Shown here in pieces: positions 1 to 64,000 of a DNA stretch of 64,000 nt. Positions within the stretch are counted from its first letter, which is position 1. Every line of letters begins with the position of its first letter. Both the position numbers and the translations under genes were made by a program. The stretch is from a virus. The stretch is taken from IMG/VR virus record IMGVR_UViG_3300035660_000006, one strand, 5' to 3'. The notes beneath the pieces are model-generated. The model saw nothing but the letters and a program-made list of their open reading frames with translations. It had not been told where the DNA came from and made no database searches.

Positions 1-173
1 ACCTTTTCCTGCCTGTTTTCGGCACTCTCTGACTTCACTAATTCACTCGCAAATAGTGAAGTGCCTTTAAAATGAACTTAAATGGGTAAAAGGACAATCG
101 ATTTTAAAATGGCAGGAAATGGGCAAAAGAGTGGCAAATTTTGTGTCACTACTCTACAGAAAATCACCTAATT

Positions 174-192
174 CTTGTAGAAATTCTACAAG
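174..192. promoter_or_regulatory. perfect 9-1-9 palindrome CTTGTAGAA-A-TTCTACAAG (candidate operator)
   Basis: about 36 nt upstream of the ATG at 228, overlapping the TATA-like region. Confidence 0.45.
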
Positions 193-227
193 ATTGATAT
201 TTAAAGTTAAAAGTTTGATATTTACTT

Positions 228-422
228 ATGAGTAATAAAAGACCGAAAGGTTTGGAATGTTCGTTTAGTTTGGGTGGTGGGCAGTTTAGATTACTTATAC
301 CAAGAGATGTATCAAGGTATCTAAAAATGGTGAAAGATAGAAAATACGAGGCTATTATTGATGTTATTTCACTTAAAAGTTTTAAGGTAATTGTTAAAGA
401 AAGAAATGAGGTGATTTGGTGA
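228..422 (+). CDS. hypothetical small protein (64 aa)
   Basis: ORF with upstream AT-rich promoter-like region and a 9-1-9 palindrome about 40 nt upstream; no recognisable motif. Confidence 0.4.
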   Translation: MSNKRPKGLECSFSLGGGQFRLLIPRDVSRYLKMVKDRKYEAIIDVISLKSFKVIVKERNEVIW

Positions 423-631
423 AAACAAACTGGATTGTAAAAATTAAATATCCAAAAAAATTAGATAAAACAATTGACATTCCAATTCCAAAAGGATTAG
501 TAAAACAGATAATGAAAGATTTTAAAGTGAAAAATTGGAAAGAAATTGAATTAAAACAAACTTACAATAAAAAAAAGAAAGAAGTGAGAATTGACATTAA
601 AAAATTGAAAGATAAATGTGTTAAAAGTTAA
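416..631 (+). CDS. hypothetical lysine-rich small protein (71 aa)
   Basis: ORF overlapping the previous stop (translational coupling); very basic. Confidence 0.4.
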   Translation: MVKTNWIVKIKYPKKLDKTIDIPIPKGLVKQIMKDFKVKNWKEIELKQTYNKKKKEVRIDIKKLKDKCVKS

Positions 632-640
632 AAATCAAAC

Positions 641-970
641 ATGGTAACAATAAGAAGAGTTGATTTTGAAAATCTTATGATTGAAATTCCAGAAGATGAA
701 ACTCAACCAATTGTTGTAAACTGGATGGATAATAAAGGTAAAATAATTCATAATTTTAAAGTGGAAAATGAAGAATCCTTTGAAAATTTTATGAAAGAGT
801 TGTTTATTAAGGGTCAAAAAGAGGAAATTATGAAAAATATTTCTTTCGACAGAACAATATATCCGAGAGTTCCTATTCCTATAAAATGGTATCGAAAATT
901 AGGAAGTCCAAAAATTGTTAAGTTGGTTTTTGATGAAGTTAATGACAAGATTGAGATTGAAAGTAAATAA
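641..970 (+). CDS. hypothetical protein (109 aa)
   Basis: ORF in the same-strand operon; no motif recognised. Confidence 0.45.
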   Translation: MVTIRRVDFENLMIEIPEDETQPIVVNWMDNKGKIIHNFKVENEESFENFMKELFIKGQKEEIMKNISFDRTIYPRVPIPIKWYRKLGSPKIVKLVFDEVNDKIEIESK

Positions 971-1030
971 TTTTTCTATTTCTATTCCTATTTGTTAGAT
1001 ATTTAACATTAAACATATAACTTTCAAGAG

Positions 1031-1292
1031 AAACATCCAACGATATTATACAGCAATTAACATAAATCCAACGAAACATCACTGGATAAAATAAAATGCG
1101 AACAAGACATAATTACAATGCAATATTACGAAATATGATGACACAAGATAGCATCCGACTACATTGGATGATATACAACCCCAATAAAACAAAATAAAAT
1201 TGCATCCGACCAGATTATATACAACCAAATGTCATGGGATAATATTCCATGTAACCCCAATTTTATAATATGGGATGTGACAGGATTTGATA
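1031..1292. repeat. iteron-like array upstream of the wH gene: (C/A)ATCC(A/G)AC four times, GGATG inverted copies, GATGTG-ACAGGATTTGATA element
   Basis: direct reading: catccaac 1034, aatccaac 1065, catccgac 1152 and 1203; cactggat 1080; gacaggatttga 1279. Confidence 0.6.
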
Positions 1293-1322
1293 AAAATTAT
1301 ATTAAATAAAAAGAGGTGAAAT

Positions 1323-2141
1323 TTGATGAAATATGAGCCTGAAATAGAGGTAAAAGTCTTCTTAGCAATTCGTGAATTAGGAGAAGCGACTAAAGAAGAA
1401 GTTTTGGATTATTTGAAAGACCACGAAAAATTGACTCTTAATCCAAAAGATTTGAGTAGATATGTCGGCAGATGGAAATCAAAAAAAATAATAGCAGTTT
1501 CTTTTAAAGATGGAGAAACTGTCTATAAACTTGCCGATGTTCCTGCGTGGTATACATCAGGAATAATGGCTATTTGCAAAGGAACGACAAATACAGATAT
1601 GAGAGAAGCATTAGATGGATTAAATGAAAGAATAGTTAATGAAGGGAGAATAATTCAACCAAGAAGCCCATATTCTGACTTCCATTCCTTTAAATTGAAG
1701 TTTGAGACAATTGACAAAATACTTGGTGGTTGGAAGGGAGAGGAAGAAGGAAATCTTGTTTTTCCAAGAAGCGATGGAAAATTATTTGTTCCTTCCAATT
1801 GGTTTAAGGGTTGGATAAGAGATAACGCAGGATTGGTAAATTTAGTATCATCTGTGTGTTATCATTTGGGAATTGGTAATGGAAAATTTTTAAAAACACC
1901 AAAAATGGGATTTATTCAATTAAAAGTGAAAGTTGGGTTGGCAACCTATGAATATATAGAAAGTGGAAGCCCATTTGAAATAATTTTAAGATACCCAATG
2001 AAAGGAACAACTATAAAGAGTGAAGATGAACTAAAAAGTTTCTTCAAAATGTTAGAAGAAGCACCGATAAGAGGATTTGGTGCTAATCCATTTGCTCTTG
2101 GTGGAAGAATAAGACTTGTTGAAATGACTCCTATCCAATAG
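1323..2141 (+). CDS. winged-helix domain protein; candidate iteron-binding, replication or partition protein
   Basis: N-terminal wH-like segment (EVKVFLAIRELGEATKEEVLDYLK); gene flanked on both sides by iteron-like repeats; GGTGA RBS 6 nt upstream; glycine-rich C-terminal loop GFGANPFALGG. Confidence 0.55.
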   Translation: MMKYEPEIEVKVFLAIRELGEATKEEVLDYLKDHEKLTLNPKDLSRYVGRWKSKKIIAVSFKDGETVYKLADVPAWYTSGIMAICKGTTNTDMREALDGLNERIVNEGRIIQPRSPYSDFHSFKLKFETIDKILGGWKGEEEGNLVFPRSDGKLFVPSNWFKGWIRDNAGLVNLVSSVCYHLGIGNGKFLKTPKMGFIQLKVKVGLATYEYIESGSPFEIILRYPMKGTTIKSEDELKSFFKMLEEAPIRGFGANPFALGGRIRLVEMTPIQ

Positions 2142-2239
2142 AAAAGCGAACCTTTTTATTTTTTCTTTTTCTTATTTTTTAATATAAAAACCATTTTATT
2201 TCATCACATATTATTTTATCACATACGATAATAAATTAT

Positions 2240-2700
2240 TATATTTGATTCGATATGATGAAATACTACCCTATTTGATGTCCCCACACAGGATTCGATA
2301 GAACCAAATACTATGTTATGTTTTGTCATTAAATATGACGATACAGTAATAGATTTTTATTTAACTTTATGCGATGAAATTAAATGGTATATCAAACACA
2401 TAATACTCTACAAAAACAAGATGCTATGGCAAATAACAAGACAAGATAGAATGTTATTACACCCCAATCATATTCTATTTCATTGAATCGCATATTTACT
2501 TACTCTATTTGACAAACTGATACACCATAAAATTTCCCCAAAACAATATTTTACCTCATAAAATTAGATTTCATCGTATGCGATGTCACGAGATTAGATT
2601 TAACATCATTTAATGTTACTGAATGCGACAGGATTTGACTACATTCAATTGCATCAGACTGCACTGGATGGGATTAGATGTTATTTTACCTAATTTTTTT
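2240..2700. repeat. iteron-like array downstream of the wH gene: ACAGGATTYGA twice, GATTAGAT, TGCGATG repeats, CACTGGATG
   Basis: gatgtccccacacaggattcgata (2277-2300) parallels gatgtgacaggatttgata (1274-1292); gcgacaggatttga 2625; gcactggatgg 2661. Confidence 0.6.
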
Positions 2701-2741
2701 CTCTTTTTTCAACTTTAAAAGTCTAACATTCTAAATATCTA

Positions 2742-3104
2742 TTGATAAAAATGTATATTGGAAGAAGGGGTGGGAAGCGACCTTCCATAATAGAGTGCCA
2801 GAGTTGTGGTTATGTAATCGAGTTTCACAACTACAGGTGTGGTTCTATGGGAAGCCAGAGGAAGGAAATCAATTGCCCCAAGTGTAAATTCAAGAATGTC
2901 ATAAATTCAAAAACAAATATAAAGGTGAAAAAGATGGATAAAAACGATTTCAATAATATAATAAAAACTCTTGAAGATTTTTTCAATGAGAGAATACTGC
3001 AACTTGGTGAGCAGAAAGATATTGAAAAGATGAGAAGATTCATGAGACAGATGGATGCTGTGATGTTCTTTCTGGCAGACATAAGAGACAGCCTTGACAA
3101 ATAG
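2742..3104 (+). CDS. zinc-ribbon protein (120 aa)
   Basis: CxxC...CxxC pairs (CQSCGY / CPKCKF). Confidence 0.5.
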   Translation: MIKMYIGRRGGKRPSIIECQSCGYVIEFHNYRCGSMGSQRKEINCPKCKFKNVINSKTNIKVKKMDKNDFNNIIKTLEDFFNERILQLGEQKDIEKMRRFMRQMDAVMFFLADIRDSLDK

Positions 3105-3106
3105 GT

Positions 3107-3316
3107 GTGCAAATGAAAGAGAAAGTTGACAGGCAGAAAAAAATGTTTGTCAGGGATATTTCAATTTACACAAACAATGGATACTCTGTTTCCACTGAAG
3201 TTATGAGAGAAGTGAAAAAATCATTGGTAAAAGAAACTACAACAATTGTTGATAAAAAAACAGGGAAAAAAGTTGCAAAGTTAGTAATAAGTTACGAGCC
3301 TATACATTTGGATTAA
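3107..3316 (+). CDS. hypothetical small protein
   Basis: ORF, coupled to its neighbours. Confidence 0.4.
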   Translation: MQMKEKVDRQKKMFVRDISIYTNNGYSVSTEVMREVKKSLVKETTTIVDKKTGKKVAKLVISYEPIHLD

Positions 3317-3325
3317 GGTGGAAAA

Positions 3326-3547
3326 GTGAATAATATGTTCATTTACAGATGTCCGATGTGCAAGAAATTGAGGTTCAAATCTAACAATGATATGTTTGGT
3401 TGTATCACAAAAAAAGGAGAATTAGTTGATTTTAGAATATGTTCCAGATGCAAGAAAGATAACCTTCGCTTGATAATGACAGACCCAGTAAAGTTTCATA
3501 AAAAAATTAATAAGATTCTTGAGGGAAAATTAAATGGAATGTCCTAA
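3326..3547 (+). CDS. zinc-ribbon protein (73 aa)
   Basis: CPMCKK...CSRCKK; AGGTGGAAAAGTGAA RBS-like leader. Confidence 0.5.
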   Translation: MNNMFIYRCPMCKKLRFKSNNDMFGCITKKGELVDFRICSRCKKDNLRLIMTDPVKFHKKINKILEGKLNGMS

Positions 3548-3932
3548 ATGTGGAAGTAAAAATATTGGTGCTATTGAAAATAAAGAAAATGGGCAGATAA
3601 TTCAATGTAATGATTGTGGTAAAGATTGGTTTGAAGAATATTCGGTGAAAAATTTAAGAAAAAGAAAAATACGACACAAATGGAGAGAAATACCACCCAT
3701 GATGATGATTGCAATCATAATTGTATTTATTCTCTTGATAGACACAATCTGTAATCTTTCATTAAGATTGCCGAGAGAATATGAAAAACCTTGTGCCTTC
3801 CTATGCATAGACCATAACATGACTTATGATGGTGGTAATAATTTTTTGCATGGTGGGAAAGGTTGTGTGGTCTGCCACTGCAAAAGTGGAGATTATACAA
3901 GGTTGACTGTGCCGATAGTTTGTAGTGATTGA
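3534..3932 (+). CDS. zinc-ribbon plus transmembrane, Cys-rich protein (132 aa)
   Basis: CPKCGS...CNDCGK N-terminal ribbon, central hydrophobic segment, Cys-rich tail. Confidence 0.5.
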   Translation: MECPKCGSKNIGAIENKENGQIIQCNDCGKDWFEEYSVKNLRKRKIRHKWREIPPMMMIAIIIVFILLIDTICNLSLRLPREYEKPCAFLCIDHNMTYDGGNNFLHGGKGCVVCHCKSGDYTRLTVPIVCSD

Positions 3933-4281
3933 AATGACAAAAGAATCTAAGGTAGTTGTTGGAAGTCCTAAAATATGCAGACCGACAGACAAAGAAATGA
4001 CTTGCGAAGATTGTGGGAAGAATTGCTACTTCTCGGATAATTGGAACTTTGATGTTATGGATAAAGTAATCTGCCTCAATTGTTATCTTGAAAAATATCA
4101 AAACAAGAAAGGAATCAAGATAGGAGTTCATGAAGAGACTATTAAAAATATCGCTAAAATCAAGGGGATAGAAGAGTGGGAATCAAATCTGCTGGTTAGG
4201 AAAATAATGGATAAATCAGGGGAGAAGAAAGAGTTGATTATCACAAAGGATAAAAAATTAATTAAAGGTGGTAAGAAATGA
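3925..4281 (+). CDS. Cys-rich zinc-binding protein (118 aa)
   Basis: CEDCGKNC...CLNC. Confidence 0.45.
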   Translation: MIEMTKESKVVVGSPKICRPTDKEMTCEDCGKNCYFSDNWNFDVMDKVICLNCYLEKYQNKKGIKIGVHEETIKNIAKIKGIEEWESNLLVRKIMDKSGEKKELIITKDKKLIKGGKK

Positions 4282-4427
4282 AATATGATACATTTTTTTG
4301 TATTTGGATTGTGGTAGTGTTTTTGTTAACATTAGCATTGTCAGATTCATTTACAAAATTTATGGCAATTTTTAGTTTGATAATGTCAAGTTTTTTTATG
4401 GGCATGAGAAATGTGGTGATAAAATAA

Positions 4428-4955
4428 ATGATTTCTATTCCTATGGAAGGGTGGAGTGATTTCTTTTTTTGTTTAGTCGCTTTCTTCTTTCATGAAGTTG
4501 GTCATATCTGGATGGCTAAAAGTAGGGGAGTATATCTCAAAACAACAGCATGGAAATTGTTTGGATTTATTCCGATAGGTGCTTTGGTTTGGATTGACAA
4601 GAACAAAGCAACAATTCAAGACCAATTGGATGTGTCAAGTGCTGGTATTTGGGTGGGTCTCCCATTCACTTTATTGATGTTTAATCCGAAACTTTTTTTC
4701 AGTGTCTATATGATTGCTTGTTGTGTTGATGTCTTTGCGATAGTTTTGCTATCAATATTTATTATTCTTGGGTTGCCGAGATTTATGACAATCAACGAAG
4801 CAGGAAGAAGATATGATTTTAGCATAAGTTGGAGAGGAATTAAATTGAAGGATAAATCACAAACAACTGGAGTGGTAAAGAGGGGGTCATCCATCCCTGC
4901 ACCTGCCACGAAAGTTGGTGAAAAACATGGTCGTAAAGATAAAAATAATATGTAA
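4428..4955 (+). CDS. integral membrane protein with HExxH motif (possible M50/S2P-like metalloprotease)
   Basis: FHEVGHIW inside a predicted TM helix; multiple hydrophobic segments. Confidence 0.45.
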   Translation: MISIPMEGWSDFFFCLVAFFFHEVGHIWMAKSRGVYLKTTAWKLFGFIPIGALVWIDKNKATIQDQLDVSSAGIWVGLPFTLLMFNPKLFFSVYMIACCVDVFAIVLLSIFIILGLPRFMTINEAGRRYDFSISWRGIKLKDKSQTTGVVKRGSSIPAPATKVGEKHGRKDKNNM

Positions 4956-5082
4956 AAATAGTTACTGTGGGAGAAGAACAACAATTTTAACCAGAGTTAA
5001 TTTTGAAGAGAATTCCTATTTTTGCCCACATTGTGGTTATGGGGACACAAAAATCGAGCAGGTAAAATAGACTATTTATAGA

Positions 5083-5409
5083 CTACTTTAATTTCTTCAA
5101 GTCTCTTCTTAACTGCTTGATGAAAACCTTAGTCACATTCTTCTCTTCTTCTTTCAAGAAGCCTCTTGCTCTGGGCAAACTACCAAACTTCTTCCTGTAG
5201 AATTGAAGTTCTTTCTCTTGTGCTTTGTTATGGGAGAACTTGTATGTGTTTCCTTTCTTTAGCCACTCCCTTTCTTCAATCTCATGGACTGCAATACCTT
5301 CCTTGAATTTTTTTGGCATACGCTTGTCTATGTAAATTGTCTTTTCAATCTCGCTGATGTCTCCAATTGTTGGCATACTCAACGAAGTGGAAATTTTATA
5401 ACCATGCAT
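5083..5409 (-). CDS. hypothetical basic protein (108 aa)
   Basis: ORF on minus strand; palindromic promoter motif immediately upstream (5429-5446). Confidence 0.45.
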   Translation of the reverse strand: MHGYKISTSLSMPTIGDISEIEKTIYIDKRMPKKFKEGIAVHEIEEREWLKKGNTYKFSHNKAQEKELQFYRKKFGSLPRARGFLKEEEKNVTKVFIKQLRRDLKKLK

Positions 5410-5454
5410 ACTGTGATATTTTAACTTTTAAAATATTTAAATATTTTGGAAAAA

Positions 5455-5670
5455 TTACTTTTCTTCTTCATAAAAAACATATTTACTTATTTTTTCCATT
5501 TCTCGTAAGAGTTCATTTAATTCTTCTTCTGGAAGTCCTTTATCTTGATTTTCAAATGAGAATGTGGTTATTAAATTTATTTTATGAATTTTTGACAACT
5601 CATTTATCTTAGTTGAAATATCTAATAATATTTTCTTGTTTTGTGGAATGTTTTTAATTTCAAATATCAT
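5455..5670 (-). CDS. hypothetical protein
   Basis: ORF. Confidence 0.35.
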   Translation of the reverse strand: MIFEIKNIPQNKKILLDISTKINELSKIHKINLITTFSFENQDKGLPEEELNELLREMEKISKYVFYEEEK

Positions 5671-5873
5671 TCACTTGCACCTAAAATTTTCTTAATCTCA
5701 TTTAAATGAAGATTAATTATCTTAACTTTGTTTTTTTTGTCTTTGCTATAATTTATTTCAGCAATTGTTCTATCTATAACTCTCCAGAGTGGTTCTTTCT
5801 CATTTTGTTTCATACCTAATAATTTTTCCTTGAGTTTTTCTGGAATTCGTATGAGTTTTAAATTATAAGGCAT
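5667..5873 (-). CDS. hypothetical protein
   Basis: ORF; start faces the AT-rich divergent intergenic region. Confidence 0.4.
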   Translation of the reverse strand: MPYNLKLIRIPEKLKEKLLGMKQNEKEPLWRVIDRTIAEINYSKDKKNKVKIINLHLNEIKKILGASE

Positions 5874-6051
5874 TATGTTGTTATGAACAAGTAGATATAA
5901 ATATGTTACAATGATGTATACACTTTGAAAAAAAAACTAAAGGTCAAATTCCAAAAGCGTTTCTAATATCTTTACTATCTTTAATAAAGATAATAAAGAC
6001 CATTTTGGAATTCAAGTATAGTAAAGTATAGTATATATGTATACATATTAC

Positions 6052-6072
6052 ACTACTACTACTACTACTACT
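6052..6072. repeat. (ACT)7 microsatellite
   Basis: actactactactactactact, read directly from the sequence. Confidence 0.8.
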
Positions 6073-6492
6073 ATAGACGACAAACTTTTTTTTATTTTTA
6101 CTACTAAAAAATGATTAAAAATTTTATCGACTATAAAAAAGTTCCCCTAATAACAGTGTTATAAATTACGAATCACGAAAACGAGGAGATTAAGTATCTC
6201 TAACACACAAAAACCCAAAGTATAACAAAAGGGTGTTTATGTAACATATTTGTCACCACTTAAAAATAATTAAATTTAATTTTTCCCTCTTTAATTTTTA
6301 TTTTTGTTTATATTGTAATGTATAGATATTAATGTAAAATTTTTTGCAGATTAAAAAATCATAACAACACCATTATATTTTTAAAATTAAAAGTTTAAAG
6401 TTGAAAATAAAAACACTACTTAAAAATGAAAACATAATTTTGAGTTATTACTTAAAAGTGAACTTGTTATATTAAAGATAATAAAGATAATT

Positions 6493-7677
6493 TTGAAAAT
6501 AAAGATAACTTATATAGTAAAATATACTAAATCCTTATTAACTGACTTTCACAAAATTTTTCCTATGTTCTCACAATTTCATTTGATTGGCGACCCCTTC
6601 TTCAAAAGGAAAGTGAACGATGAATATGATTTTGATTCCCAACCTTTTATACCCACACAAACAGTTGAAACAATTTGTGGGGAAATAGATTATACTTTAC
6701 AGTTTAAAGAAGAATTTTTTGAGAGTTTATTAGGTGATAGGGGAACTGGTAAGACAAGTTCACTTGTCTACTTTAAAAATTATATTGAGAAACATAGCAA
6801 GAAAAACAATAAAAAAACACTTGTTGTTTATGTAAACGAAGATTTTGACAAACTTTTCGGAAATTTTTTCACCATCAATCGTCTTTTAACTGGTTCTTTT
6901 TTAAATATAAAAAATGAAAATGAGGCAGAAAAAAACACTAAAGAAGAGATAGAAAAATATTATAGTGTATATTTTCTTTTTGACATACCTGAAGATGTTA
7001 GTGATTTGAAGGAATTTAAAGAATTTGGGAAGTTGTTGGATTTTATTTTGAGAAATCATTGTGGCTCTATTATTATTTCTATGAACAGAAATCACTACAA
7101 TAAATTATGTAGTGTAACTAATATTGTTGGTGTAGACGCAAAAATAACAACTCGTGATGTTGAAAAAGATTTTAATGAAAATTTAATGTTAAAAATAACA
7201 TTATTAAGATTAAAAATGTTCAGGGAAAATGGTTATCAGGATGACAACTACTTTCCATTCACTATTGATGCTTTGCGTTTGATTGCAAATTTTTCAAATA
7301 ATATCCCAAGAAACTTTTTAATGGCTTGTAGGACTTGTTTGTGTGAAGCAGACAAAAAAGATGTAAATATTATTGATGAAAATTTTGTCGAGAAAAATTT
7401 AAAAATAACATTCGCAACGCAGATAATAGAGAGTCAAGTAAAAGATATAGGGGAAAGGAGAATATATTTTGTGATTTATGAATGCCTTAAAAACAACTTT
7501 TCTTCCAAATGTGAAGACATTCAAAAATTATTCACTAAATTACAGGAAAAGGAAACATTCCCAATGTCATATCCATCCCTAATACATAGAATAAGAAAAA
7601 TGAACGATTGGGGAATTTTAAATACCGAAAGAAATTTTAAGACACCGAGAGGCAAGTCAATCGAGGTGATTGTATGA
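6493..7677 (+). CDS. AAA+ ATPase, Orc1/Cdc6-like candidate replication initiator
   Basis: Walker A GDRGTGKTS; Walker-B-like FLFDIPED; sensor-1-like IIISMNRN; about 390 aa; immediately upstream of MCM; real start probably downstream of 6493. Confidence 0.55.
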   Translation: MKIKITYIVKYTKSLLTDFHKIFPMFSQFHLIGDPFFKRKVNDEYDFDSQPFIPTQTVETICGEIDYTLQFKEEFFESLLGDRGTGKTSSLVYFKNYIEKHSKKNNKKTLVVYVNEDFDKLFGNFFTINRLLTGSFLNIKNENEAEKNTKEEIEKYYSVYFLFDIPEDVSDLKEFKEFGKLLDFILRNHCGSIIISMNRNHYNKLCSVTNIVGVDAKITTRDVEKDFNENLMLKITLLRLKMFRENGYQDDNYFPFTIDALRLIANFSNNIPRNFLMACRTCLCEADKKDVNIIDENFVEKNLKITFATQIIESQVKDIGERRIYFVIYECLKNNFSSKCEDIQKLFTKLQEKETFPMSYPSLIHRIRKMNDWGILNTERNFKTPRGKSIEVIV

Positions 7678-7991
7678 AAAAAATTTTTGAGCCAGTAAAA
7701 CTAACAGAAACACAGAAAACGATTATGAATCAAGAAGTAATATCATTCAAGGGATTGCAGGACATCGTAAGTGGAAAATTGGACTTCATGGATATGACAG
7801 ATTACATGATTATGGACTATCTGGCTAAAAAAGAGAGAATGGTTTTTTTGAAAATAAAAACAATTGAGAATGAGATAAAAATGTTTAATGAGGCAGTTGA
7901 TATATCGACAAATCTGGGGGTGTTTCAAAACATCAATGGAGAGCCATTAAAAAAAATTGAACTGCAAATCACCAAAGAATATGTAAGGTAA
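7674..7991 (+). CDS. hypothetical protein (105 aa)
   Basis: ORF overlapping the stop of the ATPase gene. Confidence 0.45.
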   Translation: MKKIFEPVKLTETQKTIMNQEVISFKGLQDIVSGKLDFMDMTDYMIMDYLAKKERMVFLKIKTIENEIKMFNEAVDISTNLGVFQNINGEPLKKIELQITKEYVR

Positions 7992-7992
7992 G

Positions 7993-10125
7993 GTGAAAAA
8001 AGTGAAATTTGATGATGCAGTTGCATTACAATGGAACGATTTTCTCTACCAAAACTATTATTCCAATTATCAAGAGGCAAAACTATGGGATTCTTCCAAC
8101 GACATATTTTCTACTTTGGAACAGAAAAAAAACAGGATAATAGTTGATTTCAATGCAATCCAAAAATTTGATGATGATAATGGGACACAACTTAGGAAGG
8201 TTTTGTGCGATGGTTACAGCAGGGAGACACTTAATTTTTTTGAGAAGGAACTCAACTTTGAGAGTGTTGTAGATATAGAAGACCCAACAAAAAAATACAA
8301 ATATTCACTAAAAAAGTGGAATTATCCAGAACCAAAAACACCAACTGACCCAATTCCATATCTTGCTGAAAAAATAAAATTGGGTTTTAAAAATATTCCA
8401 GTTAAAATTTCTATCTTTGAAACCACTAACCATAAAAATTGGGGAAAAATAGTTGAAGTAACTGGAATGATTCAAAATGTAGGGATACCAACAGTTTACA
8501 CAAAACAAAAAACATTTGAGTGTTCCAAGTGTCATTATGAATTTGAAGAGCAGATTACAATTTTTCAAAAAAAAATTAAATTCAACTCTTGGGCGAGATG
8601 TCCCAATTGCTCAAAAGATGCAAAATTTGAAGAAGTAACATCAAAAGAAATAAAGGAGAGAATTCAACTTTTAATATTAACTGAAGAGCAAGTGTCAGCA
8701 TCCCTTCCTATTAAATTGCGAATTATTTTACCAGAGGATTTGATAGATGTTGAAGATGCAGAGCAGAGAAAATTATTGCTCGGCAGAAAAATAAAGATAA
8801 GTGGGATATTATATTCTCCGAAAATCAAAACAGAAGTTGAAAGGTTTCCAGTTGTTGACGCTTTGTATTGGGAAGTAATGGAAGAGGAAATACAAATTTC
8901 TAAAGAAGACATAGAAGAATTTAAAAAAATAGCAAATGAAGACCCAATTAAAAAATTAGTTGAATCATTCTGCCCAAGTATATATGGGAACGAGAATGTT
9001 AAAGAATCAATTATTTTATCGTTGGTTGGTGGTGTAAGTGAAGAAAACCCAATTGATAAAAAATTCAAAAGGGGAAACAATCATTTATTACTTATAGGTT
9101 CACCATCTACTGCCAAAACAACTTTATTGATGTATATTTACAGAAATTTTCCGAGAAGTAAATATTTAGTTGCATCGGAAATGTCAAGTTCTGGTCTATC
9201 TGCTGGTCTAATAAAAGACCCAGAAACAGAAAGTTGGATGATTTCTGCTGGTGCATTAGTCATGGCTAATAACAGTGTGTGTTTGATTGATGAACTTGAT
9301 AAGGCAAACCCAGAAGATATAAGAACACTTGATGTTGTTGCTGAAAGTTGTATTTTACCAATAGATAAGATTGGAATAAGCACAAAACTGAAAGCAAACA
9401 CAACAATAATTGCTTGTGCCAATCCAAAAATGGGAAGATATGACCCCCACACAGATTTACAAGAACAAATTCCTTTTGGTAGTGTTTTGTTGAGCAGATT
9501 TGACCAAAAACATTTGTTGCAGGATATTCCAAATGAAGAACTCGATAAAAAAATTTCAGATAGGATTTTGAATCCTGAAGAAGTTACACCACCAATAAAA
9601 CAAGATATACTTTTTAAGTATCTCACTTATACTAAAAAATTAAGACCAGTTTTGTCACAGGAAAGTAAAGATAAAATTAAAGAATATTTTATTCAAATGA
9701 GAATTAAAACACAAGGAAGAGCAGATATTATTTATGCAACATTCAGGCAACTTGAAACTCTAAGAAGGATGACAGAGGCTTATGCAAAATTAAGAATGGG
9801 GAAAAAAACAACAAAGGAAGATTCATTGATGGCTATAAAATTATATGAAAAATCCCTTATGACATTTGGTTTTGACCCAATAACAGGTGAAATAGATATA
9901 GACAAAGCAGAGGGGAGACCATCAAGTAAGACAAGAAATAAATATTATCGTATGCTTGAGATAATAAAAGGATTACAAGCAAACATGAAACTTGTGCCAG
10001 AAACAGACTTCTTTAGTGCATGTTCAAATGAATTTACTTCAACTGATGTTGAGCAATGGTTGAAACAAGCGAAAAATGAAGGGTTATTGATAGAGCCAAA
10101 ACCAAATATGTATGAGGTTGTGTAA
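7993..10125 (+). CDS. mcm: MCM replicative helicase
   Basis: C4 zinc finger CSKCHY...CPNC; MCM-type Walker A GSPSTAKTT; Walker B CLIDELDKA; arginine finger SRFD; 710 aa. Confidence 0.9.
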   Translation: MKKVKFDDAVALQWNDFLYQNYYSNYQEAKLWDSSNDIFSTLEQKKNRIIVDFNAIQKFDDDNGTQLRKVLCDGYSRETLNFFEKELNFESVVDIEDPTKKYKYSLKKWNYPEPKTPTDPIPYLAEKIKLGFKNIPVKISIFETTNHKNWGKIVEVTGMIQNVGIPTVYTKQKTFECSKCHYEFEEQITIFQKKIKFNSWARCPNCSKDAKFEEVTSKEIKERIQLLILTEEQVSASLPIKLRIILPEDLIDVEDAEQRKLLLGRKIKISGILYSPKIKTEVERFPVVDALYWEVMEEEIQISKEDIEEFKKIANEDPIKKLVESFCPSIYGNENVKESIILSLVGGVSEENPIDKKFKRGNNHLLLIGSPSTAKTTLLMYIYRNFPRSKYLVASEMSSSGLSAGLIKDPETESWMISAGALVMANNSVCLIDELDKANPEDIRTLDVVAESCILPIDKIGISTKLKANTTIIACANPKMGRYDPHTDLQEQIPFGSVLLSRFDQKHLLQDIPNEELDKKISDRILNPEEVTPPIKQDILFKYLTYTKKLRPVLSQESKDKIKEYFIQMRIKTQGRADIIYATFRQLETLRRMTEAYAKLRMGKKTTKEDSLMAIKLYEKSLMTFGFDPITGEIDIDKAEGRPSSKTRNKYYRMLEIIKGLQANMKLVPETDFFSACSNEFTSTDVEQWLKQAKNEGLLIEPKPNMYEVV

Positions 10126-10337
10126 GGTGGAAGAATACTGGATTTGCACAAAAGATGTAATAGAAGAAGAGAGCCTGTTCAGAAAAAGGCATAAAAGGTA
10201 TGTATTCAGACCAATTGTAAAGATTGATGATGGTGAAAAAATAAGATTGAATAAGATAAAATCTGGAAGCACATGCTCGGAATATGTTGTTTTTGTTATA
10301 AAGAAAACTATTAAACTTTAAACATCAAACGATTAAT

Positions 10338-10793
10338 ATGGCAAAGAAAAAACAAAGTGAAGAGAAGAAAATAATCATGAACAAAAGATTGTCTACATTC
10401 AATGTTCTGGTCTATTTCATTCTCTCTCTCGCTGGTTGCACAATAATGGTGTTTGTTGCCCATGCTTGGGGGATACAATTCCATAATTTTGACCTATCCT
10501 ATAACATGGCTCTATTGATAAATGATATGAACAACGCCGATTCTTGCAATGAAACACTTGATTTCAGAGAAATGAAAGACAGATGGGGGTTGGGAGAAAA
10601 TGACACAGTAAGTTATGAGGATGTATATGTCAGTTCCAGTGATTTTTTATCTGAATTGATATTTTTAGCATTTTATGGGGCTGGTATGTTTGCTTTTGGT
10701 ATTTGTGGATTGGTTTTTATGTTGTCGCAATTCATAGAAAGCGATGCTGAAAAAAATCTAACATTATTGAAAATTTATAAGCAGAAAAAATAA
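10338..10793 (+). CDS. membrane protein (151 aa)
   Basis: two predicted TM helices. Confidence 0.45.
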   Translation: MAKKKQSEEKKIIMNKRLSTFNVLVYFILSLAGCTIMVFVAHAWGIQFHNFDLSYNMALLINDMNNADSCNETLDFREMKDRWGLGENDTVSYEDVYVSSSDFLSELIFLAFYGAGMFAFGICGLVFMLSQFIESDAEKNLTLLKIYKQKK

Positions 10794-10795
10794 AA

Positions 10796-11104
10796 GTGAA
10801 AAAAGTGGATAAAAAAAATGGAGTATGTTTTGTATTAGATGGTCATGTAATGAAAAGTTACATTGAAGGAAAGGACAAACACATGGATGAAATGTTGAGC
10901 CATGAAGTTGAATTTTACAGAAATAATGAAAAATTAAAAATGGTTACCCCAATTCAAGCATTCATGTTTGCTTTGTTTACTTCCGAGAACATAGATGGTG
11001 AAAGGCTTAAAAGATTGGTTGACAGGGTTAGTTTCAATTTCATAACAACAGAAAATGGCAAACCAAAAGTAATAGATTTAGATTATTTGAGAGATGAAAA
11101 ATAA
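10796..11104 (+). CDS. hypothetical protein
   Basis: ORF, coupled. Confidence 0.4.
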   Translation: MKKVDKKNGVCFVLDGHVMKSYIEGKDKHMDEMLSHEVEFYRNNEKLKMVTPIQAFMFALFTSENIDGERLKRLVDRVSFNFITTENGKPKVIDLDYLRDEK

Positions 11105-11297
11105 TGGCAGTGGAAAGTAAAATAAATTGTAATATTATAGGTCATGAAGGGTGTGGCATGTCTTATTGCAGTTTGGATTTAATGAGAAGAATTCAATTAT
11201 TTTTTGATATATCTGTTGTTAATACTTGTTTTTCCCCAGAAGAATTATTGAAGAAAGTTAAGAAAGCAGAAAAGGGAGAAAATTTTATCCTCATAGA

Positions 11298-11606
11298 ATG
11301 GTGAAAATAATGGTTAAGATTAAGCAAAAAACAAAAAACAGAATTTTTGCTGTGCTTCTTTTGATAGGCTTGATTATATTAATCATAGATTCGTTTCAAA
11401 ACACTTTTAATGACCTTAAATATGGTCATTGTGGATTTTATAGATGGGTAATCGGAAGCATAAAATTAGGTTATGTCAATTGTGAAGGCAACAATATGCA
11501 CACATATTTGCAGAATTACATGGGATATTTTATGATGATTTTTAATCCAATTACTATATTAGCAATTTTTTTTGTTGACATGTTTAGAGGGGGAGACAAT
11601 GCTTGA
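11298..11606 (+). CDS. membrane protein
   Basis: hydrophobic segments. Confidence 0.4.
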   Translation: MVKIMVKIKQKTKNRIFAVLLLIGLIILIIDSFQNTFNDLKYGHCGFYRWVIGSIKLGYVNCEGNNMHTYLQNYMGYFMMIFNPITILAIFFVDMFRGGDNA

Positions 11607-12080
11607 AGTAATAATAATATATGGTTTTTTGGTTGTATTTGTTTTAATTGGGTTGTTTGTTGTATATGATTTATGGATAGGTGAGCCAGATGGTGAAAAA
11701 TGATGCCTAAATTAGTTAGATTTAAAGTAAGGAAAATAGTGCCTAAACACAAACGCATAGTCAAAGACCGAGAAGGCAAAGTTGTAGATTATGAGGAGTG
11801 GTGAGTAAAAATGAGAATGTATGATAAAAAAGGAAATTTTGTCAAGGATTGTGATTGTTTTTGCCATGAAATTTTTAAACATTGTAGTTGTGATTGTTCA
11901 GAAAAAGGATTGATAGAAGAAGTATATGTAAAAAAGAATGGTGATAATAATGGATGAAATATGGGATGAGTTTGAACAAATGGGTTGGTTCGGACAAGCG
12001 TTATATTTCGCTTTGTTTTTCATAATTTTTGTGTTGGTTGATTTACCAATGATAATTGCCAATAAAATATGTGATTTGTA

Positions 12081-12692
12081 ATGCCAAAAATAGATGGTTC
12101 GTGGGACAAAGTGTGGAAGAGTTATGAAGGGTTAAATATATTTGGAAGAAAGTTAATAGATGCGACAGAAGAAAAATTCAAAGAAGTTCTTTTGATGTAT
12201 ATACCAAAAGATTTTTCCATAATTGAAGTCGGTTGTGGGGCAGGAAATACACTTGCAATTTTCAGGAGATTAGGGTATAAGGATGTTGTTGGTATAGACC
12301 CATCTATCAATTCGATGAGATTATGTTTGCAGAAAGGATTTGTGGTAAATAAAGATGTATTCAAAAATAATTCGCAAGAATGGAAAGTGAAAAAAGATGT
12401 TGTATTCTCGCATGGAATGTTAGAGCATTACGATTATGTTCCCATGAAAGAGATTGCTAAAGATTTTGTGAGATTAGCGAAAAGGTTTATCGTGATAGTC
12501 CAACCAAACCCAGAATCTATCGTTCATATAATAAGAAAGAAAGTGACAAAATCAAGATGGGAATGGGAAAGACCTTACACAGCGAATGATTATAAGCAAA
12601 TATTCACTTCGCTTGGCTTCAGGCTTATTTATGAAACTACAATAAATTATTTTCATGAGGATTATTTCATGATTTTTGAAAGAGGTGAATAG
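12081..12692 (+). CDS. class I SAM-dependent methyltransferase
   Basis: motif I IIEVGCGAGNT. Confidence 0.7.
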   Translation: MPKIDGSWDKVWKSYEGLNIFGRKLIDATEEKFKEVLLMYIPKDFSIIEVGCGAGNTLAIFRRLGYKDVVGIDPSINSMRLCLQKGFVVNKDVFKNNSQEWKVKKDVVFSHGMLEHYDYVPMKEIAKDFVRLAKRFIVIVQPNPESIVHIIRKKVTKSRWEWERPYTANDYKQIFTSLGFRLIYETTINYFHEDYFMIFERGE

Positions 12693-13404
12693 TATGGATG
12701 ATAAACAAGTTGCAGATTTAGTAGATAAGATGATTGATGATTTTCTTGAAAAAGATGATAAGGAAAAAAATGATAACGTATTTTACCCCAGTGAGCTTCC
12801 TTACTGCAAAAGGAAAAATTATTACAGCAGAAGATGTAATATTCCCTTCGATGCCGAGACCAAGAGGCTCTTTCACATGGGAAATTTAATACATAATTTT
12901 ATAACTTTTTTGCTGAAAAAAAACTTTGAAGGAAAGTTGATAGATTCCGAGAGAAGCCTTACTGTTATTGCCGATGCCGAGCATGACATTGATATTAGGG
13001 GAAGGTTGGATAATCTTGTTATGATTAATGATGAAAGTGGAAGTGAAAAAACTATCTTTGAAGTGAAATCAACAGCCAACATCAGTTTCATGAAGGAAGC
13101 ACAGGAACATCATGTTATGCAAATAACACCTTACTTAAGAGCATTGCAAATGAAAAAAGGTTACATTGTCTATGTTGAAAAAAACACATTAAAAACAAAA
13201 GTTTTTCCAGTTGAATATAACAAAGAAATTTTTCTCAAGTTAGTAAACAGGGCAAAAGATATTGCAAAACATTTGAGGGAAAACACATTACCAGAGGCAG
13301 ATGGAAAGAAGAGTAAATGGGAATGTAATTACTGCTCGTATAAAACCCAATGTGATAACAATTATAATCCAAATGATACAAATGAAAAAAAAAGTAATGC
13401 TTAA
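12676..13404 (+). CDS. Cas4-like / RecB-family PD-(D/E)xK nuclease with 4Fe-4S cysteines
   Basis: N-terminal Cys (PYCKRK); D...EVK nuclease motifs; QxxxY; C-terminal CNYCSYKTQC cluster. Confidence 0.7.
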   Translation: MKEVNSMDDKQVADLVDKMIDDFLEKDDKEKNDNVFYPSELPYCKRKNYYSRRCNIPFDAETKRLFHMGNLIHNFITFLLKKNFEGKLIDSERSLTVIADAEHDIDIRGRLDNLVMINDESGSEKTIFEVKSTANISFMKEAQEHHVMQITPYLRALQMKKGYIVYVEKNTLKTKVFPVEYNKEIFLKLVNRAKDIAKHLRENTLPEADGKKSKWECNYCSYKTQCDNNYNPNDTNEKKSNA

Positions 13405-13645
13405 ATTTAATTCATACCAAAAGAGAATACTTCATGAATCTGATTATTGGTGGTTAACCTGCGAAAGAGTTGGTCAATCACTTAATGAGTTGAGCAAAAA
13501 AAGTGGGTTCAGCAATTATTGGACTAAAAAACAACTTGATGATTTAGTTCAAAAAAATATATTAATGATATTTCCTTATGGAAAACGATACAGATATGCA
13601 TATACAAAAGAATTCAAAGAAATTTTAGAAGAACTGCGAATGTAA
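13301..13645 (+). CDS. small HTH/wH-like protein (true start probably at the internal Met near 13384)
   Basis: ORF overlaps the Cas4-like gene out of frame; the C-terminal 80 aa look like a wH regulator. Confidence 0.4.
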   Translation: MERRVNGNVITARIKPNVITIIIQMIQMKKKVMLKFNSYQKRILHESDYWWLTCERVGQSLNELSKKSGFSNYWTKKQLDDLVQKNILMIFPYGKRYRYAYTKEFKEILEELRM

Positions 13646-13890
13646 TTTAAAGGCAAGAATCCCTGTCTTCCATGTCAAGTGGGTGGGTGCAATTCCCTTG
13701 CTATCCGAAAGGTAAAGGTTACAGAAATTAAAACAGTGCATAATAATGTGAAAGGTGTTTTGTGAACAGAAAATACCAAGTAGCAAAAACTATTATGCCT
13801 TCCTGAAGCCTTGACCACTTGCCTCTCGCCCATTCCCCAAGATTGGAGAAAGCAGGATATTGGGGTTAAATTCCCCACATTCGCACTATA
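13643..13890 (+). ncRNA. candidate structured non-coding RNA (class unknown; strand uncertain)
   Basis: about 250 nt with no ORF and GC well above surroundings; terminal 7-nt inverted repeat GCGAATG / CATTCGC; internal long-range complements CAAGTGG / CCACTTG; GGGTGCAATTCCC and TGGGGTTAAATTCCCCA hairpin-like motifs. Confidence 0.35.
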
Positions 13891-13949
13891 TTTTTTCTCT
13901 TGAATAGAAAATTGTTATAAATTTAAAGTTTAAAATTAAAAATTTAACT

Positions 13950-14915
13950 ATGACAAAAACAACACAATATGATGAAGATTTTTGGGAAACAAATTTCATA
14001 AAAAAAGTTTTGGTCGGTCTTGGAATATTAGTTTGTGCAGTTATTCTATTGAGTTTAGTAAGCAGTTTTTGGCAAGAAATTCCAGCAGGAAATGTTGGTG
14101 TCATGGAGACATTCGGAAAAGTAAGCCCAACAACCTATAATTCTGGGTTAGTTTTTCCAAAAAATCCTTTCGCAAGATTCAATATTTACAACATGAGAAT
14201 GCAGAAATTAAACATAGAAAATCTTGAAGCAAGTGATAAGGAAGGACAGTTGGTTTACGCAGATATTGTAATCAATTACAAAATAAAAGATAACAATTCT
14301 GCGAGAAGAATATTACTTGAGATAGGAAAACCATCTGATTATGTAGATATAATGGCATTAAAAGAAAAGACAACACAAGGTTTCAAGCAGACAACAGTGA
14401 ATTATGAAGCGATGGAAATTCTCGAAAAAAGACAGGAAGTAAGCGACAAAGCAAGGGATAATATTTTCAATCGTTTGCCCACAGATTTGCTTGATGTTGA
14501 ATCAATAAACATTGTTGACATTAGATTTACCCAAGCATTTGATGATGCGATTGAAAGAAAGAAAGTTGCAGAGCAATCAGCACTCGCATCAGAGAACGAA
14601 GTGAAAGTTGCAGAGGCAGAAGCAAAGAAATTAGTTGCACAAGCAGAAGGAGAAAAGAAGGTGACAATACTTAATGCAGAAGCACAGGCAGAACAAAAAT
14701 TAGTTATCGCAAAGGCAGAAGCACAATCATTAATGTTGCAGAAGGAACAAATTACTCCATTGATACTTCAGTTAAGACAGATTGAAGCACAAGTGAAAGC
14801 ATACGAGAAGTGGAATGGTCAGTTACCAACAATAATTTCAGGTCAAGGAAGCATTCCATTCATCAACATGAATTTTGATTCCCAACAATCAAAGATTAGT
14901 AGTGGGGGTGGTTAG
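13950..14915 (+). CDS. SPFH/band-7 (prohibitin/stomatin/HflK-like) membrane protein
   Basis: N-terminal TM; SPFH core (IPAGNVGVMETFGK...); Ala/Glu/Lys-rich coiled-coil tail. Confidence 0.75.
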   Translation: MTKTTQYDEDFWETNFIKKVLVGLGILVCAVILLSLVSSFWQEIPAGNVGVMETFGKVSPTTYNSGLVFPKNPFARFNIYNMRMQKLNIENLEASDKEGQLVYADIVINYKIKDNNSARRILLEIGKPSDYVDIMALKEKTTQGFKQTTVNYEAMEILEKRQEVSDKARDNIFNRLPTDLLDVESINIVDIRFTQAFDDAIERKKVAEQSALASENEVKVAEAEAKKLVAQAEGEKKVTILNAEAQAEQKLVIAKAEAQSLMLQKEQITPLILQLRQIEAQVKAYEKWNGQLPTIISGQGSIPFINMNFDSQQSKISSGGG

Positions 14916-14982
14916 TTTTTTTTATTTTTTTTAATTTAATATTATTTTAATATTAATCTAATATTAGTTTAATAGTGATAAC

Positions 14983-15180
14983 ATGGCAGATATAACAATA
15001 ACAAAAATTTTACTAACATTCATAGTCAGGTTTATTCTCGTTAATTTGGCTTTCGGTTTGGTTTATCTCATAGACAAATTTTCCAAGACAGGAAACGAGT
15101 GGGATTTGAAATATATGCTTGTTGTTTCTTTCTTATCAACAGTTTTTATGACAATATTTTATGTGCTTGGGGTGTTATGA
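14983..15180 (+). CDS. small two-TM membrane protein (possible SPFH partner)
   Basis: two hydrophobic helices; directly downstream of the SPFH gene. Confidence 0.4.
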   Translation: MADITITKILLTFIVRFILVNLAFGLVYLIDKFSKTGNEWDLKYMLVVSFLSTVFMTIFYVLGVL

Positions 15181-15314
15181 TGCCGAGTGGCTACGATAAT
15201 ATGAACGATTGGTATGAGAATTCCAGAAGGAAGAAAAAACAGATAGACAAAACATTAAAAACCTAAAAAAACTATCAATGTTAGGGTATTTTCAAAAAAA
15301 AAGGGGTTAGACAA

Positions 15315-16442
15315 ATGGAAATAATAATAGATGAAGAATTTCATAATTTAATTCCACCTTTACACGAAGAAGAGTTTAAGCAACTCGAAGAAAGTGTAAT
15401 AAAAGAAGGGTGTCGAGATGTTTTAGTTTTATGGGGTAAAATATTACTTGATGGACATAATAGATATGAAATTTGCTCAAAGAACAACATTCCTTTTAAG
15501 ACAACACAAAAAGAATTCAAAGACAGGAACGAAGCAAAAATATGGATAATTCAAAACCAATTTGGAAGGAGAAACATTAACGCTTATCAAAAATCTGTTC
15601 TCGCTATAAAATTAAAATCTATTTTTGAAGAGATTGCCAAAAAAAACATTTCTTTAAGTGGTGGAGATAAAAAAAGTGAAGAATATAAATCAGGTTTGAC
15701 GAAATCATCAAAGCCGATTGAATCGATTCATACAAGAAAAGAACTCTCAAAAATAGCCCATGTTTCAGAAGACACTATTCAAAAAGTTGAAAAAATTGAA
15801 AAGGAAGCAACGAAGGAAGAAAAAAAAGAATTAGTAGAAGGGAAAGCATCAATTAATGAGATTTATATGAAAGTTCGCAGAAAGAATAGAGTTATATCAC
15901 AAACACCACCATTACCAGAAGGTAAATTCAACATACTTTACGCAGACCCACCATACAAATATGATTTCTCTTTAACTGTTAGCAGAGAGATAGCACAAAA
16001 TTATCCAGATATGGATACAGACGATATTTGTGCTTTGAAAGATAAGTTGCCAGTAGATGATAATGTTGTATTATTACTCTGGTGTCCAGCCCCAAAACTA
16101 AAAGATGGATTAAGGATTATGCAGGAATGGGGTTTCACTTACAAAACCCATGCTGTTTGGGACAAGGAAATAATAGGCATGGGTTATTGGTTTAGGTCGC
16201 AACACGAATTACTTTTGCTCGGTGTGAAAGGAAATTTTTCTCCACCAGACCCAAGCAGTCTTTTTAGTTCAATTATAAGAGAAAAAAGAACTGAACACAG
16301 CAAGAAGCCAGAAAAAGTTTATGATATGATTGAGAAAATGTTCCCTCAAGGGAAATATTTAGAACTCTTTTCAAGAACTAAAAGAAACAATTGGACAGGT
16401 TGGGGGTTAGATTATCCAAGTGGTAATAATGGGCAGAAATGA
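15315..16442 (+). CDS. ParB-like nuclease domain fused to N6-adenine DNA methyltransferase (MT-A70/DPPY type)
   Basis: N-terminal ParB-N fold (DGHNRYEIC); C-terminal ILYADPPYKYDF DPPY motif plus HAVWDKEIIGMGYWFRSQHELLLLGVKG. Confidence 0.8.
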   Translation: MEIIIDEEFHNLIPPLHEEEFKQLEESVIKEGCRDVLVLWGKILLDGHNRYEICSKNNIPFKTTQKEFKDRNEAKIWIIQNQFGRRNINAYQKSVLAIKLKSIFEEIAKKNISLSGGDKKSEEYKSGLTKSSKPIESIHTRKELSKIAHVSEDTIQKVEKIEKEATKEEKKELVEGKASINEIYMKVRRKNRVISQTPPLPEGKFNILYADPPYKYDFSLTVSREIAQNYPDMDTDDICALKDKLPVDDNVVLLLWCPAPKLKDGLRIMQEWGFTYKTHAVWDKEIIGMGYWFRSQHELLLLGVKGNFSPPDPSSLFSSIIREKRTEHSKKPEKVYDMIEKMFPQGKYLELFSRTKRNNWTGWGLDYPSGNNGQK

Positions 16443-16953
16443 TTTAATTGAAGATTTTGCTCTTGAAGAAATAGCGTCAGAGTGGTTTAATGAATTCTAC
16501 AAAAAATATTTCAAAGCAACGAAAATTTTAGATGTAACTAAAAAAGAAGAATACCAGAAGATAGGAATTGACAAAATACTAACTGTTGGGAATGGTGAAG
16601 AAATAAAAGTGGAAGAAAAAGTAAGGAGTTGGAGAAATAGGGACTTCTTCAAGAAGGATATTCTGTTCGAGTATTGGCACTCAAAAAGGAATTGGCTCGG
16701 TTGGGTATACACAACACAAGCAAAATATTATGTTTATGGTTTGTCTAACGAAAATAAGAATGGATTTGGCGATAGTGTAAGGGTTGTTGATTTACAACCA
16801 GATGGAAATTCTAACTCGTTCAAAATATTTATTAGAGGGAATAACTGGCAGACATCAAATACAGAAACTATAAAAAATGGTGTGAAACTTTACAGAACAA
16901 AAAATTTCATTGTTCCAATTGAAGATTTGGGAGATTGGGTCACGATAGTTTAG
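16420..16953 (+). CDS. hypothetical protein (177 aa)
   Basis: ORF overlapping the ParB-MTase stop. Confidence 0.45.
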   Translation: MVIMGRNDLIEDFALEEIASEWFNEFYKKYFKATKILDVTKKEEYQKIGIDKILTVGNGEEIKVEEKVRSWRNRDFFKKDILFEYWHSKRNWLGWVYTTQAKYYVYGLSNENKNGFGDSVRVVDLQPDGNSNSFKIFIRGNNWQTSNTETIKNGVKLYRTKNFIVPIEDLGDWVTIV

Positions 16954-16959
16954 TGCAGT

Positions 16960-17688
16960 ATGACCAAGAGGTGTGGAAAAATGACAGGCGAAAAAATCGA
17001 AGATAAAGTGGAAAAAGTGGAAAGTGAAGAGGAACAACCACAAGAAGAGAAGATAGAAATACCTTGCCCAAGATGTGGAATGAAAGAAATGTTTTTAACC
17101 AAAACTAAAAGGTCATTTGCTTGGAAATGCAAAAATTGTTCTTTTGATTCAAATAAACTTTCAGATGTATTTTCTCATCCGAAAAAGGAACTAATAGTCG
17201 CACAAAAACTAAAGGAACTTTGCCCACATCTGTTGTTTGTGGAGAATACCCCAATAGACAGTGATTTGATTGCTGGTAAGGAAGGCAAATCTCCTGTAAA
17301 GTATGATTGTTCTGTATTCTTTTTTGGAGATAAGATTGACAAGATAAAAGTTTCTATCTTGCAGAACATAGATGTAGACAGATATTTGACAACTGAAGAG
17401 CAATACCTTCAGGGTTCTATGAAAGTGTTTGAATATTTGGCTAAAATTGATAGCCTGATGATATTTTATGCACCACAAGAGCCAGTGGAAGAAAAAAGGT
17501 TAGGTGTAGCATCATGCAAGGATTTGAAAAAATTTGCAGTAGAGGTTAAGGATAGATTTGGTAATCAACAACTAAGCATACCAAAAGAAATCAGACCAAC
17601 TCTAATAACATTTGACAGAGAAAAGATTGTATCCATGCTTCACAGAAATCTCTGGAAGATAATCAAGGAAAGAAGATATATGTTCTGA
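16960..17688 (+). CDS. zinc-ribbon protein (242 aa)
   Basis: CPRCGM...CKNC. Confidence 0.5.
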   Translation: MTKRCGKMTGEKIEDKVEKVESEEEQPQEEKIEIPCPRCGMKEMFLTKTKRSFAWKCKNCSFDSNKLSDVFSHPKKELIVAQKLKELCPHLLFVENTPIDSDLIAGKEGKSPVKYDCSVFFFGDKIDKIKVSILQNIDVDRYLTTEEQYLQGSMKVFEYLAKIDSLMIFYAPQEPVEEKRLGVASCKDLKKFAVEVKDRFGNQQLSIPKEIRPTLITFDREKIVSMLHRNLWKIIKERRYMF

Positions 17689-18633
17689 TTACTTTTTAAA
17701 ACTAATTCCACTCAATGTTGGGTCAAGGATTACATCAATTCCCATCAATCTGTTGACAGTCTTTGCAACTTCTGTCATGAAATCATACCAGTCGGTTGTT
17801 GGCAACATTCTTCTGTCGAAACCAAATTTATCTGCATCTTCCCTGTAAGAAAGTGAACCTTTGCCTATGCATTCATTGATTGCACTGATTGTTTTGTCTG
17901 CATCAACTCTTGACTTCTCAAATTTTAGAATGACTTGTCCCATAGTTTTTTTAGGCTCTTCAATTATAATTGGCTCTGGTCTACTTCTAAGAGCAGTCTC
18001 TTTTGTAATGATTGGAGACCATTCCCTGTTCATTATCCTTACTTTTCTGCTTAATTTTGCTATAGAATAAATTGCTGTTGAAGATAAATCGAATTTTTTA
18101 CCTGCATTCTCCCAACATTCATAAGGATTTTTATTTAGATAATTAACAATTTTTTCATTCCTTTCATTAATCCAATCCATGCTTCTGCCTGTTCTGACTC
18201 TATGTCCACCAGCACTGCCGAGTTTTTGACCTTTCATCCAGTCATAAAAAGTAGTATAACTGACATTAATGATTTTTCCTATTTTTTCCATAGTGGCTTC
18301 TGGGTGCAAACTTTTGTAACTTTTAACATAATTGATTACATCCCTTTTAAGTTGGTAACTATAATTTCTTGGTCTTTTTGAACCTTTTTGTCTGTCTGCT
18401 TCTTTTACTCCATCTTTTACTTTCAAGAACAAATCATTCAGTTGTTTTTTATCAAGAGTTGGTCTTCTGCTTGGAGTGACCGAAAAGGGTGGCACTCTAC
18501 CCCCAATTGTTGGTGGTTTATATGGTTCAAGAACAACAACCTTATTATCATCTTTTTCCTTAAAAGAACCCAGAACAGCAGTAATTTTGTCCATACTATC
18601 CATGTTAGTATCCAATTCTATTGTAATTTTCAT
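17689..18633 (-). CDS. HTH domain protein (314 aa)
   Basis: HTH-like segments (EATMEKIGKIINVSYTTFYDWMKG); first gene of the minus-strand block. Confidence 0.5.
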   Translation of the reverse strand: MKITIELDTNMDSMDKITAVLGSFKEKDDNKVVVLEPYKPPTIGGRVPPFSVTPSRRPTLDKKQLNDLFLKVKDGVKEADRQKGSKRPRNYSYQLKRDVINYVKSYKSLHPEATMEKIGKIINVSYTTFYDWMKGQKLGSAGGHRVRTGRSMDWINERNEKIVNYLNKNPYECWENAGKKFDLSSTAIYSIAKLSRKVRIMNREWSPIITKETALRSRPEPIIIEEPKKTMGQVILKFEKSRVDADKTISAINECIGKGSLSYREDADKFGFDRRMLPTTDWYDFMTEVAKTVNRLMGIDVILDPTLSGISFKK

Positions 18634-18938
18634 AGTTATACTTTTAAAGTCTAACTTTAAAAACTTATCGTTTAATCAAAAAACATATTAAAAATAGAAA
18701 ATTAAGGTGCTTTTCTGATAGCATCCTTGATAAACTTTTCCATCTCTTCCATCGTAGTATCTTCAACAGTAAAAGTTATTGATTTTCTGCCATCTTTTGT
18801 TTTATTATGTTCCCTATCCCAAAGGGATATACCAATTCTTGATTTGTTTTGACCTTCTCCCATTAATCTCATAATACATTCACCAATACTATTTTTGATT
18901 GAATAAATATTTATATTAGTGATAGAATAATAAATTAT

Positions 18939-19283
18939 TTAAATTCGTTCTACTTTATACAATTCTGGAATGTATTCCCAATGACTACACTCATCGAGGA
19001 TATACCATGTCCCATCATCAGATTGAACAATACATTCTATGTCGCAATAGACAAGACCAGAATGTTCAAGAGCATTAACTATCTCTATGGCTAACTCTTC
19101 CCAACTATGTTGCTGGTTTTCTTGTATCCAGACTTTTCCAGTTTTGGTATTTGTGACCTTTAATTTTTTAGACACATATTGTTTTTCGATACATTCTGGA
19201 CATTCTAAACATGCTCTGACAACAGTATTATCTGGAACTCCTGTGCTTACAACTTTTCCACAATTATTACAAGTTAATCTCAC
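18939..19283 (-). CDS. zinc-ribbon protein (114 aa)
   Basis: CNNCGK...CLECPEC. Confidence 0.5.
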   Translation of the reverse strand: MRLTCNNCGKVVSTGVPDNTVVRACLECPECIEKQYVSKKLKVTNTKTGKVWIQENQQHSWEELAIEIVNALEHSGLVYCDIECIVQSDDGTWYILDECSHWEYIPELYKVERI

Positions 19284-19516
19284 TTATTATCACCTAAAAG
19301 TTCTTTCTTGAATTGTTGAATTAATTTATTAATTTCATCATAAATTTTATTTTCTCCTTTGTGAATTATTTTTTCTATTTCCTTGTTTTCTGTTATTTTT
19401 GTTGTAGAAATTGTTAGTTTTCTATCTTTCTCAATATTTTTAATTAAAGTTTCTATCTTCTCAGATAGAAATTGGTTATTTCTTTCTTGGTCATCAAGCA
19501 TTTGTTTTAAGTTCAT
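19280..19516 (-). CDS. small coiled-coil protein
   Basis: heptad-like K/E-rich sequence. Confidence 0.4.
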   Translation of the reverse strand: MNLKQMLDDQERNNQFLSEKIETLIKNIEKDRKLTISTTKITENKEIEKIIHKGENKIYDEINKLIQQFKKELLGDNK

Positions 19517-20106
19517 TTATTTTCACCATTTTTTTCTATAATCATCTCAACGTCTGATTTAAAATCCCTAAAATCTTTACCTTCAAAAATCCATTCAGTT
19601 AATTTTTTATAATAATCACCCATAATCACAAAATTAGTCGGACAAATAACAGGGTCGCATTTAAAAACCAAATTTTCCCCATCAAAATATCTCACACCCA
19701 ACACTTCAATTTTTTCAGGTCTGACTGCGACATTACCCAAATAATGCAAACTGTTTATCCAAAAATGTTTCCAATCTTCCATATTCACTTTATCCAATTC
19801 TTCTTGTGTATAAGATACAGATAACTTCATGTCTTTTGGTGTTTTAACTTTTTGGTTCTTAATAATAATCATCAAAAAATCGTCTTCTGGGTAGCAATCA
19901 TCACTATCAACTTCAACTTTCACCAGAGCAAACTTGTCTCCTTTCGTTGATTTCATACAATAAAAAGGTGCATAAGCAGAACTCAAATAAACAAATCCTT
20001 TTTTACTTTTTATATTCCAATTATATTTCGTATCAGTAACAAAACCTTCCTTCTCTATTTTCTTTGCGTTTTCTTCTGATGTTCCATGATATAAAATTAA
20101 TTTCAT
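19513..20106 (-). CDS. ADP-ribosyltransferase-fold protein (Tpt1/KptA-like H-G-T motif)
   Basis: N-terminus LILYHGTSEENAKKIEKEGF...GFVYLSS...FALVKVEV matches the KptA C-lobe pattern FLYHGTAS..IKKQGL..YVHLS..ILTVKA. Confidence 0.45.
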   Translation of the reverse strand: MKLILYHGTSEENAKKIEKEGFVTDTKYNWNIKSKKGFVYLSSAYAPFYCMKSTKGDKFALVKVEVDSDDCYPEDDFLMIIIKNQKVKTPKDMKLSVSYTQEELDKVNMEDWKHFWINSLHYLGNVAVRPEKIEVLGVRYFDGENLVFKCDPVICPTNFVIMGDYYKKLTEWIFEGKDFRDFKSDVEMIIEKNGENK

Positions 20107-20231
20107 TTCATCGCCTCAACAAATTCTTTCCAGTCTTCTTTTATTTTTTCCTTTTCTATGGTTATGAAAAGGGATTTCATTGCAACAAGTTTACAAATTG
20201 CCTTGTTTTTAGGGTTTCTAATCCTTAACAT

Positions 20232-20537
20232 TTATTTCGCCTCGCTTTTGCAAGTGCAAACTTCCATTCTTTCTCTCAAATGCTTTGGAACTGTCACTAC
20301 TATTCTCTTCCCACACTTCTCGCATCTCATAGAGCCAACAACCATACTCTTCTTTAATTGTTCAAGCCCTTTCATGAATACAATCCTGTAAAAATCTGAC
20401 TTCTCAATTTTCGGTATATAACTTGGTGATTGTTTGTTAATCTCTTCCTTCAACTGATTCGCATCTTCCAGTGTTTTTTCGTTTACTCTAAATGAAACTG
20501 GTAACATTTGCTCGTCTTTATTCTTCCCTTTCTTCAT
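20232..20537 (-). CDS. zinc-ribbon protein (101 aa)
   Basis: CEKCGKR...CTC. Confidence 0.45.
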   Translation of the reverse strand: MKKGKNKDEQMLPVSFRVNEKTLEDANQLKEEINKQSPSYIPKIEKSDFYRIVFMKGLEQLKKSMVVGSMRCEKCGKRIVVTVPKHLRERMEVCTCKSEAK

Positions 20538-20635
20538 CTTTTTTCACCTTCGATTTTATTTTTAATGCTTTGACTCTACCTTCAATCATTCCATTAGTAT
20601 CAAATACAATCATTTCTTTTATTTTGTGCATAATC

Positions 20636-21061
20636 TCAACCCCATTCAGCAGTGTCATATTCTTTCATTTCGCTTACTATGTGTTTAGTCAATCCATTCT
20701 CGATTTTTTCAAACAATTTAAATAATTTATTTTTAGGGACATCTCCTTCTGAACATTGATACAAGAAACAACCAATCGACTTCAAAACCTGAATGTCGCT
20801 TGAGTTTTCGTAATTAAATTTGAATTTATATCCCTTCTTGGAATAATCATCATCTTTCCCATATCTTTGAATTACTGCTTTTCTGTTTAATTGGAATAAT
20901 GCTTGAGCCAAATTCTGTTCAAAATCTTCAGATAACATCTCGAAGCCTTTCTCTCTGAACATACTTGAAATATTCCAGAATACTTCACCCTTGTTTTCCT
21001 GTTTTTTAACCCATGTTGCTATTCTGTTTATACATTTATCGCTTACCATAAAACTACTCAT
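20636..21061 (-). CDS. hypothetical protein (141 aa)
   Basis: ORF immediately downstream of the vWA gene. Confidence 0.45.
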   Translation of the reverse strand: MSSFMVSDKCINRIATWVKKQENKGEVFWNISSMFREKGFEMLSEDFEQNLAQALFQLNRKAVIQRYGKDDDYSKKGYKFKFNYENSSDIQVLKSIGCFLYQCSEGDVPKNKLFKLFEKIENGLTKHIVSEMKEYDTAEWG

Positions 21062-21063
21062 TT

Positions 21064-23058
21064 TTATTCACCACCATTAAAACCATAACTCACTTTTTTC
21101 AAAATTTTCTCGTAAAGTTTGACAATTCCATCTTTCAATTCTTCACCATCTTTAGCGATGATAAAATTATCCTTACCATAGATGTTTTCAAAATACATTC
21201 TATAATTTGCATTATCCTGACCAAAAAATATTCCAAAGATATGAATGCCTTTTTCTCTTGTCAATTTCACTTTTTCTTGTGTAAGAATACTTTCATCTGC
21301 CATCCCATCTGTAATTGTGAATATTATTTTCAACTCATCTTCTACTTCTTCTAATTTTTTTGTTGCAATAACAGTTGCCTGTGCAGTTGGAGTTCCACCC
21401 CCTGCTGTCAATCCATTGATTCTTCTAACATCAAGTTCATCATCCCATTTCTTGACAAGAAAATCATTATAACCCTCAAATCCTCTTATAGCAAACTTCA
21501 CACCAAGAGTCTCGAAGACCTTACCTAAAATGTAAGTTGTTTCTTTTGAATTGGACAACTTTACTTTATTGCTGATTAAGTTTCCTGTTATCTTATCATA
21601 AACAGAATCCATTTGCCCCATACTTCCAGAGCAATCTATCATCAATATGACCGAATGTTCTGGTGTCTCGATAAGTTCCTTCTCATAAATATGATTATCA
21701 AATTCACCATCAATGTTATATTTGACAAAACTTCTGACTGCACTCTTCAACTTCAATTTACCAGTTGTCTGGTCTCCAACTAATGTTCTTCCTATTATTA
21801 TCCTGTTCTTCAATTCTTGTGAAATCATATCGGCAGTAGAATCAGCCCTGCTTGTATTGAATTTACTTTCATAACCTTTTCTTGGAATATTCAAACTTAG
21901 ACCAGCACCATCAGAATCCATGAATTCCTTCTCTAATTTTTCTGTTTCATCCCCTGCTTTCATTCTTATCTGTCTTTCAATCTTTTCTTGAGAAGTATAT
22001 TCATCCTTGAATTTTTCCTTGATAATCTTGACAAATTTATCTATTTTATCCTGCGATTTCATAATTTCTGGGCTACTCTGGTCATCCTCATCCTTATCAT
22101 CATCTTCACTTTCTTCTTCACTTTTTCCATCTTCTTCACGTTCCTCTTCACTTTGTTCACTTTCTTCATCTTTATATTCTTCTTCCTCGCTTTCATCGGA
22201 GTCGGAATCATCACTGTCTAACATTTCCTCAAATTCTTTTTTGAATTTATCAAATTCTTTCTCAATCTTCTTTGTTTCTTCCTTAGATAATTTTGATTTA
22301 TCTTTTTTACCACTGAAGTCAAACTCTTGGTCTTGGGTTTTTCCAACACCATTATCACTCTTGTTATTTCTTGTTGAATTCATTTTACTTGTTTCTTGAC
22401 TTGGCAAATCTTTAATCAAAACATCATAAATATCAAGTGCTATCTTAACACAACCCTCAAAGTCTTGGTATATCACATCTTTTGAAATCTTAATCAATTT
22501 TTCCATTAATTTTCTCTCAGGATACAATGTTTTGAATCCCCTCAACTCAAGACTTAATGAATATAAAACATCAGTAATCATTCTATTTTTTTCCATCAAT
22601 GCTAACTTATGGAAGAATGAAAGACTAAAACCAAGAAGTTCTGGACAGCCCCTATACAAATTCATACCAAGAAATTCTATCCTTACATCTTCAATAGAAT
22701 TCAAACACATCTTTAACAAATTCCAATCAATATTATATGAAGAAGGTCTTAATTTATTGACAATTCTTTTCGCATTACCAGTAAATAAAATATGAAAAGC
22801 CTCATGCAAGGATATACCTTTTTTGAGAATCCAATCAACAAAAGAATCAGAGGGAAATATTTGTCTGGGTAAAAATATTTGATTAGACTTTATGTTTGAA
22901 TAAGGAGTCTTACTCCCAAAAATAACCCTGACATTTCCCTTCTTGGTTAAAGTTTGGGTAAGGATTGACAATACATCAATCTGGCTATCTTCCCTTATAT
23001 CTTGGACTACATTATCTATTATATCCTTCATGTGTTCAAGTTTGTATTTGTCAATCAT
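21064..23058 (-). CDS. von Willebrand factor A (vWA) domain protein with acidic low-complexity linker (CbbO/NorD-like)
   Basis: C-terminal MIDAS VILMIDCSGSMG (DxSxS); long D/E/S-rich tract; overlaps the stop of the MoxR gene. Confidence 0.8.
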   Translation of the reverse strand: MIDKYKLEHMKDIIDNVVQDIREDSQIDVLSILTQTLTKKGNVRVIFGSKTPYSNIKSNQIFLPRQIFPSDSFVDWILKKGISLHEAFHILFTGNAKRIVNKLRPSSYNIDWNLLKMCLNSIEDVRIEFLGMNLYRGCPELLGFSLSFFHKLALMEKNRMITDVLYSLSLELRGFKTLYPERKLMEKLIKISKDVIYQDFEGCVKIALDIYDVLIKDLPSQETSKMNSTRNNKSDNGVGKTQDQEFDFSGKKDKSKLSKEETKKIEKEFDKFKKEFEEMLDSDDSDSDESEEEEYKDEESEQSEEEREEDGKSEEESEDDDKDEDDQSSPEIMKSQDKIDKFVKIIKEKFKDEYTSQEKIERQIRMKAGDETEKLEKEFMDSDGAGLSLNIPRKGYESKFNTSRADSTADMISQELKNRIIIGRTLVGDQTTGKLKLKSAVRSFVKYNIDGEFDNHIYEKELIETPEHSVILMIDCSGSMGQMDSVYDKITGNLISNKVKLSNSKETTYILGKVFETLGVKFAIRGFEGYNDFLVKKWDDELDVRRINGLTAGGGTPTAQATVIATKKLEEVEDELKIIFTITDGMADESILTQEKVKLTREKGIHIFGIFFGQDNANYRMYFENIYGKDNFIIAKDGEELKDGIVKLYEKILKKVSYGFNGGE

Positions 23059-24317
23059 GCATTCTCACTCTCTTCTTCTTTACCCTGATTTAAAATTTCT
23101 TCATATCCTAATTTTCCTTCCATTACTGCTTCTGCAACTGACATCAATCCACTTCTGACTGTCTCATCATCTGAAAGTTTCAAGGCAATAGAGTGTTTGA
23201 ATGAAGTTAGCACTGTCGCTTTTTCCTGAATATATCCATCACTTTTTATCTTGAGCAACTTCACCCAAGATTCTGCTTCTCTTGAAGATATTTGCAATTT
23301 CTCATATCTCTGTCTTATCAGACCTATTGTCTTTGCAATTTGTTCAGCCAATTTTTCTGGCACATCATGTTTTTTCATCAAAATCATTTTTTGCCTTATT
23401 TCTTTTGGATGGCTGAAATAGAACTCTGCGTCTATCCTTGATTTAAGTGCTGGTATCAATGGTTTAATGAATGCAAGTGGATTCATAGTCAAGAAAACTA
23501 CCAAGTTAGGATTTCTCACAACTTCCCCACCCTTATCTTCGAGAATTATTTCCCTTCTCTCATCAAGCAAGGAGTAGAAAATTGATTGGTGTTCTCTCTG
23601 CATGAAATTCACTTCTTCTATCTGTAACCAACAATCATTCTTCAATGCTGTGGTTATCAGACCATCAACCCACTCGGTAATTATTTCACCCTTCTCATCT
23701 CTTCTGATAACATACTTACCCTTCAATTCCTGTGCTTCTGTGTTAACTGTCACATTTACTCTTATAATTGGTTTTTTGTATTTCCATTGTAGATACTTGA
23801 TAAGAGTTGTCTTACCTGTTCCTGCTTCACCTTTGAACAAAAGAGCAGTGGTATCGTTGTTTTCAAGAATCCTCTCTATTGTTGTTAGATTTCTATCAAC
23901 ATCATAGAATAAGGGTTTTTCGATTGGTGGTTCAATATAACAAGCCTTGTATTTAACATCACCAACTTCGAGTTCAGTTTGTTGAACTACTGGAGAAGGT
24001 TGAGGTTGCTGAACTGCAACTTGTGTTTGTGGTTGTATTTGTTGGTTCACTTTTTTCACTTTTTGTGCAACTTGTGTTTGTTGTGTTGCAACATGGTTTG
24101 TATGACCTGACTTCGCTTCGTATCTTTGCCTGTCGTAAAATTTTTTACAATCCTTACAATAGGCAATCTTAGGAAGTTTAGGATTTTTCCCACATTTGGG
24201 ACAAATTTCAATTTGCTGTTTTCCTTTCATTTTCTCATCCCCATTCATTATTTGAATACAACGAATACTATGAATACATAAGGTTAAATACTTTACTGAG
24301 GGTAAAAAATACCCCAT
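23055..24317 (-). CDS. MoxR-family AAA+ ATPase (CbbQ/NorQ-like) with N-terminal zinc ribbon and Q-rich linker
   Basis: Walker A GEAGTGKTT; Walker B WLQIEEVN; CPKCGK...CKDCKK; real start probably an internal Met. Confidence 0.8.
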   Translation of the reverse strand: MGYFLPSVKYLTLCIHSIRCIQIMNGDEKMKGKQQIEICPKCGKNPKLPKIAYCKDCKKFYDRQRYEAKSGHTNHVATQQTQVAQKVKKVNQQIQPQTQVAVQQPQPSPVVQQTELEVGDVKYKACYIEPPIEKPLFYDVDRNLTTIERILENNDTTALLFKGEAGTGKTTLIKYLQWKYKKPIIRVNVTVNTEAQELKGKYVIRRDEKGEIITEWVDGLITTALKNDCWLQIEEVNFMQREHQSIFYSLLDERREIILEDKGGEVVRNPNLVVFLTMNPLAFIKPLIPALKSRIDAEFYFSHPKEIRQKMILMKKHDVPEKLAEQIAKTIGLIRQRYEKLQISSREAESWVKLLKIKSDGYIQEKATVLTSFKHSIALKLSDDETVRSGLMSVAEAVMEGKLGYEEILNQGKEEESENA

Positions 24318-24396
24318 TTTTAAGGGATTTCTGAGTATGTAAGAACCAGTTTTTAAAGGGGTGTTAAACTTTCAACATTAAACATTTAAATGCATA

Positions 24397-24945
24397 TTGA
24401 GTGATATATTGTTTAGAAAATATATAATCGAGGTGGTAAAAATTACAGAAACGAAAGGTGACATTATAGACAAAATAGATACTTTAGAAACAGAAATTAG
24501 AAGAGAAATAGGTGAAATCAGAAGAAATGCAGGTATAGAAAATGTTCCGAGACCAAGAGGAAAAAGTCCAGTGATAGTAACCAAACTTCATACAATGTTA
24601 TCAGGTAGATATGGTTATAAAAATGGATTGTCAATAGACCAGATTGCAGTTAGTTTATATGGGCAATCATCATGGGTAACAAGAACAAGAGCAAGACAGA
24701 TGTTAGCACTTATTAGAAAAAAATTTGATTTGCCAATATACAGTGTCAGACCAATAGGAATTTCTGGAAAAAGAAAAGAGAGATATTGCATTCTCAACGA
24801 TAAATTTGAATGCAAACAAGTGAATGAGCATCTTGATAAAGTGAAAGATGGAATAAAAAAATCTCAAAGAAGAGTTTTAAAAAGAGAAAATATATTAACA
24901 ATGAAAAATAGACCAAAAATCAAAAAGGTGATGAACAATGGATAA
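24397..24945 (+). CDS. HTH DNA-binding protein (182 aa)
   Basis: GLSIDQIAVSLYGQSSWVTRTRARQMLALI HTH. Confidence 0.5.
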   Translation: MSDILFRKYIIEVVKITETKGDIIDKIDTLETEIRREIGEIRRNAGIENVPRPRGKSPVIVTKLHTMLSGRYGYKNGLSIDQIAVSLYGQSSWVTRTRARQMLALIRKKFDLPIYSVRPIGISGKRKERYCILNDKFECKQVNEHLDKVKDGIKKSQRRVLKRENILTMKNRPKIKKVMNNG

Positions 24946-25849
24946 AATGAAATTAGAACATATACCGATTGATAAGTTAGAAGTCAACTGGGATTTTAGG
25001 ACAGAACCAAGAGACAAAGAGATAACAGAAGGGATAAAACAATCAATCAAAAAAACTGGATTAGTTCAGTTGATAAAAGTAAGACCATTAAAGAATGGTA
25101 AATATGAAGTAGTTGCAGGAAGGGGAAGACTTCAGGAGTTAAAAAAATTAGGAGAAAAGACAATTCCTGTAATTGTTGAAGACTTAACAGATGAACAAGC
25201 AAAATTTCAATCTCTGATTGAAAATATACAGAGAAACAATCTATCACCAATGGAAATGGCAAATGCATTCAAAGATATTTTGACTAAATCTGCGTTAGTC
25301 AAACGAAAAGGTGAAAGATACACAGGTTATAGGTGGCTTTCAGAGAAAACAGGATTAACAGAACAATATATTGGAAGGATTATGTCTTTGGTTGAAGCAT
25401 CTGAACCAATCAAGAAAAAAGTGGCAGAAGCAGTAAAATCAAAAAAACTTTCAGAAGATGTTGCAGTAGAAATACTAAGTAGAACAAGAAATGAACCAAA
25501 AATGACAGAGAGAGTTTTAGACCAAGCAATAAAGAAGAATGTTGGAAAAGTAAGACCAGTAGTAAGACAAATGATAAAAGCAGAGAAAGATTTTATAAAT
25601 TTTGAAGAGGCTTTGAAATCCATGAAGTCAGCAGGTCTGATAGATGAAGAAGGTGCAAGGAAGAAAACACCAGATGACTTTGTTCATGAATTGATGGATA
25701 AAGTTTTGGCTTTATATTACTGGCTTGAACCAAAAGTAATTACATATCTATCACAAGAACAGATAAAAAGACTGAAAAAAGAATTAGAAGACTTAAAAAC
25801 AGATAAAATAGAGCCATTTTTAGAAGAGTTAGAAACCAGTTCTCTCTAA
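24938..25849 (+). CDS. parB: ParB/Spo0J-like partition protein
   Basis: ParB N-domain (YEVVAGRGRLQEL; IPVIVEDLTDEQAKFQSLIENIQRNNLSPMEMA). Confidence 0.7.
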   Translation: MDKMKLEHIPIDKLEVNWDFRTEPRDKEITEGIKQSIKKTGLVQLIKVRPLKNGKYEVVAGRGRLQELKKLGEKTIPVIVEDLTDEQAKFQSLIENIQRNNLSPMEMANAFKDILTKSALVKRKGERYTGYRWLSEKTGLTEQYIGRIMSLVEASEPIKKKVAEAVKSKKLSEDVAVEILSRTRNEPKMTERVLDQAIKKNVGKVRPVVRQMIKAEKDFINFEEALKSMKSAGLIDEEGARKKTPDDFVHELMDKVLALYYWLEPKVITYLSQEQIKRLKKELEDLKTDKIEPFLEELETSSL

Positions 25850-25900
25850 TTTTTTCTTTTTTTCAATTTTTAAAATTTAACATTAAATTTCCAAATTTTT

Positions 25901-25922
25901 AAAAATATTTAAATATTTGTAA
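25901..25922 (+). promoter_or_regulatory. conserved palindromic archaeal promoter element AAAAATATTTAAATATTTGTAA
   Basis: near-identical 22-nt motif repeated at 49065, 60625 and 63524; ATG about 24-25 nt downstream. Confidence 0.6.
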
Positions 25923-25945
25923 ATCTAAATTATAACAAGATAGTT

Positions 25946-26155
25946 ATGGCTCATAAAACTAAATTTGGAGTATTAACACCACAAGGAAATTTAGTTAAAA
26001 CAATGGAGATGGATTTGTCAAAAATCAAATCCCCAGACCCATTGGCTTATGCTTATGGTTTCTTTCAGGGAAAATCTGGGCAACCAATGAGCAAGGATAA
26101 AGATTTGGCAAAAGAATATATCAGGGGTTATAAAGAAGGTAAAAAGGTGAAATAA
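25946..26155 (+). CDS. small protein, MAHK start (M(V)HKK array 1)
   Basis: first gene after the conserved promoter. Confidence 0.5.
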   Translation: MAHKTKFGVLTPQGNLVKTMEMDLSKIKSPDPLAYAYGFFQGKSGQPMSKDKDLAKEYIRGYKEGKKVK

Positions 26156-26409
26156 TGCACAAAAAAATTGGTTCAGAATTAAAAAGAGTCACTGAAAGTG
26201 ACATAGATGGACTTGCATTCTATGAATATAACATAGATGGTGAAACTTTCAGAGAAAATTTTGTTAAGGCTGGTGGAACACCAGATATGGCAAATCACTT
26301 TTGGGAGAAGTTTCATGGAAAGAATCATGCAATACTTTCAACTTTCGGTGATGCTGATTTAAAACATCGAAAAATATTGACAAAAACTATCAAGATGGGT
26401 TATGGGTGA
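26155..26409 (+). CDS. small protein, MHKK start
   Basis: GGTGAAATAATGCACAAAAAA start context. Confidence 0.5.
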   Translation: MHKKIGSELKRVTESDIDGLAFYEYNIDGETFRENFVKAGGTPDMANHFWEKFHGKNHAILSTFGDADLKHRKILTKTIKMGYG

Positions 26410-26602
26410 ATTGATTGCACAAGCAAAGTGAAAAGTGGACAAAAGGATTGACTTGGGGAGATTCAGAACTTGAAGGAATATCAAAAGGCACAGGTTCAGA
26501 AGCATACGATTATACTTATGGAATTTATCCAATTCCGAAAACTTTCCAGAAGGAAGCAAAAAAAGAATTGAAAGAAAGAATAGAAATGCGAAGAAAAAGA
26601 GG

Positions 26603-26791
26603 TTGGTAAAAATGGTTCATAATTGTGTCGCAAAAAGAAAATCAAAAGAACTTGTTAGGGCAATCCTTGATAATATTGATTCAAAAGGAAATGTTAAATA
26701 TCAATATATAGTTGATGAAGTTGAAGATTTAGTTTTTCATGGTCTTGGAGATAGAAAACTTCAAGAAGAAATGATAACAGGTGAAAAATAA
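26603..26791 (+). CDS. small protein, MVKMVHN start
   Basis: GGTGA RBS; ATGGTTCAT. Confidence 0.45.
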   Translation: MVKMVHNCVAKRKSKELVRAILDNIDSKGNVKYQYIVDEVEDLVFHGLGDRKLQEEMITGEK

Positions 26792-27078
26792 TGGTTCATA
26801 TTAGACATAAATTTAATAGGAAAGTTGCTACTACTGTAGAATTTGAAGATGAATTAACAAAAGTTTATTATCACAGCACACCTGTAGTTTCATTTAATCC
26901 AGAAAAGATAATTCTTGACAGTGGTGGTTGGCACACATCAACAACTAAAAAAAGAATGAACCAAGTTAGCGATGAGTTTAATCTTGATTTCAAAGTCTGG
27001 CAGAAAGATTACAGTTGGTATGTTGATTATAAGGGAAAAACATTGCCCTTCCAAAGTGGAATGGAGTTGAAGAGATAA
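26791..27078 (+). CDS. small protein, MVHIRHK start
   Basis: GGTGAAAAATAATGGTTCAT. Confidence 0.5.
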   Translation: MVHIRHKFNRKVATTVEFEDELTKVYYHSTPVVSFNPEKIILDSGGWHTSTTKKRMNQVSDEFNLDFKVWQKDYSWYVDYKGKTLPFQSGMELKR

Positions 27079-27365
27079 TGCACAAAGGATGGAGATTTAC
27101 GAAACAATTCAAAGATTGGTTAGGTGAAAAAGGATATGGAAGATTTTCTCCATCGCAAGTTCCTAAATTATGGGAACAATATCAAAAAGAAAAGGGGAGA
27201 TAATTGGGACACAAAAGAGAAACATACAAAGTTTATGAAAATGGAAAATTAAGAGCAATCACAAAAAGTGAAGATGAAGCATTTTTTTGGTTGCAACACA
27301 ATCAACCATTCAGTTTCTTTTATGCTTTAAAATATGGTGGATTCAAGATTAAGAAGGTGAAATAA

Positions 27366-27575
27366 TTGCACAAAAAAAATTCGGAAAAACAAAATTTACT
27401 TAATTATTGGTTTGAAGCAGAATATGATAGATGTGTAAAGGCATTTAGGCAAACATTTGGTTATGATTATCAAGTTAAACTTTCAGTTGAAGAAGAATTG
27501 GATGAAATGAATAAAGATGTTAAAAAAGCACCAATGTGGCAACTGAAAGAATTAGTTAATTATTTGAAAGAATAG
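27366..27575 (+). CDS. small protein, (M)HKK start with TTG initiation codon
   Basis: AAGGTGAAATAATTGCACAAAAAAAA: the conserved context is retained but ATG becomes TTG. Confidence 0.4.
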   Translation: MHKKNSEKQNLLNYWFEAEYDRCVKAFRQTFGYDYQVKLSVEEELDEMNKDVKKAPMWQLKELVNYLKE

Positions 27576-27836
27576 GTGATATGATTGCACATAATATCAG
27601 AAGTTAGAAAACAATTTCATCAAGATGCTTTAGAAGAGCAAGAAAGAATGTATGGAAGCGATTAATTATGGTTCATAAACAAGAAAGAGCAAAATTATTA
27701 AAAAGAAAAAGAGAATTAGAAAGAGAAATTGAAATAGCCACTGAAGGAAGTATAGCAGATTATGAAATAAAAGAATTTTTAGATGAGAATGAAAAAGAAA
27801 TATTAAAAATTGAAAAAAAATTAAAAGGGAAATGAT

Positions 27837-28352
27837 ATGGTTCATAGAAAAGTGAAAGTGAAAAATGTATATCCATTTACTAAAACCACTGGAAAGTGGG
27901 GTATGCATAAACTTGCTAAAGACCCTAAACAGAGGGAGATGCAGACAGAGATTTTAGATTTATTGTATAATGTGAGATACTACAAAGGTGAACAGGCAAA
28001 AGACCATGAAGTGCTGTCAATATTAATCAAGCAACCGAAGAACAAGTTTTTCAAGTTCCTGAAAGACCACACAAGATGGGGGGCAACAGGAAGGTGGACA
28101 GACCAGAAAAAGTTTGGAGACGAGATAAATAGTGTAATCCAAGTGGAATTTTTGGACACAGAAAGTGATTTTATAGGAAACAGGCTGATGCAGTTGGTCA
28201 ACAAATATAACAGTGATTTTGTCAAGGAAGACTTGCTGTATGCAAGAACCGAGCCAGTGGAAGAATCGACACTGATGTTATGGGACTGGAGAAAAGAAGG
28301 TGGGTGTGTAATGAAAAATCCACTTTATGCTTGTGGAAAAAAAGTGAAATGA
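27837..28352 (+). CDS. protein (171 aa), MVHRK start
   Basis: ATATGGTTCATAGAAAAG; longest member of the array. Confidence 0.55.
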   Translation: MVHRKVKVKNVYPFTKTTGKWGMHKLAKDPKQREMQTEILDLLYNVRYYKGEQAKDHEVLSILIKQPKNKFFKFLKDHTRWGATGRWTDQKKFGDEINSVIQVEFLDTESDFIGNRLMQLVNKYNSDFVKEDLLYARTEPVEESTLMLWDWRKEGGCVMKNPLYACGKKVK

Positions 28353-28656
28353 ATGCACAAAAAGAAAGATTATTATGATAGAGTAGTAGAAAAGGAAATA
28401 TTAAAATTGAATAAACAGGGAAAGTCTATTGATGAGATTGATGAACATCTTGTTTATGGTATGGAATTCTCCCCAGAATATTCATGGGAGATGATTAAAA
28501 AAACACTTAAATTAAAACAAAAGGTGAAATGAATGTACACAAGAAAAAAATTTATGAAATATATAAATGAGATGGGAAATTTAGGATTATTAAATTACGA
28601 AGAACATACAAAAATCAAAGAAAGAATTATGTCTAATCCAAATTTAAGGTGAAAAA

Positions 28657-28839
28657 ATGCCACACAAAGGAAAAGTAAGATATAGGAGATGGGATGTTGG
28701 AGAAAAAGGAAGACATTACTTGCAAGTCGCTTACAAAGGTGCGAAAAAACTTGTTGAAGTTAAGTTAAAAGCATATAAGGGAAAAAAGGGAAAAGGTGCA
28801 AAAGACATACAAATATTTCCTAAACCCAGAAAAAAGTAA
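28657..28839 (+). CDS. small basic protein, MPHKGK start
   Basis: AAGGTGAAAAAATGCCACACAAAGG. Confidence 0.4.
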   Translation: MPHKGKVRYRRWDVGEKGRHYLQVAYKGAKKLVEVKLKAYKGKKGKGAKDIQIFPKPRKK

Positions 28840-28845
28840 TGTTTT

Positions 28846-28860
28846 TACTATACAGTAGTA
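28846..28860 (+). promoter_or_regulatory. palindrome TACTA-TACAG-TAGTA upstream of the LAGLIDADG gene
   Basis: same ACTA/TAGT arms as the other two copies; 32 nt before the ATG. Confidence 0.4.
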
Positions 28861-28892
28861 ATATTTAAGTTTATCTTCTATATTCTAAAGTT

Positions 28893-29711
28893 ATGAATAA
28901 AAAAAATAGAATATTATTAGCAAAATTACTTGGTTATATACATTCAGATGGTTGTTTTGTTAATAGAGGTAACAATATTTTTAAAGTTCAATTTGATAAT
29001 GATGATTTTACTTTAATAAAAGATTTTTCGGATAGTTTTCAAAGGGTTTTTTTAGTAAAACCACATATTCATTCATATTTTAAAAATGATAAAAAACATT
29101 TTTTTGTTGGAAAACAAGACCAAAAAATTATTAAAATAATGAGATTATTTGATATTTTTTCATTTAATAAAAAAGAGAAATGTGCCTATCTTTCAGGTCT
29201 TTATGATGGTGATGGAAGTGTTAGTTTTGGATTTAAAAAAGATGGACAAATGAGTTTTAGAATTAGATTTCATAACAAGGATGCAAAACTTATAGAAACA
29301 GTTAAGAAATTTTTACAAGATATTGGAATTAAAAATTCAAAAATTTATTCAGAAAAAATAAGAGGTTATGGGAGTGGAATTTTTTATAATATTTCAATAA
29401 CTAATCAAAAAGATGCTAAAATTTTTTATGAAAATATTAAGTTAAAATCAAAACATAAAATGGTAGCATTAAAAAATTATTTAAAAATAATTAAACCATA
29501 TTCTTCTGATAAATATTCATTTAAATTGAAAGAAAAGGCAATAAAACTTCATAAACAAGGTTTTGGATGTAGAAAAATTGCAAAAATATTAAATGTGAGT
29601 TCTGTCAGAGTAACAAGATGGTATAAACAATTTGGTGATACAAAAAGATATAAAGGTTATCCTGCAAGATGGGATGTGGTAAAAGAAAAAGTTCTTTTCT
29701 TCAAAAAATAG
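28893..29711 (+). CDS. LAGLIDADG homing endonuclease with C-terminal HTH
   Basis: two LAGLIDADG motifs (LLAKLLGYIHSDGCF; AYLSGLYDGDGSV); C-terminal HTH GFGCRKIAKILNVSSVRVTRW. Confidence 0.8.
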   Translation: MNKKNRILLAKLLGYIHSDGCFVNRGNNIFKVQFDNDDFTLIKDFSDSFQRVFLVKPHIHSYFKNDKKHFFVGKQDQKIIKIMRLFDIFSFNKKEKCAYLSGLYDGDGSVSFGFKKDGQMSFRIRFHNKDAKLIETVKKFLQDIGIKNSKIYSEKIRGYGSGIFYNISITNQKDAKIFYENIKLKSKHKMVALKNYLKIIKPYSSDKYSFKLKEKAIKLHKQGFGCRKIAKILNVSSVRVTRWYKQFGDTKRYKGYPARWDVVKEKVLFFKK

Positions 29712-30768
29712 AGTAGATTTTCTCTGAAGTAGTAACATATATATACTTTGAAAACTAAACATTTTCCTATGCCAAATAAACAAGACTATTACAAGTTACA
29801 ATTCCTTCATGGGGAATTGCTCAAAAGCAGGAGACTCTTGTTTAGTGGTATTTCTATGAGGGAAGTCCAATTTTTGCAAGGTCGAATAAAGTTTATTAAC
29901 GATGAGATAGAGAAGATTAGTCACTAAAAGGTAGTGTTTATATGCTTGTTTTCAAGTCAATCCCTATCCTAATTGAATCAAACTATCTCACGAAACAGGG
30001 TTAGGTTAAGATATTTAACTTTTAAAATCAAACTTTCTTCTATGATTAATGGGGAATATGATTTTGTATCGAAGGCTGGTCGATATATGTTCTTTATTTT
30101 TATTATTTGGTCTATAGTTTATTCTCTCGATAGGTGGGTTTTTAAGACAAAAATACTAATTAGTTGTTGTTCCCTGCTTATTGCTTTATTGGGGGCAATA
30201 ATTTTTGAATTTATAATAGGTTTTATGTTGGAGATTGATTAAATGAAAAAAAAGAATCAAAGAAAAACAATAATAATCGAAGGTAAACCTTTGGAATATT
30301 TTTTTGTGGCTTTTGGCATATTCCTAATTACATTTTCGGCAATGAAAATATTTTTTGCCAGAAGGTTATTCTTCCAGACAAGTTTTCTCGGCTTCTATTT
30401 TGGAAGCATACTTTTGTGGTGGTTTTACACAATGGTTCAAGTCTTTGAGTGGAGAATTAAATGGAAAAAAAAGTCAAGATAGTCTATGAATTTGACAATG
30501 AAAATGAGGCACAAATATTTTTAAATAGAATTCATGATTTGATTGTCACAAATTATTTTGGAAAAATCTCTCCAAGTGTAACAACAAAAGAGGTCAAATG
30601 ATGGAAGAAGAAAAACCAAAAAACAAGTTTCTTGAAATAGTGAAAAGTATTTTCAAAGGAATTTTTAATATTATAAAAATGATTATAACAGGCATTCAAA
30701 ATTATATGAAAAGTCAATGGTTAGAATGGGACAAGGAAGCAGAGAAAGGGAAAAAACATGGTGATTGA

Positions 30769-31113
30769 ATGATAGAAAATAAAAATCAAAAATTTGTTCA
30801 TGATGAATATGGGAATGTAGAAATGAATGGAAAAAAATACAGAGTAAAAATACAGAACATGGAAACAGGGGAAATTATTTTTGAGCCGATAGAGGATGAA
30901 ACAAAATTTCAGAAAGACTTTGATGAGATAGTAGACAAATTATCTGAACAAATTGACAAGAAAGCATTAATGAAAGATGTGTTGAGACTTTACCCAAAAA
31001 AAGAGATTTCTGAAATTCATGATAGAATTTTTGAGGATTTTCAACCAATCAGAGCCAAAAGAGGTTGCTATGAAATAATGATTGGAAGGAAATCAATTTT
31101 AATCAGGCAATAG
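30769..31113 (+). CDS. hypothetical protein (114 aa)
   Basis: ORF. Confidence 0.45.
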   Translation: MIENKNQKFVHDEYGNVEMNGKKYRVKIQNMETGEIIFEPIEDETKFQKDFDEIVDKLSEQIDKKALMKDVLRLYPKKEISEIHDRIFEDFQPIRAKRGCYEIMIGRKSILIRQ

Positions 31114-31121
31114 GTGGAAAA

Positions 31122-32324
31122 GTGAACATAATGATAGTCAGCGATATGATTTCTCCATATCTTGGGGGGTCAGAATCGTATTGCAAGAATGTTGGTAGAG
31201 AATTAGTCAAACTCGGACATAATGTTTTGTGGGTTGGCATGAGATTTTCGCCAGAATTGAAAGAAGCAGAAACAAATGAAGATGGTGTGAAGATATTAAG
31301 ATTGAATGTCCCTTTCAACGAGAGAAGATTATTCTGCCTTCATCCAAAATTATTATCCCTTATGAAAGATGCTGATGTCGTTCAATTCAATAGTTTTGTC
31401 AGTGCTATTACTGGTGGATTTATTGCAAAAATAATGAAGAAACCTTCGGTTGGGCTTTGTCACGAAATGTTTGCTGACTTATGGCAGAAGTTTACTAACA
31501 ACAGGATTGAACAGATAATCTATCCAGCAATCGAGAAATTAATTTCAATCAATCCCTATATCGCTTGGATAGTCCCCTGCGATTATACAAAGAATACATT
31601 GATTAAAATGGGGGTAAGACCAGAGATAATCAAGAAGATTCCACATGGAATAGACACTAAACTTTTTCACCCCAAATATGGGAGTTTCATTGAAAAATAT
31701 AGATTATGGGATAGGTTTGTGATTCTATATTCTGGAAGGTATGGCTTCAAGGGAACATGCTACTCAAAGAACCAAAAAGTATTGTTTGATGCATTCAAAA
31801 AAGTGAAAGTGGAAATTCCAAGTGCAGTTCTGTTGATGGTTGGCTCAGATTTTGAAAATGTAAGACCTTACATAGAAAGTATTGGTCTGGAGATAGGAAA
31901 AGATGTCATTTATGCTGGAAAGATTCCTGACAAACAGATGCCAGAATTTTATTCTTCTGGAGATGTATTTGTGAGTAGTTCACTTTCAGAAGGCTTCGGT
32001 TTCAGTATTCTTGAAGCACAAGCATGTGGTTGCCCTGTCGTAGCATTTGCGAATGGAAGTATCCCAGAAGTAGTATCAGATAATAAAACTGGAATATTGA
32101 TAAAAAAAAGAAAGACTTCTTATGGTCTTGCAAAAGGAATAAAAAATATATACAAATATCGCAGAATGAAAATTCTTATGGGTTTAAATGCGATGCGATG
32201 GGTAAAGAAATTCAGTTGGAAAAAATCAGCAAAGGCACATTCAGATTTGTATGAAGAGGTATATTGCTGGTATAAAATAAATAGGGTGAGAGAGTGTTTT
32301 GGATGGAAAAAGATAAAGTCTTAG
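31122..32324 (+). CDS. GT4-family (GT-B) glycosyltransferase
   Basis: EGFGFSILEAQACGCPVVA E..E motif. Confidence 0.8.
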   Translation: MNIMIVSDMISPYLGGSESYCKNVGRELVKLGHNVLWVGMRFSPELKEAETNEDGVKILRLNVPFNERRLFCLHPKLLSLMKDADVVQFNSFVSAITGGFIAKIMKKPSVGLCHEMFADLWQKFTNNRIEQIIYPAIEKLISINPYIAWIVPCDYTKNTLIKMGVRPEIIKKIPHGIDTKLFHPKYGSFIEKYRLWDRFVILYSGRYGFKGTCYSKNQKVLFDAFKKVKVEIPSAVLLMVGSDFENVRPYIESIGLEIGKDVIYAGKIPDKQMPEFYSSGDVFVSSSLSEGFGFSILEAQACGCPVVAFANGSIPEVVSDNKTGILIKKRKTSYGLAKGIKNIYKYRRMKILMGLNAMRWVKKFSWKKSAKAHSDLYEEVYCWYKINRVRECFGWKKIKS

Positions 32325-32405
32325 CAGAGTTGTCATTGCTTCTGACAAATGGTGGTGAGACCAAAAAAATAAAGCAACTCCAGAGAGAACTGAAAATGTT
32401 GGAAA

Positions 32406-33866
32406 ATGAAGAGGCAAGAAAAAATGGGTGAAATTAAAATTGACATTCCAATAAACGAAGATACACTATTCTTTATAGCATTTTTTGTAATTCTGGCTAT
32501 CCATTTGTATCCACTCGTGAGATATTCCCTGCCTCTCGGCTGGGACAATGGTTTTTATTTTTATGCTCTAACTAAAAGAATAGAACCCCTGTCAACTGCC
32601 CAAGAACCATTATATTTTTATCTCGCTTATGCTCTGTCAAATATATTTGGTGTGATACCAACCATAAAATTAATTCAGTTTGCTTCAATAATAATTTTAA
32701 GTATTGGAACATACTTGTTCACGAGAGAATATTTTGACAAGAGGACAGCAATAATAATCATGTTGATAGTTGCAATGATTCCTGCCACGAGCAGGATTTG
32801 GCAAGACCAAGAAAGAAACATACTTGCACTTTCACTTTTTCCACTTTTGCTTTATGTTTTGCTGAAGAATGAAATGCAGTATACACTTGCAAGTGGGTTA
32901 ATTCTTGGATTGATTGGATTGACACACAGATTTGTTTATCTCTTCGCAATAGCAGGTTTGGGTCTGTTTACCCTAACCAAACTGAAGAAGTTATGGGTGA
33001 GAAATGGGGTTGTATTAGCAATTTCACTGATAATGGTTAGTCCATTCTTATTTTACAGATTCTTTGTTATACTTCCAACAACGCAACTGGAAGCAGTAAC
33101 ACTTTTCAAATGGGAACAAGTTCCATTTCAATTTAGTTACATAATACAAACATCAAGCATGGCTGTATTTTTTGGAATATGTTCCTTCCTGTTAGTCTTG
33201 CTTCACAACAAAAGAGATGAGCCAACAATTCTTTTAATGTGTTATTTTGTTTTTGCCTTTATATTATTCACAGGGTTAGTTGGAACACCATTTCTCGTTT
33301 ATGAAAGATATATGTTGATTTTCTCTATTATGAGTGCTATATTTTCAGCACCATACATTTCAGAATTTATTAAATCGAGTTTCAAGCCAGTTTATGTAAA
33401 TTTAATTTTAACATTTTTTGTAATTATACTGATAATATTTGGTTTTTCATACATCAAAGAATTAACCCCATTTATCATTCCACAAGAGATAGAAGCATTC
33501 AAATGGATAAATTATAATTTACCAGCAAATACAACTTTGTTGATTCCAAGCAGAGAACATTATTGGGCAGATGCTATCACAGGAAAAAACATAGTTCCCC
33601 TTGAATGGTATCAATTGCTTATGCAACAACCACCAACAGATGAGGTAAAAATCATAACAGGTAGTATAGTTGAATCAGAAGAAGCATTGAAAAAAGTGAA
33701 AGTGAAATACAACCAGACAGATATTTACTTATTTTTTACCTTACCAAACGACCCAATATTACCTTCTGATAACACTGCCTATCAATTATTTTTACAAAAA
33801 ACAGCAAAATGGAATCAGACTATGACTTGGGGGAATGGAACAGTGTCATTTTTGTTCAAGTTGTGA
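32406..33866 (+). CDS. polytopic membrane protein, GT-C-like glycosyltransferase candidate
   Basis: about 12 hydrophobic segments; 486 aa; adjacent to GT4. Confidence 0.5.
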   Translation: MKRQEKMGEIKIDIPINEDTLFFIAFFVILAIHLYPLVRYSLPLGWDNGFYFYALTKRIEPLSTAQEPLYFYLAYALSNIFGVIPTIKLIQFASIIILSIGTYLFTREYFDKRTAIIIMLIVAMIPATSRIWQDQERNILALSLFPLLLYVLLKNEMQYTLASGLILGLIGLTHRFVYLFAIAGLGLFTLTKLKKLWVRNGVVLAISLIMVSPFLFYRFFVILPTTQLEAVTLFKWEQVPFQFSYIIQTSSMAVFFGICSFLLVLLHNKRDEPTILLMCYFVFAFILFTGLVGTPFLVYERYMLIFSIMSAIFSAPYISEFIKSSFKPVYVNLILTFFVIILIIFGFSYIKELTPFIIPQEIEAFKWINYNLPANTTLLIPSREHYWADAITGKNIVPLEWYQLLMQQPPTDEVKIITGSIVESEEALKKVKVKYNQTDIYLFFTLPNDPILPSDNTAYQLFLQKTAKWNQTMTWGNGTVSFLFKL

Positions 33867-34048
33867 TTGCATGGATGTTATAATTTTTTTGATTTTATTT
33901 TTATTTGTTGTATTATGGCTATATTTCTTTTTTAGTTACAAACAAGAAGACTTACCAAAAATTTAGGATAACATTAACATTTTATGAATGTAAACTTAAA
34001 TTCTTTTGACATCCAAAACTTATAAGCATACATCCTATAATTTTAATT

Positions 34049-34258
34049 ATGGAGATAGACAGAATAAAGATTTCAGACGCAATAAACAAGTTAAAAGACC
34101 CAATAACCATCTGCGATATAATGTCAGAACTTGGATTGGAACTGTGCAATGAAAACAAGTTAAAAGTGAAGATGATACTTGAAGACTTTGTTAACAGAAA
34201 ATGGTTAGAAAACTCGACAAATCTCTATTTCAGGACATTTGAGGTGTTTAGAATATGA
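34049..34258 (+). CDS. small protein upstream of TnpB
   Basis: ORF. Confidence 0.35.
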   Translation: MEIDRIKISDAINKLKDPITICDIMSELGLELCNENKLKVKMILEDFVNRKWLENSTNLYFRTFEVFRI

Positions 34259-34380
34259 ATGTAAGAGAACTAACTACTCGGCAATTAGTCGAATATCAAG
34301 AACTGAAAGAGTTGGGCTGGTCGACAAAAAAGATATTTGAAGAAGTGTTCAAAATATATTAGATTACTATATAAAACTAT

Positions 34381-35499
34381 ATGTTAAAAAATATAAATAT
34401 GACTACAAAGGTTATAAAATGTGGTGTTGTCGGTCTAACCAACAATAAAAAAGAATGTTTGGACAGTGAATGGTCTAACTTTCAAGATTTTCTACAACTG
34501 AAAAATACTCTTTGGTGGAAGAATGATTGGGGTAAGAACATCTATTCTGCCAACAAACAACAGGCAGAAAGGTTCTACAAATCAATAGAGGAAGGAAAGG
34601 AATACCCAATTTCAATCAGAAAAGACCTAATACAGATTGAAAAAAAGGATACAAAACTCGCTAAATATTGGTTCAGAATGAGAGTTAAGTCAAAAAGAAA
34701 TCTATGGTTGGCAATAAAACCACACCAACCAATCTCTGATGATGTTGAATTTCAAGAGAGTAAATTACTTAAAAAGAATGGTCAATACTTCATCTATCTT
34801 ACTATTCAAAAGGAAATCAAAATAAAAAAATCATACTCAAACATACTCTCCATAGATTTAGGAGTGAAATGGATTGCTACTGTCTGTGACATGAAATCCA
34901 AAAGACCTGTTTTCTATGGGAAAGAGTTGAGAGGAATTAGAGGAAAACATTTCTATCTAAGAAGGAAAATTCAAAAGAAAAAGATAAGACAAATGGGAAA
35001 GTGGTTGGAAAATAACAAAGAAGAAAGAATAGTGAATGACTTAATACATAAAATTTCAAGAGATATTGTCAATAAAGCAAAGGAAACAAACTCCATGATT
35101 TGTTGGGGTGATATAAAAGGAATAAGGAAAAACAACAAAGGAAGAAAGTTCAACAGGAAATTGAATAGTTTTCCATTCTACAAATTGAAAGAGCAAATCA
35201 GATACAAAGCAGAATGGGAAGGAATAAAAGTTGTTGAAATTAGCGAAGCATGGACATCACAAATTTGTAATAAATGTAGTGAGAAGGGAACAAGAAATAA
35301 AGGTTTGTTCAAATGTAATAGTTGTGGATATGAGGATAATTCAGATAGGAATGGTAGTCTAAACATAGGCAAACGAGTTCTTGGGCAAGTCTCAAGAATA
35401 GGGGTATCTGTGAATATACCCAAAACTGAAGCAGAAAACATAAAGAATACAAAAATTAGAAATTCAGTAAGCGACTTCAGAAGCCACCTATTTCAATAG
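34381..35499 (+). CDS. tnpB: TnpB (IS200/IS605 OrfB) RNA-guided nuclease family, solo
   Basis: RuvC-I SIDLGVKWIATV; zinc finger CNKCSEKG...CNSCGYEDNSDRNGSLNIGKR; RuvC-III. Confidence 0.85.
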   Translation: MLKNINMTTKVIKCGVVGLTNNKKECLDSEWSNFQDFLQLKNTLWWKNDWGKNIYSANKQQAERFYKSIEEGKEYPISIRKDLIQIEKKDTKLAKYWFRMRVKSKRNLWLAIKPHQPISDDVEFQESKLLKKNGQYFIYLTIQKEIKIKKSYSNILSIDLGVKWIATVCDMKSKRPVFYGKELRGIRGKHFYLRRKIQKKKIRQMGKWLENNKEERIVNDLIHKISRDIVNKAKETNSMICWGDIKGIRKNNKGRKFNRKLNSFPFYKLKEQIRYKAEWEGIKVVEISEAWTSQICNKCSEKGTRNKGLFKCNSCGYEDNSDRNGSLNIGKRVLGQVSRIGVSVNIPKTEAENIKNTKIRNSVSDFRSHLFQ

Positions 35500-35700
35500 A
35501 TGGCAGTTCACAAGTTTCACATATCAAGTATCTTTAATAGGTGATAATTCATGTTCAGCGAGTTTCAGAATAGCAAAGAGATATATTTATTAGACCCAAC
35601 AAACGCAATAATGATAGTCAATGTCTTTCCTAACTTAAAAAACTTTCTCACTGAAAGAAAAATAGCATCATTTCTGTTCAACTTTAACATTGGCATCTGA
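34381..35700 (+). mobile_element. IS200/IS605-family element remnant (tnpB without tnpA); right end / omega-RNA region expected within about 200 nt past the stop
   Basis: TnpB ORF inserted between glycosyltransferase genes on opposite strands. Confidence 0.5.
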
Positions 35701-35829
35701 TTTTTGCATGAGATTTGCTCTCCACTTATTATGCTCATACTTTACTTTTTCTTTTCTTAATCTTCTCCTGTCTTTTTTTCTCCTTCCAGTCTCATTTCTT
35801 TTCCCCTTTCTCCTTTCTATAACTACCAT

Positions 35830-36549
35830 TTATCTCTTCTCCAAAATTATCTTACCTAAACATATTATTCCATTTAGAGCATTCATAAGACCATCTTTAA
35901 TTTTTGTTCCTCTTCCTTTTATGAAAGATGATTCAACTGGAATATAAAATATTTTTCCACCTCGTCTGCCACAAATAATATTTGATTCAATTTCAATTGA
36001 ATATCTTGCACTGGAACTGTATTTCAGCAAATTCAAAGCCATTTCATAATTATACAACCTGTATCCACTTTCGCTGTCTTTTATTTTAAGACCAGAAAAC
36101 AATGAACTTAATTTATTCAAAAAATAATTTCCTAACTTTTTGGAGAATGGATATTTTGACAAGTCTCTTTCTCCAACAATTAAAATAGGTGCAATTTTCA
36201 AAAGAGATGTAAAATTTAATAATTCAATCATATCAACAAACTTGGGAATATATTTTGGGTCTAACTGCCCATCAGCATCCACCATTATCAAAGCATCATT
36301 TTCATTGAAAATTTTATTTGTCATAAGATAATATATCATATACCTCAATGTGCTTCCTTTTCCAAGATTGCATGGGTTTGAAATGACACTTGCTTTATTT
36401 CTTTCTGCAATTATTCTTGTTTTATCAATGCTTCCATCATCAAATACATAAATAAATTTGGTATATTTTCTCACTTTTTTAATTACTTCGCCTATAGTCT
36501 TTTCTTCATTTTTTGCAGGAATTCCAACAATAATTTTTCCCATTGTCAT
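35830..36549 (-). CDS. GT2-family glycosyltransferase (dolichyl-phosphate sugar synthase-like)
   Basis: VFDDGSIDKT; VDADGQ (DxD). Confidence 0.8.
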   Translation of the reverse strand: MTMGKIIVGIPAKNEEKTIGEVIKKVRKYTKFIYVFDDGSIDKTRIIAERNKASVISNPCNLGKGSTLRYMIYYLMTNKIFNENDALIMVDADGQLDPKYIPKFVDMIELLNFTSLLKIAPILIVGERDLSKYPFSKKLGNYFLNKLSSLFSGLKIKDSESGYRLYNYEMALNLLKYSSSARYSIEIESNIICGRRGGKIFYIPVESSFIKGRGTKIKDGLMNALNGIICLGKIILEKR

Positions 36550-36587
36550 TTAATCATGTTTTTAACTTTTGAAATTAAAATAATAAT

Positions 36588-36878
36588 ATGTTATTTAAAT
36601 ATAGAAAGGGTTATGTTCTCGAATTAAAAGCAAGAGATGAATTGAAAAAAAATGGCTATTATGTTATAAGGTCATCTGGTTCTCATGGTATTTTTGATTT
36701 AGTTGCTGTTAACGAAAATGAAGTTCTCTTTATACAAATTAAGAGGCAAATTAAAAGACAAAAAATCAAAGAAGAAGAAGAAATTAAAAATTTTAAAGTT
36801 CCAAAAAATTGCCGAAAAGAAATATGGATATGGAAACCATTTGGAAAACAATGGGAAAAAATTTTCTTTCAAACTTGA
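36588..36878 (+). CDS. Holliday junction resolvase Hjc-like PD-(D/E)xK nuclease
   Basis: KGYVLELKARDELKKNGYYVIRSSGSHGIFDLVAVNENEVLFIQIK matches the Hjc core. Confidence 0.6.
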   Translation: MLFKYRKGYVLELKARDELKKNGYYVIRSSGSHGIFDLVAVNENEVLFIQIKRQIKRQKIKEEEEIKNFKVPKNCRKEIWIWKPFGKQWEKIFFQT

Positions 36879-36951
36879 TAGAAATAACTATATGGTAGTA
36901 AGGTTAGAGGGTTTCTTTAAGTTTTTAAAGTTAAAAGGATAAAATATAAAA

Positions 36952-37365
36952 ATGGATTTTCAACAGGGAAAAAATATTCTTGAAGAAAAGAAATTATTCA
37001 CTTCTGCTTCAGAATTATCAAGTTCTTGGAAGAAAACAAGAAGCCACAACTTTTCTTATGAAACATTTCCACATTATCTGGCTAAAGCATGTCTTATCTT
37101 TCTTATTTGCAGAAAAAACAAAAGATTTAACACAGTTGGTGCTTTGTCCGAGTATGAATTTCCTAACGCAAGGTGTATTGATGTTCTCCAGATAATAGGC
37201 AAAGAGAAGGAAATAGTTGGTTATGAAGTTGAGACGAGCAGTGATAATCACAAGAAGACACCAGATAAATTACCGATAATAACTATTGATTTAAGGAAAG
37301 CACCAGATAAGGTGAAAGAAGCATTCAAAATACTTGAAAGTTATTTTAAAGATTTTATAGTTTGA
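36952..37365 (+). CDS. hypothetical protein (137 aa)
   Basis: ORF. Confidence 0.45.
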   Translation: MDFQQGKNILEEKKLFTSASELSSSWKKTRSHNFSYETFPHYLAKACLIFLICRKNKRFNTVGALSEYEFPNARCIDVLQIIGKEKEIVGYEVETSSDNHKKTPDKLPIITIDLRKAPDKVKEAFKILESYFKDFIV

Positions 37366-37867
37366 GATGATAAAAATGGTTGAAGAAAAAAGAACAAACA
37401 GAATAATATTAATTGTTTTTGGATTAGTGTTTATTTTTGGTCTTGCTCAATTGATATGGAAATTTGCTGAAAATTATAGACTTAATAATTGCATAGAAGG
37501 TTGTTTCTACAAAGGAACAGAGATTTGGTGTGATATGGGTTGTTGGTATTTGTTTGATAAATATGATGTAAATATTTCAGATGTTAAACTTCCAACAGAA
37601 TGTGAACAATGGGGTGGAAAATACCCCTTTTTATGCACAAGAAATTAAAAAATAGAAGTTGCCTCTAATCGGTCATTTTCCCAGCACTGCAAAAGGATAC
37701 AGGCATGTCCCTTTCGAGGCAAAATTGGGGTGTTAAAAGTGGGCATCTCCAAAATAGTGCAAACACTACCACAAATTATTTAGGATTGCATGTATTTTTT
37801 GATTTATATGTTAGAGACTATCGTTTGATTTTAAAAGTTTAAATATATTAAAAGTTAAAATAGTATT

Positions 37868-38062
37868 ATGTCAGAAATAGAAGAAAAAGTAATGGCATTC
37901 CTTGAGGCATCTCCCACTTCCTCATTCAATTTCTCAGAGATAAGCAGAGCAGTCGGAAAAGCCCCCCCAACCATAAAAAGGGTGGTTGAAAGGCTTCAAA
38001 AACTGAAAAAAGTAAATGTTATAGACAAGAAATCAATGAAATTGGTGAGGGTATGCAGGTAA
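37868..38062 (+). CDS. small winged-helix protein
   Basis: IKRVVERLQKLKKVNVIDKK. Confidence 0.4.
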   Translation: MSEIEEKVMAFLEASPTSSFNFSEISRAVGKAPPTIKRVVERLQKLKKVNVIDKKSMKLVRVCR

Positions 38063-38250
38063 AGAAAATAGCAGAAATGGAACTGATTAATAGTGAAAAA
38101 GTGAAAAACTTTAGCATAACAATCGACTTTAAGAATAAACTCATGTTCTTTGCAGAAAATGATGGTGCTAATGAGCCTTCTGTCTGTTTGTCTTTGGATG
38201 CTCTAACTGATGAAGCAGTGGATGATGTTAAAATTAAAGGGGTGGAATAA

Positions 38251-38451
38251 ATGGTTTTTTTACCAAAAGCGACCATAAAAAGAATGATAAAAGAATATTA
38301 TCCAGACGATATGATAAGTAGTAAAGCAATTGAGAGATTAATAGTCCAAGCAGAAGATTTTATCAGGATGACATATCTTGATGCAAGAAAGTTTGCAGAC
38401 GCAGGAAACAGAAAAATGGTATCAGAAAAAGATGTAATTCTTGCGACATAG
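38251..38451 (+). CDS. archaeal histone-fold protein (HMf-like)
   Basis: LPKATIKRMIKEYYPDDMISSKAIERLIVQAEDFIRMTYLDARKFADAGNRKMVSEKDVILA versus HMfB [61 protein letters not shown]. Confidence 0.6.
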   Translation: MVFLPKATIKRMIKEYYPDDMISSKAIERLIVQAEDFIRMTYLDARKFADAGNRKMVSEKDVILAT

Positions 38452-38757
38452 AGGAAATGTTTGGTTATTTGTGGGATATAGGTTTCAAAACCATTGCTGT
38501 TTTCCCCTATATTCAAAAATGAAATTAAACCCATTACTCACAAACAACTAAAACACCTCAAATAAAAAGTGAAAAAAATGGCAAGAGCATGTCCAATACT
38601 TATGATAGGAAGAACAGAAGACAAATCAGAATGCATAGGAGAAAGATGCATGTGGTTCATTCCAGCGATTAATGAATGCATATTTCCAGCAATCAACAGA
38701 AGTATCTTTAAAAATATAGAAATCAAAAAATAATTATAAAGTGTCCACTTACTTAGT

Positions 38758-39336
38758 GTGGAAGAGAGGAGAGTATTGCAATTTAGGATATTTGGTAGAG
38801 TATTCACTATTTTCTGGAAAAAAAGTGGAAAAGATTATTCTTTCAATTTTAGGTCTACATTTCTTGAAAAACCATGCGTGGGGATTAATAGCAATGTTTA
38901 TGGTTCTGATATTTATAAAAACCAACTTCATTTTTTTATGGGGGATTTTGATGATATTCTTACATTGAAGCAATTAAAGAAAAAGGTTAGGGAAGTTCAG
39001 GACAGATTTAAGGATTTAGTTGGCGATGGATATATTTACGAAACTTCACCAAATAAGTTTTCTCTGCATTTCTATCAGTTATCAACTTACTGGGAGTGGA
39101 TGAAGGTAATTCATTTTCTTAATGATTGTTTGGATACGAGTTATGTGCGATGGCGTCTCAGGAGAAATTCGATGGTCATGCGATTATCACCTAAATCTTC
39201 TGGTTATATTCCAAAACTTATTGAAGTTGTGAAAACAAAATATCACAAAGGAGAAGACGAGTTTTCAAAAAGAATGATTTTGCAAAATTTAAATAGCGAG
39301 GTGAAAATAAAAGATGGTTCATACACCAAGAATTGA
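38758..39336 (+). CDS. archaeo-eukaryotic primase (AEP/PrimPol)-like protein candidate
   Basis: DxD (FFMGDFDD), SxH (KFSLHFY) and motif-III-like (MVMRLSPKSSGY) in the right order. Confidence 0.4.
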   Translation: MEERRVLQFRIFGRVFTIFWKKSGKDYSFNFRSTFLEKPCVGINSNVYGSDIYKNQLHFFMGDFDDILTLKQLKKKVREVQDRFKDLVGDGYIYETSPNKFSLHFYQLSTYWEWMKVIHFLNDCLDTSYVRWRLRRNSMVMRLSPKSSGYIPKLIEVVKTKYHKGEDEFSKRMILQNLNSEVKIKDGSYTKN

Positions 39337-39943
39337 AGAGCCAACAATATTCATTCCAACACTTGAGCAATGGAAAGCACCCAGCGATGAAGAAATAAAA
39401 AGAAGAAGGGAATTTAGCGTAGTTCTATACGCCCCAAAATATGATGAGAAACTGAGAGAAGAAGCGACAATAACTTATAATGAAACAGATGGAACATTTG
39501 AAGTAGAGATAACAAAAGTTGGAAAAGCGAAGTGGAGTGAAAATTTAGGTAGATTTAGTTCTTATGAAGAAGCGAAGGCAAAACTTTATAGTAGATTTGA
39601 TGATTTATTTAATACACCATCCCCAAGTGGGATGGGTGGTTCATGGGATTATGATAAAGATGGAAATCAAAGAACATCAAGCCATCCAGCGATGCAGACT
39701 AAAAGAAGCATATCATTAATCGAAGGAGATGAAGCAGAAGCAGTATTGAAAGCAAGAGTGGAAAGTGTAGAGTTTACACCTAAAGGAAAGAAGATGAAAT
39801 CTTATACAATAAGAGTCCCAGATACAGGTATGCCAACAATGATTTCTGTGCGAACACTTTACCCTTCATACTTTAAACACATAGACCAATTGCACACCAA
39901 AAGAGTAGCAAGATTAAGAAGGATTAGACAGAGTAAAAAGTGA
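39314..39943 (+). CDS. hypothetical protein (209 aa)
   Basis: ORF. Confidence 0.45.
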   Translation: MVHTPRIEEPTIFIPTLEQWKAPSDEEIKRRREFSVVLYAPKYDEKLREEATITYNETDGTFEVEITKVGKAKWSENLGRFSSYEEAKAKLYSRFDDLFNTPSPSGMGGSWDYDKDGNQRTSSHPAMQTKRSISLIEGDEAEAVLKARVESVEFTPKGKKMKSYTIRVPDTGMPTMISVRTLYPSYFKHIDQLHTKRVARLRRIRQSKK

Positions 39944-40219
39944 AACAATTTAAAGTTAAACTTTTAAAATATAACACAGGGGTGTTTAAAAAATGAGTAA
40001 AAGAAGTCTATTCAGAAAAATCAGACATGAGATTTCTGTAAGATTGAGACCTGTGTTAGTTTTAGACTTGGAATCATTAGCAAGAGTTTTGACAGACCAC
40101 GAGAAGAGATTAAAAAAAATAGAACAACATTTAGGTCTTGAACTTGCAATAAGAGAAGTCAATAATACTAAAAAAACTAATAAAAAGAAGGGAAAATCCA
40201 AAAAATGATTTTTCTTTTC

Positions 40220-40606
40220 TTACATTTTTCCCATAAGCATCTGCAAGATTACTTTGTATAAGTTTGTGCTATTATCAACACTTTTAAGGATTTCAACCAT
40301 ATCTTCTGCTGTCAATAGATATACTTCCTTTGTCATTGCTCTCGTAGTTTCTTCTGGCAATTCGATGATTTGTCCTGAATCTGTTGTAATTGTTTTTCTT
40401 TCCTTAACAAATTCCTTCTTGCTGATAAAATATTGAGTTGGAGTTTTAGAGACTAATTTCACTTCTTGTGGTGTTTGAATTGTTTGAAATGGTTGTTGCA
40501 TGGTTTGAACAGGAATTTGTGGATTTCCTGTGATAGCACCCCTCAATCTTGCTTCCTCTTCAGGAGAAATTGATTGTTGTTTTTTCTTTACTCTGAACAT
40601 AGACAA
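40220..40606 (-). CDS. hypothetical protein
   Basis: ORF. Confidence 0.4.
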   Translation of the reverse strand: MSMFRVKKKQQSISPEEEARLRGAITGNPQIPVQTMQQPFQTIQTPQEVKLVSKTPTQYFISKKEFVKERKTITTDSGQIIELPEETTRAMTKEVYLLTAEDMVEILKSVDNSTNLYKVILQMLMGKM

Positions 40607-40987
40607 CTATTTTAATTTTAAACTTTAAATATTATACATTTGAAAAATGAAAAGTTTTAAATTTTTGAAAATTTTAAATAAACAAATATGTATAGGTAAT
40701 GTCATGAATAAAAAATTAATTCTTCCATTTGTAATTTTGCTTCTATCATTTCAGATAGGGTTTTCTGCCGAAGGGTGTAATTTATATGTAATAACAGATG
40801 GTGGAGTATTAGTCTTTTTAGAATCAACACTTCATTTTATAATGAATTTGCTGATGTGCTGGTCTGGAATGTATGTTTTATTGTTTTTTATAGCGATAGC
40901 AGGTATTTTAATGATGATATTCAAGGCTTTCGGAAAATGGTGAATTAGATTAAAATATTTAAAAATTTAAAAATCAAAACAGATTGC

Positions 40988-42091
40988 ATGAAAAAACTTT
41001 CATTAATCTTACCACTCTTGATTTTATTATCACCAGTGTTGGGTGCAACATGCGAACAGACTTGTGCGAGTTCTGGATTTGATTATTATGTTTGTTCTGC
41101 TTTTGATTATACTGGTGCTTTCAGTTGCCATTTTTCATCTCCACTATCCTATTGTTATAATTCTTATACAGAAAAGTTTGGAACAGATTGTGCGACAAGA
41201 TGTTTTTGTTTTAAGATAAACGATTGTGGTTGCTCAAATCTGGAATGCAGTGGTGTTTGTGGAGTTTCTGGTTGTGCTGGGACTACTTTAAACATAAATT
41301 CTATCACAAGTTTACCAGCAGACACATTTCTTAATGATTATTCTACTTGGGATGTAAACATACAAAATACAGGAAGCATTTGTGCTTATACTTATGCCGA
41401 ATGTCATGTCAGGTCACCAACAGGAGTTAATTATTATGTTACTGATGGATGTGGTTCAATTCCTGCTGGTTCAACACATACAGTTTATCCACAAAGACAA
41501 GTGAATGAAATAGGAACTTGGCAATTATTATCTTGTAGCATTTATGAAGCACAAGGGGAAGGAGTATGTCAAGCACCAATGATATATAGAGATGAATATG
41601 ATTTTTCTCCAACACATACTTGGGATGTTACAACGTCTTCTTGTCCCCCAACAACATTTGGGGAATGTCCATCAGGTTATGATGGATATTTTCAATGTTT
41701 TGCAAATCATATAGGTCATTGCGAATTTTATTCAGGGATAGGAAAATATTGTTGGACAGATTTTAGAAATTGTCAAACTTTCTATTTGCCAGAAGTGAGA
41801 TGTTGTTCTGCTGGTGCATGTGTTCCTTGCACAGGAACAACTACTACAACAATAGCAGGAACTACAACTACAACATTAAGTGTAACAACTACCACATCAG
41901 AAATTGGTGTTTCAAATTTGGATGAACCATTCAATACAACTGATATGCCAGATGAATTAAGATTTATGAATAATCTCGCAACAGGTCTTTTTAATATGTC
42001 TGGCTCAATAATTGCAGGTTTATTTTTATTGATATTAGCCTTATCTATTGCAACAATATTAATAGTAATAGGAAAGAGGTCGTTAACGTGA
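40988..42091 (+). CDS. secreted Cys-rich, Thr-linker, C-terminally membrane-anchored glycoprotein candidate
   Basis: signal peptide; about 40 Cys; TGTTTTTIAGTTTTT linker; C-terminal TM. Confidence 0.6.
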   Translation: MKKLSLILPLLILLSPVLGATCEQTCASSGFDYYVCSAFDYTGAFSCHFSSPLSYCYNSYTEKFGTDCATRCFCFKINDCGCSNLECSGVCGVSGCAGTTLNINSITSLPADTFLNDYSTWDVNIQNTGSICAYTYAECHVRSPTGVNYYVTDGCGSIPAGSTHTVYPQRQVNEIGTWQLLSCSIYEAQGEGVCQAPMIYRDEYDFSPTHTWDVTTSSCPPTTFGECPSGYDGYFQCFANHIGHCEFYSGIGKYCWTDFRNCQTFYLPEVRCCSAGACVPCTGTTTTTIAGTTTTTLSVTTTTSEIGVSNLDEPFNTTDMPDELRFMNNLATGLFNMSGSIIAGLFLLILALSIATILIVIGKRSLT

Positions 42092-42762
42092 AGAAATATA
42101 TTATTTTAATGATGCTGTTTTGTTTAGTGTTTATTCCAACTGTTATGTCAGTAGAAGTAACTAATGAATCAAGAGAATATGTCAGATACAGAAAAGAAGT
42201 CAGCAATTTCACACAAGAATTTTTATATTTTGATAATTTTGATGGGAAAAACTTTTTTGTTCAATTTTTAGTAATCCCACAATTAAGGGTATATGGTTCA
42301 CCAGAAACCATTTCAATTTGGAATCCAGTTCTCTATTTTCAAAGAGGAAGTGAAATTATTGGTGTTGATACTTCTTCTTGCTGGAAATGGTGGGGCAATG
42401 CTTCAAATCAACAAGAGCAAAGACAAAATGAAGATTGTCCAACTGTATCGTTTGAAATGAAAGCCAATGATAAAAGTATGACAATTTATATGTTTACAAA
42501 TGGAACAGTAAAACCAGCCCCAGCATTTATTACATATTATTATGGATATTCAACAGCGTATGCAGACGATAAAATAATTTATAGTGATACAAGAAGAATT
42601 GCATCAAACTCTTTAACAGAATTTTTTACACTTAATCTCAATATATGGAAAGGTGCTTACTATTTGTTAATAGTTATTATTATGGTTATTGGTGTTCTAT
42701 TTTTTGTGGGTGGAATACCATTATTAATCAAAAAAATAATAGTAAAAGTGAGTGGGGGATAA
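42088..42762 (+). CDS. signal-peptide plus C-terminal TM protein, SCWxWW family paralog A
   Basis: TSSCWKWWGN motif; C-terminal TM anchor. Confidence 0.55.
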   Translation: MKKYIILMMLFCLVFIPTVMSVEVTNESREYVRYRKEVSNFTQEFLYFDNFDGKNFFVQFLVIPQLRVYGSPETISIWNPVLYFQRGSEIIGVDTSSCWKWWGNASNQQEQRQNEDCPTVSFEMKANDKSMTIYMFTNGTVKPAPAFITYYYGYSTAYADDKIIYSDTRRIASNSLTEFFTLNLNIWKGAYYLLIVIIMVIGVLFFVGGIPLLIKKIIVKVSGG

Positions 42763-43553
42763 TGAGAAAAGACATTTTAATATTAGCAGGAATTTTGTTA
42801 GCAATACCAATGGTTTTTTCAATTATGCAAGACCCAAGAACATTAACTGATTTATGGTATTACATTCCTAATTATACAAATTGTTTGGGAAATTCTGATG
42901 GTTTAACACCAATTCCAATTGAAGGGACTTGTGAAAATCTTTGGATGTTTATTTTTACAAATAACACACCATCACAAATAACAACACAATTAATTCCAGC
43001 ACCAAATATGACTTGTTATCGCAATAATCAAAATTGTCCTTTAACAGGATATTATACTAATATGAGTTTTAAGGCAGACATACAGGGAACTTTTCTACCA
43101 TTTGGAATGTATATTGGTGGTGCGAAATCTTCAAACCATTCTGTTGATGTTGGGAGTTGTTGGAATTGGTGGAACACAACAGATGAAGAATTGAGAAGGT
43201 ATCAAAGGTCTTTCTGTCCAATAACAACAATTTCTTTTGGAAGATTTGATAAAGGTGCAGTTCTTTGGTTTTGGTGGGCAGATGTGCCTTATCCATTTGG
43301 AACAGCACAACCAGACACTTTCATTTCTTTCAAAGGTTATGGGGGAACTATGTTTAATGTTGACAATATGTATAGTCCAGATGCCCAATCAATGTTTAGT
43401 GCAATAAGAAGTTATCTAAACATTTCACTTTCACTTTGGAGAATACTTTATTATCTTGTAATGATTGTATTTATTATAACAGGAATATTTTTTGTTTTAG
43501 GAGTTTTGCCTATGGGTTTAAGATGGATAATTAAAAAAATAACAGAGGATTGA
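42763..43553 (+). CDS. signal-peptide plus C-terminal TM protein, SCWxWW family paralog B
   Basis: start at Met MRKDILILAGILLAIPMVFS; VGSCWNWWNT motif; C-terminal TM. Confidence 0.55.
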
Positions 43554-43772
43554 TATGGCAATATTAGGATTAGATGCAATAAACAGATTTTTTGATTCGT
43601 TATATGCTTATTGGGTCGGATATTGGAATGCTTGGGGAGTTCTTGGGATGGCTCTATTTTTTATAATTGCCCAAATTTCAGCAGTTTGGTTCTATATTAA
43701 AATAATGAATGCACTAATAAATTTTGAGCCAAAAGTAAGATTGTTTATTAATAGAGTGATGCTATTTTTTGA

Positions 43773-46139
43773 TTAAAATCTTTTTGAAAGCGATTTCATT
43801 CCAAACAATATAGCCATACCTATACCACCAAGAAGTATCACAATAAATATTGGCTGGACACATAGAATCAAAGTTATAGTTGATTTAAGAATAGATGTAA
43901 TGAAACACATTATATTTGCAGTGCATACTCCAATCTGCCCACAATAAAATCCACTTGGTGGAAGAGGTGTTCCTGTTTCCAGATGATAGACACTATTGTT
44001 CTGCGAGAATATCATCTCCATATTGTTTCCATGATTTGTGAGCCAAATCTCCTGAACTGAATTATTATTAAGATTTAAATAACAATTTGGAATGAATTGT
44101 TCTTTGTCTGCGTAAAGCGTATTTCCGACAACATTCAAATCACTTGAATTAAATTTCATCATTAATATTCCATTCTCTCCACCAACATTAAATGGTGAAG
44201 CGATATAACATTCAGTATCGGAAACACAAGTCATTCCAGAATGTGAACTGATTGGCTCATTATTATAATTTTTCACCTTATAAAATGATATATTAAGTGG
44301 TGGGCTTGGGGGACAGCAATAATTATAACTGGTTGAAAAATTATCTAAAGAATAATTAAGAATATGTAACTCATCATTCCATAAATGGAAGAAATGTGTA
44401 GAATTTCTTGTCATAGATGATGGGACATATAATCTTTGTGTGCCTCTCATAATTCCCAAAGTTGTTGACCTATTAAATGTTTCCAATTCAGTTGCACCAG
44501 AACCTTGCCAGAACCACCAATTCCAAAAATGCCTGTCTTTATATGGGAATGTATTAATATCTCCCCCATCATAAAATGACTTTACAGAAATTGAATCTTG
44601 AGAAAGTGGGGGGCTTGACCAATAAAAATACCATTCACCTTCCAAGTGATTCCAACTATTTCCAATACCATAATATTGTTGAAATATAACTGCTGTATCA
44701 TAATATCCCTGTTCATGCCCAACACGAATAGCCCAATGATAATTATCATCAGTATGAACAAATTTTGTAAATTCACTTACATGGGATATACAACCACATG
44801 AAGGTTCATCGCATGGCTGATTTGGAAATAACCAAAAATAATCCACATCATAAGTATTTGCGTTATCAATAATTATTGTTCCAACAAGATTCCAATTCTT
44901 ATCATATTTGTAGATATGAGTATTGTTGTTGAGATAATAATTATCCCTGCTTTCAGAAAATCTGAAATAAGTTGTAATATAACAAGCACAAGATGTTGGG
45001 TCAACAATATAATGTGGTTGCCAATCTATTGTTTCATTTTTCAATAATGCAGAACTAACTTTAGTCAAACTTAATGTGTTTGGATATGAAACAGCAGAAC
45101 AACTCGAATTATAAGTTATGTCTGGTGGGTGTGCTTGAAGTGTTGTTGTGGTGGTTGGGGGTGGTGGAATATTTTTAACTAAAGGATAATTATCATAATT
45201 AAAAACATTCCCTGTTTTTGAAAGTGGAAGGGGATAATCACAAATATAATCTAAATTATTGTCAATACAAAACATATCAGACCAACCTAAACCATTCAAT
45301 GAAGTATAATAATTTCCACCTATTAATGAGCCTTGAATTATGTTTGTCCCTGAAGTTAGAGTAGTATTCCATTGTGAGTTTGGATTTCCCATCGCTTGAT
45401 ATATGCATTCTGGGTGAGTGCAATCTGTAGGGCTGACCCAAATATTATTATAGAATGTAAGATTTCCACTCAAAGAAACAGTTCCAGTAATATTCACTCT
45501 TGTTATTAGGCTTCGCAAATTTCCCTCATTTCCATGTTTTAAATAAGTTAAATTTGAATCTGTTATTGTTGTATTGCGACCATCCACTGATAAACTTCCT
45601 TTGATATATTTGAATGTGTTATTTCCAAAATGATAAGAAATACTATCATGTGTGCAATGTATTGTCCCACTGATATTTTCAAAATAATCAAATCCAGTAA
45701 TTCCAAAACAATCAATAACATTATTAACAGTTATATTTTTTGAATAACCATAAAGGGCATTACCATAAGCAATATCCCAAAATGAACTTGGATTATTAAA
45801 ATAGAGATTTTCATATTTGAAATAATTTGTGCCATAAGAATGTAAACCATAATACCAATCGGTAACTGAACAATTGTAAATTGTTGTATTGTGTGCGTTA
45901 TTATCCAAGCCAGTAGTTCCCCATGTTTGAATTCCATCAACTCTATGACCCTGACAGTCCAAAATTATATTATTCGCAGAGAAAGTCATACAGGTTGAAG
46001 CACCTGAATTGATAATATCTGCTGTCAAATAATAGACTGTGTTTGCTGAATTCATATTAGTGCAAACATTGATATTTACTGCCGAAACAATCTGAAAACA
46101 AAACAGAATAAAAAGCATAGAGATGATATTTTTTTTCAC
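43773..46139 (-). CDS. large secreted, membrane-anchored protein rich in N-glycosylation sequons (788 aa)
   Basis: signal peptide; dozens of NxS/T; C-terminal TM; possible beta-helix-like repeats. Confidence 0.65.
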   Translation of the reverse strand: MKKNIISMLFILFCFQIVSAVNINVCTNMNSANTVYYLTADIINSGASTCMTFSANNIILDCQGHRVDGIQTWGTTGLDNNAHNTTIYNCSVTDWYYGLHSYGTNYFKYENLYFNNPSSFWDIAYGNALYGYSKNITVNNVIDCFGITGFDYFENISGTIHCTHDSISYHFGNNTFKYIKGSLSVDGRNTTITDSNLTYLKHGNEGNLRSLITRVNITGTVSLSGNLTFYNNIWVSPTDCTHPECIYQAMGNPNSQWNTTLTSGTNIIQGSLIGGNYYTSLNGLGWSDMFCIDNNLDYICDYPLPLSKTGNVFNYDNYPLVKNIPPPPTTTTTLQAHPPDITYNSSCSAVSYPNTLSLTKVSSALLKNETIDWQPHYIVDPTSCACYITTYFRFSESRDNYYLNNNTHIYKYDKNWNLVGTIIIDNANTYDVDYFWLFPNQPCDEPSCGCISHVSEFTKFVHTDDNYHWAIRVGHEQGYYDTAVIFQQYYGIGNSWNHLEGEWYFYWSSPPLSQDSISVKSFYDGGDINTFPYKDRHFWNWWFWQGSGATELETFNRSTTLGIMRGTQRLYVPSSMTRNSTHFFHLWNDELHILNYSLDNFSTSYNYCCPPSPPLNISFYKVKNYNNEPISSHSGMTCVSDTECYIASPFNVGGENGILMMKFNSSDLNVVGNTLYADKEQFIPNCYLNLNNNSVQEIWLTNHGNNMEMIFSQNNSVYHLETGTPLPPSGFYCGQIGVCTANIMCFITSILKSTITLILCVQPIFIVILLGGIGMAILFGMKSLSKRF

Positions 46140-46145
46140 TTTTTT

Positions 46146-46616
46146 TCACCTTAAATATGGATTCTGTTGTTTATTTTTTAATAAAATTGCATACAGTATT
46201 CCAAACACCATAATAATTATTGTAATTGAAATTATTAAAGTTTTAAAAATTTTCATATTTTTGTCTTTTGATGAATTTATTGGTTGTGTTTGGTTGAGAG
46301 AAATATCCATACATTTGTAGTATCCCAAAAGTCTTCTCTCAAAGATGAAATAATATTCATTGACAACATCTTCTGGGTATTGCTTTATTTCACTTTCTGT
46401 CGCAAGTCTTGGAGTATCCAAGCGAACTCTTTCTTCAAGTTTACAGATAATATTTTCTTCTGTAAAATTTCCTCTTATTTTTGGGACAATAGGCATATTA
46501 GTGAAATTCCACTTTTCTGTTGGATTCTTAATATTTGTTGCGATATAGTTTGCTTCTTGGGATAAGGCTTGATTTATCACAAGCAAGAACGCTATTAGAA
46601 ATAGAATGCTTCTCAT
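46146..46616 (-). CDS. signal-peptide plus C-terminal TM protein (156 aa)
   Basis: hydrophobic termini. Confidence 0.5.
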   Translation of the reverse strand: MRSILFLIAFLLVINQALSQEANYIATNIKNPTEKWNFTNMPIVPKIRGNFTEENIICKLEERVRLDTPRLATESEIKQYPEDVVNEYYFIFERRLLGYYKCMDISLNQTQPINSSKDKNMKIFKTLIISITIIIMVFGILYAILLKNKQQNPYLR

Positions 46617-46730
46617 ACCAAATTATTTAACTTTCAAAGTTAAAAGTATTAGTAAAAGAACCCCAAACAAATTAATTGAAAATTTTTAAATATTTATAAA
46701 TTCAAAAAAGATAGTAATTAAGTGAAGGAA

Positions 46731-47303
46731 ATGAAAAAATCCATAATACTCTTATCAATCTTATTGTTGCTACCTTTAATTCAAGCACACACAGTTACAC
46801 TAAAATTATATACAGACTTGCAGAAGACACAGGTTTACTCAAACGAATTCTTATGGGCTTATCTCCAGAACAAGACATTTGTGGGTGGAGAATTAAGTTA
46901 TAATGTATCTTGTTTTAACGCAAAATACACAGGTGGTCAGGCATTAGTCTTATCTGTTCCAACAGGATATTACGATGTCCTGTTTGTTGATGGTGCAATT
47001 TCTTGGAATAATAACACCAATTGCCCAGATAGAGCAGACAACTACGATATTTGGGCAACAGCACAGAGTAATGTTCTGATAGATGGGGACAAAACACTCG
47101 ATTATTTTGTCAACACAACATTGATTGCCCCACCGAGACAATACTTCTGGAATATTTTAAGTTTCAGGGCAATTATTTCAATAATAGTATGGATTTTAAT
47201 AGGTGCGTTGTGTTTTGTTGTAGCATGGAAAACAAATTCAGGGTTGGCAGTAGCAATATTATTTCTAATCTGCTTGATTGTCAAATTGCTTCTTGGGGTT
47301 TGA
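46731..47303 (+). CDS. signal-peptide plus C-terminal TM protein
   Basis: ATG at 46731 after TATA-like motif at 46678. Confidence 0.5.
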   Translation: MKKSIILLSILLLLPLIQAHTVTLKLYTDLQKTQVYSNEFLWAYLQNKTFVGGELSYNVSCFNAKYTGGQALVLSVPTGYYDVLFVDGAISWNNNTNCPDRADNYDIWATAQSNVLIDGDKTLDYFVNTTLIAPPRQYFWNILSFRAIISIIVWILIGALCFVVAWKTNSGLAVAILFLICLIVKLLLGV

Positions 47304-49056
47304 GGTAATAATTATGGGTAAATCTATAAGGAAATTTGCAATAATATTTTTCTTCTTTTCTTTATGGTTTGCTCTATCTAATATTACTTATCTCGTTCTT
47401 GCTCAAGAAATGGAAACTTATAAAGGGGATTTAACTTATAATGATTTTATTGACGAAAGGGGTATAGATTGGGAAGTAAAATTTGAACCTCAAAATAATA
47501 TAGATAAGATAGTATCTTCTGTCATATATATTGATTTAGTATCTGTTCCAGCAACAGCAGAAGATATTTTAATGAAATTAACTGTTAATGACGAATTACA
47601 TTGTTCTCCAGAAATATTCAAATTAGATGGATTTGAAGGTTCAAAAAAAATTAAATTTGATTGTTCTGGAGTAATTAATCGACAAGGACTTTATAATTTA
47701 CATTTATCAACAACACAAGTAATAAAAGGAATATCTGGAAGTTATGAAATTATTTATTATATGACTCCTTCTTGGCAGAAAACAATCGAAGATATTGAAA
47801 AGAAAATTAATGAAACTTCTTGGCAGAAGTCAATTGAGAATATTGAAAAAAGGATGGAAAATAAAATAACAATGGGAACAGGTGGAACTGAATATCAAAT
47901 GAATGATAATGCGAGAATTTTTGCAAGACTTCTTGATGGAAATTCCAGACCAATAAATATTGCTTCCTGCAATGCTACTGTTTATTATCCTAACAATACA
48001 AAACTTTTAAATAATGTTCCTTTAACACTTCTTGAAAAAGGAATTTATTATTATGATTTTACAACACCAAACATCACAGGAAACTACATAACAGTTTTTG
48101 ATTGCATTTTTCCTTCAATACCTTTTATTCAGAATATATCGATTAATGTTCCATTAGCATCTTTAGAGAGGTATAATGGGGAGTTTCTTTTTGATAATTC
48201 AAATAATATAACGATTAATTCTGCTTATATGACTTGGGTAGCAGATTTATCAGCAACAGGAGTAATTTTCCAAACACAATTCAACTATCAAGTAATCAAT
48301 CAAACAACAGGAATAAAAGCATTAATATTGTTCAATAAAACTCTAACTCAAAGTGATTTTTTAACCATTTCAGAGCAAGTATTTCAATTTCAAAATTTAG
48401 GTTCTGGAACTGCTACAGTTTATTATGCAAGATTATATGTCAATTATACTTGGAATGACCCACAACAAATCATTAGAGGTCAGGATGAAGTTCATATCGG
48501 AAGTGGAAATGTTAGTTATGTAGACTCTGTAGGAAATGTTTCTTATGTTGATACTGTTGGAAATGCAAGTGCAACATTCAGAGATTTAAGATATGCTGGT
48601 GGAACTGAATATTTTTCTGGCACAGAAGGGCAGATTACTTATCAATTTTTAGAAACTTCTCAAGGAAATCCAAGTCCAATAAATACTGCAAATTGTAATA
48701 TGACAATATGGTTTCCTAATAACTCATTGTTTATCTCAAATCAGAATATGCCTTATCTTTCAGGAAGTTCAGGTATTTATGTAACAAATTTTACAGTTCC
48801 ATCGACACAAGGAGTATATAAAACAAATGCAATCTGTTATTCATCACCAAAATGGAGTTATGGTGCTTCAACTTTCCATGTAGAGAATACTTTATACAAT
48901 AATCAGCAAACAATCTACAGTTTCTTACAAGCAATGAACACAACTCTGGTAAATAACCAACAATATATAATCTCTCTGGTGCAGAATGTTTCCACCCAAA
49001 TAACTACCTCATGGGATACATTTTGGGATTCAGTAAGTGCAAGGATAACCAGTTGA
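47278..49056 (+). CDS. secreted protein with two copies of the CN-x-T...YPxNT...FT-P...G-Y....C domain and internal tandem repeats
   Basis: signal peptide; paralogous to 49109 and 51213; 48-nt and 27-nt tandem repeats. Confidence 0.65.
   Translation: MSNCFLGFEVIIMGKSIRKFAIIFFFFSLWFALSNITYLVLAQEMETYKGDLTYNDFIDERGIDWEVKFEPQNNIDKIVSSVIYIDLVSVPATAEDILMKLTVNDELHCSPEIFKLDGFEGSKKIKFDCSGVINRQGLYNLHLSTTQVIKGISGSYEIIYYMTPSWQKTIEDIEKKINETSWQKSIENIEKRMENKITMGTGGTEYQMNDNARIFARLLDGNSRPINIASCNATVYYPNNTKLLNNVPLTLLEKGIYYYDFTTPNITGNYITVFDCIFPSIPFIQNISINVPLASLERYNGEFLFDNSNNITINSAYMTWVADLSATGVIFQTQFNYQVINQTTGIKALILFNKTLTQSDFLTISEQVFQFQNLGSGTATVYYARLYVNYTWNDPQQIIRGQDEVHIGSGNVSYVDSVGNVSYVDTVGNASATFRDLRYAGGTEYFSGTEGQITYQFLETSQGNPSPINTANCNMTIWFPNNSLFISNQNMPYLSGSSGIYVTNFTVPSTQGVYKTNAICYSSPKWSYGASTFHVENTLYNNQQTIYSFLQAMNTTLVNNQQYIISLVQNVSTQITTSWDTFWDSVSARITS
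47773..47868 (+). repeat. 48-nt tandem repeat x2 inside a CDS (WQKTIEDIEKKINETS / WQKSIENIEKRMENKI)
   Basis: direct reading. Confidence 0.7.
48503..48568 (+). repeat. 27-nt tandem repeat x2.4 inside a CDS (GNVSYVDSV / GNVSYVDTV / GNAS)
   Basis: direct reading. Confidence 0.7.
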
Positions 49057-49064
49057 AAATATTG

Positions 49065-49087
49065 AAAATATTTAAATATTTGTAAGT
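49065..49087 (+). promoter_or_regulatory. conserved palindromic promoter element GAAAATATTTAAATATTTGTAAG
   Basis: identical to the 60625 copy; ATG 22 nt downstream. Confidence 0.6.
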
Positions 49088-49108
49088 TCTAAATAATAAT
49101 AGATTATT

Positions 49109-50008
49109 ATGAAGATAACCAAAAAAAATATCTTAATGTCGATGTTTGTCCTCTCAATTACTCTATTTTCAGTAATGGCTATGTATGGTGAAAAGGTTGT
49201 ATCCGATGGAAGAATTGCTTGGGTATCACACACAGAATATTGGTCTAACGAGGAAGGGCAGAGCATCGTAAGACTTCAAGATTTTCAGGGCAGACCAATC
49301 ACAGCAAATTGGTGTAATGTAACCATTTATTATCCTGACAAGACTGCATTTGTCACAAACCAGCCTATGCTTGTAAATTCTATCGTTGGCAATTATTATT
49401 ACAATTTTACAACCCCAAACACTATGGGTATTTATGAAGAATTTGTAAATTGTTCTTATGGGAGTCCAAATGAAAAGTTTGTTTCAACTTCTGAATCATT
49501 CCACATGAATCCAGCACTTAATATGACTTGGTATCTAAACCAATCCTTGTCAGATTTGAATATTACACTAAACAATTATGGGGTAAACATAACAGCAATA
49601 AGGAATGACACTATGTATATTGTCGACAATATGGTAAACAAAACTAACTTTGACGATTGGAAGAATAACGCAACAAACCAATTCAGCGATGTAAAGACAA
49701 ACCTGACACTCGCAATAAATGGATTATGTAATACAACCGACAGCAATTCAAGTGATATGTGTCAATTATTGTGGAATATGACAGCGTTCCAACAAGCACA
49801 GAACATAACTTTCACTAATTACTTCGAGAACATAACAGAGACTACAACAAACCTGTGGAATTTTACTTCAGGAACTTTATTTAATAAATTAAATGATACT
49901 TATAATCTGGTCTTCGATATAAATGTAACAGTTAATAAAATACAAGAAAATGTAACAGCAATAAGACAAGACCAAGTTGATGATGTTCATATTAATATAA
50001 TTAGTTAA
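49109..50008 (+). CDS. secreted N-glycosylation-rich protein, WVSHTEY family
   Basis: WVSHTEYWSNEEGQ...CNVTIYYPDKT...NFTTPNTMGIYEEFVNC. Confidence 0.65.
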   Translation: MKITKKNILMSMFVLSITLFSVMAMYGEKVVSDGRIAWVSHTEYWSNEEGQSIVRLQDFQGRPITANWCNVTIYYPDKTAFVTNQPMLVNSIVGNYYYNFTTPNTMGIYEEFVNCSYGSPNEKFVSTSESFHMNPALNMTWYLNQSLSDLNITLNNYGVNITAIRNDTMYIVDNMVNKTNFDDWKNNATNQFSDVKTNLTLAINGLCNTTDSNSSDMCQLLWNMTAFQQAQNITFTNYFENITETTTNLWNFTSGTLFNKLNDTYNLVFDINVTVNKIQENVTAIRQDQVDDVHINIIS

Positions 50009-50017
50009 GGTGAAAAA

Positions 50018-50305
50018 ATGCACGAATGGAAAAAAGTTGGTTATGTTGGTATAGATAGTGGAACTTTAATTTTAACTGACCCTGCTTACATGAAAGAAAA
50101 TTTACCAACTTATGAAGAATTAGTTGGTTTAAAGAAAAGCAGTAAAGTCAAAGGAGACATAACAAAAGAAGTTAAAGTTGGTGGAAGTAGTGCAGTAGTT
50201 ACAAATACAGGTTATGGAGATGGAAAATATCCTGTTTATGCCAAAATAACTGATGAAGGGAAATGGGGAAAAAGAGTTTCAGAGATAAAAGTAAAGTTTA
50301 TTTAA
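50018..50305 (+). CDS. small protein, MHEWKK start (M(V)HKK array 2)
   Basis: AAGGTGAAAAAATGCACGAATGG. Confidence 0.5.
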   Translation: MHEWKKVGYVGIDSGTLILTDPAYMKENLPTYEELVGLKKSSKVKGDITKEVKVGGSSAVVTNTGYGDGKYPVYAKITDEGKWGKRVSEIKVKFI

Positions 50306-50478
50306 ATAAAGGTGAAAAATATGCACAAAACAAAATATATGCTTTCAGATTGGACAAAAGAAGGTTTGAAAGAATTAGGTTTGTCGGAAAATAAGTTTAA
50401 TAAAATGTCAAAAAAAGAGCAGAAAGATTTAATTAAAGAACTTAAAGAAATGGGGCATTGGTAAATAAAGGTGAAAAT

Positions 50479-50727
50479 ATGGTTCATAATATAAGAAAAT
50501 GTGAAGCATGTCAAAATGCTGGTATTCAATGGAGATTACTCGATGAATTAAGACCCACAGCAAAACCATACAATGTATGTTCAAATTGCTTAATTGAATT
50601 GACAACAACATCACTTAAACCAAAAGAATTTAAAAATCTTCTAAAAAGTGGGCATAAAGAAGGAGAATTTTTATTGCATGAAGATTTTTACGATGAGAAG
50701 GGAAGAGCATTGCAACCAAAATGTTAA
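50479..50727 (+). CDS. small zinc-ribbon protein, MVHNIRK start
   Basis: AAGGTGAAAATATGGTTCATAAT; CEACQ...CSNC. Confidence 0.45.
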   Translation: MVHNIRKCEACQNAGIQWRLLDELRPTAKPYNVCSNCLIELTTTSLKPKEFKNLLKSGHKEGEFLLHEDFYDEKGRALQPKC

Positions 50728-51212
50728 AGGTGAAAAAAATGGTTCATAATGTCTATAAAAAATGGACTGAAAAAACGAAGGAAAAACTAAAAACAAAAAT
50801 AGATAAATTAAATCCATCTCAATTGGGTTATCTTGAAGAGATAGTTGATTCTGAGTTTTAAATTAAGGTGAAAAATATGCACAAAAAATGGAAAAAAAGA
50901 GATGTTTACGAATATATGGGTGCAGGTTTGCCAGAATATTTTGAGGGTAAACTCGTCTATGTTGGCAGACCAAGAATGAAAGTGAAAATCAAAAAGAAAA
51001 AGTGAGAATATGCACAAAAAAAAGAAATATCCATTAGTATTAAAATGGAAAAGTGTTTACGAAGCACCACAAGAAGAAATAGAAAGAAGATTCAAGAAAA
51101 TGTATGGGAAAAAACCAACTGAAGAAGAAATGAATGATATTCTTCTTGAAGGGGAATTCTAATAATTTGAATTTTTTTAAAAATTTAAATTCTTGAAAGT
51201 TAAATATTAATC

Positions 51213-52040
51213 ATGAAAATATTCACTTGGACTAATCTTGCAATATTCATTCTCTTCGTTTCATTAATAGGATTAGGAATTTATACGATAAACAAACCAT
51301 CAGAAAAGTTCGAGCAGAAGAGTCCTGAAGAAGCGTATCTTAATTGGGTTTCCCACACAGAATATATTGCTGGTGATACTACTGGGCAGGGAATAATATC
51401 TGTAAGTGACTATAAAGGAAGACCTTTGAATGCTTCATGTCTGCTCTCGCTGGTTTATCCTGACAATACTTTTGTGTTTACTGATTACGCTATGAGTCCT
51501 TCTATCATCGCTGGAAACTACTATCGTATATTCACAGTTCCGAACACATTTGGGGTATATACAGAGTTCGTAAACTGTTCTGTCCAGTTAAATCCAGCAG
51601 TAAATATTTCTGGAAGCAAAAGCAATTCAATCCATGTCAACCCAGCATTTGATTTTCTTGTCAATATTTCACAGAACATAACAGACTTGAAGCAAGAGTT
51701 TGTTAATTTCACAATTGATGTGCAGAATAATTTTACATACACAAACAATCTGATAGATAATCTTAATGATAGTTTAGTAATAAATTTGAACAATACTAAC
51801 CAATTAATAATTAATTCCACAAATAATATATCGACAAGTATCACAAATTTCAGAAATGAGGCATACACTTGGTATATAGACATAATAAGCAGAATATACA
51901 ATTGTTGTGAGAGATGGATAGAAGAAATCGGCAAGTTGGGGACATTAGGTGGAAATATGATACAAAGACTACCAACTGGTGGTGGAACTTCGCAGACTAA
52001 TATGCCAAGTTGGTTAAAAAGAATAATTGGTGGTGATTAA
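51213..52040 (+). CDS. secreted N-glycosylation-rich protein, WVSHTEY family paralog
   Basis: WVSHTEYIAGDTTGQ...VYPDNT...FTVPNTFGVYTEFVNC. Confidence 0.65.
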   Translation: MKIFTWTNLAIFILFVSLIGLGIYTINKPSEKFEQKSPEEAYLNWVSHTEYIAGDTTGQGIISVSDYKGRPLNASCLLSLVYPDNTFVFTDYAMSPSIIAGNYYRIFTVPNTFGVYTEFVNCSVQLNPAVNISGSKSNSIHVNPAFDFLVNISQNITDLKQEFVNFTIDVQNNFTYTNNLIDNLNDSLVINLNNTNQLIINSTNNISTSITNFRNEAYTWYIDIISRIYNCCERWIEEIGKLGTLGGNMIQRLPTGGGTSQTNMPSWLKRIIGGD

Positions 52041-52885
52041 TTGCATTCATTAGAGAGAGAAGAAGAACAACAAAGTGGTAATTTAATTAGCGAGGGAGTC
52101 GCTGGGTGGAAAATGCTTTTCAATGCGATAAAAAGGAAAAAACCAGAGGAACAGCAATCACAACCGATTAATAATTAATGCGTATAAAGGCAGAAAAATT
52201 TAACTTCCGAGAATATCAGCAGGTATTTGATGACGAAGTTTTATATTTATAATTTCACTTTTTCCACTTTTTTATAGATTAAAATTATATGTATACAATC
52301 GTATTCAATTATTTAATTTTAAAATCCTAACAATTTTTATGGATTTTGAAAACATGGAACATTTATTAAGAGTTCTTATTCTTGTTTTATTACTAATTGT
52401 CCTAATCGCAATAATTGTAAAACTTAACCAGACTTGGCATCTCTTCGATGGTTGGTTCAGGTCTATAAGTTGCTGGTTATTTGGCTGTTGAAAGTTTAAA
52501 ATCTGACATCTTGACATTCACTGACAAGTTGTCATTTTCTATACCTTATAAATAAAATTTTCTTCAAAACTATGTTTATCTATGAAAGTGATTACCTTAT
52601 GATAATCACTGAATTAGCCTTTAAAAAATAAAATGTGAAAAACATGGCAACAGTCAATGATACACTCTTTTAAGTCATTATGGTTTTAAAGAGGTCATAA
52701 TTGACTGACATTGGAAATGGAGTAGGTGCTTTGTTCACTGGTATGGGTGCAAGTTTGTAAGTGAAAATTTGCAGACCACCAGCCATTAGCAGTGTTCATC
52801 ATACTACTCGCAATAGGAACAGGGGTTGGATAGCAGAGGAATTTGCCCAAATACATCCTTGCTTCTATTGGTAGAAGGGTCGGTG

Positions 52886-52916
52886 CAAAGGTTTAAACCT
52901 TTGAATAGACTTTTTT
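52886..52916 (+). terminator. perfect 18-nt palindrome CAAAGGTTTAAACCTTTG followed by a T6 run (terminator-like or protein-binding site)
   Basis: direct reading; lies in an ORF-free region. Confidence 0.4.
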
Positions 52917-53050
52917 CCAAGTAGTCAGAATCGATGGGTTCTACCCCCAAGCGTAGAATGGCTTTTCTTTCTTTTTCTATTTTGTTAATAAATTAGACCT
53001 ATTACTCGATAAAAAACCTATATTCTAAAGTATATAAATATTTAAATACT

Positions 53051-53066
53051 ACTACGATAGAGTAGT
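53051..53066 (+). promoter_or_regulatory. palindrome ACTAC-GATAGA-GTAGT ending 5 nt before the endonuclease ATG
   Basis: related copies at 59636-59651 and 28846-28860. Confidence 0.5.
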
Positions 53067-53071
53067 GAAAT

Positions 53072-53875
53072 ATGAAGAAGTGTAAATATTGTAAGAACGA
53101 ACTTAAAAACCCTAAAAGAAGTTTTTGTAATCAAAAATGTTGGCATAGTTATTATTCTAAATATTATTCTGGAAAAAATAATCCTTGTTTTGGTATTAAA
53201 AAAAATGGAGAATACAAAAAATGTTCAAATTGTGGAAAAAAAATATGGGTTGTAAATAATAGATTGAGAAGACTAAATAATTATTTTTGTAATAGAAAAT
53301 GTTGGAGAAAATCAGAAAAGGAGTCAATAAAAGTCTTATGTAAATTTTGTGGAAAAGAAAAAATAACATACCCTTATGATAAGAATATAAAGAGAAATCA
53401 TTTTTGTAGTCAAAAATGTAAAGCAAAATGGCAGAGTGAAAATCTCAATGGAAAAAATAATAATAATTTTAATAATTATTGGAATAATCAACAAAAAAAA
53501 TCTCTTGGCGAAAAACAAAAAATAAGATTAAGAGAACATCCAGAAAAACATCCAAATAGAATTCTTGCAAAAAATGGACATATATCAACACCACAAAAAC
53601 AACTCTTCAAATTAATCAAATATTATTATCCTTCTGCTGAATTAAATCATAGAGTTATAACTAAAAATGGGTTTGGGCAAAGACATGCTGATGTTGGTCT
53701 CCCAGAATTTAAACTTGACATCGAATTTGATGGAGATTATTGGCACAACCCAGAAGATGATAGAGAAAGAGACCAAGAACTTCTCGAAGTTGGGTGGAAA
53801 ACTATTAGATTTGGTTATAAAGATTTGAAGACACCAGAAATGATAATTAAGAAAATAAAAGAATGGTTAAGTTAA
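53072..53875 (+). CDS. homing-endonuclease-like protein: three FCS-type zinc fingers plus a Vsr/DUF559-like PD-(D/E)xK domain
   Basis: CxxC...FC(N/S)xKC three times; C-terminal FDGDYWHNPEDD...GWKTIRF. Confidence 0.65.
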   Translation: MKKCKYCKNELKNPKRSFCNQKCWHSYYSKYYSGKNNPCFGIKKNGEYKKCSNCGKKIWVVNNRLRRLNNYFCNRKCWRKSEKESIKVLCKFCGKEKITYPYDKNIKRNHFCSQKCKAKWQSENLNGKNNNNFNNYWNNQQKKSLGEKQKIRLREHPEKHPNRILAKNGHISTPQKQLFKLIKYYYPSAELNHRVITKNGFGQRHADVGLPEFKLDIEFDGDYWHNPEDDRERDQELLEVGWKTIRFGYKDLKTPEMIIKKIKEWLS

Positions 53876-54732
53876 TCTTGAGGCTTTCCTATCGGCTGAT
53901 TTGTCTTGACTACCCACCGAGCATAAGGATTCATATTTATTAATTCACGACTAATATTAGCAAAATCTTCAACTTGGGCATATAGGGTATTGATTAATGC
54001 CCCATCTTTCTCTCTTTCAAAAACTTCTAATTTTCCATCAACAATATTCCCTGCTTTATCCCTCAAAACAGGATAGAAAAAATATCTTACCCTTTCAATT
54101 CCCACACCCTTAATAATAATTTTATCCCCATCTTTGATTGAAATATCATGCGTTAACTCAACAGTTTTTGTTTCTTCTGTTCCATCTTCCTTTTTTATCT
54201 TGTATTTGTATAATTTGTTGAGATTACATCTGATAATAAAATCTTCTTTAACAAGGTCGAAGAAGTCTAACCTAATCGGAACAGCAAATAAATACCATTT
54301 TTTATATTTCCAAAGACGAATATTTTGAAAACCATCTTGAGTTATGCATTCACCTAAATATTTTCCAAGATATTTCATTCCTTTATCATGAATAAGCCAA
54401 ACTTCTTTAATTGTTGGGTCTTTCTGAAATTTGCATAGACTTTTCACTTTTTTGTAATCTTCCAAGAAGACATCAACTTTCACCTTCATCCTCTTAATAA
54501 GCAAAATAATGAAAACTATAATCACTCCTGCGACTGCTATAACAATAAACCAGAGCCAATACTTTGCGATAAATCCAATTACCCCAGAAAATACTCCTGT
54601 GCTTTTTGATGGGATTGGCTCTATTACATTCTGTGCGAGAATAGGAAAGATTAAAAATAGAATTGTTAGTATGGGTAAAAACTTTTTCATGCAATAATAT
54701 TTAGATTTTAACTTTAAAAACTTTAAATCCAA
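53872..54732 (-). CDS. membrane-anchored hypothetical protein (286 aa)
   Basis: N-terminal TM segments. Confidence 0.5.
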   Translation of the reverse strand: MDLKFLKLKSKYYCMKKFLPILTILFLIFPILAQNVIEPIPSKSTGVFSGVIGFIAKYWLWFIVIAVAGVIIVFIILLIKRMKVKVDVFLEDYKKVKSLCKFQKDPTIKEVWLIHDKGMKYLGKYLGECITQDGFQNIRLWKYKKWYLFAVPIRLDFFDLVKEDFIIRCNLNKLYKYKIKKEDGTEETKTVELTHDISIKDGDKIIIKGVGIERVRYFFYPVLRDKAGNIVDGKLEVFEREKDGALINTLYAQVEDFANISRELINMNPYARWVVKTNQPIGKPQD

Positions 54733-56440
54733 ATATATATTGTGTTAAAGAATAACTATAAATTTGAAAAAATTCAAAATATTCAAAATAAAGGTGATAA
54801 AAATAGCACCAGCACCAGAAATTATAGGATTGATGTCTTTTGTAGTAATAGTGGTAGCCATAATCATGTGGGTAGTGTATTGGAAACATGCAGACTTCAG
54901 TTAAAATATTTTGGGGGTGTCTAAATGGAAAACAACCCCAATAAAAGAGTAGATACATTTCTTTTTATAATTCTTTTTATTCAGATTTTGATTCTCATAG
55001 CAATGTTCTTGGTGATTCAACAAGTCAACAAAGCAGTTGTTGAAATCAAGAAATTCTGTTGGGGGAATAAGATAGCAGACGCAATAGCGAACCCCCAGCA
55101 ACCAAGTTTGAATATAATTCAATAGGTGGGAACAATCAAAAAAGAACAAATCACAAAAATGCTAAATGACAGGATAAAATATTGGCTACAACCCAAACCT
55201 AAAAATTTAACAGTATCACCAAGTGAAGTGAAAATAAACACAGAAGAGTTGTTCAAATTTTCCTCAAGAATGATTGTTGAAGAATTAAAATTTATTAAAA
55301 AACAAATGAGGGCGATAGAATGAACATAATAATCGAATTTTTGTTGTTGATTTTTTTATTGAAAACTCTGCAAGTAAATTCAGGATTAGTGATAATTTTA
55401 ATTTGTCTGTATTTTATAATAAAATTTACAGGTTGGATTTTTTATTCAATATTTAAAGGGCTTATTGAGTATGTTAAAAAAAAGATAGAGGAGAGTTAAA
55501 TGACAACATATTTTGCATACATATTTGAATTGAAGAAGGACACACCAATCTTAAAGAAGAAATTAGAATTGCTTCTGACAAAGAATTTTACTAAATTTAC
55601 CAAAGGAGTAAGGCAATCTGATGACCTAAAAGTTTATATGAAGCAGGGCAACAAACTGGTGGTTGAATAAATGGTAATATTCGAGTTGGGAACAAAATTA
55701 GGCTCACTTGAAAAAAAATTAGGTAGAGAATCAATAGTTATGGAAATCAGCGAGTGGGAAATGAACACAATTCTTAGAGTCTTGGCAACAAGAAACAAAC
55801 CGATGTATGTCAGGATTGTCAATGAACTCATAAATGAGGCAAAGAAGGAAGGATATGATATGATGATTGCCACAGAAAAAGTGAAAGTGAAATGTCCTAA
55901 CTGCAAAAAAGAGGTGGAGATATAAAATGAAAGATTGGGTATATTGGATGGGATTTGGCACAGGAATAGGTGTAGTTTTATTTGTATTTGTTGGACTCCC
56001 ACTCATTGCTTATTTGGGATTCACAAGAAAACTAAAGTTTCTTCCAAGATTTGAAGATTTAATGAAAGAATTTCCAAATTCACTGGAAGATTTACAGAAA
56101 AGACCACCATACAACAAGATGGATTTTTCAAGTGGCTTGATAGTTATGTATTTTGAATTGATTGTTTCGCATTACTTAATCAAGATAATAAAATTTTTCA
56201 AAAGAGGTAAATAATCATGTGGATGATTTTCCATTGCTGGATTGAATTAATTATGAGCCTTGTTTTTTGGGGCAAGGTTTATTTAGACTTGCAAAAACAT
56301 AGAACACCATTAAGAGATAGATGGGTTGATTTGACAATAGATTTGTTCATGGCTATTTTATTTTCAATTGCGTTCATTGATATGTTCATGAGTATAAATA
56401 CAGCAATCAAGTTGATTAACCTAATAAAAAATATTCCAAG

Positions 56441-56677
56441 ATGAATAGTATGGGGACAACACAGGACAAAATTTTGGAGACGTTGAAAGATAATTCAAAA
56501 GGGTTGACTGCAAGGGAAATTGCAAGAGAGATGAAATATCCCTACAATAGATTACCAACTATGCTTATGAGAATGAAGAATTTTAGTTTAATTGATTTTA
56601 TATTTAAAGATAATGAGAAAATTTGGAAATTAAACTATAAAGGTGAAAATGTTGGCGAGAAGAAAAAAAGTTTGTAG
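56441..56677 (+). CDS. small winged-helix (MarR-like) protein
   Basis: LTAREIAREMKYPYNRLPTMLMRM. Confidence 0.4.
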   Translation: MNSMGTTQDKILETLKDNSKGLTAREIAREMKYPYNRLPTMLMRMKNFSLIDFIFKDNEKIWKLNYKGENVGEKKKSL

Positions 56678-57063
56678 AAGATGCAAGAAGAAAGGAATTT
56701 TCAATGATGCTAAACAAAAATTTTGTAATGTCTGCAACCATGAGATAAATCATGATAAAAGAATTTATGATACTGGAAAGAAAAAAAATTATTGGGGGAG
56801 TAATAGAAGATAAGAGGTGTCTAAATGTGATAAAAAATAAATTCGCATTGGTGATGTGTTTTGGCTAAAAATTCTTGAAGGGAGACTTTCGGAATTAGTT
56901 ACATAGAAACACTTCTGCTACAATATACTTTCAATGCCTAATCGCATGAAAGGTTGCAAGAGCAGAAGACATTCGCAGTAATTATTCTGGCATACTCCAC
57001 ATTTGTTTAGAGATAGTCAAGGCTCACTCGAAGGTAGACCAATCCCCAGAAATTAAGAATGCG

Positions 57064-57387
57064 TTGAAGAGATTGGAATTTATTAAAAATAATACTTCAA
57101 CAAAATTAAACACACCATATTTTATTATTGTTCATAGCATAGCAAGAAACATGGCAAGACCATTAACATTCCCAATTGAAGTCAAGACTGGGAAAAGACA
57201 GACAAGGGAATTTGAACTCGGAGAACTCATTCAAGAATTAGAGGAAGCACATATTAAAATTAACGAGATAGAACAGCAGATTGCCCAGAATTATTCAATA
57301 GATATTCCACTCAACCAGCAAGGACAGGCTATTGTATTTGATTTCAATAATCCAAAGCAAGGTATGGAAGACAGATTCAAATTTTAA
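57064..57387 (+). CDS. hypothetical protein upstream of the endonuclease gene
   Basis: ORF. Confidence 0.4.
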   Translation: MKRLEFIKNNTSTKLNTPYFIIVHSIARNMARPLTFPIEVKTGKRQTREFELGELIQELEEAHIKINEIEQQIAQNYSIDIPLNQQGQAIVFDFNNPKQGMEDRFKF

Positions 57388-58361
57388 TGGTGAAAAAAAC
57401 GAATTGCAAAGAAATAAAAATTAATAGAGAAGAATTATTTAAAAAATATGTTATTGAAAAAAAATCAACACCAAAAATTGCTAATGAGGTTAATAGTAAT
57501 AGAGAAACAATTAGAAAACTTTTACATTTTTATAAAATACCAATTAAAATACCTATTAAAGAAACAATCAGTAAAGAAGAATTAGAAAAATTATATATTA
57601 ATAAAAAAATGTCTTGTAACGAAATAGCAGAAAAATTTAAAACTAATAGAGAAACTATAAGAAAATTACTTCATTTTTATAAAATTAAAATACAACCTTC
57701 TTCAGAAAGATTGAAAGGTAATAAATTTATGTTAGGTAAAAAACATTCAGAAGAAACTAAGATAAAAATAAGTCTTAAACATAAAGGTAAAAAATGTCCC
57801 TTTTTATCAGAATACAATAAAAAATATAAAAGTCAACAAATGAAAGAAAGATGGGAGAACCCATTTTATAGGAAACAACAATCTGAAAGTATGAAAAAAA
57901 ATAATCCAATGAAAAATCCAATTTTTAGAAAAAAGGTTAGTTTGTCAAAAATTGGAGATAAAAACCCATGTAAAAGACCTGAAGTAAAAGAAAAACTAAG
58001 AAAATTTAGAATGACACAAAAATTTCCTTTAAAAAATACAACAATTGAAACATTATTACAGAATGAACTTGAAAAAAGAAACATTCAATTTACTCCTCAT
58101 AAAACAATTTTAAATATAACACAACCAGATGTTTTTATCGAACCAAACATTTGTGTTTATTGTGATGGAGATTTTTGGCATAGTAATCCTAAATTTTATG
58201 ATAGAAATAATTTGAAATATAAAAGTCAAATAAACAATTTAAAAAATGATGAAAAAAATAATATAATTTTAAAAGAAAATAACTATAAAGTTTTTAGATT
58301 TTGGGAAAATGATATTTTAAATAATGTTTCAAAATGTGTAGAAGAGATAATAAATAATTGA
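57387..58361 (+). CDS. homing-endonuclease-like protein: HTH repeats plus NUMOD3 motifs plus Vsr/DUF559-like domain
   Basis: duplicated NRETIRKLLHFYKI; NUMOD3-like HSEETKIKIS...NPMKNPIFRKKVS; C-terminal CVYCDGDFWHSNP...RFWEND. Confidence 0.65.
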   Translation: MVKKTNCKEIKINREELFKKYVIEKKSTPKIANEVNSNRETIRKLLHFYKIPIKIPIKETISKEELEKLYINKKMSCNEIAEKFKTNRETIRKLLHFYKIKIQPSSERLKGNKFMLGKKHSEETKIKISLKHKGKKCPFLSEYNKKYKSQQMKERWENPFYRKQQSESMKKNNPMKNPIFRKKVSLSKIGDKNPCKRPEVKEKLRKFRMTQKFPLKNTTIETLLQNELEKRNIQFTPHKTILNITQPDVFIEPNICVYCDGDFWHSNPKFYDRNNLKYKSQINNLKNDEKNNIILKENNYKVFRFWENDILNNVSKCVEEIINN

Positions 58362-58512
58362 TTAATATGAAATGCGACAGATGTTTGAGATATTTTGACC
58401 AAAGTTGCCCTTTGATTTATGGAGAATTAATAACAGGTAATTGTAAATATTTTTTGAAATTAAATTAATAATTAAAAGAGGTGGTGATTAAAATTAGAAA
58501 AGGTGAATTTCA

Positions 58513-59604
58513 ATGGTAGAATTTCCAAAAATAGAACCAAAATTAGTAGCACCAAGAATCATCAATGCGAAATGGATTGTTGACCCAATTCAAGACACAG
58601 AATTACAGGAACAGATGAGTAAAAATCCAATGTTTGCAGAAGCAATTTTAAGACCAAGAACAGAACTTTTGATTAGAGCAATACAAGAAAAAGTGAGATA
58701 CAGGGAACATATAGGCATAGAAATTAAGGGAGGAACACGAACAGGAAAATCCAGCATAGCAATAGCACTTTGCAAATTCATAAGTGCATTGACAGGAGTC
58801 CCTTTCACTTTGAAACATATTTGCCCAAACGAGATAATTTATCTCCAAAGATTGAAAGACCCAAAATTACCAAATGGTAGTGTGTTTCTAATTGATGAGC
58901 AAACTGAAACGCATACAGGGGCAGGAAGTTATTCGGAAATGTCTGTCCTTGAAGATATTCAACAGATTTGTGCAAAGGAACAGATACATTCGATTTGGTG
59001 TCATCCTCATGAATTTGTTGGCAGGATGTCCACAATCGGACTTGAGACCTATGGGAAAGACCCAGAAAATCTTCTGTGTAGATGTATCATGTATAATATA
59101 GCAACAAGCAGATTGACTAAAGTTCCAATGGGGCAAGTGATTATTCCAGTAGGACAATTGTATAGTTGTGGCTTATTTGGTAAGCCGACAAGAACTGCAA
59201 CAGGATTGAATACAATAATAACATGCATTGAAGATATTTGTCCAAGATATGGAAAGTGTCAAGAATTCATGGCTCAATATGAATATGAGAAAGACAGCAA
59301 AATCAAGCAAGTAAGGACAAGAAGCCTAAAAGACAGGGAAGTGGAAAGGTTAATGATGATTGACCACATTGCAAAAGACAAGAACTTTCAGAATGCAAAG
59401 AATAATGATGAACGAATGAGTTTAGCCAGATTTTTAGTCCCTTTCGGAACTCCAGAAAAATTAATTGGAGAACTATTGAAAATGGCAGTCGCAGTAATTG
59501 AAAAAAGAATCGACATAAAAGAACTCAAGAAGAGTTTAGTCGAGCAAGGCAACATTTCGCAGGAAGAAAGTGAGGAAGGAGAAGAAAATGAGGAAGAGAA
59601 CTAA
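58513..59604 (+). CDS. P-loop NTPase (candidate DNA-packaging or replication ATPase)
   Basis: Walker A GGTRTGKSS; Walker B VFLIDEQTE; acidic C-terminus. Confidence 0.55.
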   Translation: MVEFPKIEPKLVAPRIINAKWIVDPIQDTELQEQMSKNPMFAEAILRPRTELLIRAIQEKVRYREHIGIEIKGGTRTGKSSIAIALCKFISALTGVPFTLKHICPNEIIYLQRLKDPKLPNGSVFLIDEQTETHTGAGSYSEMSVLEDIQQICAKEQIHSIWCHPHEFVGRMSTIGLETYGKDPENLLCRCIMYNIATSRLTKVPMGQVIIPVGQLYSCGLFGKPTRTATGLNTIITCIEDICPRYGKCQEFMAQYEYEKDSKIKQVRTRSLKDREVERLMMIDHIAKDKNFQNAKNNDERMSLARFLVPFGTPEKLIGELLKMAVAVIEKRIDIKELKKSLVEQGNISQEESEEGEENEEEN

Positions 59605-59635
59605 CTTTTTTCTTAAATAGATAAGTTTATATATA

Positions 59636-59651
59636 ACTACGATATAGTAGT
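59636..59651 (+). promoter_or_regulatory. palindrome ACTAC-GATATA-GTAGT ending 4 nt before the endonuclease-like ATG
   Basis: direct reading. Confidence 0.5.
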
Positions 59652-59655
59652 AATT

Positions 59656-60597
59656 ATGGGAAGATATAAAGTAAGATGTAGAATTTGTGGTAGATTTTTC
59701 TCTAAAATAGATTGGAGTCATTTAAAAAAACACAATATAACTTTCAAAAAATATAAAATTAGATTTCCTAATAGTAAAACTCAATCAGAGTTAACAACAA
59801 AAAAATTCATTAAAAATGGTTCTAAAAATATTAAATATATATTAGAAAAGCCGAAAAAATTAAGGTCTAAATGGGGGAAGAAAACTGGTATTTTAGGTGT
59901 TTTGTCAAGAGAGGATAGAAGAAAACGAGACTTAAAATATAACAAACATTGGGAAAAAACATTCACAATTGGACAGAAAAAAAGGGATAAAAAAAGGAAA
60001 AAGAGAAGGAAAAATGACCCAAAATTTGATAAAAAATTGAGAAAAGTTAGTAGAAAGAATGGAATTAAAACACAAAAAATTATGAAACAAAAATCTAAAC
60101 AAGATTATAATTACGAAAAATGGCTTAAAGAAAGACAATCATTGGGACAAATAAAAGCACAAAAAATAATAAAAAAGAGAAGGCAAGAAGACCCAAAATT
60201 TGATAAATATTTAAGAAAGTGTTGTAGTATTGCTGGTTTTATTGGTCTTAAAAAACTTCGTGAAAATAGTCCATTTTGGTTTATGGGTGTTCCTTTTGCT
60301 TCACCTTCTGAAAGAGAATGTGCCAAATTATTTTACAAACATCTTAATTGGATACCAAAAGAAGGAGTAAATTGTCATATTCAAATAGGGAGATGTGAAT
60401 ATGATTTTAAAATTAGTGGTTGTTTTGTTGAATATCATCCAAAAAGTGATTTGTATGATACAACAATCAAAATTTATTATCAGAAGAGAAGAAGAAATCT
60501 CGATAAAAACAATCTTAAAAATAAGAAACTATTTATTCTTCAAAACCTCGAAGATGTCATGAATTTCATAAATATAGAGAAATTTAACAAAAAATAG
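59656..60597 (+). CDS. endonuclease-like protein with basic repeats and a DUF559/Vsr-like C-terminal region
   Basis: N-terminal CRICGRF zinc motif; repeated DPKFDK(K/Y)LRK; CEYDFKISGCFVEYHP. Confidence 0.5.
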   Translation: MGRYKVRCRICGRFFSKIDWSHLKKHNITFKKYKIRFPNSKTQSELTTKKFIKNGSKNIKYILEKPKKLRSKWGKKTGILGVLSREDRRKRDLKYNKHWEKTFTIGQKKRDKKRKKRRKNDPKFDKKLRKVSRKNGIKTQKIMKQKSKQDYNYEKWLKERQSLGQIKAQKIIKKRRQEDPKFDKYLRKCCSIAGFIGLKKLRENSPFWFMGVPFASPSERECAKLFYKHLNWIPKEGVNCHIQIGRCEYDFKISGCFVEYHPKSDLYDTTIKIYYQKRRRNLDKNNLKNKKLFILQNLEDVMNFINIEKFNKK

Positions 60598-60624
60598 TCA
60601 TTTAACCTTCTTTTTTAATTTTTT

Positions 60625-60647
60625 GAAAATATTTAAATATTTGTAAG
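60625..60647 (+). promoter_or_regulatory. conserved palindromic promoter element GAAAATATTTAAATATTTGTAAG
   Basis: ATG 24 nt downstream (60671). Confidence 0.6.
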
Positions 60648-61708
60648 TTCTATATTTATTATTGATTAACATGGTTCACATGATTGAAAAGAAAGATATT
60701 TCAATTACAGGAGAAGAAATATTCTTACCAACTTCCCCTGAAGAGTTAGGAGAAGAAAAAATCGAGCAAGAACCTGTTGAAGAGAAACCTCTGCCCACAA
60801 AACCAGAGGATATTGAATAATGCTTATAATGAGGTGAAAAAAATGAGAACTGGTAGACACAGACCAAATAAATATACAAAACATAAGGTAACAAAACTAA
60901 GAACAATCGAAATACCTGAAGGGTTCAAATTTTTGACAGTTGAGAGACATCCACATGAACCACGAAGGATGAGAATTGTTTTTAAAAAGGATTGAAGAAA
61001 ATGCACAAAAAAACAGACAGTTTAAGTGACCCCAATGATTGGGAACATGTTAAGTTTATGGAAAATGAAGGAGATAGATATTTAGACGAAATGGATAAAG
61101 ACCTCGAAGATATTGATTCGCAATTATAATTAAATTAAAGGTGAAAAAATGGCAAAAAGAAAAATGGGAAAACATAAGGTTAAAGAAACTAATCCATTTG
61201 CTGGGGATTTGAAAGATTTGGAAGGTTATGGAAAAGCATTGCTAAAACAAAAATATACACCAGTAGTGCAACCAAGTCTTGCAAAAGTTAGAAAACCAGA
61301 GGCGTTATTCTAAAATGGCACACAAGATTAGCATGAAAACAATGGCTGGTGCTGTCGCAAGTCCAAAAACTCCAATGAGATTAAAATTAGGATTAGTAAA
61401 AAAATATCCAGCATTGAAGCAATACATGAAGTGAGGTTAATGCCTCATAAAATTAAAAAAGAAATGTTGCGAGATTTAATTACTCAGGAAAAAATGAATT
61501 TAAAATTTATTCAACAATTACCAAAAATAGATTATGAAGCATTTAGATATACAGTAAAAACCCCAGTATCAGGGGAATTTTCAGTTTTAGGCTCTGGATT
61601 TGTTCCAAGCGAGAAAGGGTTTAAGGCAATTAAACCATTATTAAATTAAGGTGAAAATAATGCACAAGAAAAAAGATAATAAAGCAAATCCCTTTGCTAA
61701 TCCATTAA

Positions 61709-62353
61709 ATGAATGGATTAAATCAGGGGAAAAATGGGCTGTCAAATCAGGTGATTAATATTTCCAAAAAAAGTGGAAAGCATAAAATCAGAAAAAGAGA
61801 GCCTGATTTATTTGAGCAGTATGAAGCCGAATTTGAACGAATGTATCCTGAAGAAGAGGAATATGAAGAAGAGCCAGTTGAAAAAGTGAAAGTGAAAAAA
61901 TCAAAAGGTATACATAAGGTTCAGAAAGAAGAATCATTATCATTATTTCCAAGTCCTGAAGATTTGCCAGAAGAAGAAAGCGAAGAAGATTGGTTAGAAA
62001 GACAAAGAAAAGGTTATGAAGAACAAGCAGAAGATTTCAAAAAAATGGCAGAAAGTGGGCAGAAGTTTGCATTAGGAACTTACCACACTGTAAACAAAGC
62101 AGTTCAGGGTGCTAAAAGAGTTGGGAAAAAATTAAATCTAACATTACAAATGATTAAGAGTAAATTTGGAAAGCATAAAGTTCCAAATCAACCTATTCAA
62201 GTTTTCATAGAACCCACAGAAGAGGGTGATTATGTTGTTTATGGTCAAACTACAAGAAGAGAAGTCCCTGTTTCAAAACCAACACAACCAGTTAAAGTTT
62301 ATACTGAATATCCATCAGAAGAAGAATATGTAAAATATGAGGAGTTGATGTAA
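61709..62353 (+). CDS. acidic hypothetical protein (214 aa)
   Basis: ORF within M(V)HKK array 3. Confidence 0.45.
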   Translation: MNGLNQGKNGLSNQVINISKKSGKHKIRKREPDLFEQYEAEFERMYPEEEEYEEEPVEKVKVKKSKGIHKVQKEESLSLFPSPEDLPEEESEEDWLERQRKGYEEQAEDFKKMAESGQKFALGTYHTVNKAVQGAKRVGKKLNLTLQMIKSKFGKHKVPNQPIQVFIEPTEEGDYVVYGQTTRREVPVSKPTQPVKVYTEYPSEEEYVKYEELM

Positions 62354-62571
62354 TGGTTCATAAAAAAAGTTTAGTATTAACAAAAGAAGATAAAATAAAT
62401 TATGAAAAAGGATTTCAAAGTGGATTTGAAGGTAAAGATATGGGATATTTCAAAGGTTCATTTTATGAAAGAGGATGGAATGATGGAAGATTACATAGAG
62501 ATGTTAAAATAATAGATGAAGTAAAATCACTAAGAAATAAAATGTATAAAAAACATAAAAGGTTAAGTTAA
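62353..62571 (+). CDS. small protein, MVHKK start
   Basis: ATGGTTCATAAAAAAAG. Confidence 0.45.
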   Translation: MVHKKSLVLTKEDKINYEKGFQSGFEGKDMGYFKGSFYERGWNDGRLHRDVKIIDEVKSLRNKMYKKHKRLS

Positions 62572-62824
62572 GAATGGTTCATAAAAAATTAACTGCATGT
62601 CAAACAAGAGTATTGAAACACCTTAAAGGAGATAGCCAGACTTGGCTGAAACTATCTAAGAAAGCAAAAGAGGAATATTTATCTGATGTTAAATTAATGA
62701 AGAAGATAAAAGGTAATTAATGTAGATAATAATGTAGATAAGTATGGTAACTGATAAACAAAGAGTCAGGGATAGAAGGAAAACCAAAAAGGAATTTAAA
62801 AAAGAGGACAGATGGAGATAAATT

Positions 62825-63007
62825 ATGGTTCACAAAATGAAAGACAAATTATATCTTGCAGATTTTACTTATGTCGAGCCAGTTACAGGAACATATAAAG
62901 AAGCATTTGATTTCAAAGTTGAAGCAGAAAGTAAACAAGATGCTTTAAGACAAATTAAAAATTGGTTTAAAACTCATGGGACTATAAGAATTATGAAGGA
63001 AGGTTAG
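62825..63007 (+). CDS. small protein, MVHKMK start
   Basis: ATGGTTCACAAAATG. Confidence 0.45.
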   Translation: MVHKMKDKLYLADFTYVEPVTGTYKEAFDFKVEAESKQDALRQIKNWFKTHGTIRIMKEG

Positions 63008-63008
63008 T

Positions 63009-63293
63009 ATGGTTCATAAAAAAAAGAAATTAATTATAGAAGTTAATTATGTTTCACCAATGTTTAGAAGTTGGGGAAGAAAATTTTCAGTTGAAACATT
63101 ATTACCTGAAGATAAAGGGACATGGTTTATTTTAAAAAGAAAGAATTTTTACAAAAAAAATACAGCAATAAAATATGGTAAAGAAAAAGCAAAAGAATTA
63201 AATGCTAAATTTAGTGATAAAACAAGTTCAGAACAAAGATATAGAAAAGGAGAATATCTTATAACTAAAAAAGAAAGTTTAAGGATTGATTAA
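63009..63293 (+). CDS. small protein, MVHKKKK start
   Basis: ATGGTTCATAAAAAAAAG. Confidence 0.45.
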   Translation: MVHKKKKLIIEVNYVSPMFRSWGRKFSVETLLPEDKGTWFILKRKNFYKKNTAIKYGKEKAKELNAKFSDKTSSEQRYRKGEYLITKKESLRID

Positions 63294-63295
63294 AT

Positions 63296-63517
63296 ATGGT
63301 TCATAAAATGGATTTAAAAAATGTAGATGTTAAGGCAGTCTTGATTATTGGACAGCCCACAGAAGATATTAAACAGGAAGTTCCTAAAGATGTTCCAACC
63401 AAAGAAGTCAGTGATGATTTCTATTCTGATTTGGATTCAGGTATGGATGAGTTCACTGAATCTCTTGGTGGTGCTAAGAGAGATAAAGAACCTCTTTTTG
63501 CCGAAAAATCCCTTTAA
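63296..63517 (+). CDS. small acidic protein, MVHKMD start
   Basis: ATGGTTCATAAAATGG. Confidence 0.45.
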   Translation: MVHKMDLKNVDVKAVLIIGQPTEDIKQEVPKDVPTKEVSDDFYSDLDSGMDEFTESLGGAKRDKEPLFAEKSL

Positions 63518-63523
63518 ATTTTT

Positions 63524-63547
63524 GAAAAAATTTAAATATTTGTAATG
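63524..63547 (+). promoter_or_regulatory. conserved promoter element GAAAAAATTTAAATATTTGTAATG
   Basis: variant of the 22-nt motif; ATG at 63567. Confidence 0.55.
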
Positions 63548-63566
63548 TTAAATATATTTGAGTATT

Positions 63567-64000
63567 ATGGTTCACAAAACTGAAAAAATGGTTTCTTGCG
63601 ATTTGACGCAGATTAAGTCACCTAATGGTGCAGGAATCCATAAATATTCTTCTTCTACTGGCGATTGGCTTGACTCTTATGCTAAAGAAGTTGACAAGAT
63701 GGACAGAGCATTAGATAAATCCTATGAAGAGTCAGAAAAATTACAGGAAGAAGCAGAAGAGAGGATTTCACAACTTCAAGACGAAGAGGAAGCAGAAAGA
63801 CAAAAAGAAGAAGACCAATTATATCAGGAACAGATGAGGCAATTGGAAATAGAGAAAGCAAAGACAGAAGTAGAAATGATGAAAAAAGAACTTGAAGAGC
63901 AGAGAAAACCAGCACAACCAGAGTATGTAAAAAGAACAACTCCAGTAATTGTGGAGAAGAAACCAAGTATAAAAGAAAGAGTAGTAAGTCTTGGAAAGAA
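63567..64000 (+). CDS. MVHK-start coiled-coil protein, 3' partial (runs off the window)
   Basis: ATGGTTCACAAAACT after the conserved promoter; E/K/Q-rich. Confidence 0.45.
   Translation, partial: MVHKTEKMVSCDLTQIKSPNGAGIHKYSSSTGDWLDSYAKEVDKMDRALDKSYEESEKLQEEAEERISQLQDEEEAERQKEEDQLYQEQMRQLEIEKAKTEVEMMKKELEEQRKPAQPEYVKRTTPVIVEKKPSIKERVVSLGK

Follow-up and report, generated by a model that had tools for sequence, protein, structure and literature searches.

A conserved module of membrane proteins with an ATPase is typical of viral morphogenetic modules, for example those of the pleolipoviruses (10.1101/2025.02.15.638363). The conserved membrane-protein and ATPase core described here follows that pattern. 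It lies in a 64-kb stretch of DNA (the window) at about 38758-59604 (put at about 18 kb), ends in an ASCE ATPase and includes a block at 40647-52040, which is a real, conserved set of exported, membrane-anchored, predicted-glycosylated surface proteins on a mobile element. The block is read as the surface-protein half of a core defining a previously undescribed family of mobile elements of the ultra-small DPANN archaea, most likely membrane-containing viruses, and this reading was given a probability of about 0.55. The features are summarized in Table 1.

Table 1. Positions of the features in the window and the basis on which each was assigned.
Feature	Coordinates	Strand	Basis
GT4	31122-32324	+	Pfam PF00534, 3e-29
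PMT_2-type GT-C	32406-33866	+	PF13231, 1.5e-7, 32.2 bits against cut-off 26.1
TnpB gene, amid the glycosyltransferase genes	34381-35499	+	94% identical to L002 copy
GT2	35830-36549	-	Pfam PF00535, 3e-14
p192 and p209, conserved upstream core genes outside the block	38758-39943	+	synteny in relatives
p79, small membrane protein, signal-like N-terminus, two hydrophobic helices	40704-40943	+	hydropathy
p367, signal peptide, disulfide-rich ectodomain, poly-Thr linker, C-terminal TM, GKRSLT tail	40988-42091	+	hydropathy, cleavage-site heuristic
famA1 (p224), signal peptide, SCWKWW ectodomain, C-terminal TM, basic tail	42088-42762	+	paralog of 42759
famA2 (p264), architecture as famA1	42759-43553	+	famA1 paralog
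p73, small single-TM core protein without signal peptide	43555-43776	+	hydropathy
p788, signal peptide, accessory cassette protein, conserved C-terminal membrane anchor	43773-46139	-	hydropathy, homology
p156, signal peptide, ~100-aa ectodomain, C-terminal TM, basic tail	46146-46616	-	hydropathy, cleavage-site heuristic
p193, signal peptide, ~125-aa ectodomain, two C-terminal TM helices	46722-47303	+	hydropathy
p592-type protein, secreted, cleavable signal peptide (between VLA and Q)	47314-49056	+	family B domains
Hypervariable cassette inside p592	47358-48486	+	blastn
27-nt tandem repeat, 2.3 copies, encoding GNVSYVD(S/T)V	48505-48565	+	TRF
p299, family B long-type paralog, N-terminal TM anchor, Ig-like beta-sandwich	49109-50008	+	AF2, Foldseek
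p95 and p89, small cytosolic accessory ORFs between family B genes	50018-50727	+	without TM or signal
p275, third family B paralog, N-terminal TM anchor, Ig-like domain, sequon-rich tail	51213-52040	+	similarity to p299
p286, core membrane protein outside the block, signal-like N-terminus, TM, ~200-aa domain	53872-54732	-	conservation
ASCE P-loop ATPase, distal end of the core	58513-59604	+	Walker A GGTRTGKS

The topology of the block was analysed by a Kyte-Doolittle scan together with a (-3,-1) cleavage-site heuristic. The coordinates and strands given for the block in an earlier note on this DNA were correct, and signal-like N-termini were found in the ten ORFs for which it had claimed them (p79, p367, famA1, famA2, p788, p156, p193, p592, p299 and p275). 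Its claim that most of these also carry a C-terminal helix with a basic tail held for six: p367, famA1, famA2, p788 (..KSLSKRF) and p156 end in a TM segment followed by a short basic tail, and p193 has two C-terminal TM segments. It failed for p592, p299 and p275, which are without a C-terminal TM segment by hydropathy. An N-terminal hydrophobic segment was present in 8 of the 14 block ORFs against 11 of 92 in the rest of the window (Fisher p=4e-4), and signal plus C-terminal TM in 6 of 14 against 4 of 92 (p=3e-4). The sequon richness noted earlier was borne out, with 2.59 sequons per 100 aa in the block compared to 0.53 in the rest of the window, an approximately 5-fold enrichment that is 1.8 times the expectation from the block's own composition. 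The Cys content is 2.8% compared to 1.6%, contributed chiefly by p367 (28 Cys) and p788 (26 Cys). The prediction of exported, sequon-rich proteins fits glycosylation, itself presumed here, and the GT4, GT-C and GT2 genes reported upstream had Pfam matches. The dN/dS of the block genes against the closest relative ranged from 0.025 to 0.36, indicating that the genes are real; all alignable block genes are under purifying selection.

Ten related loci were recovered using p193 as bait. The core occurs in five or more divergent lineages of metagenomic elements, on contigs of 13-33 kb and one of 73 kb, and is co-linear in L007/L008, L038, L039/L040, L002-L004/L047, L048/L049 and L050. The relatives sharing it span 31-37% GC and 26-95% amino acid identity, and the core always ends at the same ATPase wherever the contigs extend that far. 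No match to the element lineages was obtained in IMG/VR, INPHARED, Pfam, PHROGs or NCBIfam. In the 29-kb relatives, signal-peptide, Cys-rich, sequon-rich, C-terminally anchored proteins make up a large share of the genome. The 73-kb contig, carrying an identical 788-aa protein, was taken as the parent of the window. Outside the block, homologues of p192 and p209 occupy the same position in L007, L038 and L039, and of p192 only in L002/L047; neither had family matches, and primase-polymerase-like motifs were seen in p192 by eye. The p286 protein (33% identical in L002, 54% in L048, 63% in L050) always lies between the family B genes and the ATPase and is inverted in the window relative to L048 and L050. 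The ATPase has 16 homologues, three with inteins, and is syntenic with the block in L048, L049 and L050; its AF2 model (pLDDT 76) gave weak, RecA/RadA/DnaB-like matches, which would suggest a generic RecA-like ASCE fold only. The small ORFs p95 (50018-50305) and p89 (50458-50727; Cys-rich, zinc-ribbon-like) were ruled out as surface proteins, having neither a TM nor a signal segment; both are absent from L038 and L039, and p89 is 78% identical in L008.

The two paralog families proposed earlier were both recovered. Family A comprises famA1 and famA2 (E=6e-17), aligning at the SCW.WW motif. famA1 is 84% identical in L038 and about 27% in L039, which has a replacement at this locus; 42096-43434 has no nucleotide similarity to L039, rendering the famA2 locus variable, and famA-type genes are present in L048 and L050 too. 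The neighbouring genes are conserved to differing extents. p79 (98 aa from an alternative start at 40647; candidate cleavage site between GFS and AEG) is 80/67/49% identical in L038/L039/L007, with dN/dS of 0.21. In p367 (70/68/57% identical to relatives; dN/dS 0.26) the Cys are almost all invariant, and the reported poly-Thr linker is present and kept in homologues along with the tail (alignment A8, 4 sequences); the protein had no match in Pfam, PHROG, NCBIfam or PDB sequences. p73 is 79/59/26% identical in L038/L007/L047 (dN/dS 0.10), its position in L048 and L050 being occupied by genes of 72-73 aa, and p156 is 52/70/24% identical in L038/L039/L007 (dN/dS 0.34). p193 is an element-specific core gene directly 5' of the family B genes, 87/92/64/26% identical in L038/L039/L007/L047 and 38-67% in L048/L050 (dN/dS 0.067).

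The p788 protein has an N-terminal third (~300 aa) assigned to a parallel beta-helix by homology, its homologues carrying PF13229/PF05048, then a PPPPTTTTT linker and a Cys-rich C-terminal domain without recognised fold. It had been described as repeat-rich, which was not upheld: its best off-diagonal self-match of 16.9 bits falls inside the 15.8-23.5 bits of shuffled sequences. The gene is absent from L007 and 64% identical in L039, and L038 has at this locus an unrelated 397-aa ectodomain on an 89%-identical 56-aa anchor.

The p592 protein (580 aa from the ATG at 47314; 592 aa from a TTG at 47278) contains HMM-detected family B domains at aa 170-314 and 412-560. It runs from a variable N-terminal two-thirds including domain 1, through a 9-aa repeat hinge, to the conserved domain 2 and the tail, a C-terminal part of about 190 aa being conserved (alignment A6). 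It is only 35-36% identical to L038/L039 while the neighbouring genes are 80-95% identical. At the nucleotide level the cassette has no match in L038 (47358-48486) or L039 (47358-48531), with flanks of 74-84% identity; the breakpoints are sharp and the 5' one is identical in both comparisons. The 27-nt repeat marks the variable/conserved junction, and L038, L039 and the window have different copy numbers of it (alignment A6). Depending on the relative, p592-type proteins carry one, two or three family B domains. The sequence comparisons indicate that diversification is by cassette replacement and domain shuffling or fusion and not by recent duplication, the replaced parts being the p592 N-terminal two-thirds, the ectodomain of p788 and the famA genes. 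Of the earlier proposal of diversification by duplication, the domain duplication stands; the paralogs are old and the variation comes via cassettes. The hypervariable parts are as expected for adhesin, receptor-binding or host-recognition proteins.

Family B joins p299 and p275 (E=8e-27) with the duplicate domain of p592 (E about 1e-12). Residues 35-133 of p299 were modelled by AF2 with pLDDT of about 85, and Foldseek matched filamin, CARDB, Rib and MG domains. The earlier note had suggested a search for viral fusion folds and none was found; the predicted core domain is a generic Ig-like/E-set sandwich followed by a sequon-rich helical tail. The sandwich of p299 has a conserved Cys pair, and its C-terminus (..IRQDQ.DEV.I.IIS) is conserved. 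Its tail contains 20 sequons spaced about 10 residues apart, a spacing that would put glycans on the same side of the helix; the helical tail has pLDDT below 50, and a glycan-bearing stalk is not well supported structurally by the model. p299 is the most constrained block gene (95/80/69/42% identity to relatives; dN/dS 0.025). p275 (C-terminus ..SW.KRIIGGD) is 78/60/37% identical in L039/L007/L047 and forms its own clade across elements in the domain tree. In L050, a p275-like C-terminus (115 aa at 39% identity) is fused to a p592-like N-terminal part in a single 1,073-aa protein, counted in favour of a putative functional linkage of the paralogs.

The family is large and unnamed, with 738 cluster representatives. 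A long and short tandem pair occurs in 21 GTDB genomes (19 labelled DPANN lineages or unclassified archaea, two Methanosarcinales) in ordinary chromosomal contexts, at native GC (21-54%), beside MacB/FtsX ABC transporter, MscS, methyltransferase and IleRS genes. The cellular members are also sequon-rich (2.53 compared to 0.60 per 100 aa), with N-terminal uncharged runs of median 21 residues, the length of an anchor. The tree gave three old orthologous element lineages common to all element types, with the p299-type as sister of the cellular long clade. The element paralogs, all three of them old and subject to purifying selection, are judged by their phylogeny and distribution to derive from a surface-protein pair of DPANN chromosomes. 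This homology to a conserved cellular pair, and the dN/dS of p299, expected if a fit to host partners were required, would suit a role as decoys or exclusion factors, where look-alikes of the host pair prevent superinfection by masking a receptor or taking its place. Such a role is improbable, as it leaves unexplained why secreted p592 has a hypervariable cassette, why the ectodomains of p788 and famA are swapped, and why the trio belongs to the core of every element lineage, always beside other membrane proteins and the ATPase.

The earlier note had stated that its reading would fail if the homologues were ordinary host genes in a chromosomal context. For family B they are; the other genes of the block were seen on element-like contigs only, and none was present in the 10 kb around the cellular family B pairs. 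A genomic island of a DPANN archaeon, encoding ordinary cell-envelope or S-layer-associated glycoproteins and not an autonomous element, would agree with the chromosomal family B homologues and with relative L006, which adjoins ribosomal and tRNA-synthetase genes. It is nevertheless highly improbable: the 64 kb had no tRNA, rRNA or Rfam match, the scanned proteins included neither ribosomal proteins nor aminoacyl-tRNA synthetases, the module recurs in several samples on similar contigs (25.7, 29.1, 29.2 and 29.3 kb) and between unrelated flanking genes on contigs of 27-33 kb, and the window is rich in element-type genes (MCM, Cas4-like nuclease, MT-A70, ParB, TnpB, LAGLIDADG and DUF559 endonucleases). 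The MCM and a histone-fold gene in the window occur in cells too. Evidence for a DPANN host is indirect: family B homology, the low GC and the presence of archaeal replication genes.

The scanned proteins included no capsid, portal, terminase or A32-type ATPase and no member of a known archaeal-virus structural family; given this and the lack of a fusion fold, a virion-envelope role can only be inferred. Of the earlier suggestion of an envelope, spike or adhesin repertoire, the hypervariable exported proteins agree with adhesins; an envelope presupposes a virion. A non-viral plasmid or integrative element, whose block remodels the DPANN cell surface and not a virion, is possible though rather unlikely. 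The block would then provide alternative adhesins, among them additional or substitute copies of the cell's family B pair, and these could alter the episymbiont's choice of host cell or act in cell-cell contact or in transfer by vesicles. The missing virion hallmarks, the RecA/DnaB-like and not terminase-like ATPase, the ParB and MCM genes suited to a plasmid-like replicon, the cellular origin of family B and the absence of relatives from IMG/VR favour it. Against it, the membrane-protein module with the ATPase is the most conserved part of elements differing more than 2-fold in size, the scanned proteins included no VirB4- or TraG-type conjugation ATPase, and inteins and homing endonucleases, common in viral hallmark genes, lie near the ATPase. 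None of these points is decisive.

In the proposed mechanism, the block proteins would be exported through Sec. Six or seven (p79, p367, famA1, famA2, p788, p156, p193) would lose the signal peptide and be retained in the membrane by C-terminal helices, leaving the short basic tails cytoplasmic. The ectodomains would be disulfide-bonded and N-glycosylated at NxS/T sequons by the host oligosaccharyltransferase, and the Thr-rich linkers may be O-glycosylated, aided by the element's PMT_2-type GT-C, GT4 and GT2. As copies of the ancient cellular pair, whose layout would be an N-terminal anchor followed by an Ig-like sandwich and then a helical stalk coated with glycans, p299, p275 and p592 may build one fibre or spike, a heteromeric assembly suggested by one gene fusion and co-conservation. 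It would be anchored by p299 and p275, with secreted p592 docking by way of the conserved domain and tail at its C-terminus and turning its hypervariable N-terminal part outward as the specificity determinant. Recombination would change specificity by swapping the p592 cassette, the p788 ectodomain on its constant anchor and the famA genes; target binding and incorporation into virions are likewise presumed. The block is best read as a host-recognition and surface module belonging to a new family of DPANN viruses or plasmids.

The block of surface proteins at 40647-52040 was analysed for export signals, composition and paralogy. The GC content of the window is 31% and its + strand holds most genes. 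The ORFs listed for the block in the earlier note were recovered with matching coordinates, and the signal peptides claimed there correspond to signal-like N-termini in ten ORFs, detected by scanning hydropathy and applying the (-3,-1) heuristic for cleavage sites. The C-terminal TM helix with a short basic tail, attributed to most of these proteins, is present in p367, famA1, famA2, p788 and p156, while the family B proteins p592, p299 and p275 have no C-terminal anchor. Hydropathy revealed two C-terminal helices in p193 and two hydrophobic helices in the small 40704 protein; a relation of the latter to spindle-virus-type capsid proteins would be based on size and these two helices alone and was set aside as speculation. 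N-terminal hydrophobic segments occur in 8 of 14 block ORFs against 11 of 92 other window ORFs (p=4e-4), and a signal together with a C-terminal TM helix in 6/14 against 4/92 (p=3e-4). The richness in sequons and cysteine also held, with 2.59 sequons per 100 aa in the block compared to 0.53 in the rest (1.8 times the compositional expectation of the block itself) and 2.8% Cys compared to 1.6% elsewhere in the window. The paralogy of the two family A proteins, famA1 and famA2 (E=6e-17), and of family B (49109 with 51213, E=8e-27, and two domains inside 47278) was reproduced, and the poly-Thr linker of p367 is present and kept in its homologues. Only the description of p788 as repeat-rich failed, its best internal match (16.9 bits) being no better than that of shuffled sequences. 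The observation on the block is confirmed.

The glycosyltransferase cluster reported upstream of the block was found as GT4 (PF00534, 102 bits), GT-C (PF13231, 32.2 bits, cut-off 26.1) and GT2 (PF00535, 53.7 bits), all three above the Pfam gathering threshold. The GT-C enzyme is of the PMT_2 type and no STT3/AglB match was found in Pfam for the glycosyltransferases of the element; therefore N-glycosylation would depend on the host. The ten block proteins gave no match above the curated thresholds of Pfam-A, PHROGs and NCBIfam, only sub-threshold noise, and PDB sequence searches with p788, p367 and the ASCE ATPase that ends the core module gave no match. With regard to homology with viral membrane fusion proteins (class I/II/III, fusexins and pleolipovirus VP5 type), no PHROG match was obtained for the block proteins and no PDB sequence match for p788 or p367; folds were compared for family B alone, and its Foldseek matches contain no viral fusion protein.

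In the AF2 model of p299 a TM helix is accompanied by a sandwich of seven strands, modelled with confidence (residues 35-133, pLDDT about 85), and by a helical tail for which confidence is low. Foldseek search of this sandwich against the PDB placed filamin (7o0b, E=3.4e-5), CARDB (3idu), Rib (6s5w) and MG (2p9r) on top, the core fold matches having E=3e-5 to 1e-3, probability 1.0 and target TM 0.5-0.75. From this model the core domain of family B is predicted to be an Ig-like/E-set beta-sandwich. The identity to these folds is 12-19%, with no Pfam match even at E<=1. Family B differs from these E-set and Ig-like domains in having a signature of its own, VSHTEY..G.P..C..G.YY..F..P...G.Y...C..H.NPA with a conserved Cys pair, and a fixed place directly after the TM anchor. 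The conserved Cys pairs C69/C115 and C207/C218 and the conserved sequon asparagines fit an extracellular location. There are 20 sequons in p299, spaced in the tail (residues 138-281) by 9-11 residues or roughly three helical turns, so that glycans would line one face of the helix. Sub-threshold matches of a long cellular homologue to long alpha-helical families (apolipoprotein, ZorA tail) fit an extended helical stalk.

The distribution of family B was investigated by an exhaustive profile search, which returned 738 cluster representatives (111 at E<=1e-30; 120-1665 aa), "hypothetical" or nameless in every source. A GTDB scan with one genome per species, using protein alignment A4, revealed 21 loci, all but two of them labelled as DPANN lineages (Woesearchaeota, Pacearchaeota, Iainarchaeota including the closed Forterrea chromosome, and Nanoarchaeia) or plain "archaeon". 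The remaining two lie in MAGs of 32-33% GC labelled 'uncultured Methanosarcinales archaeon'; mis-binning of DPANN contigs is a more probable explanation for them than a true occurrence of the family in Methanosarcinales. At each GTDB locus the family B genes alone match the window. The cellular genes form a tandem pair, one long (376-866 aa) and one short (212-277 aa), at the GC of their own genome (21-54%). The Iainarchaeota pair has a conserved neighbourhood with a MacB/FtsX ABC transporter, MscS, methyltransferases and IleRS, and the pair of locus L006 likewise adjoins L21e, Rpb4 and IleRS. The cellular members carry 2.53 sequons per 100 aa compared to 0.60 in neighbour genes. Uncharged runs at their N-termini have a median length of 21 residues, more in keeping with a membrane anchor than with a signal peptide that is cleaved off. 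For family B a pilin-type (class III) signal was rejected after inspecting the N-termini. In the window, unlike the cellular pair, family B is present as three genes amid element-specific genes and in separate clades. Family B is of cellular origin; this large unnamed family is found in DPANN chromosomes as a conserved pair of surface proteins.

The relationship of these members was studied using a neighbour-joining tree of the domains, which has no bootstrap values and whose topology is provisional. It gave a cellular long clade, a cellular short clade and three element clades of p299, p275 and p592 type, each element clade holding members from the window and from the related contigs L007 and L002, with the p299-type clade sister to the cellular long clade; the family B paralogs are therefore old. 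The most constrained gene of the block is p299 (dN/dS 0.025). The earlier note had interpreted the block as an envelope, spike or adhesin repertoire diversifying by duplication. This interpretation is partly supported; on the basis of the domain tree and dN/dS, the view that the diversity is driven by recent duplication of genes was rejected.

The comparison with the related contig L038 revealed where the diversity lies: p193, p299 and p275 are 87%, 95% and 88% identical, but p592 only 36%. Protein alignment A6 shows that p592 has a signal peptide that can be cleaved and that divergence is found at about aa 16-391. Its C-terminal part of about 190 aa is well conserved and includes the hinge repeat GNVSYVD(S/T)V together with the second domain of family B and a tail that reads ..YNNQQTIYSFLQAMNTT..SW..FW.SVSARITS. 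The dN/dS of 0.64 for the variable part was set aside, dS being saturated. When nucleotides are aligned, L038 follows the window co-linearly at 79-85% identity, with clean gaps at 43944-46427, 47358-48486 and 50011-50860. The breakpoint 47357/47358 is common to the contig L039, in which the famA genes (42096-43434) are replaced instead, and a 27-nt tandem repeat lies at the 3' edge of the p592 cassette. The p788 gene is absent from L007 and its product is 64% identical in L039; in L038 its slot holds an ectodomain of 397 aa that is unrelated to it, carried by a 56-aa anchor of 89% identity. The p592-type proteins have 1, 2 or 3 family B domains by lineage, and L050, without a separate p299 or p275 gene, encodes a single 1,073-aa protein with a p592-like N-terminal part and a p275-like C-terminus. 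For p788 itself there is no Pfam match at E<=1, and 11 homologues (E=8e-23 to 1e-5, aligned over its N-terminal 10-39%) carry PF13229 (Beta_helix) and/or PF05048 (NosD); by this homology its N-terminal third is a putative parallel beta-helix. The distant p788 homologues L034 and L036 were rejected as the same module, having only a beta-helix or signal region in common. The locus clearly exemplifies how a mobile element can exapt the surface proteins of cells and diversify them through the exchange of cassettes.

With p299, p193 and the ATPase as queries, homology searches recovered the related contigs L007/L008, L038, L039/L040, L002-L004/L047, L048/L049 and L050, all of them metagenomic with GC of 31-37%. 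Their common gene order is p192, p209, p79, p367, famA (one or two copies), p73, the p788 slot with p156, and p193, followed by the p592-type, p299-type and p275-type genes, p286, small TM proteins, the gene at 57064 and the ATPase; the gene content varies and not every gene is found in every lineage. The dN/dS of all alignable genes between the window and L038 is 0.025-0.36, and these are therefore functional genes. In the 29-kb type of element p367 and famA are not recognisable, and their analogues are anchored proteins of 543, 506, 244 and 110 aa that have a signal peptide and are rich in Cys and sequons. Several contigs of this type, independently assembled in different samples, are of similar size (25.7, 29.1, 29.2 and 29.3 kb). 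In the related elements only IS genes gave a match in Pfam or PHROGs. In L002 (15767-17632) the motif YCGD.ICQ..NGETQDNC is common to the 506-aa and 110-aa proteins directly before their C-terminal anchors and is a small repeated module of these surface proteins. The p286 gene lies on the - strand in the window but runs co-linear with the module on the + strand of L002, L048 and L050, which looks like a local inversion adjoining an endonuclease gene. The motifs ..GDFDD.. and ..SLHFY.. of p192 resemble by eye the signatures of archaeo-eukaryotic primases or primase-polymerases; Pfam and PHROGs gave no match. The contigs represent an element family that recurs, has no annotation to date and can be recognised by its core module, for which p193, p299, the p592 tail, p286 and the ATPase are usable as search markers.

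Features of the window in order of position
Feature	Coordinates	Strand
M50-peptidase-like membrane protein	4428-4955	
MCM helicase	7993-10125	
Cas4-like PD-(D/E)XK nuclease	12676-13404	
SPFH/band-7 protein (phrog_200)	13950-14915	
MT-A70 methyltransferase	15315-16442	
MoxR-type AAA ATPase (PF07728) paired with VWA protein, long acidic low-complexity insert	21064-24317	-
30-nt tandem repeat in the MoxR/VWA stretch	22098-22173	
About 2 kb without an ORF of >=100 aa	25849-27837	
TnpB (IS605 OrfB/Cas12f-like)	34381-35499	+
Archaeal histone candidate	38298-38534	-
p192	38758-39336	+
27-nt tandem repeat	48505-48565	
p299	49109-50008	
Homing-endonuclease-like gene	53072-53875	
p286	53872-54732	-
Homing-endonuclease-like gene	57387-58361	
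ASCE ATPase	58513-59604	
Homing-endonuclease-like gene	59656-60597	

The nature of the element was assessed from its gene content. No tRNA or Rfam family was found in the window and no ribosomal or aminoacyl-tRNA synthetase gene among the window genes scanned. The window carries the MCM helicase, Cas4-like nuclease, MT-A70, MoxR, VWA, ParB, LAGLIDADG and DUF559 endonucleases and TnpB, accompanied by many small unannotated ORFs, and it looks like a mobile element and not a chromosome. The source is a metagenome, and an identical p788 is present on a 73-kb JGI contig, taken as the parent of the window. The TnpB protein is 94% identical to the copy in the 29-kb elements (L002 166-1263, - strand; L047 1264-2358, - strand), the core genes of which are only 26-42% identical to the window, which suggests recent IS exchange and hence a shared host or community. 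The protein at 38298-38534 is 69% identical to the product of an L007 gene (69-272) with a histone fold (PF00808), making it a candidate element-encoded archaeal histone directly upstream of the core module.

We are inclined to regard the element as a virus that contains a membrane, with a plasmid or an element that forms vesicles as a serious rival. The MCM is about 30% identical to MCMs of archaeal viruses (Methanocaldococcus fervens tailed virus 1). No HK97-fold capsid, portal or large terminase was found among roughly 50 scanned proteins of the window and its relatives, and PHROG scans of the genes downstream of the ATPase in L048 gave no structural hallmark. Searches of IMG/VR with p788, p299 and alignment A4 returned no relatives, nor did tblastn against INPHARED with p299, p367 and the ATPase. 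The Walker A motif of the ATPase, GGTRTGKS, resembles some TerL motifs; a terminase assignment was rejected, having no support from Pfam, PHROG or fold search. The best PDB matches of its model (pLDDT 76) are RecA, RadA, Rad51, DnaB and KaiC, all weak (E about 5e-4, TM 0.3-0.4), and its viral matches in BFVD are weak and mixed (ATV ORF286, Zot, phi2954 P4-like NTPase). Three ATPase homologues (P0189, P0191, P0192) carry inteins (PF14890), and three homing-endonuclease-like genes with DUF559/Vsr-type C-termini lie around the ATPase in the window; selfish elements appear to insert preferentially at this locus.

The pleolipovirus morphogenetic module combines a conserved membrane-protein cluster and an ATPase (matrix VP3, spike/fusion VP4 or VP5, ORF6/7, ATPase) with variable replication genes, and occurs also in nanohaloarchaeal DPANN viruses (10.1101/2025.02.15.638363; PMC10791045). 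With Pleolipoviridae and their relatives the elements share no more than a general architecture: the membrane-protein cluster with an ATPase, the spike-like proteins with signal peptide and C-terminal anchor, and exchangeable replication modules. The elements differ in having no PHROG or Pfam match and no detected homologues of VP3, VP4, ORF6/7 or the ATPase, in being 3-8 times larger with many more surface proteins, and in an ATPase that weakly resembles RecA/DnaB and a family B trio of cellular origin without counterpart. As in tailed-phage receptor-binding proteins (tail fibres and spikes) and the large terminal adhesins of spindle-shaped archaeal viruses, a constant part, which would dock to the particle, is combined with a hypervariable part swapped by recombination at sharp breakpoints, and the putative beta-helix of p788 recalls the accessory adhesin or depolymerase-like modules of tailed-phage fibres. 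Unlike such fibres, p592 has the opposite polarity, with conservation at its C-terminal side; the proteins are predicted glycoproteins, either secreted or anchored in a membrane, and not assembled in the cytoplasm, and neither tail nor capsid genes were found. Archaeal S-layer stalk proteins (Sulfolobales SlaB, Staphylothermus tetrabrachion) are membrane-anchored and combine a beta-sandwich with a long glycosylated coiled-coil stalk. The sequon periodicity of p299 (roughly 10-11 residues) recalls hendecad stalks; family B is anchored N-terminally and these stalks C-terminally, no sequence relationship was detected and the stalk model is of low confidence. These three systems are the closest functional analogues, and membership in none is supported. 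The literature search found no prior description of family B or the element family, and both appear undescribed in curated libraries and the searchable literature. The unusual feature is the exaptation of a conserved DPANN surface-protein pair by a mobile element.

A mechanism may be proposed in which the block proteins would be exported via Sec and N-glycosylated by the host oligosaccharyltransferase, while Thr-rich linkers may be O-glycosylated. The p299 and p275 proteins would form a membrane-anchored stalk, to which secreted p592 would dock by its conserved C-terminal part with the variable N-terminal part exposed; p788, famA and p367 would be further anchored adhesin- or spike-like proteins. 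The evidence for a joint structure of p299, p275 and p592 consists of their co-conservation and of the fused gene in L050. DPANN archaea occur in abundance, have hardly been cultivated and rely on contact of their cell surface with that of their hosts; to our knowledge, characterised viruses or plasmids of these archaea are very few outside Nanohaloarchaeota. The block offers candidate receptor-binding proteins and leads for glycoprotein biology in DPANN systems. It is an unlikely but far-reaching idea that family B is a conserved stalk or fibre at the surface of the DPANN episymbiont, possibly a host-contact structure, captured and triplicated by the element with a swappable p592 tip added. 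If true, this would be a mobile element acting on the symbiosis interface and a handle on a DPANN-wide surface structure, and the element could enter DPANN cells through the symbiont's own attachment machinery or reprogram the symbiont's host range.

Follow-up and report, generated by a model that had tools for sequence, protein, structure and literature searches.

In SIRV2 and other viruses of Sulfolobales, an early/anti-defence consensus sequence is found before small, poorly conserved genes, and the wHTH protein Aca8 is its predicted repressor (PMC11065993). Other viruses carry consensus versions of their own, some with inverted repeats over the BRE which are thought to be bound by a repressor (PMC11065993). 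The halovirus HF2 has intergenic repeats in classes of 58 bp and 29 bp, which contain TATA-like AT motifs and occur only between genes (PMC8707807). Reporter assays and primer extension showed these repeats to act as promoters (Russ, Pfeiffer and Dyall-Smith 2021, PMC8707807), and their position and orientation are conserved across related haloferacalesviruses (PMC8707807). Archaeal promoters have a TATA box of the form TTTAWATA, adjoined on its upstream side by a purine-rich BRE, at roughly 25-28 nt before the start site (PMC11065993; PMC8553660).

The sequence analysed here, termed the box, would act in the manner of the SIRV2 and HF2 repeats, its closest precedents, and is homologous to neither beyond the generic BRE/TATA. 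Like the SIRV2 consensus (Bhoobalan-Chitty et al. 2024, PMC11065993), it is a near-identical sequence of ~20-30 nt that recurs ahead of many genes within a single archaeal viral genome, and it combines a purine-rich BRE with a TTTAWATA TATA box. It may also share the placement before small, poorly conserved ORFan genes, which vary far more than the promoter does. When repetition of the SIRV2 type was looked for, five copies and one additional copy were found in the window, the whole 64-kb stretch of DNA that was analysed, with three variable small-gene arrays and two secreted-protein units behind the five. Unlike SIRV2, the window belongs to a low-GC metagenomic element outside Sulfolobales, it has no sequence relation to SIRV2 beyond generic BRE/TATA, and, of the five units, two code for large glycoprotein-like secreted proteins and not for small ORFans. 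Early expression, an anti-defence role and a repressor are candidate properties of the present system.

Two intergenic classes with conserved positions, the box and TTTAAAGTTAAA, were present as in HF2, and a promoter function is predicted for them. The HF2 motifs TCTTTAAGTC, CGTCTNNTAGAG and CCCTTTAC do not resemble the box by eye, and the likeness is one of analogy. The HF2 host is a GC-rich haloarchaeon. In common with the generic archaeal BRE-TATA promoter, the box has TTTAAATA with an A/G-rich BRE upstream and a geometry that fits a start ~27 nt downstream. Phage T7 has strictly conserved 23-bp promoters which are read by a phage-specific polymerase. The box is likewise a strict sequence of ~23 nt reused at the heads of several units. 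Unlike in T7, scanning of ~110 ORFs of the window detected neither an RNA polymerase nor TBP or TFB, and the box has the form of a canonical host-type archaeal promoter. Ordinary cellular promoters within a single genome are not known to be identical to one another over 22-30 nt. So close a match, both between paralogous sites and across relatives with 69-81% protein identity, is typical of viral promoter cassettes.

Genome context and copies of the box

The window has a GC content of 31%. It is part of a 73,232-bp JGI metagenome contig. Judged by its gene content, it is an archaeal virus or plasmid, as yet uncultivated. The archaeal markers are an MCM helicase, a histone (38251-38448), an Hjc resolvase (36588-36875) and TnpB. 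A MoxR-type AAA+ ATPase adjoins a protein with a sub-threshold von Willebrand A match. Also encoded are GT4 and PMT_2 glycosyltransferases, GT2, an MT-A70 methylase, ParB_N, a LAGLIDADG endonuclease, DUF559/Vsr-like endonucleases, a Cas4-like nuclease and an SPFH protein, while most other ORFs had no match. No close DNA relatives were found in phage or plasmid collections. The MCM is only ~30% identical to known plasmid/virus MCMs, and the 788-aa and 592-aa proteins had no tblastn match in phage records. The named matches of TnpB (Hadarchaeota, Bathyarchaeia, Archaeoglobaceae) reach only ~50% identity, which was considered too low for a host call.

An earlier note on this DNA had placed the box at 49065-49087. 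The sequence is present, with its true start one base to the left (49064-49086). The 23-mer GAAAATATTTAAATATTTGTAAG was exact at this site and at 60625-60647, with near-copies at 25901 and 63524 (two mismatches each) and at 46678 (three mismatches) (Table 1). No match to the 23-mer was found in 100 dinucleotide-preserving shuffles of the window, compared to the five real copies. The reuse of the box at least four to five times, as the earlier note had it, was therefore upheld, with five strong copies and one weaker; the site at 46678, with its three mismatches, was an addition from the full-window scan and was absent from the earlier list. The shorter copy which had been reported between minus-strand genes near 5429-5446 is real, lies at 5431-5446 and faces 5083-5409(-).

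The 16-nt palindromic core AAATATTTAAATATTT is its own reverse complement, so that the self-complementarity described before holds for the canonical copies. It was exact at 5431, 25903, 49066 and 60627, and at up to two mismatches nine matches were found compared to 1.16 expected. The copies at 49064 and 60625 are identical over 30 nt (TTGAAAATATTTAAATATTTGTAAGTTCTA).

A weight matrix 40 nt wide was built from 23 distinct sites and the whole window was scanned with it. The scores were sharply bimodal: five sites scored 40-51 bits, 5448(-) scored 27 and the 25901 box read in reverse scored 21, while all others scored 16 or less. The maximum in shuffled sequence was 11.9 bits. All box sites were located within the intergenic 12% of the window (crude gene map). 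The most intergenic-skewed common 9-mer was AATATTTAA, with 15 intergenic occurrences compared to 2 in coding sequence. Random placement relative to genes was looked for, and every copy was found to be intergenic and gene-oriented. Three of the five boxes are directly 3' of oligo-T runs, which may be terminators of the preceding unit.

Table 1. Copies of the box, other upstream motifs, associated genes and predicted transcription starts in the window.
Feature	Position	Strand	Details
Box, exact	49064..49086	+	BRE GAAAATA, TATA TTTAAATA at 49071-49078, downstream TTTGTAAG; 50.7 bits; putative driver of 49109-50008
Box, exact	60625..60647	+	50.6 bits; heads array from 60671 (MVHMIEKK...); conserved in L134, L147, L123
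Box, 2 mismatches	25901..25923	+	41.8 bits; heads array from 25946 (MAHKTKFG...); orthologous copies in L127, L145, L148
Box variant GAAAAAATTTAAATATTTGTAAT	63524..63546	+	40.3 bits; heads gene from 63567 (MVHKTEKM...), which leaves the window; same variant at L134:6559, L123:7776
Box variant GAAAATTTTTAAATATTTATAAA	46678..46700	+	41.9 bits; putative driver of 46731-47303 and 47314-49056; identical variant at L102:5824, L119:8193, L139:9128
Weaker copy	5426..5448	-	27.3 bits; core 5431-5446 exact, GTAAG tail missing; 16 nt before ATG of 5083-5409(-)
Related but distinct promoter TAAAATATTTAAAAATTTAAAAA	40951..40973	+	14 nt before ATG of 40988-42091 (signal-peptide protein); 8.2 bits, outside the box class; fully conserved in L139, L119, L102
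Genes with TTTAAAGTT(A/T)AAA motif	228, 13950, 18633(-), 36952, 54958(-), 40600(-), 40647		
299-aa protein gene	49109..50008	+	N-terminal hydrophobic helix, 20 N-X-S/T sequons
Small K/E-rich gene array	25946..28839	+	Many start M-(V/A/P)-H-K; Kyano_Gp96-like protein at 26791-27078
Small-gene array	60671..63517	+	MVHMIEKK, MHKK.., MPHK.., MVHKK..
Predicted transcription start	G49102	+	+16 past box end, 27.5 nt from TATA centre
Predicted equivalent starts	25939, 60664, 63560/63562, 46714	+	

Spacing to genes, probable promoter elements and palindrome

The orientation of the box was fixed, with each copy facing the start codon of the next gene. The distance from the box end to the ATG is 22 nt for the genes at 25946 and 49109, 23 nt for 60671, 20 nt for 63567 and 30 nt for 46731. 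The placement of the box before the first ATG of the arrays and of the 49109 gene, as had been described, was thus confirmed at a measured 20-23 nt. A Shine-Dalgarno sequence, AAGTGAAGG, is located between the 46678 box and the ATG at 46731.

The geometry was then pooled over 23 distinct sites, comprising those of the window and of 11 related contigs carrying the box. In 19 of the 23 the ATG was 12-23 nt past the box, mostly 20-23, and none of these 19 had a Shine-Dalgarno sequence. In the remaining four it was 30-32 nt past the box and all four had a GGTGA or AGTGA Shine-Dalgarno sequence. Elsewhere in the window, a GGTGA or AGTGA was found up to 20 nt upstream of 37 of 128 predicted genes. 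A G was present at +12 to +17 past the box end in 20 of the 23 sites. Measured from the centre of TTTAAATA, this position is at 27±1 nt, the canonical archaeal spacing between TATA and start site, and the transcription starts are therefore predicted there (Table 1). The split in spacing and Shine-Dalgarno use is consistent with transcription starting at a constant distance of ~27 nt downstream of the TATA centre. The leaders of the first genes would be ~7 nt long without a Shine-Dalgarno sequence, so these genes are predicted to be effectively leaderless. A leaderless first gene combined with Shine-Dalgarno-led internal genes is a familiar archaeal pattern.

The TATA-like octamer TTTAAATA was invariant in all 23 distinct sites. 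It was directly preceded by GAAAA(T/A)(A/T) in 21 of them; of the other two, one begins with A and one with C. The archaeal TATA element and BRE that had been proposed were both recognizable, as TTTAAATA immediately preceded by the purine-rich GAAAA(T/A)A, in fixed orientation and spacing. From these features the box very probably serves one class of transcription units as a deeply conserved core promoter, read by the TBP and TFB of the host.

Element-encoded TBP, TFB or RNA polymerase was considered as the source of the strict consensus and rejected, as none was detected among the ~110 ORFs scanned in the window; the only related match was a below-threshold TFIIB-type zinc ribbon in one small ORF. 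The window is archaeal and no TBP or TFB was detected in it, so host factors probably read the box. A bacterial sigma-70 reading with TTGAAA as the -35 element was also rejected. No -10 element was found at 16-18 nt, TTGA is missing from several copies, and the genes encoded are archaeal in character.

In the proposed mechanism, host TBP would bind TTTAAATA and host TFB would read the purine-rich BRE GAAAA[T/A]A just upstream of it. TFB would probably also contact the T-rich TTTGTA just downstream of the TATA, and the BRE and downstream contacts together would set the direction of transcription. RNA polymerase would start ~27 nt past the TATA centre, at the conserved purine 14-17 nt beyond the box end (e.g. 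G49102). The first gene, with a leader of ~7 nt and no Shine-Dalgarno sequence, would then be translated in an effectively leaderless manner. An ATG ~10 nt more distant would instead be reached through a leader of roughly 17 nt with a GGTGA-type Shine-Dalgarno sequence, and the later genes of each unit would use GGTGA sites or overlapping stop/start junctions. Conservation of the box continues 7 nt past the TATA (TTTGTAA), and in paralogous copies ~9 nt more (GTTCTAAAT). This exceeds the minimal need of BRE and TATA, and an additional factor could be involved.

The invariant part of the box is TTTAAATATTT(G/A)TA. In two recurrent variants, AAATTTTT... and AAAAATTT..., the left half is changed and the change is not mirrored in the right half. 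Only the left half is altered in the variants AAATTTTTAAATATTT and AAAAATTTAAATATTT, each of which is kept in 3-4 orthologs. The conserved flanks are asymmetric, with a T- or A-run followed by G upstream and GTAAGTTCTA downstream. Since the symmetry is lost in conserved variants and no compensating change is seen, the palindrome appears to be incidental, a by-product of a symmetric A/T-rich TATA between A-rich and T-rich tracts which is probably not selected for as such. As regards an operator, dyad symmetry is present but half-site changes are not mirrored.

The earlier note had suggested that the palindrome could allow firing in both directions. The 16-nt core is indeed identical on both strands, including the AAA-TA-TTTAAATA arrangement, but a bidirectional promoter is very unlikely given the asymmetry of the conserved flanks and reverse-strand weight-matrix scores of at most 21 bits. 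In addition, the upstream neighbour is co-directional at 25901, 49064, 60625 and 63524, and the divergent gene at 46678 begins 61 nt away with its own upstream motif, leaving no divergent gene at promoter distance. On account of the asymmetric variants and flanks, the low reverse scores and the lack of a close divergent gene, neither bidirectional firing nor a symmetric dimer operator is supported.

The perfect 16-bp palindrome, together with the location of one copy 52 nt after the ParB_N gene (24938-25849), would suit a parS-like or origin-type site which is bound by the adjacent ParB_N protein or a replication factor and is not a promoter. A fixed start-codon distance and orientation at every copy would be unexpected for parS/ORB. 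The symmetry is lost in conserved variants, the copies are dispersed before unrelated genes, and the ParB HTH-domain match is below threshold (18 compared to 22.6 bits). Such a site is accordingly hard to credit. A hairpin or RNA element was rejected, as the predicted fold of the region is weak (-5.5 kcal/mol, z = -2.2) and consists entirely of A-T pairs. No Rfam families or tRNA genes were found in the window.

Conservation in related contigs and a possible regulon

A protein search which made no use of the box gave homologs of the 299-aa protein, and their contigs were then compared. The identity of ortholog proteins around the 49109 gene ranged from 69 to 81% at the amino acid level. In orthologs at 80% (L102-105), 70% (L113) and 69% (L106-108), GAAAATATTTAAATATTTGTA is retained with unchanged spacing to the ATG amid diverged flanks. 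Of the columns in a 1.2-kb four-way ortholog alignment, 38% are invariant. The longest unbroken stretch of these is the 22 nt at 49063-49084 and the second longest is 9 nt, so that no coding part of the alignment is as conserved as the box.

Secondary sites were also conserved. Contig L097, with an MCM 88% identical to that of the window, keeps the core at a position syntenic to 5431 in diverged flanks. Site-specific variants are kept in orthologs, namely GAAAATTTTT...ATAAA upstream of the gene at 46731 and GAAAAAATTT...GTAAT upstream of that at 63567. L134 contains five copies of the box in 14.7 kb and L123 contains three, in the same orientation and geometry and before orthologous or similar genes. 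Position and orientation of the box are thus conserved among related genomes. Many sites in relatives were found by searching with the box itself, and for such sites the conservation inside the 21-mer is inflated because the box served as the query. This bias does not affect the secondary sites or the orthologs found by protein search.

A metagenome scan with the invariant 21-mer returned 34 stretches. By tblastx, ~10 of these were relatives of the window, two of them already among the compared contigs, and ~24 were unrelated chance singletons. An exact scan of IMG/VR with the 20-21-mer gave five matches, all singletons. Across 185,579 genomes 90 matching stretches were found, and the 85 listed were from unrelated taxa and were all singletons. 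None of the exact-box matches in IMG/VR or in genome contigs was related to the window by tblastx. As the exact box recurs by chance elsewhere, its sequence alone is no marker of a family; multiple copies in the right context do mark the element family.

These unrelated singletons (5 in IMG/VR; 90 stretches in 185,579 genomes) are what would be expected if the box were a chance recurrence of low-complexity AT-rich sequence in a genome of 31% GC. For the copies in the window this has practically no probability: shuffles gave none against the five found, all copies are intergenic and gene-oriented, and the box is the longest invariant run in orthologous alignments. A chance origin of the copies was ruled out on the shuffles, the ortholog alignment and the weight-matrix class.

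The box was absent from the more distant L109-112 (homolog 42% identical), where a different cassette, ATGTACATGATGGACAGAAGTTTAATAA..., occurs twice on the contig. Such cassettes are therefore lineage-specific. Within the window, a second discrete motif, TTTAAAGTT(A/T)AAA, was found ~15 nt before the ATG of other genes (Table 1). AAAGTTAAA and AACTTTAAA ranked just behind the box words among intergenic 9-mers, and a third cassette with the hairpin CTACGATAGAGTAG was found before two endonuclease genes. With several types of upstream motif, the element therefore uses several promoter types, and the box plausibly marks a separate co-regulated or temporal class.

The box may be an operator as well as a promoter, with a dedicated regulator of the element or the host switching the box units as one temporal class. 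This is possible, if somewhat doubtful. Conservation reaches beyond BRE and TATA into TTTGTAAG(TTCTA), other genes have a second discrete promoter type, and in the distant L109 lineage the orthologous gene is preceded by another repeated cassette. Precedents include wHTH or leucine-zipper repressors with inverted repeats overlapping the BRE (PMC11065993), and Aca8 on the SIRV2 early-gene consensus. A weak wHTH candidate is encoded at 37868-38062, but its match is below the Pfam threshold (18.7 compared to 21.9 bits). Dyad symmetry is lost in conserved variants, and the cargo is functionally mixed, consisting of small-gene arrays and probable surface glycoproteins. The footprint of TBP and TFB is roughly 22 nt, and TFB contacts DNA on both sides of the TATA. 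The invariant 22 nt of the box approximate to this footprint, and an extra factor is therefore not required.

Genes behind the box

Five units in the window are headed by the box, and the sixth, weaker copy heads 5083-5409(-). Three of the units (25946, 60671, 63567) consist of arrayed small M-x-H-K genes which change fast, and two encode sequon-rich secreted or membrane proteins (46731-49056; 49109-). The small-gene arrays are hot spots of change. L148 is ~99% identical over most of its overlap with the window and ~94% identical over the first 1.9 kb, and segments are replaced inside the array behind the 25901 box. In L123 an extra gene is located exactly between the box and the 60671-gene ortholog, and the ortholog there has a Shine-Dalgarno junction.

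Repeated promoter cassettes of 30-45 nt could also act as patches of homology, by which cargo is swapped behind a fixed promoter. The whole extra gene of L123, the replaced segments behind the box even at ~99% identity (L148) and the 30 identical nt common to the copies at 49064 and 60625 would all be consistent with recombination of this kind. It is nevertheless improbable, as the patches are short and AT-rich, the arrays also vary at internal gene junctions without a box, and no recombinant breakpoint was placed at a box. The identity is sufficiently explained by purifying selection on promoter function.

The promoter reading can be extended to a lineage-specific regulon of an undescribed ~70-kb archaeal virus or plasmid family from anoxic metagenomes. 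The 22-nt box would be a platform for TBP and TFB, possibly with a regulator of its own at GTAAGTTCTA, which drives hypervariable M-x-H-K arrays, and the cassette would be the junction at which cargo is swapped. This extension is tentative and, taken as a whole, rather unlikely. The M-x-H-K arrays would in that case be analogous to the anti-defence arrays of Sulfolobales viruses, and the box would provide a search handle for early/anti-defence genes in uncultivated archaeal viruses outside Sulfolobales.

As a core promoter, the box yields a map of transcription units for an ORFan-rich element, with five units, their predicted starts and their translation modes. By the logic of Sulfolobales viruses, the M-x-H-K arrays are candidates for early or counter-defence functions. 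The box is also a compact candidate for a strong promoter in low-GC archaea. Known archaeal transcription theory is unchanged. This kind of promoter is already known from archaeal viruses; the element family is undescribed.

The two units which are not arrays encode proteins of 190, 580 and 299 aa with signal peptides. A search of IMG/VR for loci with the 299-aa and 580-aa proteins found nothing, and no Pfam or PHROG family was assigned to the 299-aa protein. Its AlphaFold2 model, based on 10 homologs, had a pLDDT of 47.8 and was judged unusable. The hydrophobic helix and the 20 sequons of the 299-aa protein (Table 1) suggest that it is probably a surface glycoprotein. It is the most sequon-rich protein of the window, with its 20 N-X-S/T compared to 0.9 per 100 aa overall.

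Probable promoter classes and their apparent turnover

A second promoter class, TTTAAAGTT(A/T)AAA, usually lay 15 nt before the ATG, a spacing of the truly leaderless kind. At 40617/40629, one copy served divergent genes. It was kept in the close relative L139 and lost in L119.

A third cassette comprised a TATA-like sequence followed by an inverted repeat (CTACGATAGAGTAG / CTACGATATAGTAG), with the ATG directly after. Two endonuclease-like genes of the window were preceded by it. The gene at 53072 gave weak Pfam matches of the DUF559/Vsr type; no Pfam match of this type was found for the gene at 59656, which was also missing from the related contig L123. The cassette in contig L134 was 96% identical to window 52968-53074. 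These observations suggest a homing-endonuclease unit that is mobile and brings along an operator-like hairpin.

Sequences adjoining the first class, the box, were compared in the window and relatives over the 30 nt upstream of each copy. Boxes heading the arrays of small M-x-H-K genes were adjoined by a T-run (...AATTTTTT|GAAAAT) that may terminate the unit before it. Those heading genes for secreted proteins directly followed either an A-run or a partly duplicated BRE (TTGAAAAAAAT|GAAAAT). The promoter of gene 51213 was box-like in L139 and L119 (CAAAATTTTAAATATTTAAGAG), and the window's own version had diverged from the box (TTAAAAATTTAAATTCTTGAAAG, 10 bits). This promoter is read as a case of a box decaying or converting. 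In the distant L109 lineage a cassette of its own, ATGTACATGATGGACAGAA(A)GTTTA(A)TAA, was repeated upstream of genes, and one copy preceded the ortholog of the box-driven gene at 49109. From this different cassette before an ortholog, promoter cassettes seem to have been replaced lineage by lineage.

Coordinates of promoter cassettes, genes and gene clusters in the window and on related contigs
Feature	Window	Related contigs	Detail
Second promoter class	200, 13922, 18661(-), 36924, 40617/40629(-), 54718(-), 39949
Third cassette	53028-53071, 59620-59655	L134:2621-2726	Upstream of genes 53072 and 59656
Gene 51213 promoter	51169-51212
L109 repeated cassette		L109:9943-9985, 14249-14291
Differences within array	26619-26787, 27375-27835	L148:1900-3210	Behind 25901 box
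M-x-H-K genes	25946-28839, 60671-64000
M-x-H-K gene junctions		L109:11293-12534, 17868
Surface or virion module (probable)	40988-52040		N-X-S/T per 100 aa: 49109, 6.7; 51213, 4.0; 47314, 3.1; 43773(-), 2.7
Glycosyltransferases	31-36.5 kb		GT4, GT2, PMT_2
Histone	38251-38448	L106:69-272, L148:13871-14071	66 aa
Hjc	36588-36875
TnpB	34381-35499	L109:166-1263

Small-gene arrays

At least 14 of the 128 predicted genes started with M-(V/A/P/T)-H-K or M-H-K-K. The proteins were small, K/E-rich and unrelated apart from the N-terminus. Codons of this start differed between genes (CAC/CAT; GTT/GCT/CCA/ACT), and because of this variation the constraint looks to act at the protein level. Such an X-X-His free N-terminus would resemble an ATCUN metal-binding motif. 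The GGTGAAAT-N3-4-ATGGTTCAT junctions of these genes were also present in the L109 lineage. The window and contig L148 were ~99% identical over most of their overlap, with the sole large differences within the array behind the 25901 box, where L148 lacked one segment and had another replaced.

Probable surface genes and exchange between lineages

One gene cluster encoded proteins whose N-termini are of the signal-peptide or transmembrane type and in which N-X-S/T density is high. These had no match in Pfam, PHROG or the phage database. The cluster is probably a surface or virion module, and glycosyltransferase genes were present in the same window.

The element also encoded a Hjc Holliday-junction resolvase and an archaeal histone-fold protein, the latter also found in relatives. 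Its TnpB was 94% identical to that on the L109-L111 contigs, and named cellular homologs reached only ~50%. The glycoprotein homolog on the same contigs was only 42% identical. Given 94% against 42%, the window and L109 lineages, though diverged, are taken to pass one IS element between them and probably draw on a common pool of hosts.

Follow-up and report, generated by a model that had tools for sequence, protein, structure and literature searches.

Six back-to-back open reading frames (ORFs), all on the + strand, occupy positions 50018–51162 of the window, by which we mean the whole stretch of DNA analysed, 64 kb of a contig of ~73 kb (Table 1). A preliminary description had presented them as six tiny genes of 40–95 aa with M(V)HKK-type starts, each behind AAGGTGA; the gene number and the starts hold, and the upstream element stands for five of the six genes, where it is followed by 4–6 A/T, the sixth having AAGTGAGAAT instead. 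Translation begins with ATGCAC in four of the genes and with ATGGTTCAT in the other two. The array had also been taken to end at 51130, but the last gene actually stops at 51162. Its placement within a glycoprotein block, 3′ of a conserved promoter and the first gene of that promoter, proved correct, these being the promoter-like 30-mer and glycoprotein A2 of Table 1. The special feature of these genes is a protein-level N-terminal tag of the form M-[V/T/A/S/G/P](0–1)-H-(K/R-rich). We refer to the locus as array 2, and to each gene with its Shine–Dalgarno (SD) site as a cassette.

Table 1. Features of array 2, its flanks and the other tagged arrays of the window.
Feature	Coordinates	Strand	Description
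Array 1	25946–28839	+	13 small genes, 12 tagged; first gene leaderless, directly behind the same promoter
Promoter	49066–49095	+	Archaeal-type; A/T-rich TATA-like AAATATTTAAATATTT and conserved GTAAGTTCTAAATA
Glycoprotein A2	49109–50008	+	299 aa, untagged; N-terminal membrane/signal segment, many N-x-S/T sequons; conserved left flank
Cassette 1	50007–50305	+	SD AAGGTGA 50007–50013; gene 1 50018–50305, 95 aa, MHEWKK; short DUF4241-like/phrog_5209 protein, all-beta fold
Junction direct repeat, copy 1	50301–50330	+	TTTAAATAAAGGTGAAAAATATGCACAAAA; spans stop, SD, start and first tag codons
Cassette 2	50309–50464	+	SD AAGGTGA 50309–50315; gene 2 50321–50464, 47 aa, MHKTKY; orphan
Cassette 3	50468–50727	+	SD AAGGTGA 50468–50474; gene 3 50479–50727, 82 aa, MVHNIRK; CxxC...CxxC, putative zinc ribbon
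Cassette 4	50727–50861	+	SD AAGGTGA 50727–50733; gene 4 50739–50861, 40 aa, MVHNVYK; orphan
Junction direct repeat, copy 2	50857–50886	+	Coincides with the right-hand break of the four-cassette indel seen against L062
Cassette 5	50865–51005	+	SD AAGGTGA 50865–50871; gene 5 50877–51005, 42 aa, MHKKWKK
Cassette 6	50999–51162	+	Degenerate SD AAGTGAG overlapping the gene 5 stop codon; gene 6 51010–51162, 50 aa, MHKKKKY
Possible terminator	51172–51190	+	T7 run 51172–51178, then next TATA-like element AAAAATTTAAAT; read from sequence
Glycoprotein B	51213–52040	+	275 aa, untagged; conserved right flank of the islet
Array 3 region	60628–64000	+	Promoter copy, then tagged genes (array 61001–63517)

Both flanks of the islet are conserved. 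Every related contig has an orthologue of glycoprotein A2 (39–95% identity), in each case ending in IN(I/V)IIS before the stop codon, and orthologues of glycoprotein B were found in contigs L022, L024, L030, L034 and L035. The promoter is predicted to drive glycoprotein A2 and, by extension, array 2, the junctions of which hold no promoter copy. Glycoprotein A2 is essentially leaderless, since its ATG at 49109 sits only ~29 nt past the TATA element. The T7 run behind gene 6 is a possible archaeal oligo-T terminator closing the operon; a scan with bacterial promoter and terminator models, which are uninformative for an archaeal element, returned no hairpin terminator.

The promoter-like 30-mer recurs at 60627–60656 with two mismatches, and its 19-nt core is found exactly only at 25904, 49067 and 60628, with one mismatch at 63527; these sites correspond to exactly the four operons that hold tagged genes. 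The window has at least three tagged arrays as well as singletons. Array 1, which had been proposed to represent the same phenomenon, does carry the same tagged small genes (MAHK, MHKK, (TTG)HKQ, MVHN, MVHI, MHKG, (TTG)GHKR, (TTG)HKK, MVHK, MVHR, MHKK and MPHK), and those of array 3 start at 61001, 61315, 61440, 61660, 62353, 62574, 62825, 63009 and 63296. Behind the promoter copy at 63527 a leaderless tagged gene begins at 63567 and runs past the window end. Like the gene at 25946, it has no SD, and SD sites are also present on untagged genes. The SD and the ATGCAC or ATGGTTCAT start are thus two independent features, and AAGGTGA serves genes inside operons in general as their ribosome-binding site rather than being specific to the tag.

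Small, K-rich, adjacent genes with similar starts could be read as a tandem paralogous family, or as chance ORFs in A-rich DNA, a reading that we find scarcely credible and that is already disproved for four of the six. The combination AGGTGA-N(2–8)-ATGCAY has 5 matches against 0.16 expected, and AGGTGA-N(2–8)-ATGGTNCAY has 3 against 0.02, with none of 100 shuffles as high in either case. Six consecutive genes with His at residue 2 or 3 have a probability of ~4e-10 at the ~2.7% background of DPANN cellular ORFs. The dN/dS values of four of the six ORFs, compared with orthologues in diverged relatives, are 0.01–0.27, which identifies them as real coding genes under purifying selection; genes 2 and 4 have as sole relative an identical short contig (L021). 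Against common descent, pairwise comparison shows no similarity outside the tag, and the Pfam and PHROG families differ. Across the window, the 30 tagged proteins share no similarity beyond residue 8 (best trimmed pairwise E 0.01, in a database of 30) and belong to different families (DUF4241, Kyano_Gp96, DUF5661, zinc ribbon, orphans), with the tag lying outside the domain in each.

Gene 1 belongs to the DUF4241/phrog_5209 family by significant profile matches, covering residues 2–94 for phrog_5209 (E=5e-12) and, for Pfam DUF4241 (PF14025), residues 51–82 only, equivalent to positions 152–183 of the 189 in the profile (30.1 bits, cut-off 27). It has 893 library homologues at E<=0.001 and a confident AlphaFold2 model (pLDDT 89), for which sequence and fold searches of the PDB gave no match and therefore no fold-based function. 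Its orthologues begin MVHSRKSENWKK, MSHARKENWKK or MGQHKRSKNK, with dN/dS of 0.15–0.27. Gene 3, which had no match in a PDB sequence search, has an orthologue in L036 (81% identity, dN/dS 0.12) that starts MHKGKKCEAC, so that the form of the tag has switched. Gene 5 has orthologues in L033, L034 and L062 (MHKKKKRD, MHKKFKK; dN/dS 0.01–0.21), and the L037/L038 orthologue of gene 6 (77% identity, dN/dS 0.14) starts (TTG)GHKKSKKYPKVLK.

The tag is found on ~30 genes of the window and on about a quarter of the proteins of its clade; in related contigs, with a GC content of 29–42% and the use of other codons, it marks 18–50% of genes. His stands at residue 2 or 3 in 39 of 150 ORFs with SD and ATG from the viral contigs, against 5 of 183 from DPANN cellular loci (Fisher p=1.6e-10). 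A metagenome set gives 28 of 95 viral against 13 of 595 DPANN chromosomal ORFs for the same criterion; when basic residues must follow the His, these become 22 of 95 and 0 of 595 comparable ORFs. We therefore reject an N-terminal habit of the whole host proteome, the full tag being absent from the DPANN ORFs compared. Homologues outside the clade lack the tag, which was acquired within it: a distant homologue of a conserved 103-aa family is untagged, and only 3 of 148 DUF4241-like family representatives are tagged, two of them among the three best-scoring matches. A whole virus clade is defined by the tag. In the literature searched, no description of the tag or of the virus group was found.

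What is conserved is a peptide rule and not a DNA word. Tag codons in the relatives are TCG, AGT, ACG, ACA, GCA, GGA, CCA or GTT with CAC or CAT, so that Ser is drawn from both the TCG and the AGT families; the His shifts among positions 2, 3 and 4 and is kept while the form changes between orthologues (MH, MVH, MSH, MGH, MGQH). When His is at residue 3, all 28 cases have V, T, P, S, A or G before it, against ~35% of untagged ORFs with such a residue 2 (p ~2e-13), and a small residue precedes the His in all 63 such cases of a curated set. Methionine aminopeptidase (MetAP) removes Met before small residues. Residue 2 always allows this removal, so the mature end is probably X-His; in 81 of 81 curated tags the His would be the second or third residue of the mature chain (M-H; V/T/A/S/G/P-H; G-Q-H, G-K-H, V-V-H), and the next residue is most often Lys (43 of 81).

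These mature ends would suit an amino-terminal metal-binding site (Xaa-His, with His second, or ATCUN, Xaa-Zaa-His, with His third, then Lys) chelating Ni(II), Cu(II) or similar; from the bound ion the small proteins would gain a shared cofactor, a redox activity or an interaction bridged by the metal. For Xaa-His and ATCUN sites the chemistry is well documented (PMC7701195, PMC12929937). All of the curated tags fit its rule for the position of His, provided that Met is removed, and the frequent Lys resembles GHK and the DAHK of albumin. The N-termini of HypA (MHE) and RcnR are further parallels to a His-based metal motif. Unprocessed M-K-H or M-E-H would, however, serve ATCUN equally well, yet a non-small residue precedes the His in none of 28 cases, so that the tag is constrained more narrowly than metal chemistry needs. 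The anoxic sediments and groundwaters that DPANN archaea inhabit contain little Cu(II), Xaa-His binds Ni(II) weakly, and N-terminal acetylation would abolish metal binding; the window showed no genes for handling metals. We consider metal binding an unlikely explanation of the tag.

Within a genome the codons are stereotyped and each genome has its own tag dialect, and part of the conservation therefore lies at the nucleotide level, through gene conversion or selection on the second codon. In the window genome CAC follows ATG in 11 of 11 cases though it is the minor His codon (21%), and Val at codon 2 is GTT in 12 of 12, against 45%. This preference would be accounted for if the motif were an RNA-level translation signal, either an optimised context for initiation or early elongation or a RegA-like translational repressor operator over the SD, AUG and first codons in a regulon of small genes; the junction region is moreover A-rich and unstructured, and the tagged operons share a promoter subtype, suggesting a regulon. 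At the RNA level, though, only CAY is common across genomes, placed 0, 3 or 6 nt past the start after six unrelated codon families, and the exclusion of all but small residues makes no sense as an RNA constraint. DPANN cellular genes have the same SD but go without the motif, and abundant structural genes are likewise without it. Pairing of the SD with the His codon adds only −0.6 to −3.3 kcal/mol to the fold of the whole junction, with z-scores of −1.0 to +0.6, and a signal in RNA seems to us quite improbable. Two specific candidates were rejected. An SD-sequestering hairpin, with the GUG(AA) of the SD paired to the His codon, is present in all six predicted folds, but at whole-junction energies of −0.8 to −3.3 kcal/mol, with z-scores in the range just given; the pairing is absent in relatives and impossible in leaderless genes. 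Avoidance of ATGCAT as a palindrome or restriction site does not account for CAC after ATG, as its depletion is mild (15 against 24 expected).

Two conserved glycoprotein genes enclose array 2, which is a hypervariable islet of cassettes. The same pair flanks 2–10 different tagged genes in L022, L024, L033–L037 and L062, and between near-identical relatives the gains, losses and swaps of cassettes break at the SD/tag junction. Relative to L062 the window has its left break at 50010 and its right break at 50861. Gene 6 is replaced from ~15 nt past its ATG, its position in L062 being taken by an unrelated MVHKKKT gene; L067 and L037 differ by two events, each starting 8–10 nt into a tag. SD, start and tag codons are nearly identical between neighbouring cassettes over 16–30 nt, the two 30-nt junction repeats of Table 1 being 97% identical, and shorter copies of 14–19 nt lie at every cassette boundary of array 2.

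With near-identical junctions between neighbours, and breakpoints there in three comparisons, the junction also acts as a recombination linker for the gain, loss and replacement of cassettes, by which incoming ORFs receive the tag. It might be nothing else, a linker or scar whose copies gene conversion and cassette capture keep similar and which encodes a peptide without a function of its own, for which PeSL-mediated shuffling provides a precedent (PMC2839356). The breakpoints of three cassette events within the junction, the direct repeats and the stereotyped codons, with orthologues adopting the dialect of the resident genome, are all as expected from such a scar. A neutral scar would not, however, keep one peptide rule over at least eight dialects in at least seven genomes. 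The His is kept throughout, the residues one mutational step away from the second codons observed (I, L, F, D, E) occur in 0 of 63 cases, Ser is specified by both TCG and AGT, and leaderless first genes are still tagged although the SD half of the junction is missing from them. The tag is under protein-level selection, and we hold a linker without peptide function to be improbable.

As to the element itself, no relatives were found in IMG/VR and a phage collection, the only match to a junction 20-mer was one unrelated gut-phage gene family, and MCM used as a probe for host genomes gave no match. The source is probably an AT-rich archaeal virus-like element, with a DPANN archaeon as the probable host. 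Essentially all window ORFs of 55 aa or more were scanned with Pfam and PHROG, and no capsid, portal, terminase, scaffold or maturation/prohead protease was recognised, which leaves the virus assignment and the analogy with packaging drawn below both tentative. Within the window we recognised no candidate partner that would read the tag, and no tRNA-His or other Rfam element.

The explanation that we prefer combines a cassette islet, a tag that acts as an address label and a junction that doubles as a recombination linker, and we regard this combination as somewhat probable. Six independent accessory-gene cassettes would lie within a structural operon as an islet without its own promoter, most likely co-transcribed with glycoprotein A2 from the promoter at 49066–49095, and the sequence suggests that each would be translated from its own strong, unstructured SD. 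Removal of Met, as the MetAP rule predicts, would most likely leave a mature X-His-(K/R)n end with a free amino terminus. By analogy with phage T4, this end may serve as a recognition or address label for a shared partner, in virion loading, as a chaperone or in stability control; our best guess is that the tag works as a handle for recognition or sorting, akin to the T4 capsid-targeting sequence (CTS). The number of tagged proteins, at least 30, speaks against a label, as it far exceeds the handful of T4 proteins that bear a CTS. A more ambitious version, possible but doubtful, would be a novel virus-encoded N-terminal address system: host methionine aminopeptidase would generate X-His-(Lys/Arg)n, a viral or host receptor or a metal would read it, and ~30 unrelated small effectors would be sent to one destination, either the virion with the genome or the cell–cell contact of an episymbiotic DPANN host, the junction being the recombination site for captured ORFs.

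If the tag is a functional label, a one-line sequence rule would pick out a small effector class in uncultivated archaeal virus-like elements. Tests would then become possible of what is delivered or regulated by a DPANN virus, of whether archaea possess machinery for reading N-termini, and of how cassette exchange can be driven through a coding junction. As a marker, the tag could also allow this clade, which is absent from IMG/VR, to be recognised in metagenomes.

Several known systems share parts of this organisation. As in an integron array, promoterless unrelated small ORFs would be served by one upstream promoter and their content differs between close relatives; array 2 differs in that its boundary lies inside the coding start. 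There are no attC-like structured sites at its boundaries, the junction being unstructured with direct repeats only, and window scans found no integrase domain. The tag is like Xaa-His/ATCUN motifs (GHK, DAHK, the MHE of HypA) in its predicted free N-terminus and its His at residue 2 or 3, often with Lys next, but those occur singly on proteins or peptides and not on a quarter of a proteome, and their chemistry does not require the small-residue rule. By definition of the motif, the predicted mature ends VHK, AHK, GHK, SHx, MHK and GQH fit Xaa-His/ATCUN (PMC12929937, PMC7701195).

In T4, the CTS is a short N-terminal address peptide on the internal proteins IPI, IPII, IPIII and Alt, encoded in a hypervariable IP locus, and the IP set is diverse because of accessory and anti-host functions (PMC3012670). 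In both systems proteins that are otherwise unrelated, mostly small and encoded at a variable locus have nothing in common but a short peptide at the N-terminus, as is true of the 30 tagged proteins here. The CTS, ~10 aa long, is cut by the prohead protease within an HK97-type head, whereas the tag has 3–7 aa, follows the His rule and occurs on ~30 proteins per genome; the two have no sequence similarity, packaging is proposed here only by analogy, and the window scans detected no HK97-type prohead with scaffold and protease. The PeSL of T4-type phages are conserved sequences between small non-essential ORFs in hyperplastic regions, at which close relatives show the breakpoints of insertions, deletions and replacements (PMC2839356). 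They and the junction are both conserved repeats at small-ORF boundaries with breakpoints in variable regions, and array 2 has both the flanking repeats and the coinciding breakpoints. The promoter with terminator stem-loop that makes up a PeSL was not seen at the array 2 junctions, which hold no promoter copy and fold no better than shuffles. A PeSL is an early promoter and a terminator stem-loop between genes, whereas the junction is an SD, a start and the first codons, unstructured, partly coding and constrained as a peptide.

Array 2 consists of six ORFs in a row on the plus strand (95, 47, 82, 40, 42 and 50 aa), spaced 4-15 nt apart and lying between the genes for glycoproteins A2 and B. 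The preliminary description rightly counted six tiny genes but ended the array at 51130, whereas the last gene ends at 51162. It also placed AAGGTGA before each of them; the motif, followed by 4-6 A/T, precedes five, and gene 6 is instead preceded by AAGTGAGAAT, the TGA of which is the gene 5 stop codon. The starts are of the ATGCAC and MVH types that it named, being ATG CAC in four genes and ATG GTT CAT in two, and its view that array 1 represents the same phenomenon is borne out by the tagged genes found there. The two Shine-Dalgarno (SD)-plus-start patterns have 5 and 3 matches in the window, where 0.16 and 0.02 would be expected. Genes 1, 3, 5 and 6 have dN/dS values of 0.01-0.27 against their orthologues; no orthologues of genes 2 and 4 were present among the fetched loci. 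Gene 1 is predicted to form a small all-beta domain (pLDDT 89), for which no solved relative was found, and gene 3 contains a CxxC..CxxC pattern.

AAGGTGA also precedes many untagged window genes (starts MK.., MD.. etc.) and serves genes inside operons in general as their ribosome-binding site. Because this site is found on untagged genes, and the tag on two genes with no SD that are leaderless behind a promoter (25946, MAHK.. and 63567, MVHK..), the unusual feature is the N-terminus itself: Met, an optional V, T, A, S, G or P, then His and a Lys/Arg-rich stretch. About 30 window genes carry it, none of them in the initial 25 kb, which hold the replication genes. The complete tagged proteins are of 171 aa or less, bar one of 209 aa; gene 63567 is cut by the window end, and its product shares a DL(S/T)(K/Q)IKSP stretch with that of the first gene of array 1. 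A small acidic ORF abutting the glycoprotein B stop (52041-52178; TTG CAT, MHSLEREE..), conserved in contigs L035 (MHTREDNR) and L063 (MHSIERE), has the His and lacks the basic follow-up.

Tagged genes and other features located in the window
Feature	Position	Strand	Remark
Array 1	25946-28839		twelve tagged genes
Array 2	50018-51162	+	six tagged genes
Array 3	61001-63517		nine tagged genes
Singleton tagged genes	39314, 52041, 63567		
Glycoprotein A2	49109-50008	+	flank of array 2
Glycoprotein B	51213-52040	+	flank of array 2
Archaeal-type MCM			
Cas4-like nuclease; DNA and other methyltransferases; SPFH protein			
MoxR-type AAA ATPase adjoining VWA-domain protein	21064-24317	-	
ParB-like protein			
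LAGLIDADG endonuclease gene	28893-29711		closes array 1
TnpB (IS605 OrfB/Cas12f-like)	34381-35499		
Two HNH/Vsr-like endonuclease genes	53072-53875, 57387-58361		
Small Peptidase_M50 protein	4428-4955		
Glycosyltransferases			
Membrane-protein block			rich in N-x-S/T sequons

Trimmed of their first eight residues, the 30 tagged window proteins show no similarity to one another. Their families include DUF4241/phrog_5209 (gene 1), Kyano_Gp96, DUF5661 and, more weakly and below the Pfam cut-off, DUF5771, and in each the profile match starts past the tag. Only 3 of 148 representative gene 1 homologues are tagged, two of these within the three best-scoring hits; the others have MK.., MT.. or ME.. 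immediately before the conserved WKK(I/V)G..GVDSG. In every member of the clade a conserved 103-aa family begins MVH(K/T)(K/R)G, and its distant homologue is untagged with an acidic extension. The tagged proteins are not paralogues, and the tag was added. Among orthologues the His is kept as the form switches, between MH, MVHSRK, MSHARK and MGQHKR for gene 1, MVHNIRKCEAC and MHKGKKCEAC for gene 3, and MHKKKKYP and (M)GHKKSKKYP for gene 6.

Clade contigs were reached via homologues of gene 1 and glycoprotein A2 (L022, L024-L038, L062-L070; 29-42% GC), and all have small genes starting M-[V/T/A/S/G/P]-H then K/R, such as MSHERK, MTHKLK, MAHTRK, MGHTRKK and MVHRRGK; MGQHKR and MVVH each occur in small numbers. 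The 81 curated tags comprise MVH (31), MH (13), MTH (9), MAH (8), MSH (7), MGH (4), MPH (4), MGxH (4) and MVxH (1), and at every one of the four residues that follow His, 43-58% are Lys or Arg. In a rule-free count of all ORFs with 30 aa or more and an ATG start behind an SD-like motif, His stood at residue 2 in 11/150 and at residue 3 in 28/150 ORFs of viral contigs, versus 2/183 and 3/183 in DPANN cellular loci (Fisher p=1.6e-10). A metagenome set gave 28/95 viral versus 13/595 cellular ORFs, and 22/95 versus 0/595, over 705 kb of cellular DNA, when a basic follow-up was required. The tag is therefore virus-specific and no host habit. Individual relatives also include an 11-codon tagged micro-ORF (MAHSGKMYEKT*), a TTG-started tagged gene truncated in the public gene call and an ATT start codon conserved in a 'PH' family (L024 5026-5061, 5260-5442 and 5674-5838; L037 about 12709), the window homologue of which, 28657, starts with ATG. 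An A-run just past the tag carries a frameshift in the DUF4241 orthologue of L022 (4170-4300), where MGQHKRSKNK* is followed by KKVGYVG.. in a different frame; pseudogenization, slippage or a sequencing error in the homopolymer could each account for it.

Compared across these contigs, array 2 is a cassette islet. Glycoproteins A2 (..INIIS*) and B (..IIGGD*/..IPRPQ*) are conserved as flanks, and between them lie 2-10 small tagged genes, the identity of which varies by genome. Cassettes move between arrays too: a homologue of array 1 gene 28657 lies in the L024 islet, and array 3 gene 62574 has a match in the islet of L022. Turnover has its breakpoints at the junction, that is, the SD, start codon and first tag codons between neighbouring cassettes. 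L062, with a glycoprotein A2 of 95% protein identity to that of the window, is without genes 1-4 (50011-50860), both breakpoints falling inside the ..TTAAGGTGAAAA.ATGCAC junction, and has an unrelated MVHKKKT gene in place of gene 6, homology ending ~15 nt past the ATG and resuming at 51170. L067 and L037 (97% identical) differ by one cassette replacement and one insertion, each beginning 8-10 nt into the tag. In array 2 the junctions repeat one another directly over 14-30 nt, one pair (50301-50330 and 50857-50886) being 97% identical. Each genome has a tag dialect of its own, and orthologues take up that of the resident genome, which points to concerted evolution of 5' ends.

The tag follows an N-terminal peptide rule that is specific to the clade and is under selection at the protein level, on small proteins unrelated to one another. 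Residue 2 was V, T, P, S, A or G in 28/28 ORFs with His at residue 3, a share that is ~35% among the untagged ORFs those contigs encode (p ~2e-13). A functionless recombination scar would leave this small-residue rule and the invariant His, kept across dialects, unexplained. The codons used vary by genome (GTT/GTA, ACG/ACA, GCA/GCT, TCG and AGT, GGA, CCA/CCT, CAC/CAT), the rule is also kept at TTG and ATT starts, and I, L, F, D and E, single-step mutational neighbours of the second codons seen, never occur at that position; all three observations support selection on the peptide. Within the window, His right after the start codon is CAC in 11/11 (21% of His codons in long ORFs) and Val at codon 2 is GTT in 12/12 (versus 45%), a bias for which avoidance of ATGCAT does not account. 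An RNA-level translation signal could explain these CAC-only and GTT-only choices, but not the remaining features. Methionine aminopeptidase removes the initiator Met after exactly V, T, P, S, A and G and leaves Met-His unprocessed. As residue 2 fits this specificity, the mature ends are predicted to be uniformly X-His (M-H, V-H, T-H, A-H, S-H, G-H, P-H), with few X-X-His. If they bound metal as Xaa-His or ATCUN sites, these predicted ends would fit the chemistry, but the exclusion of M-K-H-type ends would be left unexplained.

Window promoters are A/T-rich and TATA-like, and each operon has its first ATG ~25-30 nt downstream of one. The 19-nt core AATATTTAAATATTTGTAA occurs exactly at 25904, 49067 and 60628 alone and with one mismatch at 63527, sites which precede exactly the four operons with tagged genes. 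The remaining promoters deviate from it at 2-3 positions, which suggests a separately regulated class. As no copy of the core lies inside array 2, and a T7 run (51172-51178) and a new TATA-like element lie between gene 6 and glycoprotein B, the array is probably co-transcribed with a structural glycoprotein gene, each cassette being translated from its own SD. Junction RNAs are unstructured (z-scores -1.0 to +0.6).

The window has a GC content of 31%; no tRNA genes or Rfam families were found in it, nor relatives of it in the phage collection or IMG/VR. No capsid gene was identified in the window, so that its viral nature remains presumptive. MoxR AAA ATPase and VWA pairs are known from ATV, a large spindle-shaped archaeal virus, and the pair here may hint at virion type. 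A copy of the LAGLIDADG gene (L030 1-663, 73% protein identity) lies in a different context, before a glycoprotein B homologue; the gene behaves as a mobile homing-endonuclease gene. The sole host clue is the glycoprotein N-terminal domain (..WVSHTEYW..), homologues of which lie at 22 loci in GTDB genomes, mostly labelled DPANN (Woesearchaeota, Pacearchaeota, Iainarchaeota/Ca. ainarchaeum, Forterrea, Nanoarchaeia), with several labelled just archaeon and two binned as Methanosarcinales, and also on many long cellular metagenome contigs. Because these lie mostly in DPANN lineages, the window would represent an archaeal virus-like element, probably with a DPANN host. Homologues of the domain (WVSHTEYW..YPD..GNYY..; window 47278-52040) are chromosomal in many DPANN archaea (L039-L061, L071-L126); either surface proteins pass between virus and host, or those of the host are mimicked by the virus.

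We favour the tag as a recognition or sorting label that a common partner would read; the arrays are probably transcribed as operons, and Met removal would yield the X-His ends. Full-text literature searches found no description of the tag or the virus group. In T4 the capsid-targeting sequence is the only conserved part of diverse internal proteins (PMC3012670), as the tag is of its own diverse set, and the junction resembles PeSLs, the mobile regulatory cassettes that mediate shuffling in T4-type phages (PMC2839356), in also serving as a recombination linker. As general ideas, common N-terminal labels and the shuffling of cassettes through linkers are already known from T4-type phages; what is new is the sequence rule, its reach over at least a quarter of the proteome, the domain of the host, and the way in which a single coding junction unites label and linker.

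Follow-up and report, generated by a model that had tools for sequence, protein, structure and literature searches.

Three genes on the 64,000-nucleotide stretch of viral DNA analysed here (the window), which we call A, B and C, are best read as free-standing homing endonucleases with Vsr-like PD-(D/E)xK nuclease domains, and the palindrome that precedes A and C as a promoter operator; we put the probability of this whole statement at about 0.6. The homing-endonuclease identity of A and B is very likely, and that of C is likely. The DNA comes from an uncultivated virus or virus-like element that is AT-rich and of archaeal type, with MCM, TATA-box promoters and GGTGA Shine-Dalgarno (SD) sites. 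Within the reach of our searches, this lineage was not met in IMG/VR, GenBank phage records or GTDB representative genomes. Moreover, no relative of the ATPase encoded between B and C was found in IMG/VR, GenBank phages, GTDB genomes or the PDB, and the window contains no detected tRNA and no RNA family known to Rfam. Elements like these three genes are commonplace, although the virus group that carries them is little known. They leave the current understanding of homing endonucleases unchanged; what they contribute is an archaeal-type virus lineage as a further host of the Vsr-like class.

Nuclease cores and DNA-binding front ends

All three open reading frames picked out in a sequence-only reading of this DNA are present, on the plus strand: A at 53072..53875 (267 aa), B at 57387..58361 (324 aa) and C at 59656..60597 (313 aa). 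Each protein combines a C-terminal nuclease with a variable DNA-binding front end, made of zinc fingers in A, HTH and NUMOD3 modules in B, and a C2H2 finger followed by helical repeats in C. Searching PDB chains with the single sequences of A, B and C was uninformative, and family profiles were required. The Vsr/DUF559-type cores proposed earlier were recovered by such profiles for A and B, and by the predicted fold for C.

The front end of A consists of three CxxC..FCxxKC zinc fingers (C4/C7..FCNQKC, C55/C58..FCNRKC and C90/C93..FCSQKC), and the protein also has an HPEKHPN motif. Pfam zf-FCS matches A under threshold (E 0.027), and the same finger modules are found in PHROG 1271, 'HNH endonuclease' (E 1.6e-8). 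The nuclease carries the motifs FDGDYWH and GWKTIRF. With the A-family profile, the best PDB match was the catalytic domain of I-Bth0305I (3r3p, E 2.3e-7); the DUF559-like 3hrl was also matched, as was Vsr (E 1.5e-4). The catalytic positions read Q175-D207-D220-H225-D230, with a Q in place of the first E of EDxHD. This Q is kept in the closest relatives of A, more distant ones having E, and the substitution could lower the activity of the enzyme.

In B, the HTH is duplicated (residues ~20-50 and ~64-96), and its scores against NUMOD3 (22.3 bits) and DUF559 (21.6 bits) both exceed the gathering score. Vsr was reached by a single-sequence Pfam search (E 7e-4), and Vsr 1cw0 was the top PDB match of the B-family profile (E 6.4e-13; 3r3p, E 7.3e-9). 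The E-D-x-H-D signature is complete (E221, D248, D260, H265, D288). The nuclease domains of A and B align to each other with an hhalign probability of 99%.

The protein C is far more divergent. It carries a ROS/MucR-like C2H2 finger (CxxC-x10-HxxxH), two DPKFDKxLRK units and the motif EYDF..FVEYH, and C alone matches nothing in Pfam, PHROG or the PDB sequences. Its nuclease domain (residues ~205-313; S216, E219, D250, E259, H261, Y274, R278) is undetected by Pfam, PHROG, NCBIfam and PDB sequence profiles. The best PDB match of the predicted fold is I-Bth0305I, and the likeness to Vsr-like nucleases is one of fold only (hhalign probability 6%, Foldseek E 0.36). Against the A and B families, an alignment of three C sequences gave no hhalign signal, and one of 50 sequences aligned in register, not significantly. 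E219, D250, E259 and H261 are conserved and Y274 and R278 invariant; the last Asp of EDxHD has no clear position. The front ends found among the relatives of C are nevertheless those of homing endonucleases: NUMOD3 (8 of 50 family members), ROS/MucR fingers (7 of 50) and a PHROG 'homing endonuclease' module. The C-type nuclease domain, with its conserved signature S..E / D-F / E-x-H / Y..RR..LD.NG, forms 291 clusters at 50% identity; the patterns used retrieved none in GTDB genomes or IMG/VR. A family model of this nuclease could be worthwhile, to end the 'hypothetical' annotation of such genes.

Mobility around a conserved ATPase gene

B and C are both polymorphic in presence. All relatives lack B. 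In the assemblies L004, L005/L007, L006, L011/L014 and L013, which span its site, about 85 bp are found where the window has about 1.08 kb, and in L008 and L012 an HNH endonuclease occupies the same place. The start of B overlaps the stop of the preceding gene, and a small Cys-rich ORF (MKCDRC...), read from sequence at 58368..58466 (+), is found in its intact form in L004 (13997-14098); in the window, the first ~8 codons of this ORF seem to have been captured by B. C is missing in L008, L009, L011, L012 and L013. The L011 junction is clean, and this locus is devoid of the ~1 kb segment (59605 to ~60605) that constitutes the C cassette. At the A site, by comparison, no endonuclease-free allele was found among the relatives, and L011 and L013 carry variant endonuclease genes there. 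The empty sites that the sequence-only reading had suggested looking for thus exist for B and C, and none came to light for A.

Identity steps and synonymous divergence tell the same story. In the comparison with L004, identity is 95-98% over the C ORF and about 85% in its flanks, and the dS of C is 0.136 versus about 0.6 for neighbouring genes. For A, identity to L004 reaches 90-98% over the promoter and the first 500 nt but only 57% in the adjoining flanks, and dS is 0.38 versus about 0.6. Both genes are under purifying selection (dN/dS: A, 0.24; C, 0.25). The sharp steps at the cassette borders and the discordant dS indicate lateral spread apart from the flanking genes. A segment beside A is inverted, with no long inverted repeats around it.

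The likely target region of these endonucleases is the conserved P-loop ATPase gene (58513..59604, +) lying between B and C. Relatives have inteins at three positions in this gene and free-standing endonuclease genes on either side of it; in L011 and L013 its inteins contain A-like nucleases. The nuclease would cut endonuclease-free alleles near the ATPase gene, and recombinational repair would then copy the endonuclease gene into the cut allele. The locus offers a compact natural example of the swapping of DNA-binding modules and promoters, and of genes piling up around one essential gene.

Could A, B and C instead be non-mobile, whether as conventional nucleases of the virus or as repair enzymes of the Vsr type, the palindrome simply reflecting a recent promoter duplication? 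JGI indeed names them 'very-short-patch-repair endonuclease', and the A and C promoters are homologous. However, the presence/absence polymorphism of B and C, the other endonuclease family found at the same site in relatives, the dS out of line with the flanks, the homologues within inteins and the front ends typical of homing endonucleases all argue against this possibility, as does a palindrome better conserved than its surroundings, and we regard it as very improbable. The modular homing endonucleases foreseen from the sequence are instead borne out by empty sites, discordant dS, intein-borne relatives and swapped modules.

The promoter palindrome of A and C

As had been noticed, a 16-bp palindrome stands 4-5 nt before the start codons of A and C. 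That of A (ACTAC-GATAGA-GTAGT, ACTACGATAGAGTAGT, 53051..53066) extends from -21 to -6 relative to the ATG at 53072, leaving a gap of 5 nt, and is a candidate operator; that of C (ACTAC-GATATA-GTAGT, ACTACGATATAGTAGT, 59636..59651) extends from -20 to -5 relative to the ATG at 59656, leaving 4 nt. ACTAC-N6-GTAGT has exactly these two matches in the window, for 0.01 expected, and at least two matches occurred in 0 of 100 shuffles. When related loci are included, it is found only before A and C homologues, and the more distant C-family genes (L017, L019, L020) lack it. A near-match, ATTATGATAGAGTAGT, at 28372 lies within an ORF and was taken as chance. The same holds for two exact matches to palindrome plus ATG in IMG/VR, located inside helicase or terminase ORFs where they code for HYDIVV.

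A and C would each bring their own promoter, of which the palindrome is a part. The promoter cassette of A (52955..53071, +) comprises a T-run, the 14-mer CTATATTCTAAAGT (53018-53031) and the TATA-like TTTAAATA (53041-53048), and is 97% identical to its L004 counterpart, whereas the 200 nt further upstream are only 57% identical. The promoter of C (variant 2; 59605..59655, +), which forms the left part of the C cassette, comprises a T-run and the TATA box TTTATATA (59626-59633). Between the two promoter variants, 15 of the 16 palindrome positions are kept, including all 10 in the arms, against 25 of 41 elsewhere (binomial P about 0.004). In L004, C is preceded by a copy of the A promoter, so that both genes have the same ~105-bp promoter, with the identity stopping at the ATG.

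The sequence-only reading had the palindrome overlap the ribosome-binding site. In this genome, internal genes carry a GGTGA SD, and operon-first genes are SD-less, with a TTTAWA box that starts mostly around -30 to -28. A and C fit the latter class: their TATA boxes lie at about -31/-30 to -24/-23, the TTTAWA box being positioned as it is in the other operon-first genes that lack an SD. Judged by this promoter geometry their mRNAs are probably leaderless, which would place the palindrome downstream of the TATA box and ahead of the start codon, not on a ribosome-binding site. Repressor palindromes at this position, between TATA box and transcription start, are bound in archaea by MDR1, LrpA, Phr and viral RHH/wHTH regulators, and the short palindrome of A and C appears analogous. 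A dimeric DNA-binding repressor sitting there would block polymerase recruitment and keep A and C silent or timed; the half-sites, 11 bp apart from centre to centre, would suit a dimer. We give slightly less than even odds to such an operator role. A common virus-encoded regulator, or one endonuclease acting on both promoters, would be more economical than separate self-repression. For studies of transcription control in these viruses, the palindrome offers a compact and clearly delimited operator candidate.

Alternatively, the palindrome could act as an RNA hairpin that folds before the start codon in transcripts reading through from the upstream gene, and so impede synthesis of the endonuclease. 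Precedents are the RBS-sequestering hairpins of T4 I-TevI, segB and mobE (PMC2988022) and those upstream of marine Vsr-like endonuclease genes; hairpins imported with the gene are reported in 15 of 16 endonuclease 5' UTRs (PMC2677866). Indeed, the palindrome folds into a 5-bp stem whose 3' arm is overlapped, in variant 1 only, by a weak SD-like AGTGA, and a distant A-like gene in L013 has a true AGGTG at the homologous place. However, the isolated stem has little stability, at -4.2 kcal/mol, with a z-score of only -0.8 to -1.7 in context, the start codon falls outside it and variant 2 has no convincing SD, so that neither gene shows a stable stem enclosing an SD or a start codon. Furthermore, T-runs, which are likely terminators, precede A and C, each of which has its own TATA box at leaderless distance, and an SD-less internal AUG would be poorly translated anyway. 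We therefore consider the hairpin unlikely, although a DNA site and an RNA stem are not distinguished by a palindrome known in two sequence variants only.

Autorepression, in which the endonuclease would bind but not cut the palindrome ahead of its gene, in the manner of I-TevI and its operator (PMC2988022), seems to us quite unlikely. I-Bth0305I is a dimer whose core target, TTxG-N6-CxAA, is a pseudopalindrome with a 6-bp spacer (PMC3239194), and a dimeric nuclease domain could fit ACTAC-N6-GTAGT, which has the same spacing. But A and C have no DNA-binding module in common and very distant nuclease domains, yet the palindrome arms are identical, which makes self-autoregulation less likely; the single ~105-bp promoter used for both genes in L004 points the same way. 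The I-TevI operator, moreover, resembles its homing site, whereas no palindrome-like sequence was found at or near the empty sites. We likewise give a low probability to the readings that C represents an unannotated, highly divergent branch of Vsr-like homing endonucleases and that the palindrome is the operator of a dimeric Vsr-like endonuclease. If the latter were true, a single endonuclease would repress two promoters, its own and the one driving another, unrelated endonuclease gene, the first such (cross-)autoregulation in an archaeal virus. The least probable role is that of a cleavage or insertion site, or of a cut site driving the exchange of promoter cassettes between loci. The geometry of the I-Bth0305I core site and the promoter copying in L004 would fit, but two target copies would make the genome cut itself, and the inserted segment includes the motif, its left junction being about 30 bp away. 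No copy with up to 3 mismatches exists in the empty sites of C (L011, L008, L009, L012, L013) or B. The suggestion that the palindrome is the homing or insertion site is therefore not supported, since it moves as part of the gene cassette and endonuclease-free alleles lack it.

Known systems and a similar motif

The closest known elements are the EDxHD/Vsr-like homing endonucleases, with I-Bth0305I (PDB 3R3P) as prototype (PMC2677866, Dassa et al. 2009; PMC3239194, Taylor et al. 2011). They have the same N-terminal NUMOD/HTH region and C-terminal Vsr-like nuclease, and control elements imported with the gene, as already described for upstream elements of Vsr-like endonuclease genes (PMC2677866). 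Their members are free-standing, in introns, or between or inside intein halves; here too we find free-standing and intein-borne ones. Unlike them, our genes reside in a virus of archaeal type whose promoters have TATA boxes, and the window involves no intron; A has CxxC..FCxxKC fingers and the Q for the first E, and the C nuclease domain is very divergent.

The T4 seg and mob genes (PMC2988022) are also free-standing, between or beside conserved genes, with different endonuclease families alternating at one site, mosaic identity around them, a promoter of their own and, beside it, a regulatory element directly before the start codon. However, the T4 nucleases belong to other families (GIY-YIG, HNH), and T4 uses strong RBS-sequestering hairpins or homing-site-like operators where we find a weak stem, no likeness to a homing site and a promoter that looks archaeal and leaderless. 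E. coli Vsr and the DUF559 (PF04480) and MTES_1575 nucleases agree with our proteins in fold and catalytic core (D51, H69 and D97 of Vsr being the equivalent Asp, His and Asp, the last of them not clearly placed in C). Vsr, however, is a single-domain mismatch nickase of ~150 aa encoded next to dcm, whereas the present proteins have 267-324 aa, long DNA-binding extensions, a mobile distribution and no dcm partner: no cytosine methyltransferase gene is adjacent, and the only methyltransferase seen is an MT-A70 (15315-16442).

Finally, a related palindrome had been proposed before a LAGLIDADG gene (28893-29711). The motif, TACTA-TACAG-TAGTA (TACTATACAGTAGTA, 28846..28860), is present 33 nt before the ATG at 28893. 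However, its spacer is 5 nt instead of 6, it is located upstream, not downstream, of a TATA-like element, and 0.2 matches to this looser pattern are expected by chance, which makes it weak on its own and its relation to the A/C palindrome uncertain. The upstream regions of the LAGLIDADG gene and of A nevertheless have the exact 14-mer CTATATTCTAAAGT in common.

Vsr-like nuclease cores and their front ends

Of the known systems, the EDxHD / Vsr-like homing endonuclease family comes closest to the free-standing genes A (53072-53875, plus strand), B (57387-58361, plus strand) and C (59656-60597, plus strand). Its members are known as free-standing genes, in introns and in split inteins, and for which upstream control elements have already been reported. 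The sequence-only reading had proposed three endonuclease-like genes joining a Vsr/DUF559-type core to different DNA-binding modules. This description was confirmed: the three ORFs and their motifs lie where it had placed them, and the C-termini of A, B and C model as Vsr-type PD-(D/E)xK nucleases, so that the reading survives the refuting condition it had set for itself. B is a plain member of the family. Most of its more than 120 relatives carry NUMOD3 and Vsr/DUF559 domains, a profile of 38 sequences matches E. coli Vsr (1cw0, E 6.4e-13) and the catalytic domain of I-Bth0305I (3r3p, E 7.3e-9), and the conserved residues are E221, D248, D260, H265 and D288. A belongs to the same family; its front end is built of zinc fingers, and its signature is changed at one position, Q175 standing in the place of the family's first Glu, with the remaining four signature residues kept. 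The profile of its 10 relatives matches 3r3p (E 2.3e-7), the DUF559-like 3hrl and Vsr, and the nuclease domains of A and B align with an hhalign probability of 99%.

At the level of the fold, C appears to be a divergent, so far unannotated branch of the same family. Its nuclease domain was recognised by none of the Pfam, PHROG, NCBIfam and PDB sequence profiles, and a word-indexed search returned a single non-self homologue. A full HMMER scan with the last 118 residues retrieved 291 cluster representatives, in all of which the domain is C-terminal. The front ends are mixed among family members: NUMOD3 is found in 8 and a ROS/MucR finger in 7 of 50 C-type proteins, and in one C-type protein, P0141, the first zinc finger is of the A type.

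Mobility of the nuclease genes and inteins of the neighbouring ATPase

The homing-endonuclease reading is supported by the absence of B and C from relatives, by discordant dS values and by the presence of A-like nucleases in inteins. Related contigs were found through homologues and through the conserved P-loop ATPase gene (58513-59604, plus strand) which B and C flank. B is missing from the syntenic loci L004, L005/L007 and L006 (nucleotide identity about 85%), and also from L011/L014 and L013. Window positions 56962-57410 correspond to L004 13569-14020, and 58490-62366 to L004 14106-18021; the intergenic site of B is empty in L004, L011 and L013, and a free-standing HNH endonuclease gene occupies this very site in L008 (478-1071) and L012 (4020-4670). 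A small Cys-rich ORF (CxxC...C...C, about 32 aa), intact in L004 (13997-14098), restarts in the window with a new ATG directly after B (58368-58466), which suggests that B may have captured its first 8 or so codons as its own start.

C is missing from L008, L009, L011, L012 and L013, and L011, where the empty site is clean, places the borders of the inserted cassette near 59605 and 60605. Compared with L004, C shows 95-98% identity over the ORF, against about 85% in its flanks, with a dS of 0.136 (neighbouring genes about 0.6) and a dN/dS of 0.25. In L001, the middle of C is swapped for other sequence, both ends being near-identical at the protein level, and its 3′ part and the downstream DNA are 98% identical. 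The promoter and first 500 nt of A share 90-98% identity with L004, against 57% for the flanks, and A has a dS of 0.38 (neighbouring genes about 0.6) and a dN/dS of 0.24. These dS and dN/dS values indicate that A and C are functional and have been exchanged more recently than their surroundings.

Homologues of the ATPase gene were located in L009 (15-2105), L011 (4535-7756), L012 (4785-6859) and L013 (8619-10609), and among relatives inteins occupy three sites: the P-loop (GGTR/C...HN/TGKST), with a LAGLIDADG-type intein found as a single ORF in L009; the segment after Walker B (IDEQ/S...HN/TETH); and W/C...HN/CHPHEF. In L011, L012 and L013 a stop closes the N-intein ORF and an overlapping ATG starts the next, which encodes a Vsr-like nuclease, the C-intein and the C-extein, an arrangement resembling the published "fractured gene" split-intein layout. 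In L011 and L013 the nucleases associated with inteins resemble A, having a Vsr core together with FCS-type fingers or an HPEKHPN motif. Such crowding of homing endonuclease genes around a conserved ATPase gene is the classic picture. In L001 (34-1108), frameshifts split the ATPase reading frame into four pieces, which could reflect sequencing error or a gene decaying beside an endonuclease gene.

A palindrome in the promoters of A and C

The window, drawn from a 73 kb contig, has a G+C content of about 30% and encodes an MCM helicase, a ParB-like protein, an MT-A70 methylase, TnpB-like and LAGLIDADG proteins, numerous small ORFs and large Asn/Thr-rich proteins; neither a tRNA nor an Rfam match was found in it. 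Internal genes have GGTGA a few nucleotides 5′ of the ATG. The first genes of blocks lack it and show instead a TTTAWA-type box, starting most often at -30 to -28. Taken with the presence of MCM, this pattern suggests an archaeal virus or virus-like element.

The palindrome ACTAC-N6-GTAGT occurs where it had been described, before A (53051-53066) and C (59636-59651), and these are its only matches in 64 kb (0.01 expected). Across the window and related loci it precedes only A and C homologues, and none was found upstream of more distant C-family genes. The proposal that it marks the homing or insertion site is refuted: none of the empty sites in the related loci contains it, and it is thus part of the mobile cassette. 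Its surroundings come in two promoter variants, between which the palindrome is 15/16 identical (arms 10/10) and the surrounding promoter 25/41 (simple binomial P about 0.004). In L004, the A-type promoter of about 105 bp stands before C too, identity stopping at the ATG.

TATA-like octamers at 53041-53048 (A) and 59626-59633 (C) lie at -31/-30 to -24/-23 from the ATG, the register of other first genes devoid of a Shine-Dalgarno sequence, so the A and C mRNAs are probably leaderless. The palindrome would then separate the TATA box from the start site, and its supposed overlap with a ribosome-binding site is unlikely. This geometry, and the weakness of the 5-bp stem that it can form as RNA (-4.2 kcal/mol), favour the palindrome as a candidate DNA operator of a dimeric repressor. 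An action as an RNA hairpin comes second to this operator; precedents have been published, in that T4 endonuclease genes have hairpins which sequester the RBS (PMC2988022) and marine genes for Vsr-like endonucleases bring hairpins in with them (PMC2677866). The endonucleases could also repress themselves, as I-TevI does, a possibility given some colour by I-Bth0305I, a dimer recognising TTxG-N6-CxAA (PMC3239194). However, A and C have no DNA-binding module in common, which argues for one common regulatory factor for both genes. Small predicted DNA-binding proteins are encoded nearby as well, for example by a 78-aa winged-helix-like ORF at 56441-56677. Set in an archaeal type of promoter, the candidate regulatory palindrome is a local variation on a theme already known.

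The related motif reported before the LAGLIDADG gene is indeed present (28846-28860) but weak on its own: its spacer is 5 nt, the ATG is 33 nt away and the pattern is expected 0.2 times by chance. The exact 14-mer CTATATTCTAAAGT is common to the upstream regions of this gene and of A, in a different order of elements.

Further observations

The LAGLIDADG gene (28893-29711) is free-standing and has a C-terminal HTH. A TnpB / Cas12f-like gene lies at 34381-35499 (Cas12f1-like_TNB, E 7.6e-21). The promoter-like block GAAAATATTTAAATATTTGTAAGTTCTA is repeated before three genes (25900-25945, 49060-49108 and 60620-60670) and TTTAAAGTTAAAA, representing a second class, stands before many other genes, which suggests distinct, perhaps temporal, promoter classes. 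Next to A, a minus-strand gene (53872-54732) runs in the opposite direction to its counterparts in L004, L012 and L013, L011 and L014 sharing the window's orientation; no long inverted repeats were found around the inverted segment (53870-54745). Just 5′ of the A cassette, where ORFs are sparse (about 52500-52960), lies a perfect palindrome of 18 bp, CAAAGGTTTAAACCTTTG (52886-52903), which is largely kept in L004 (the last base differs) despite its diverged surroundings.
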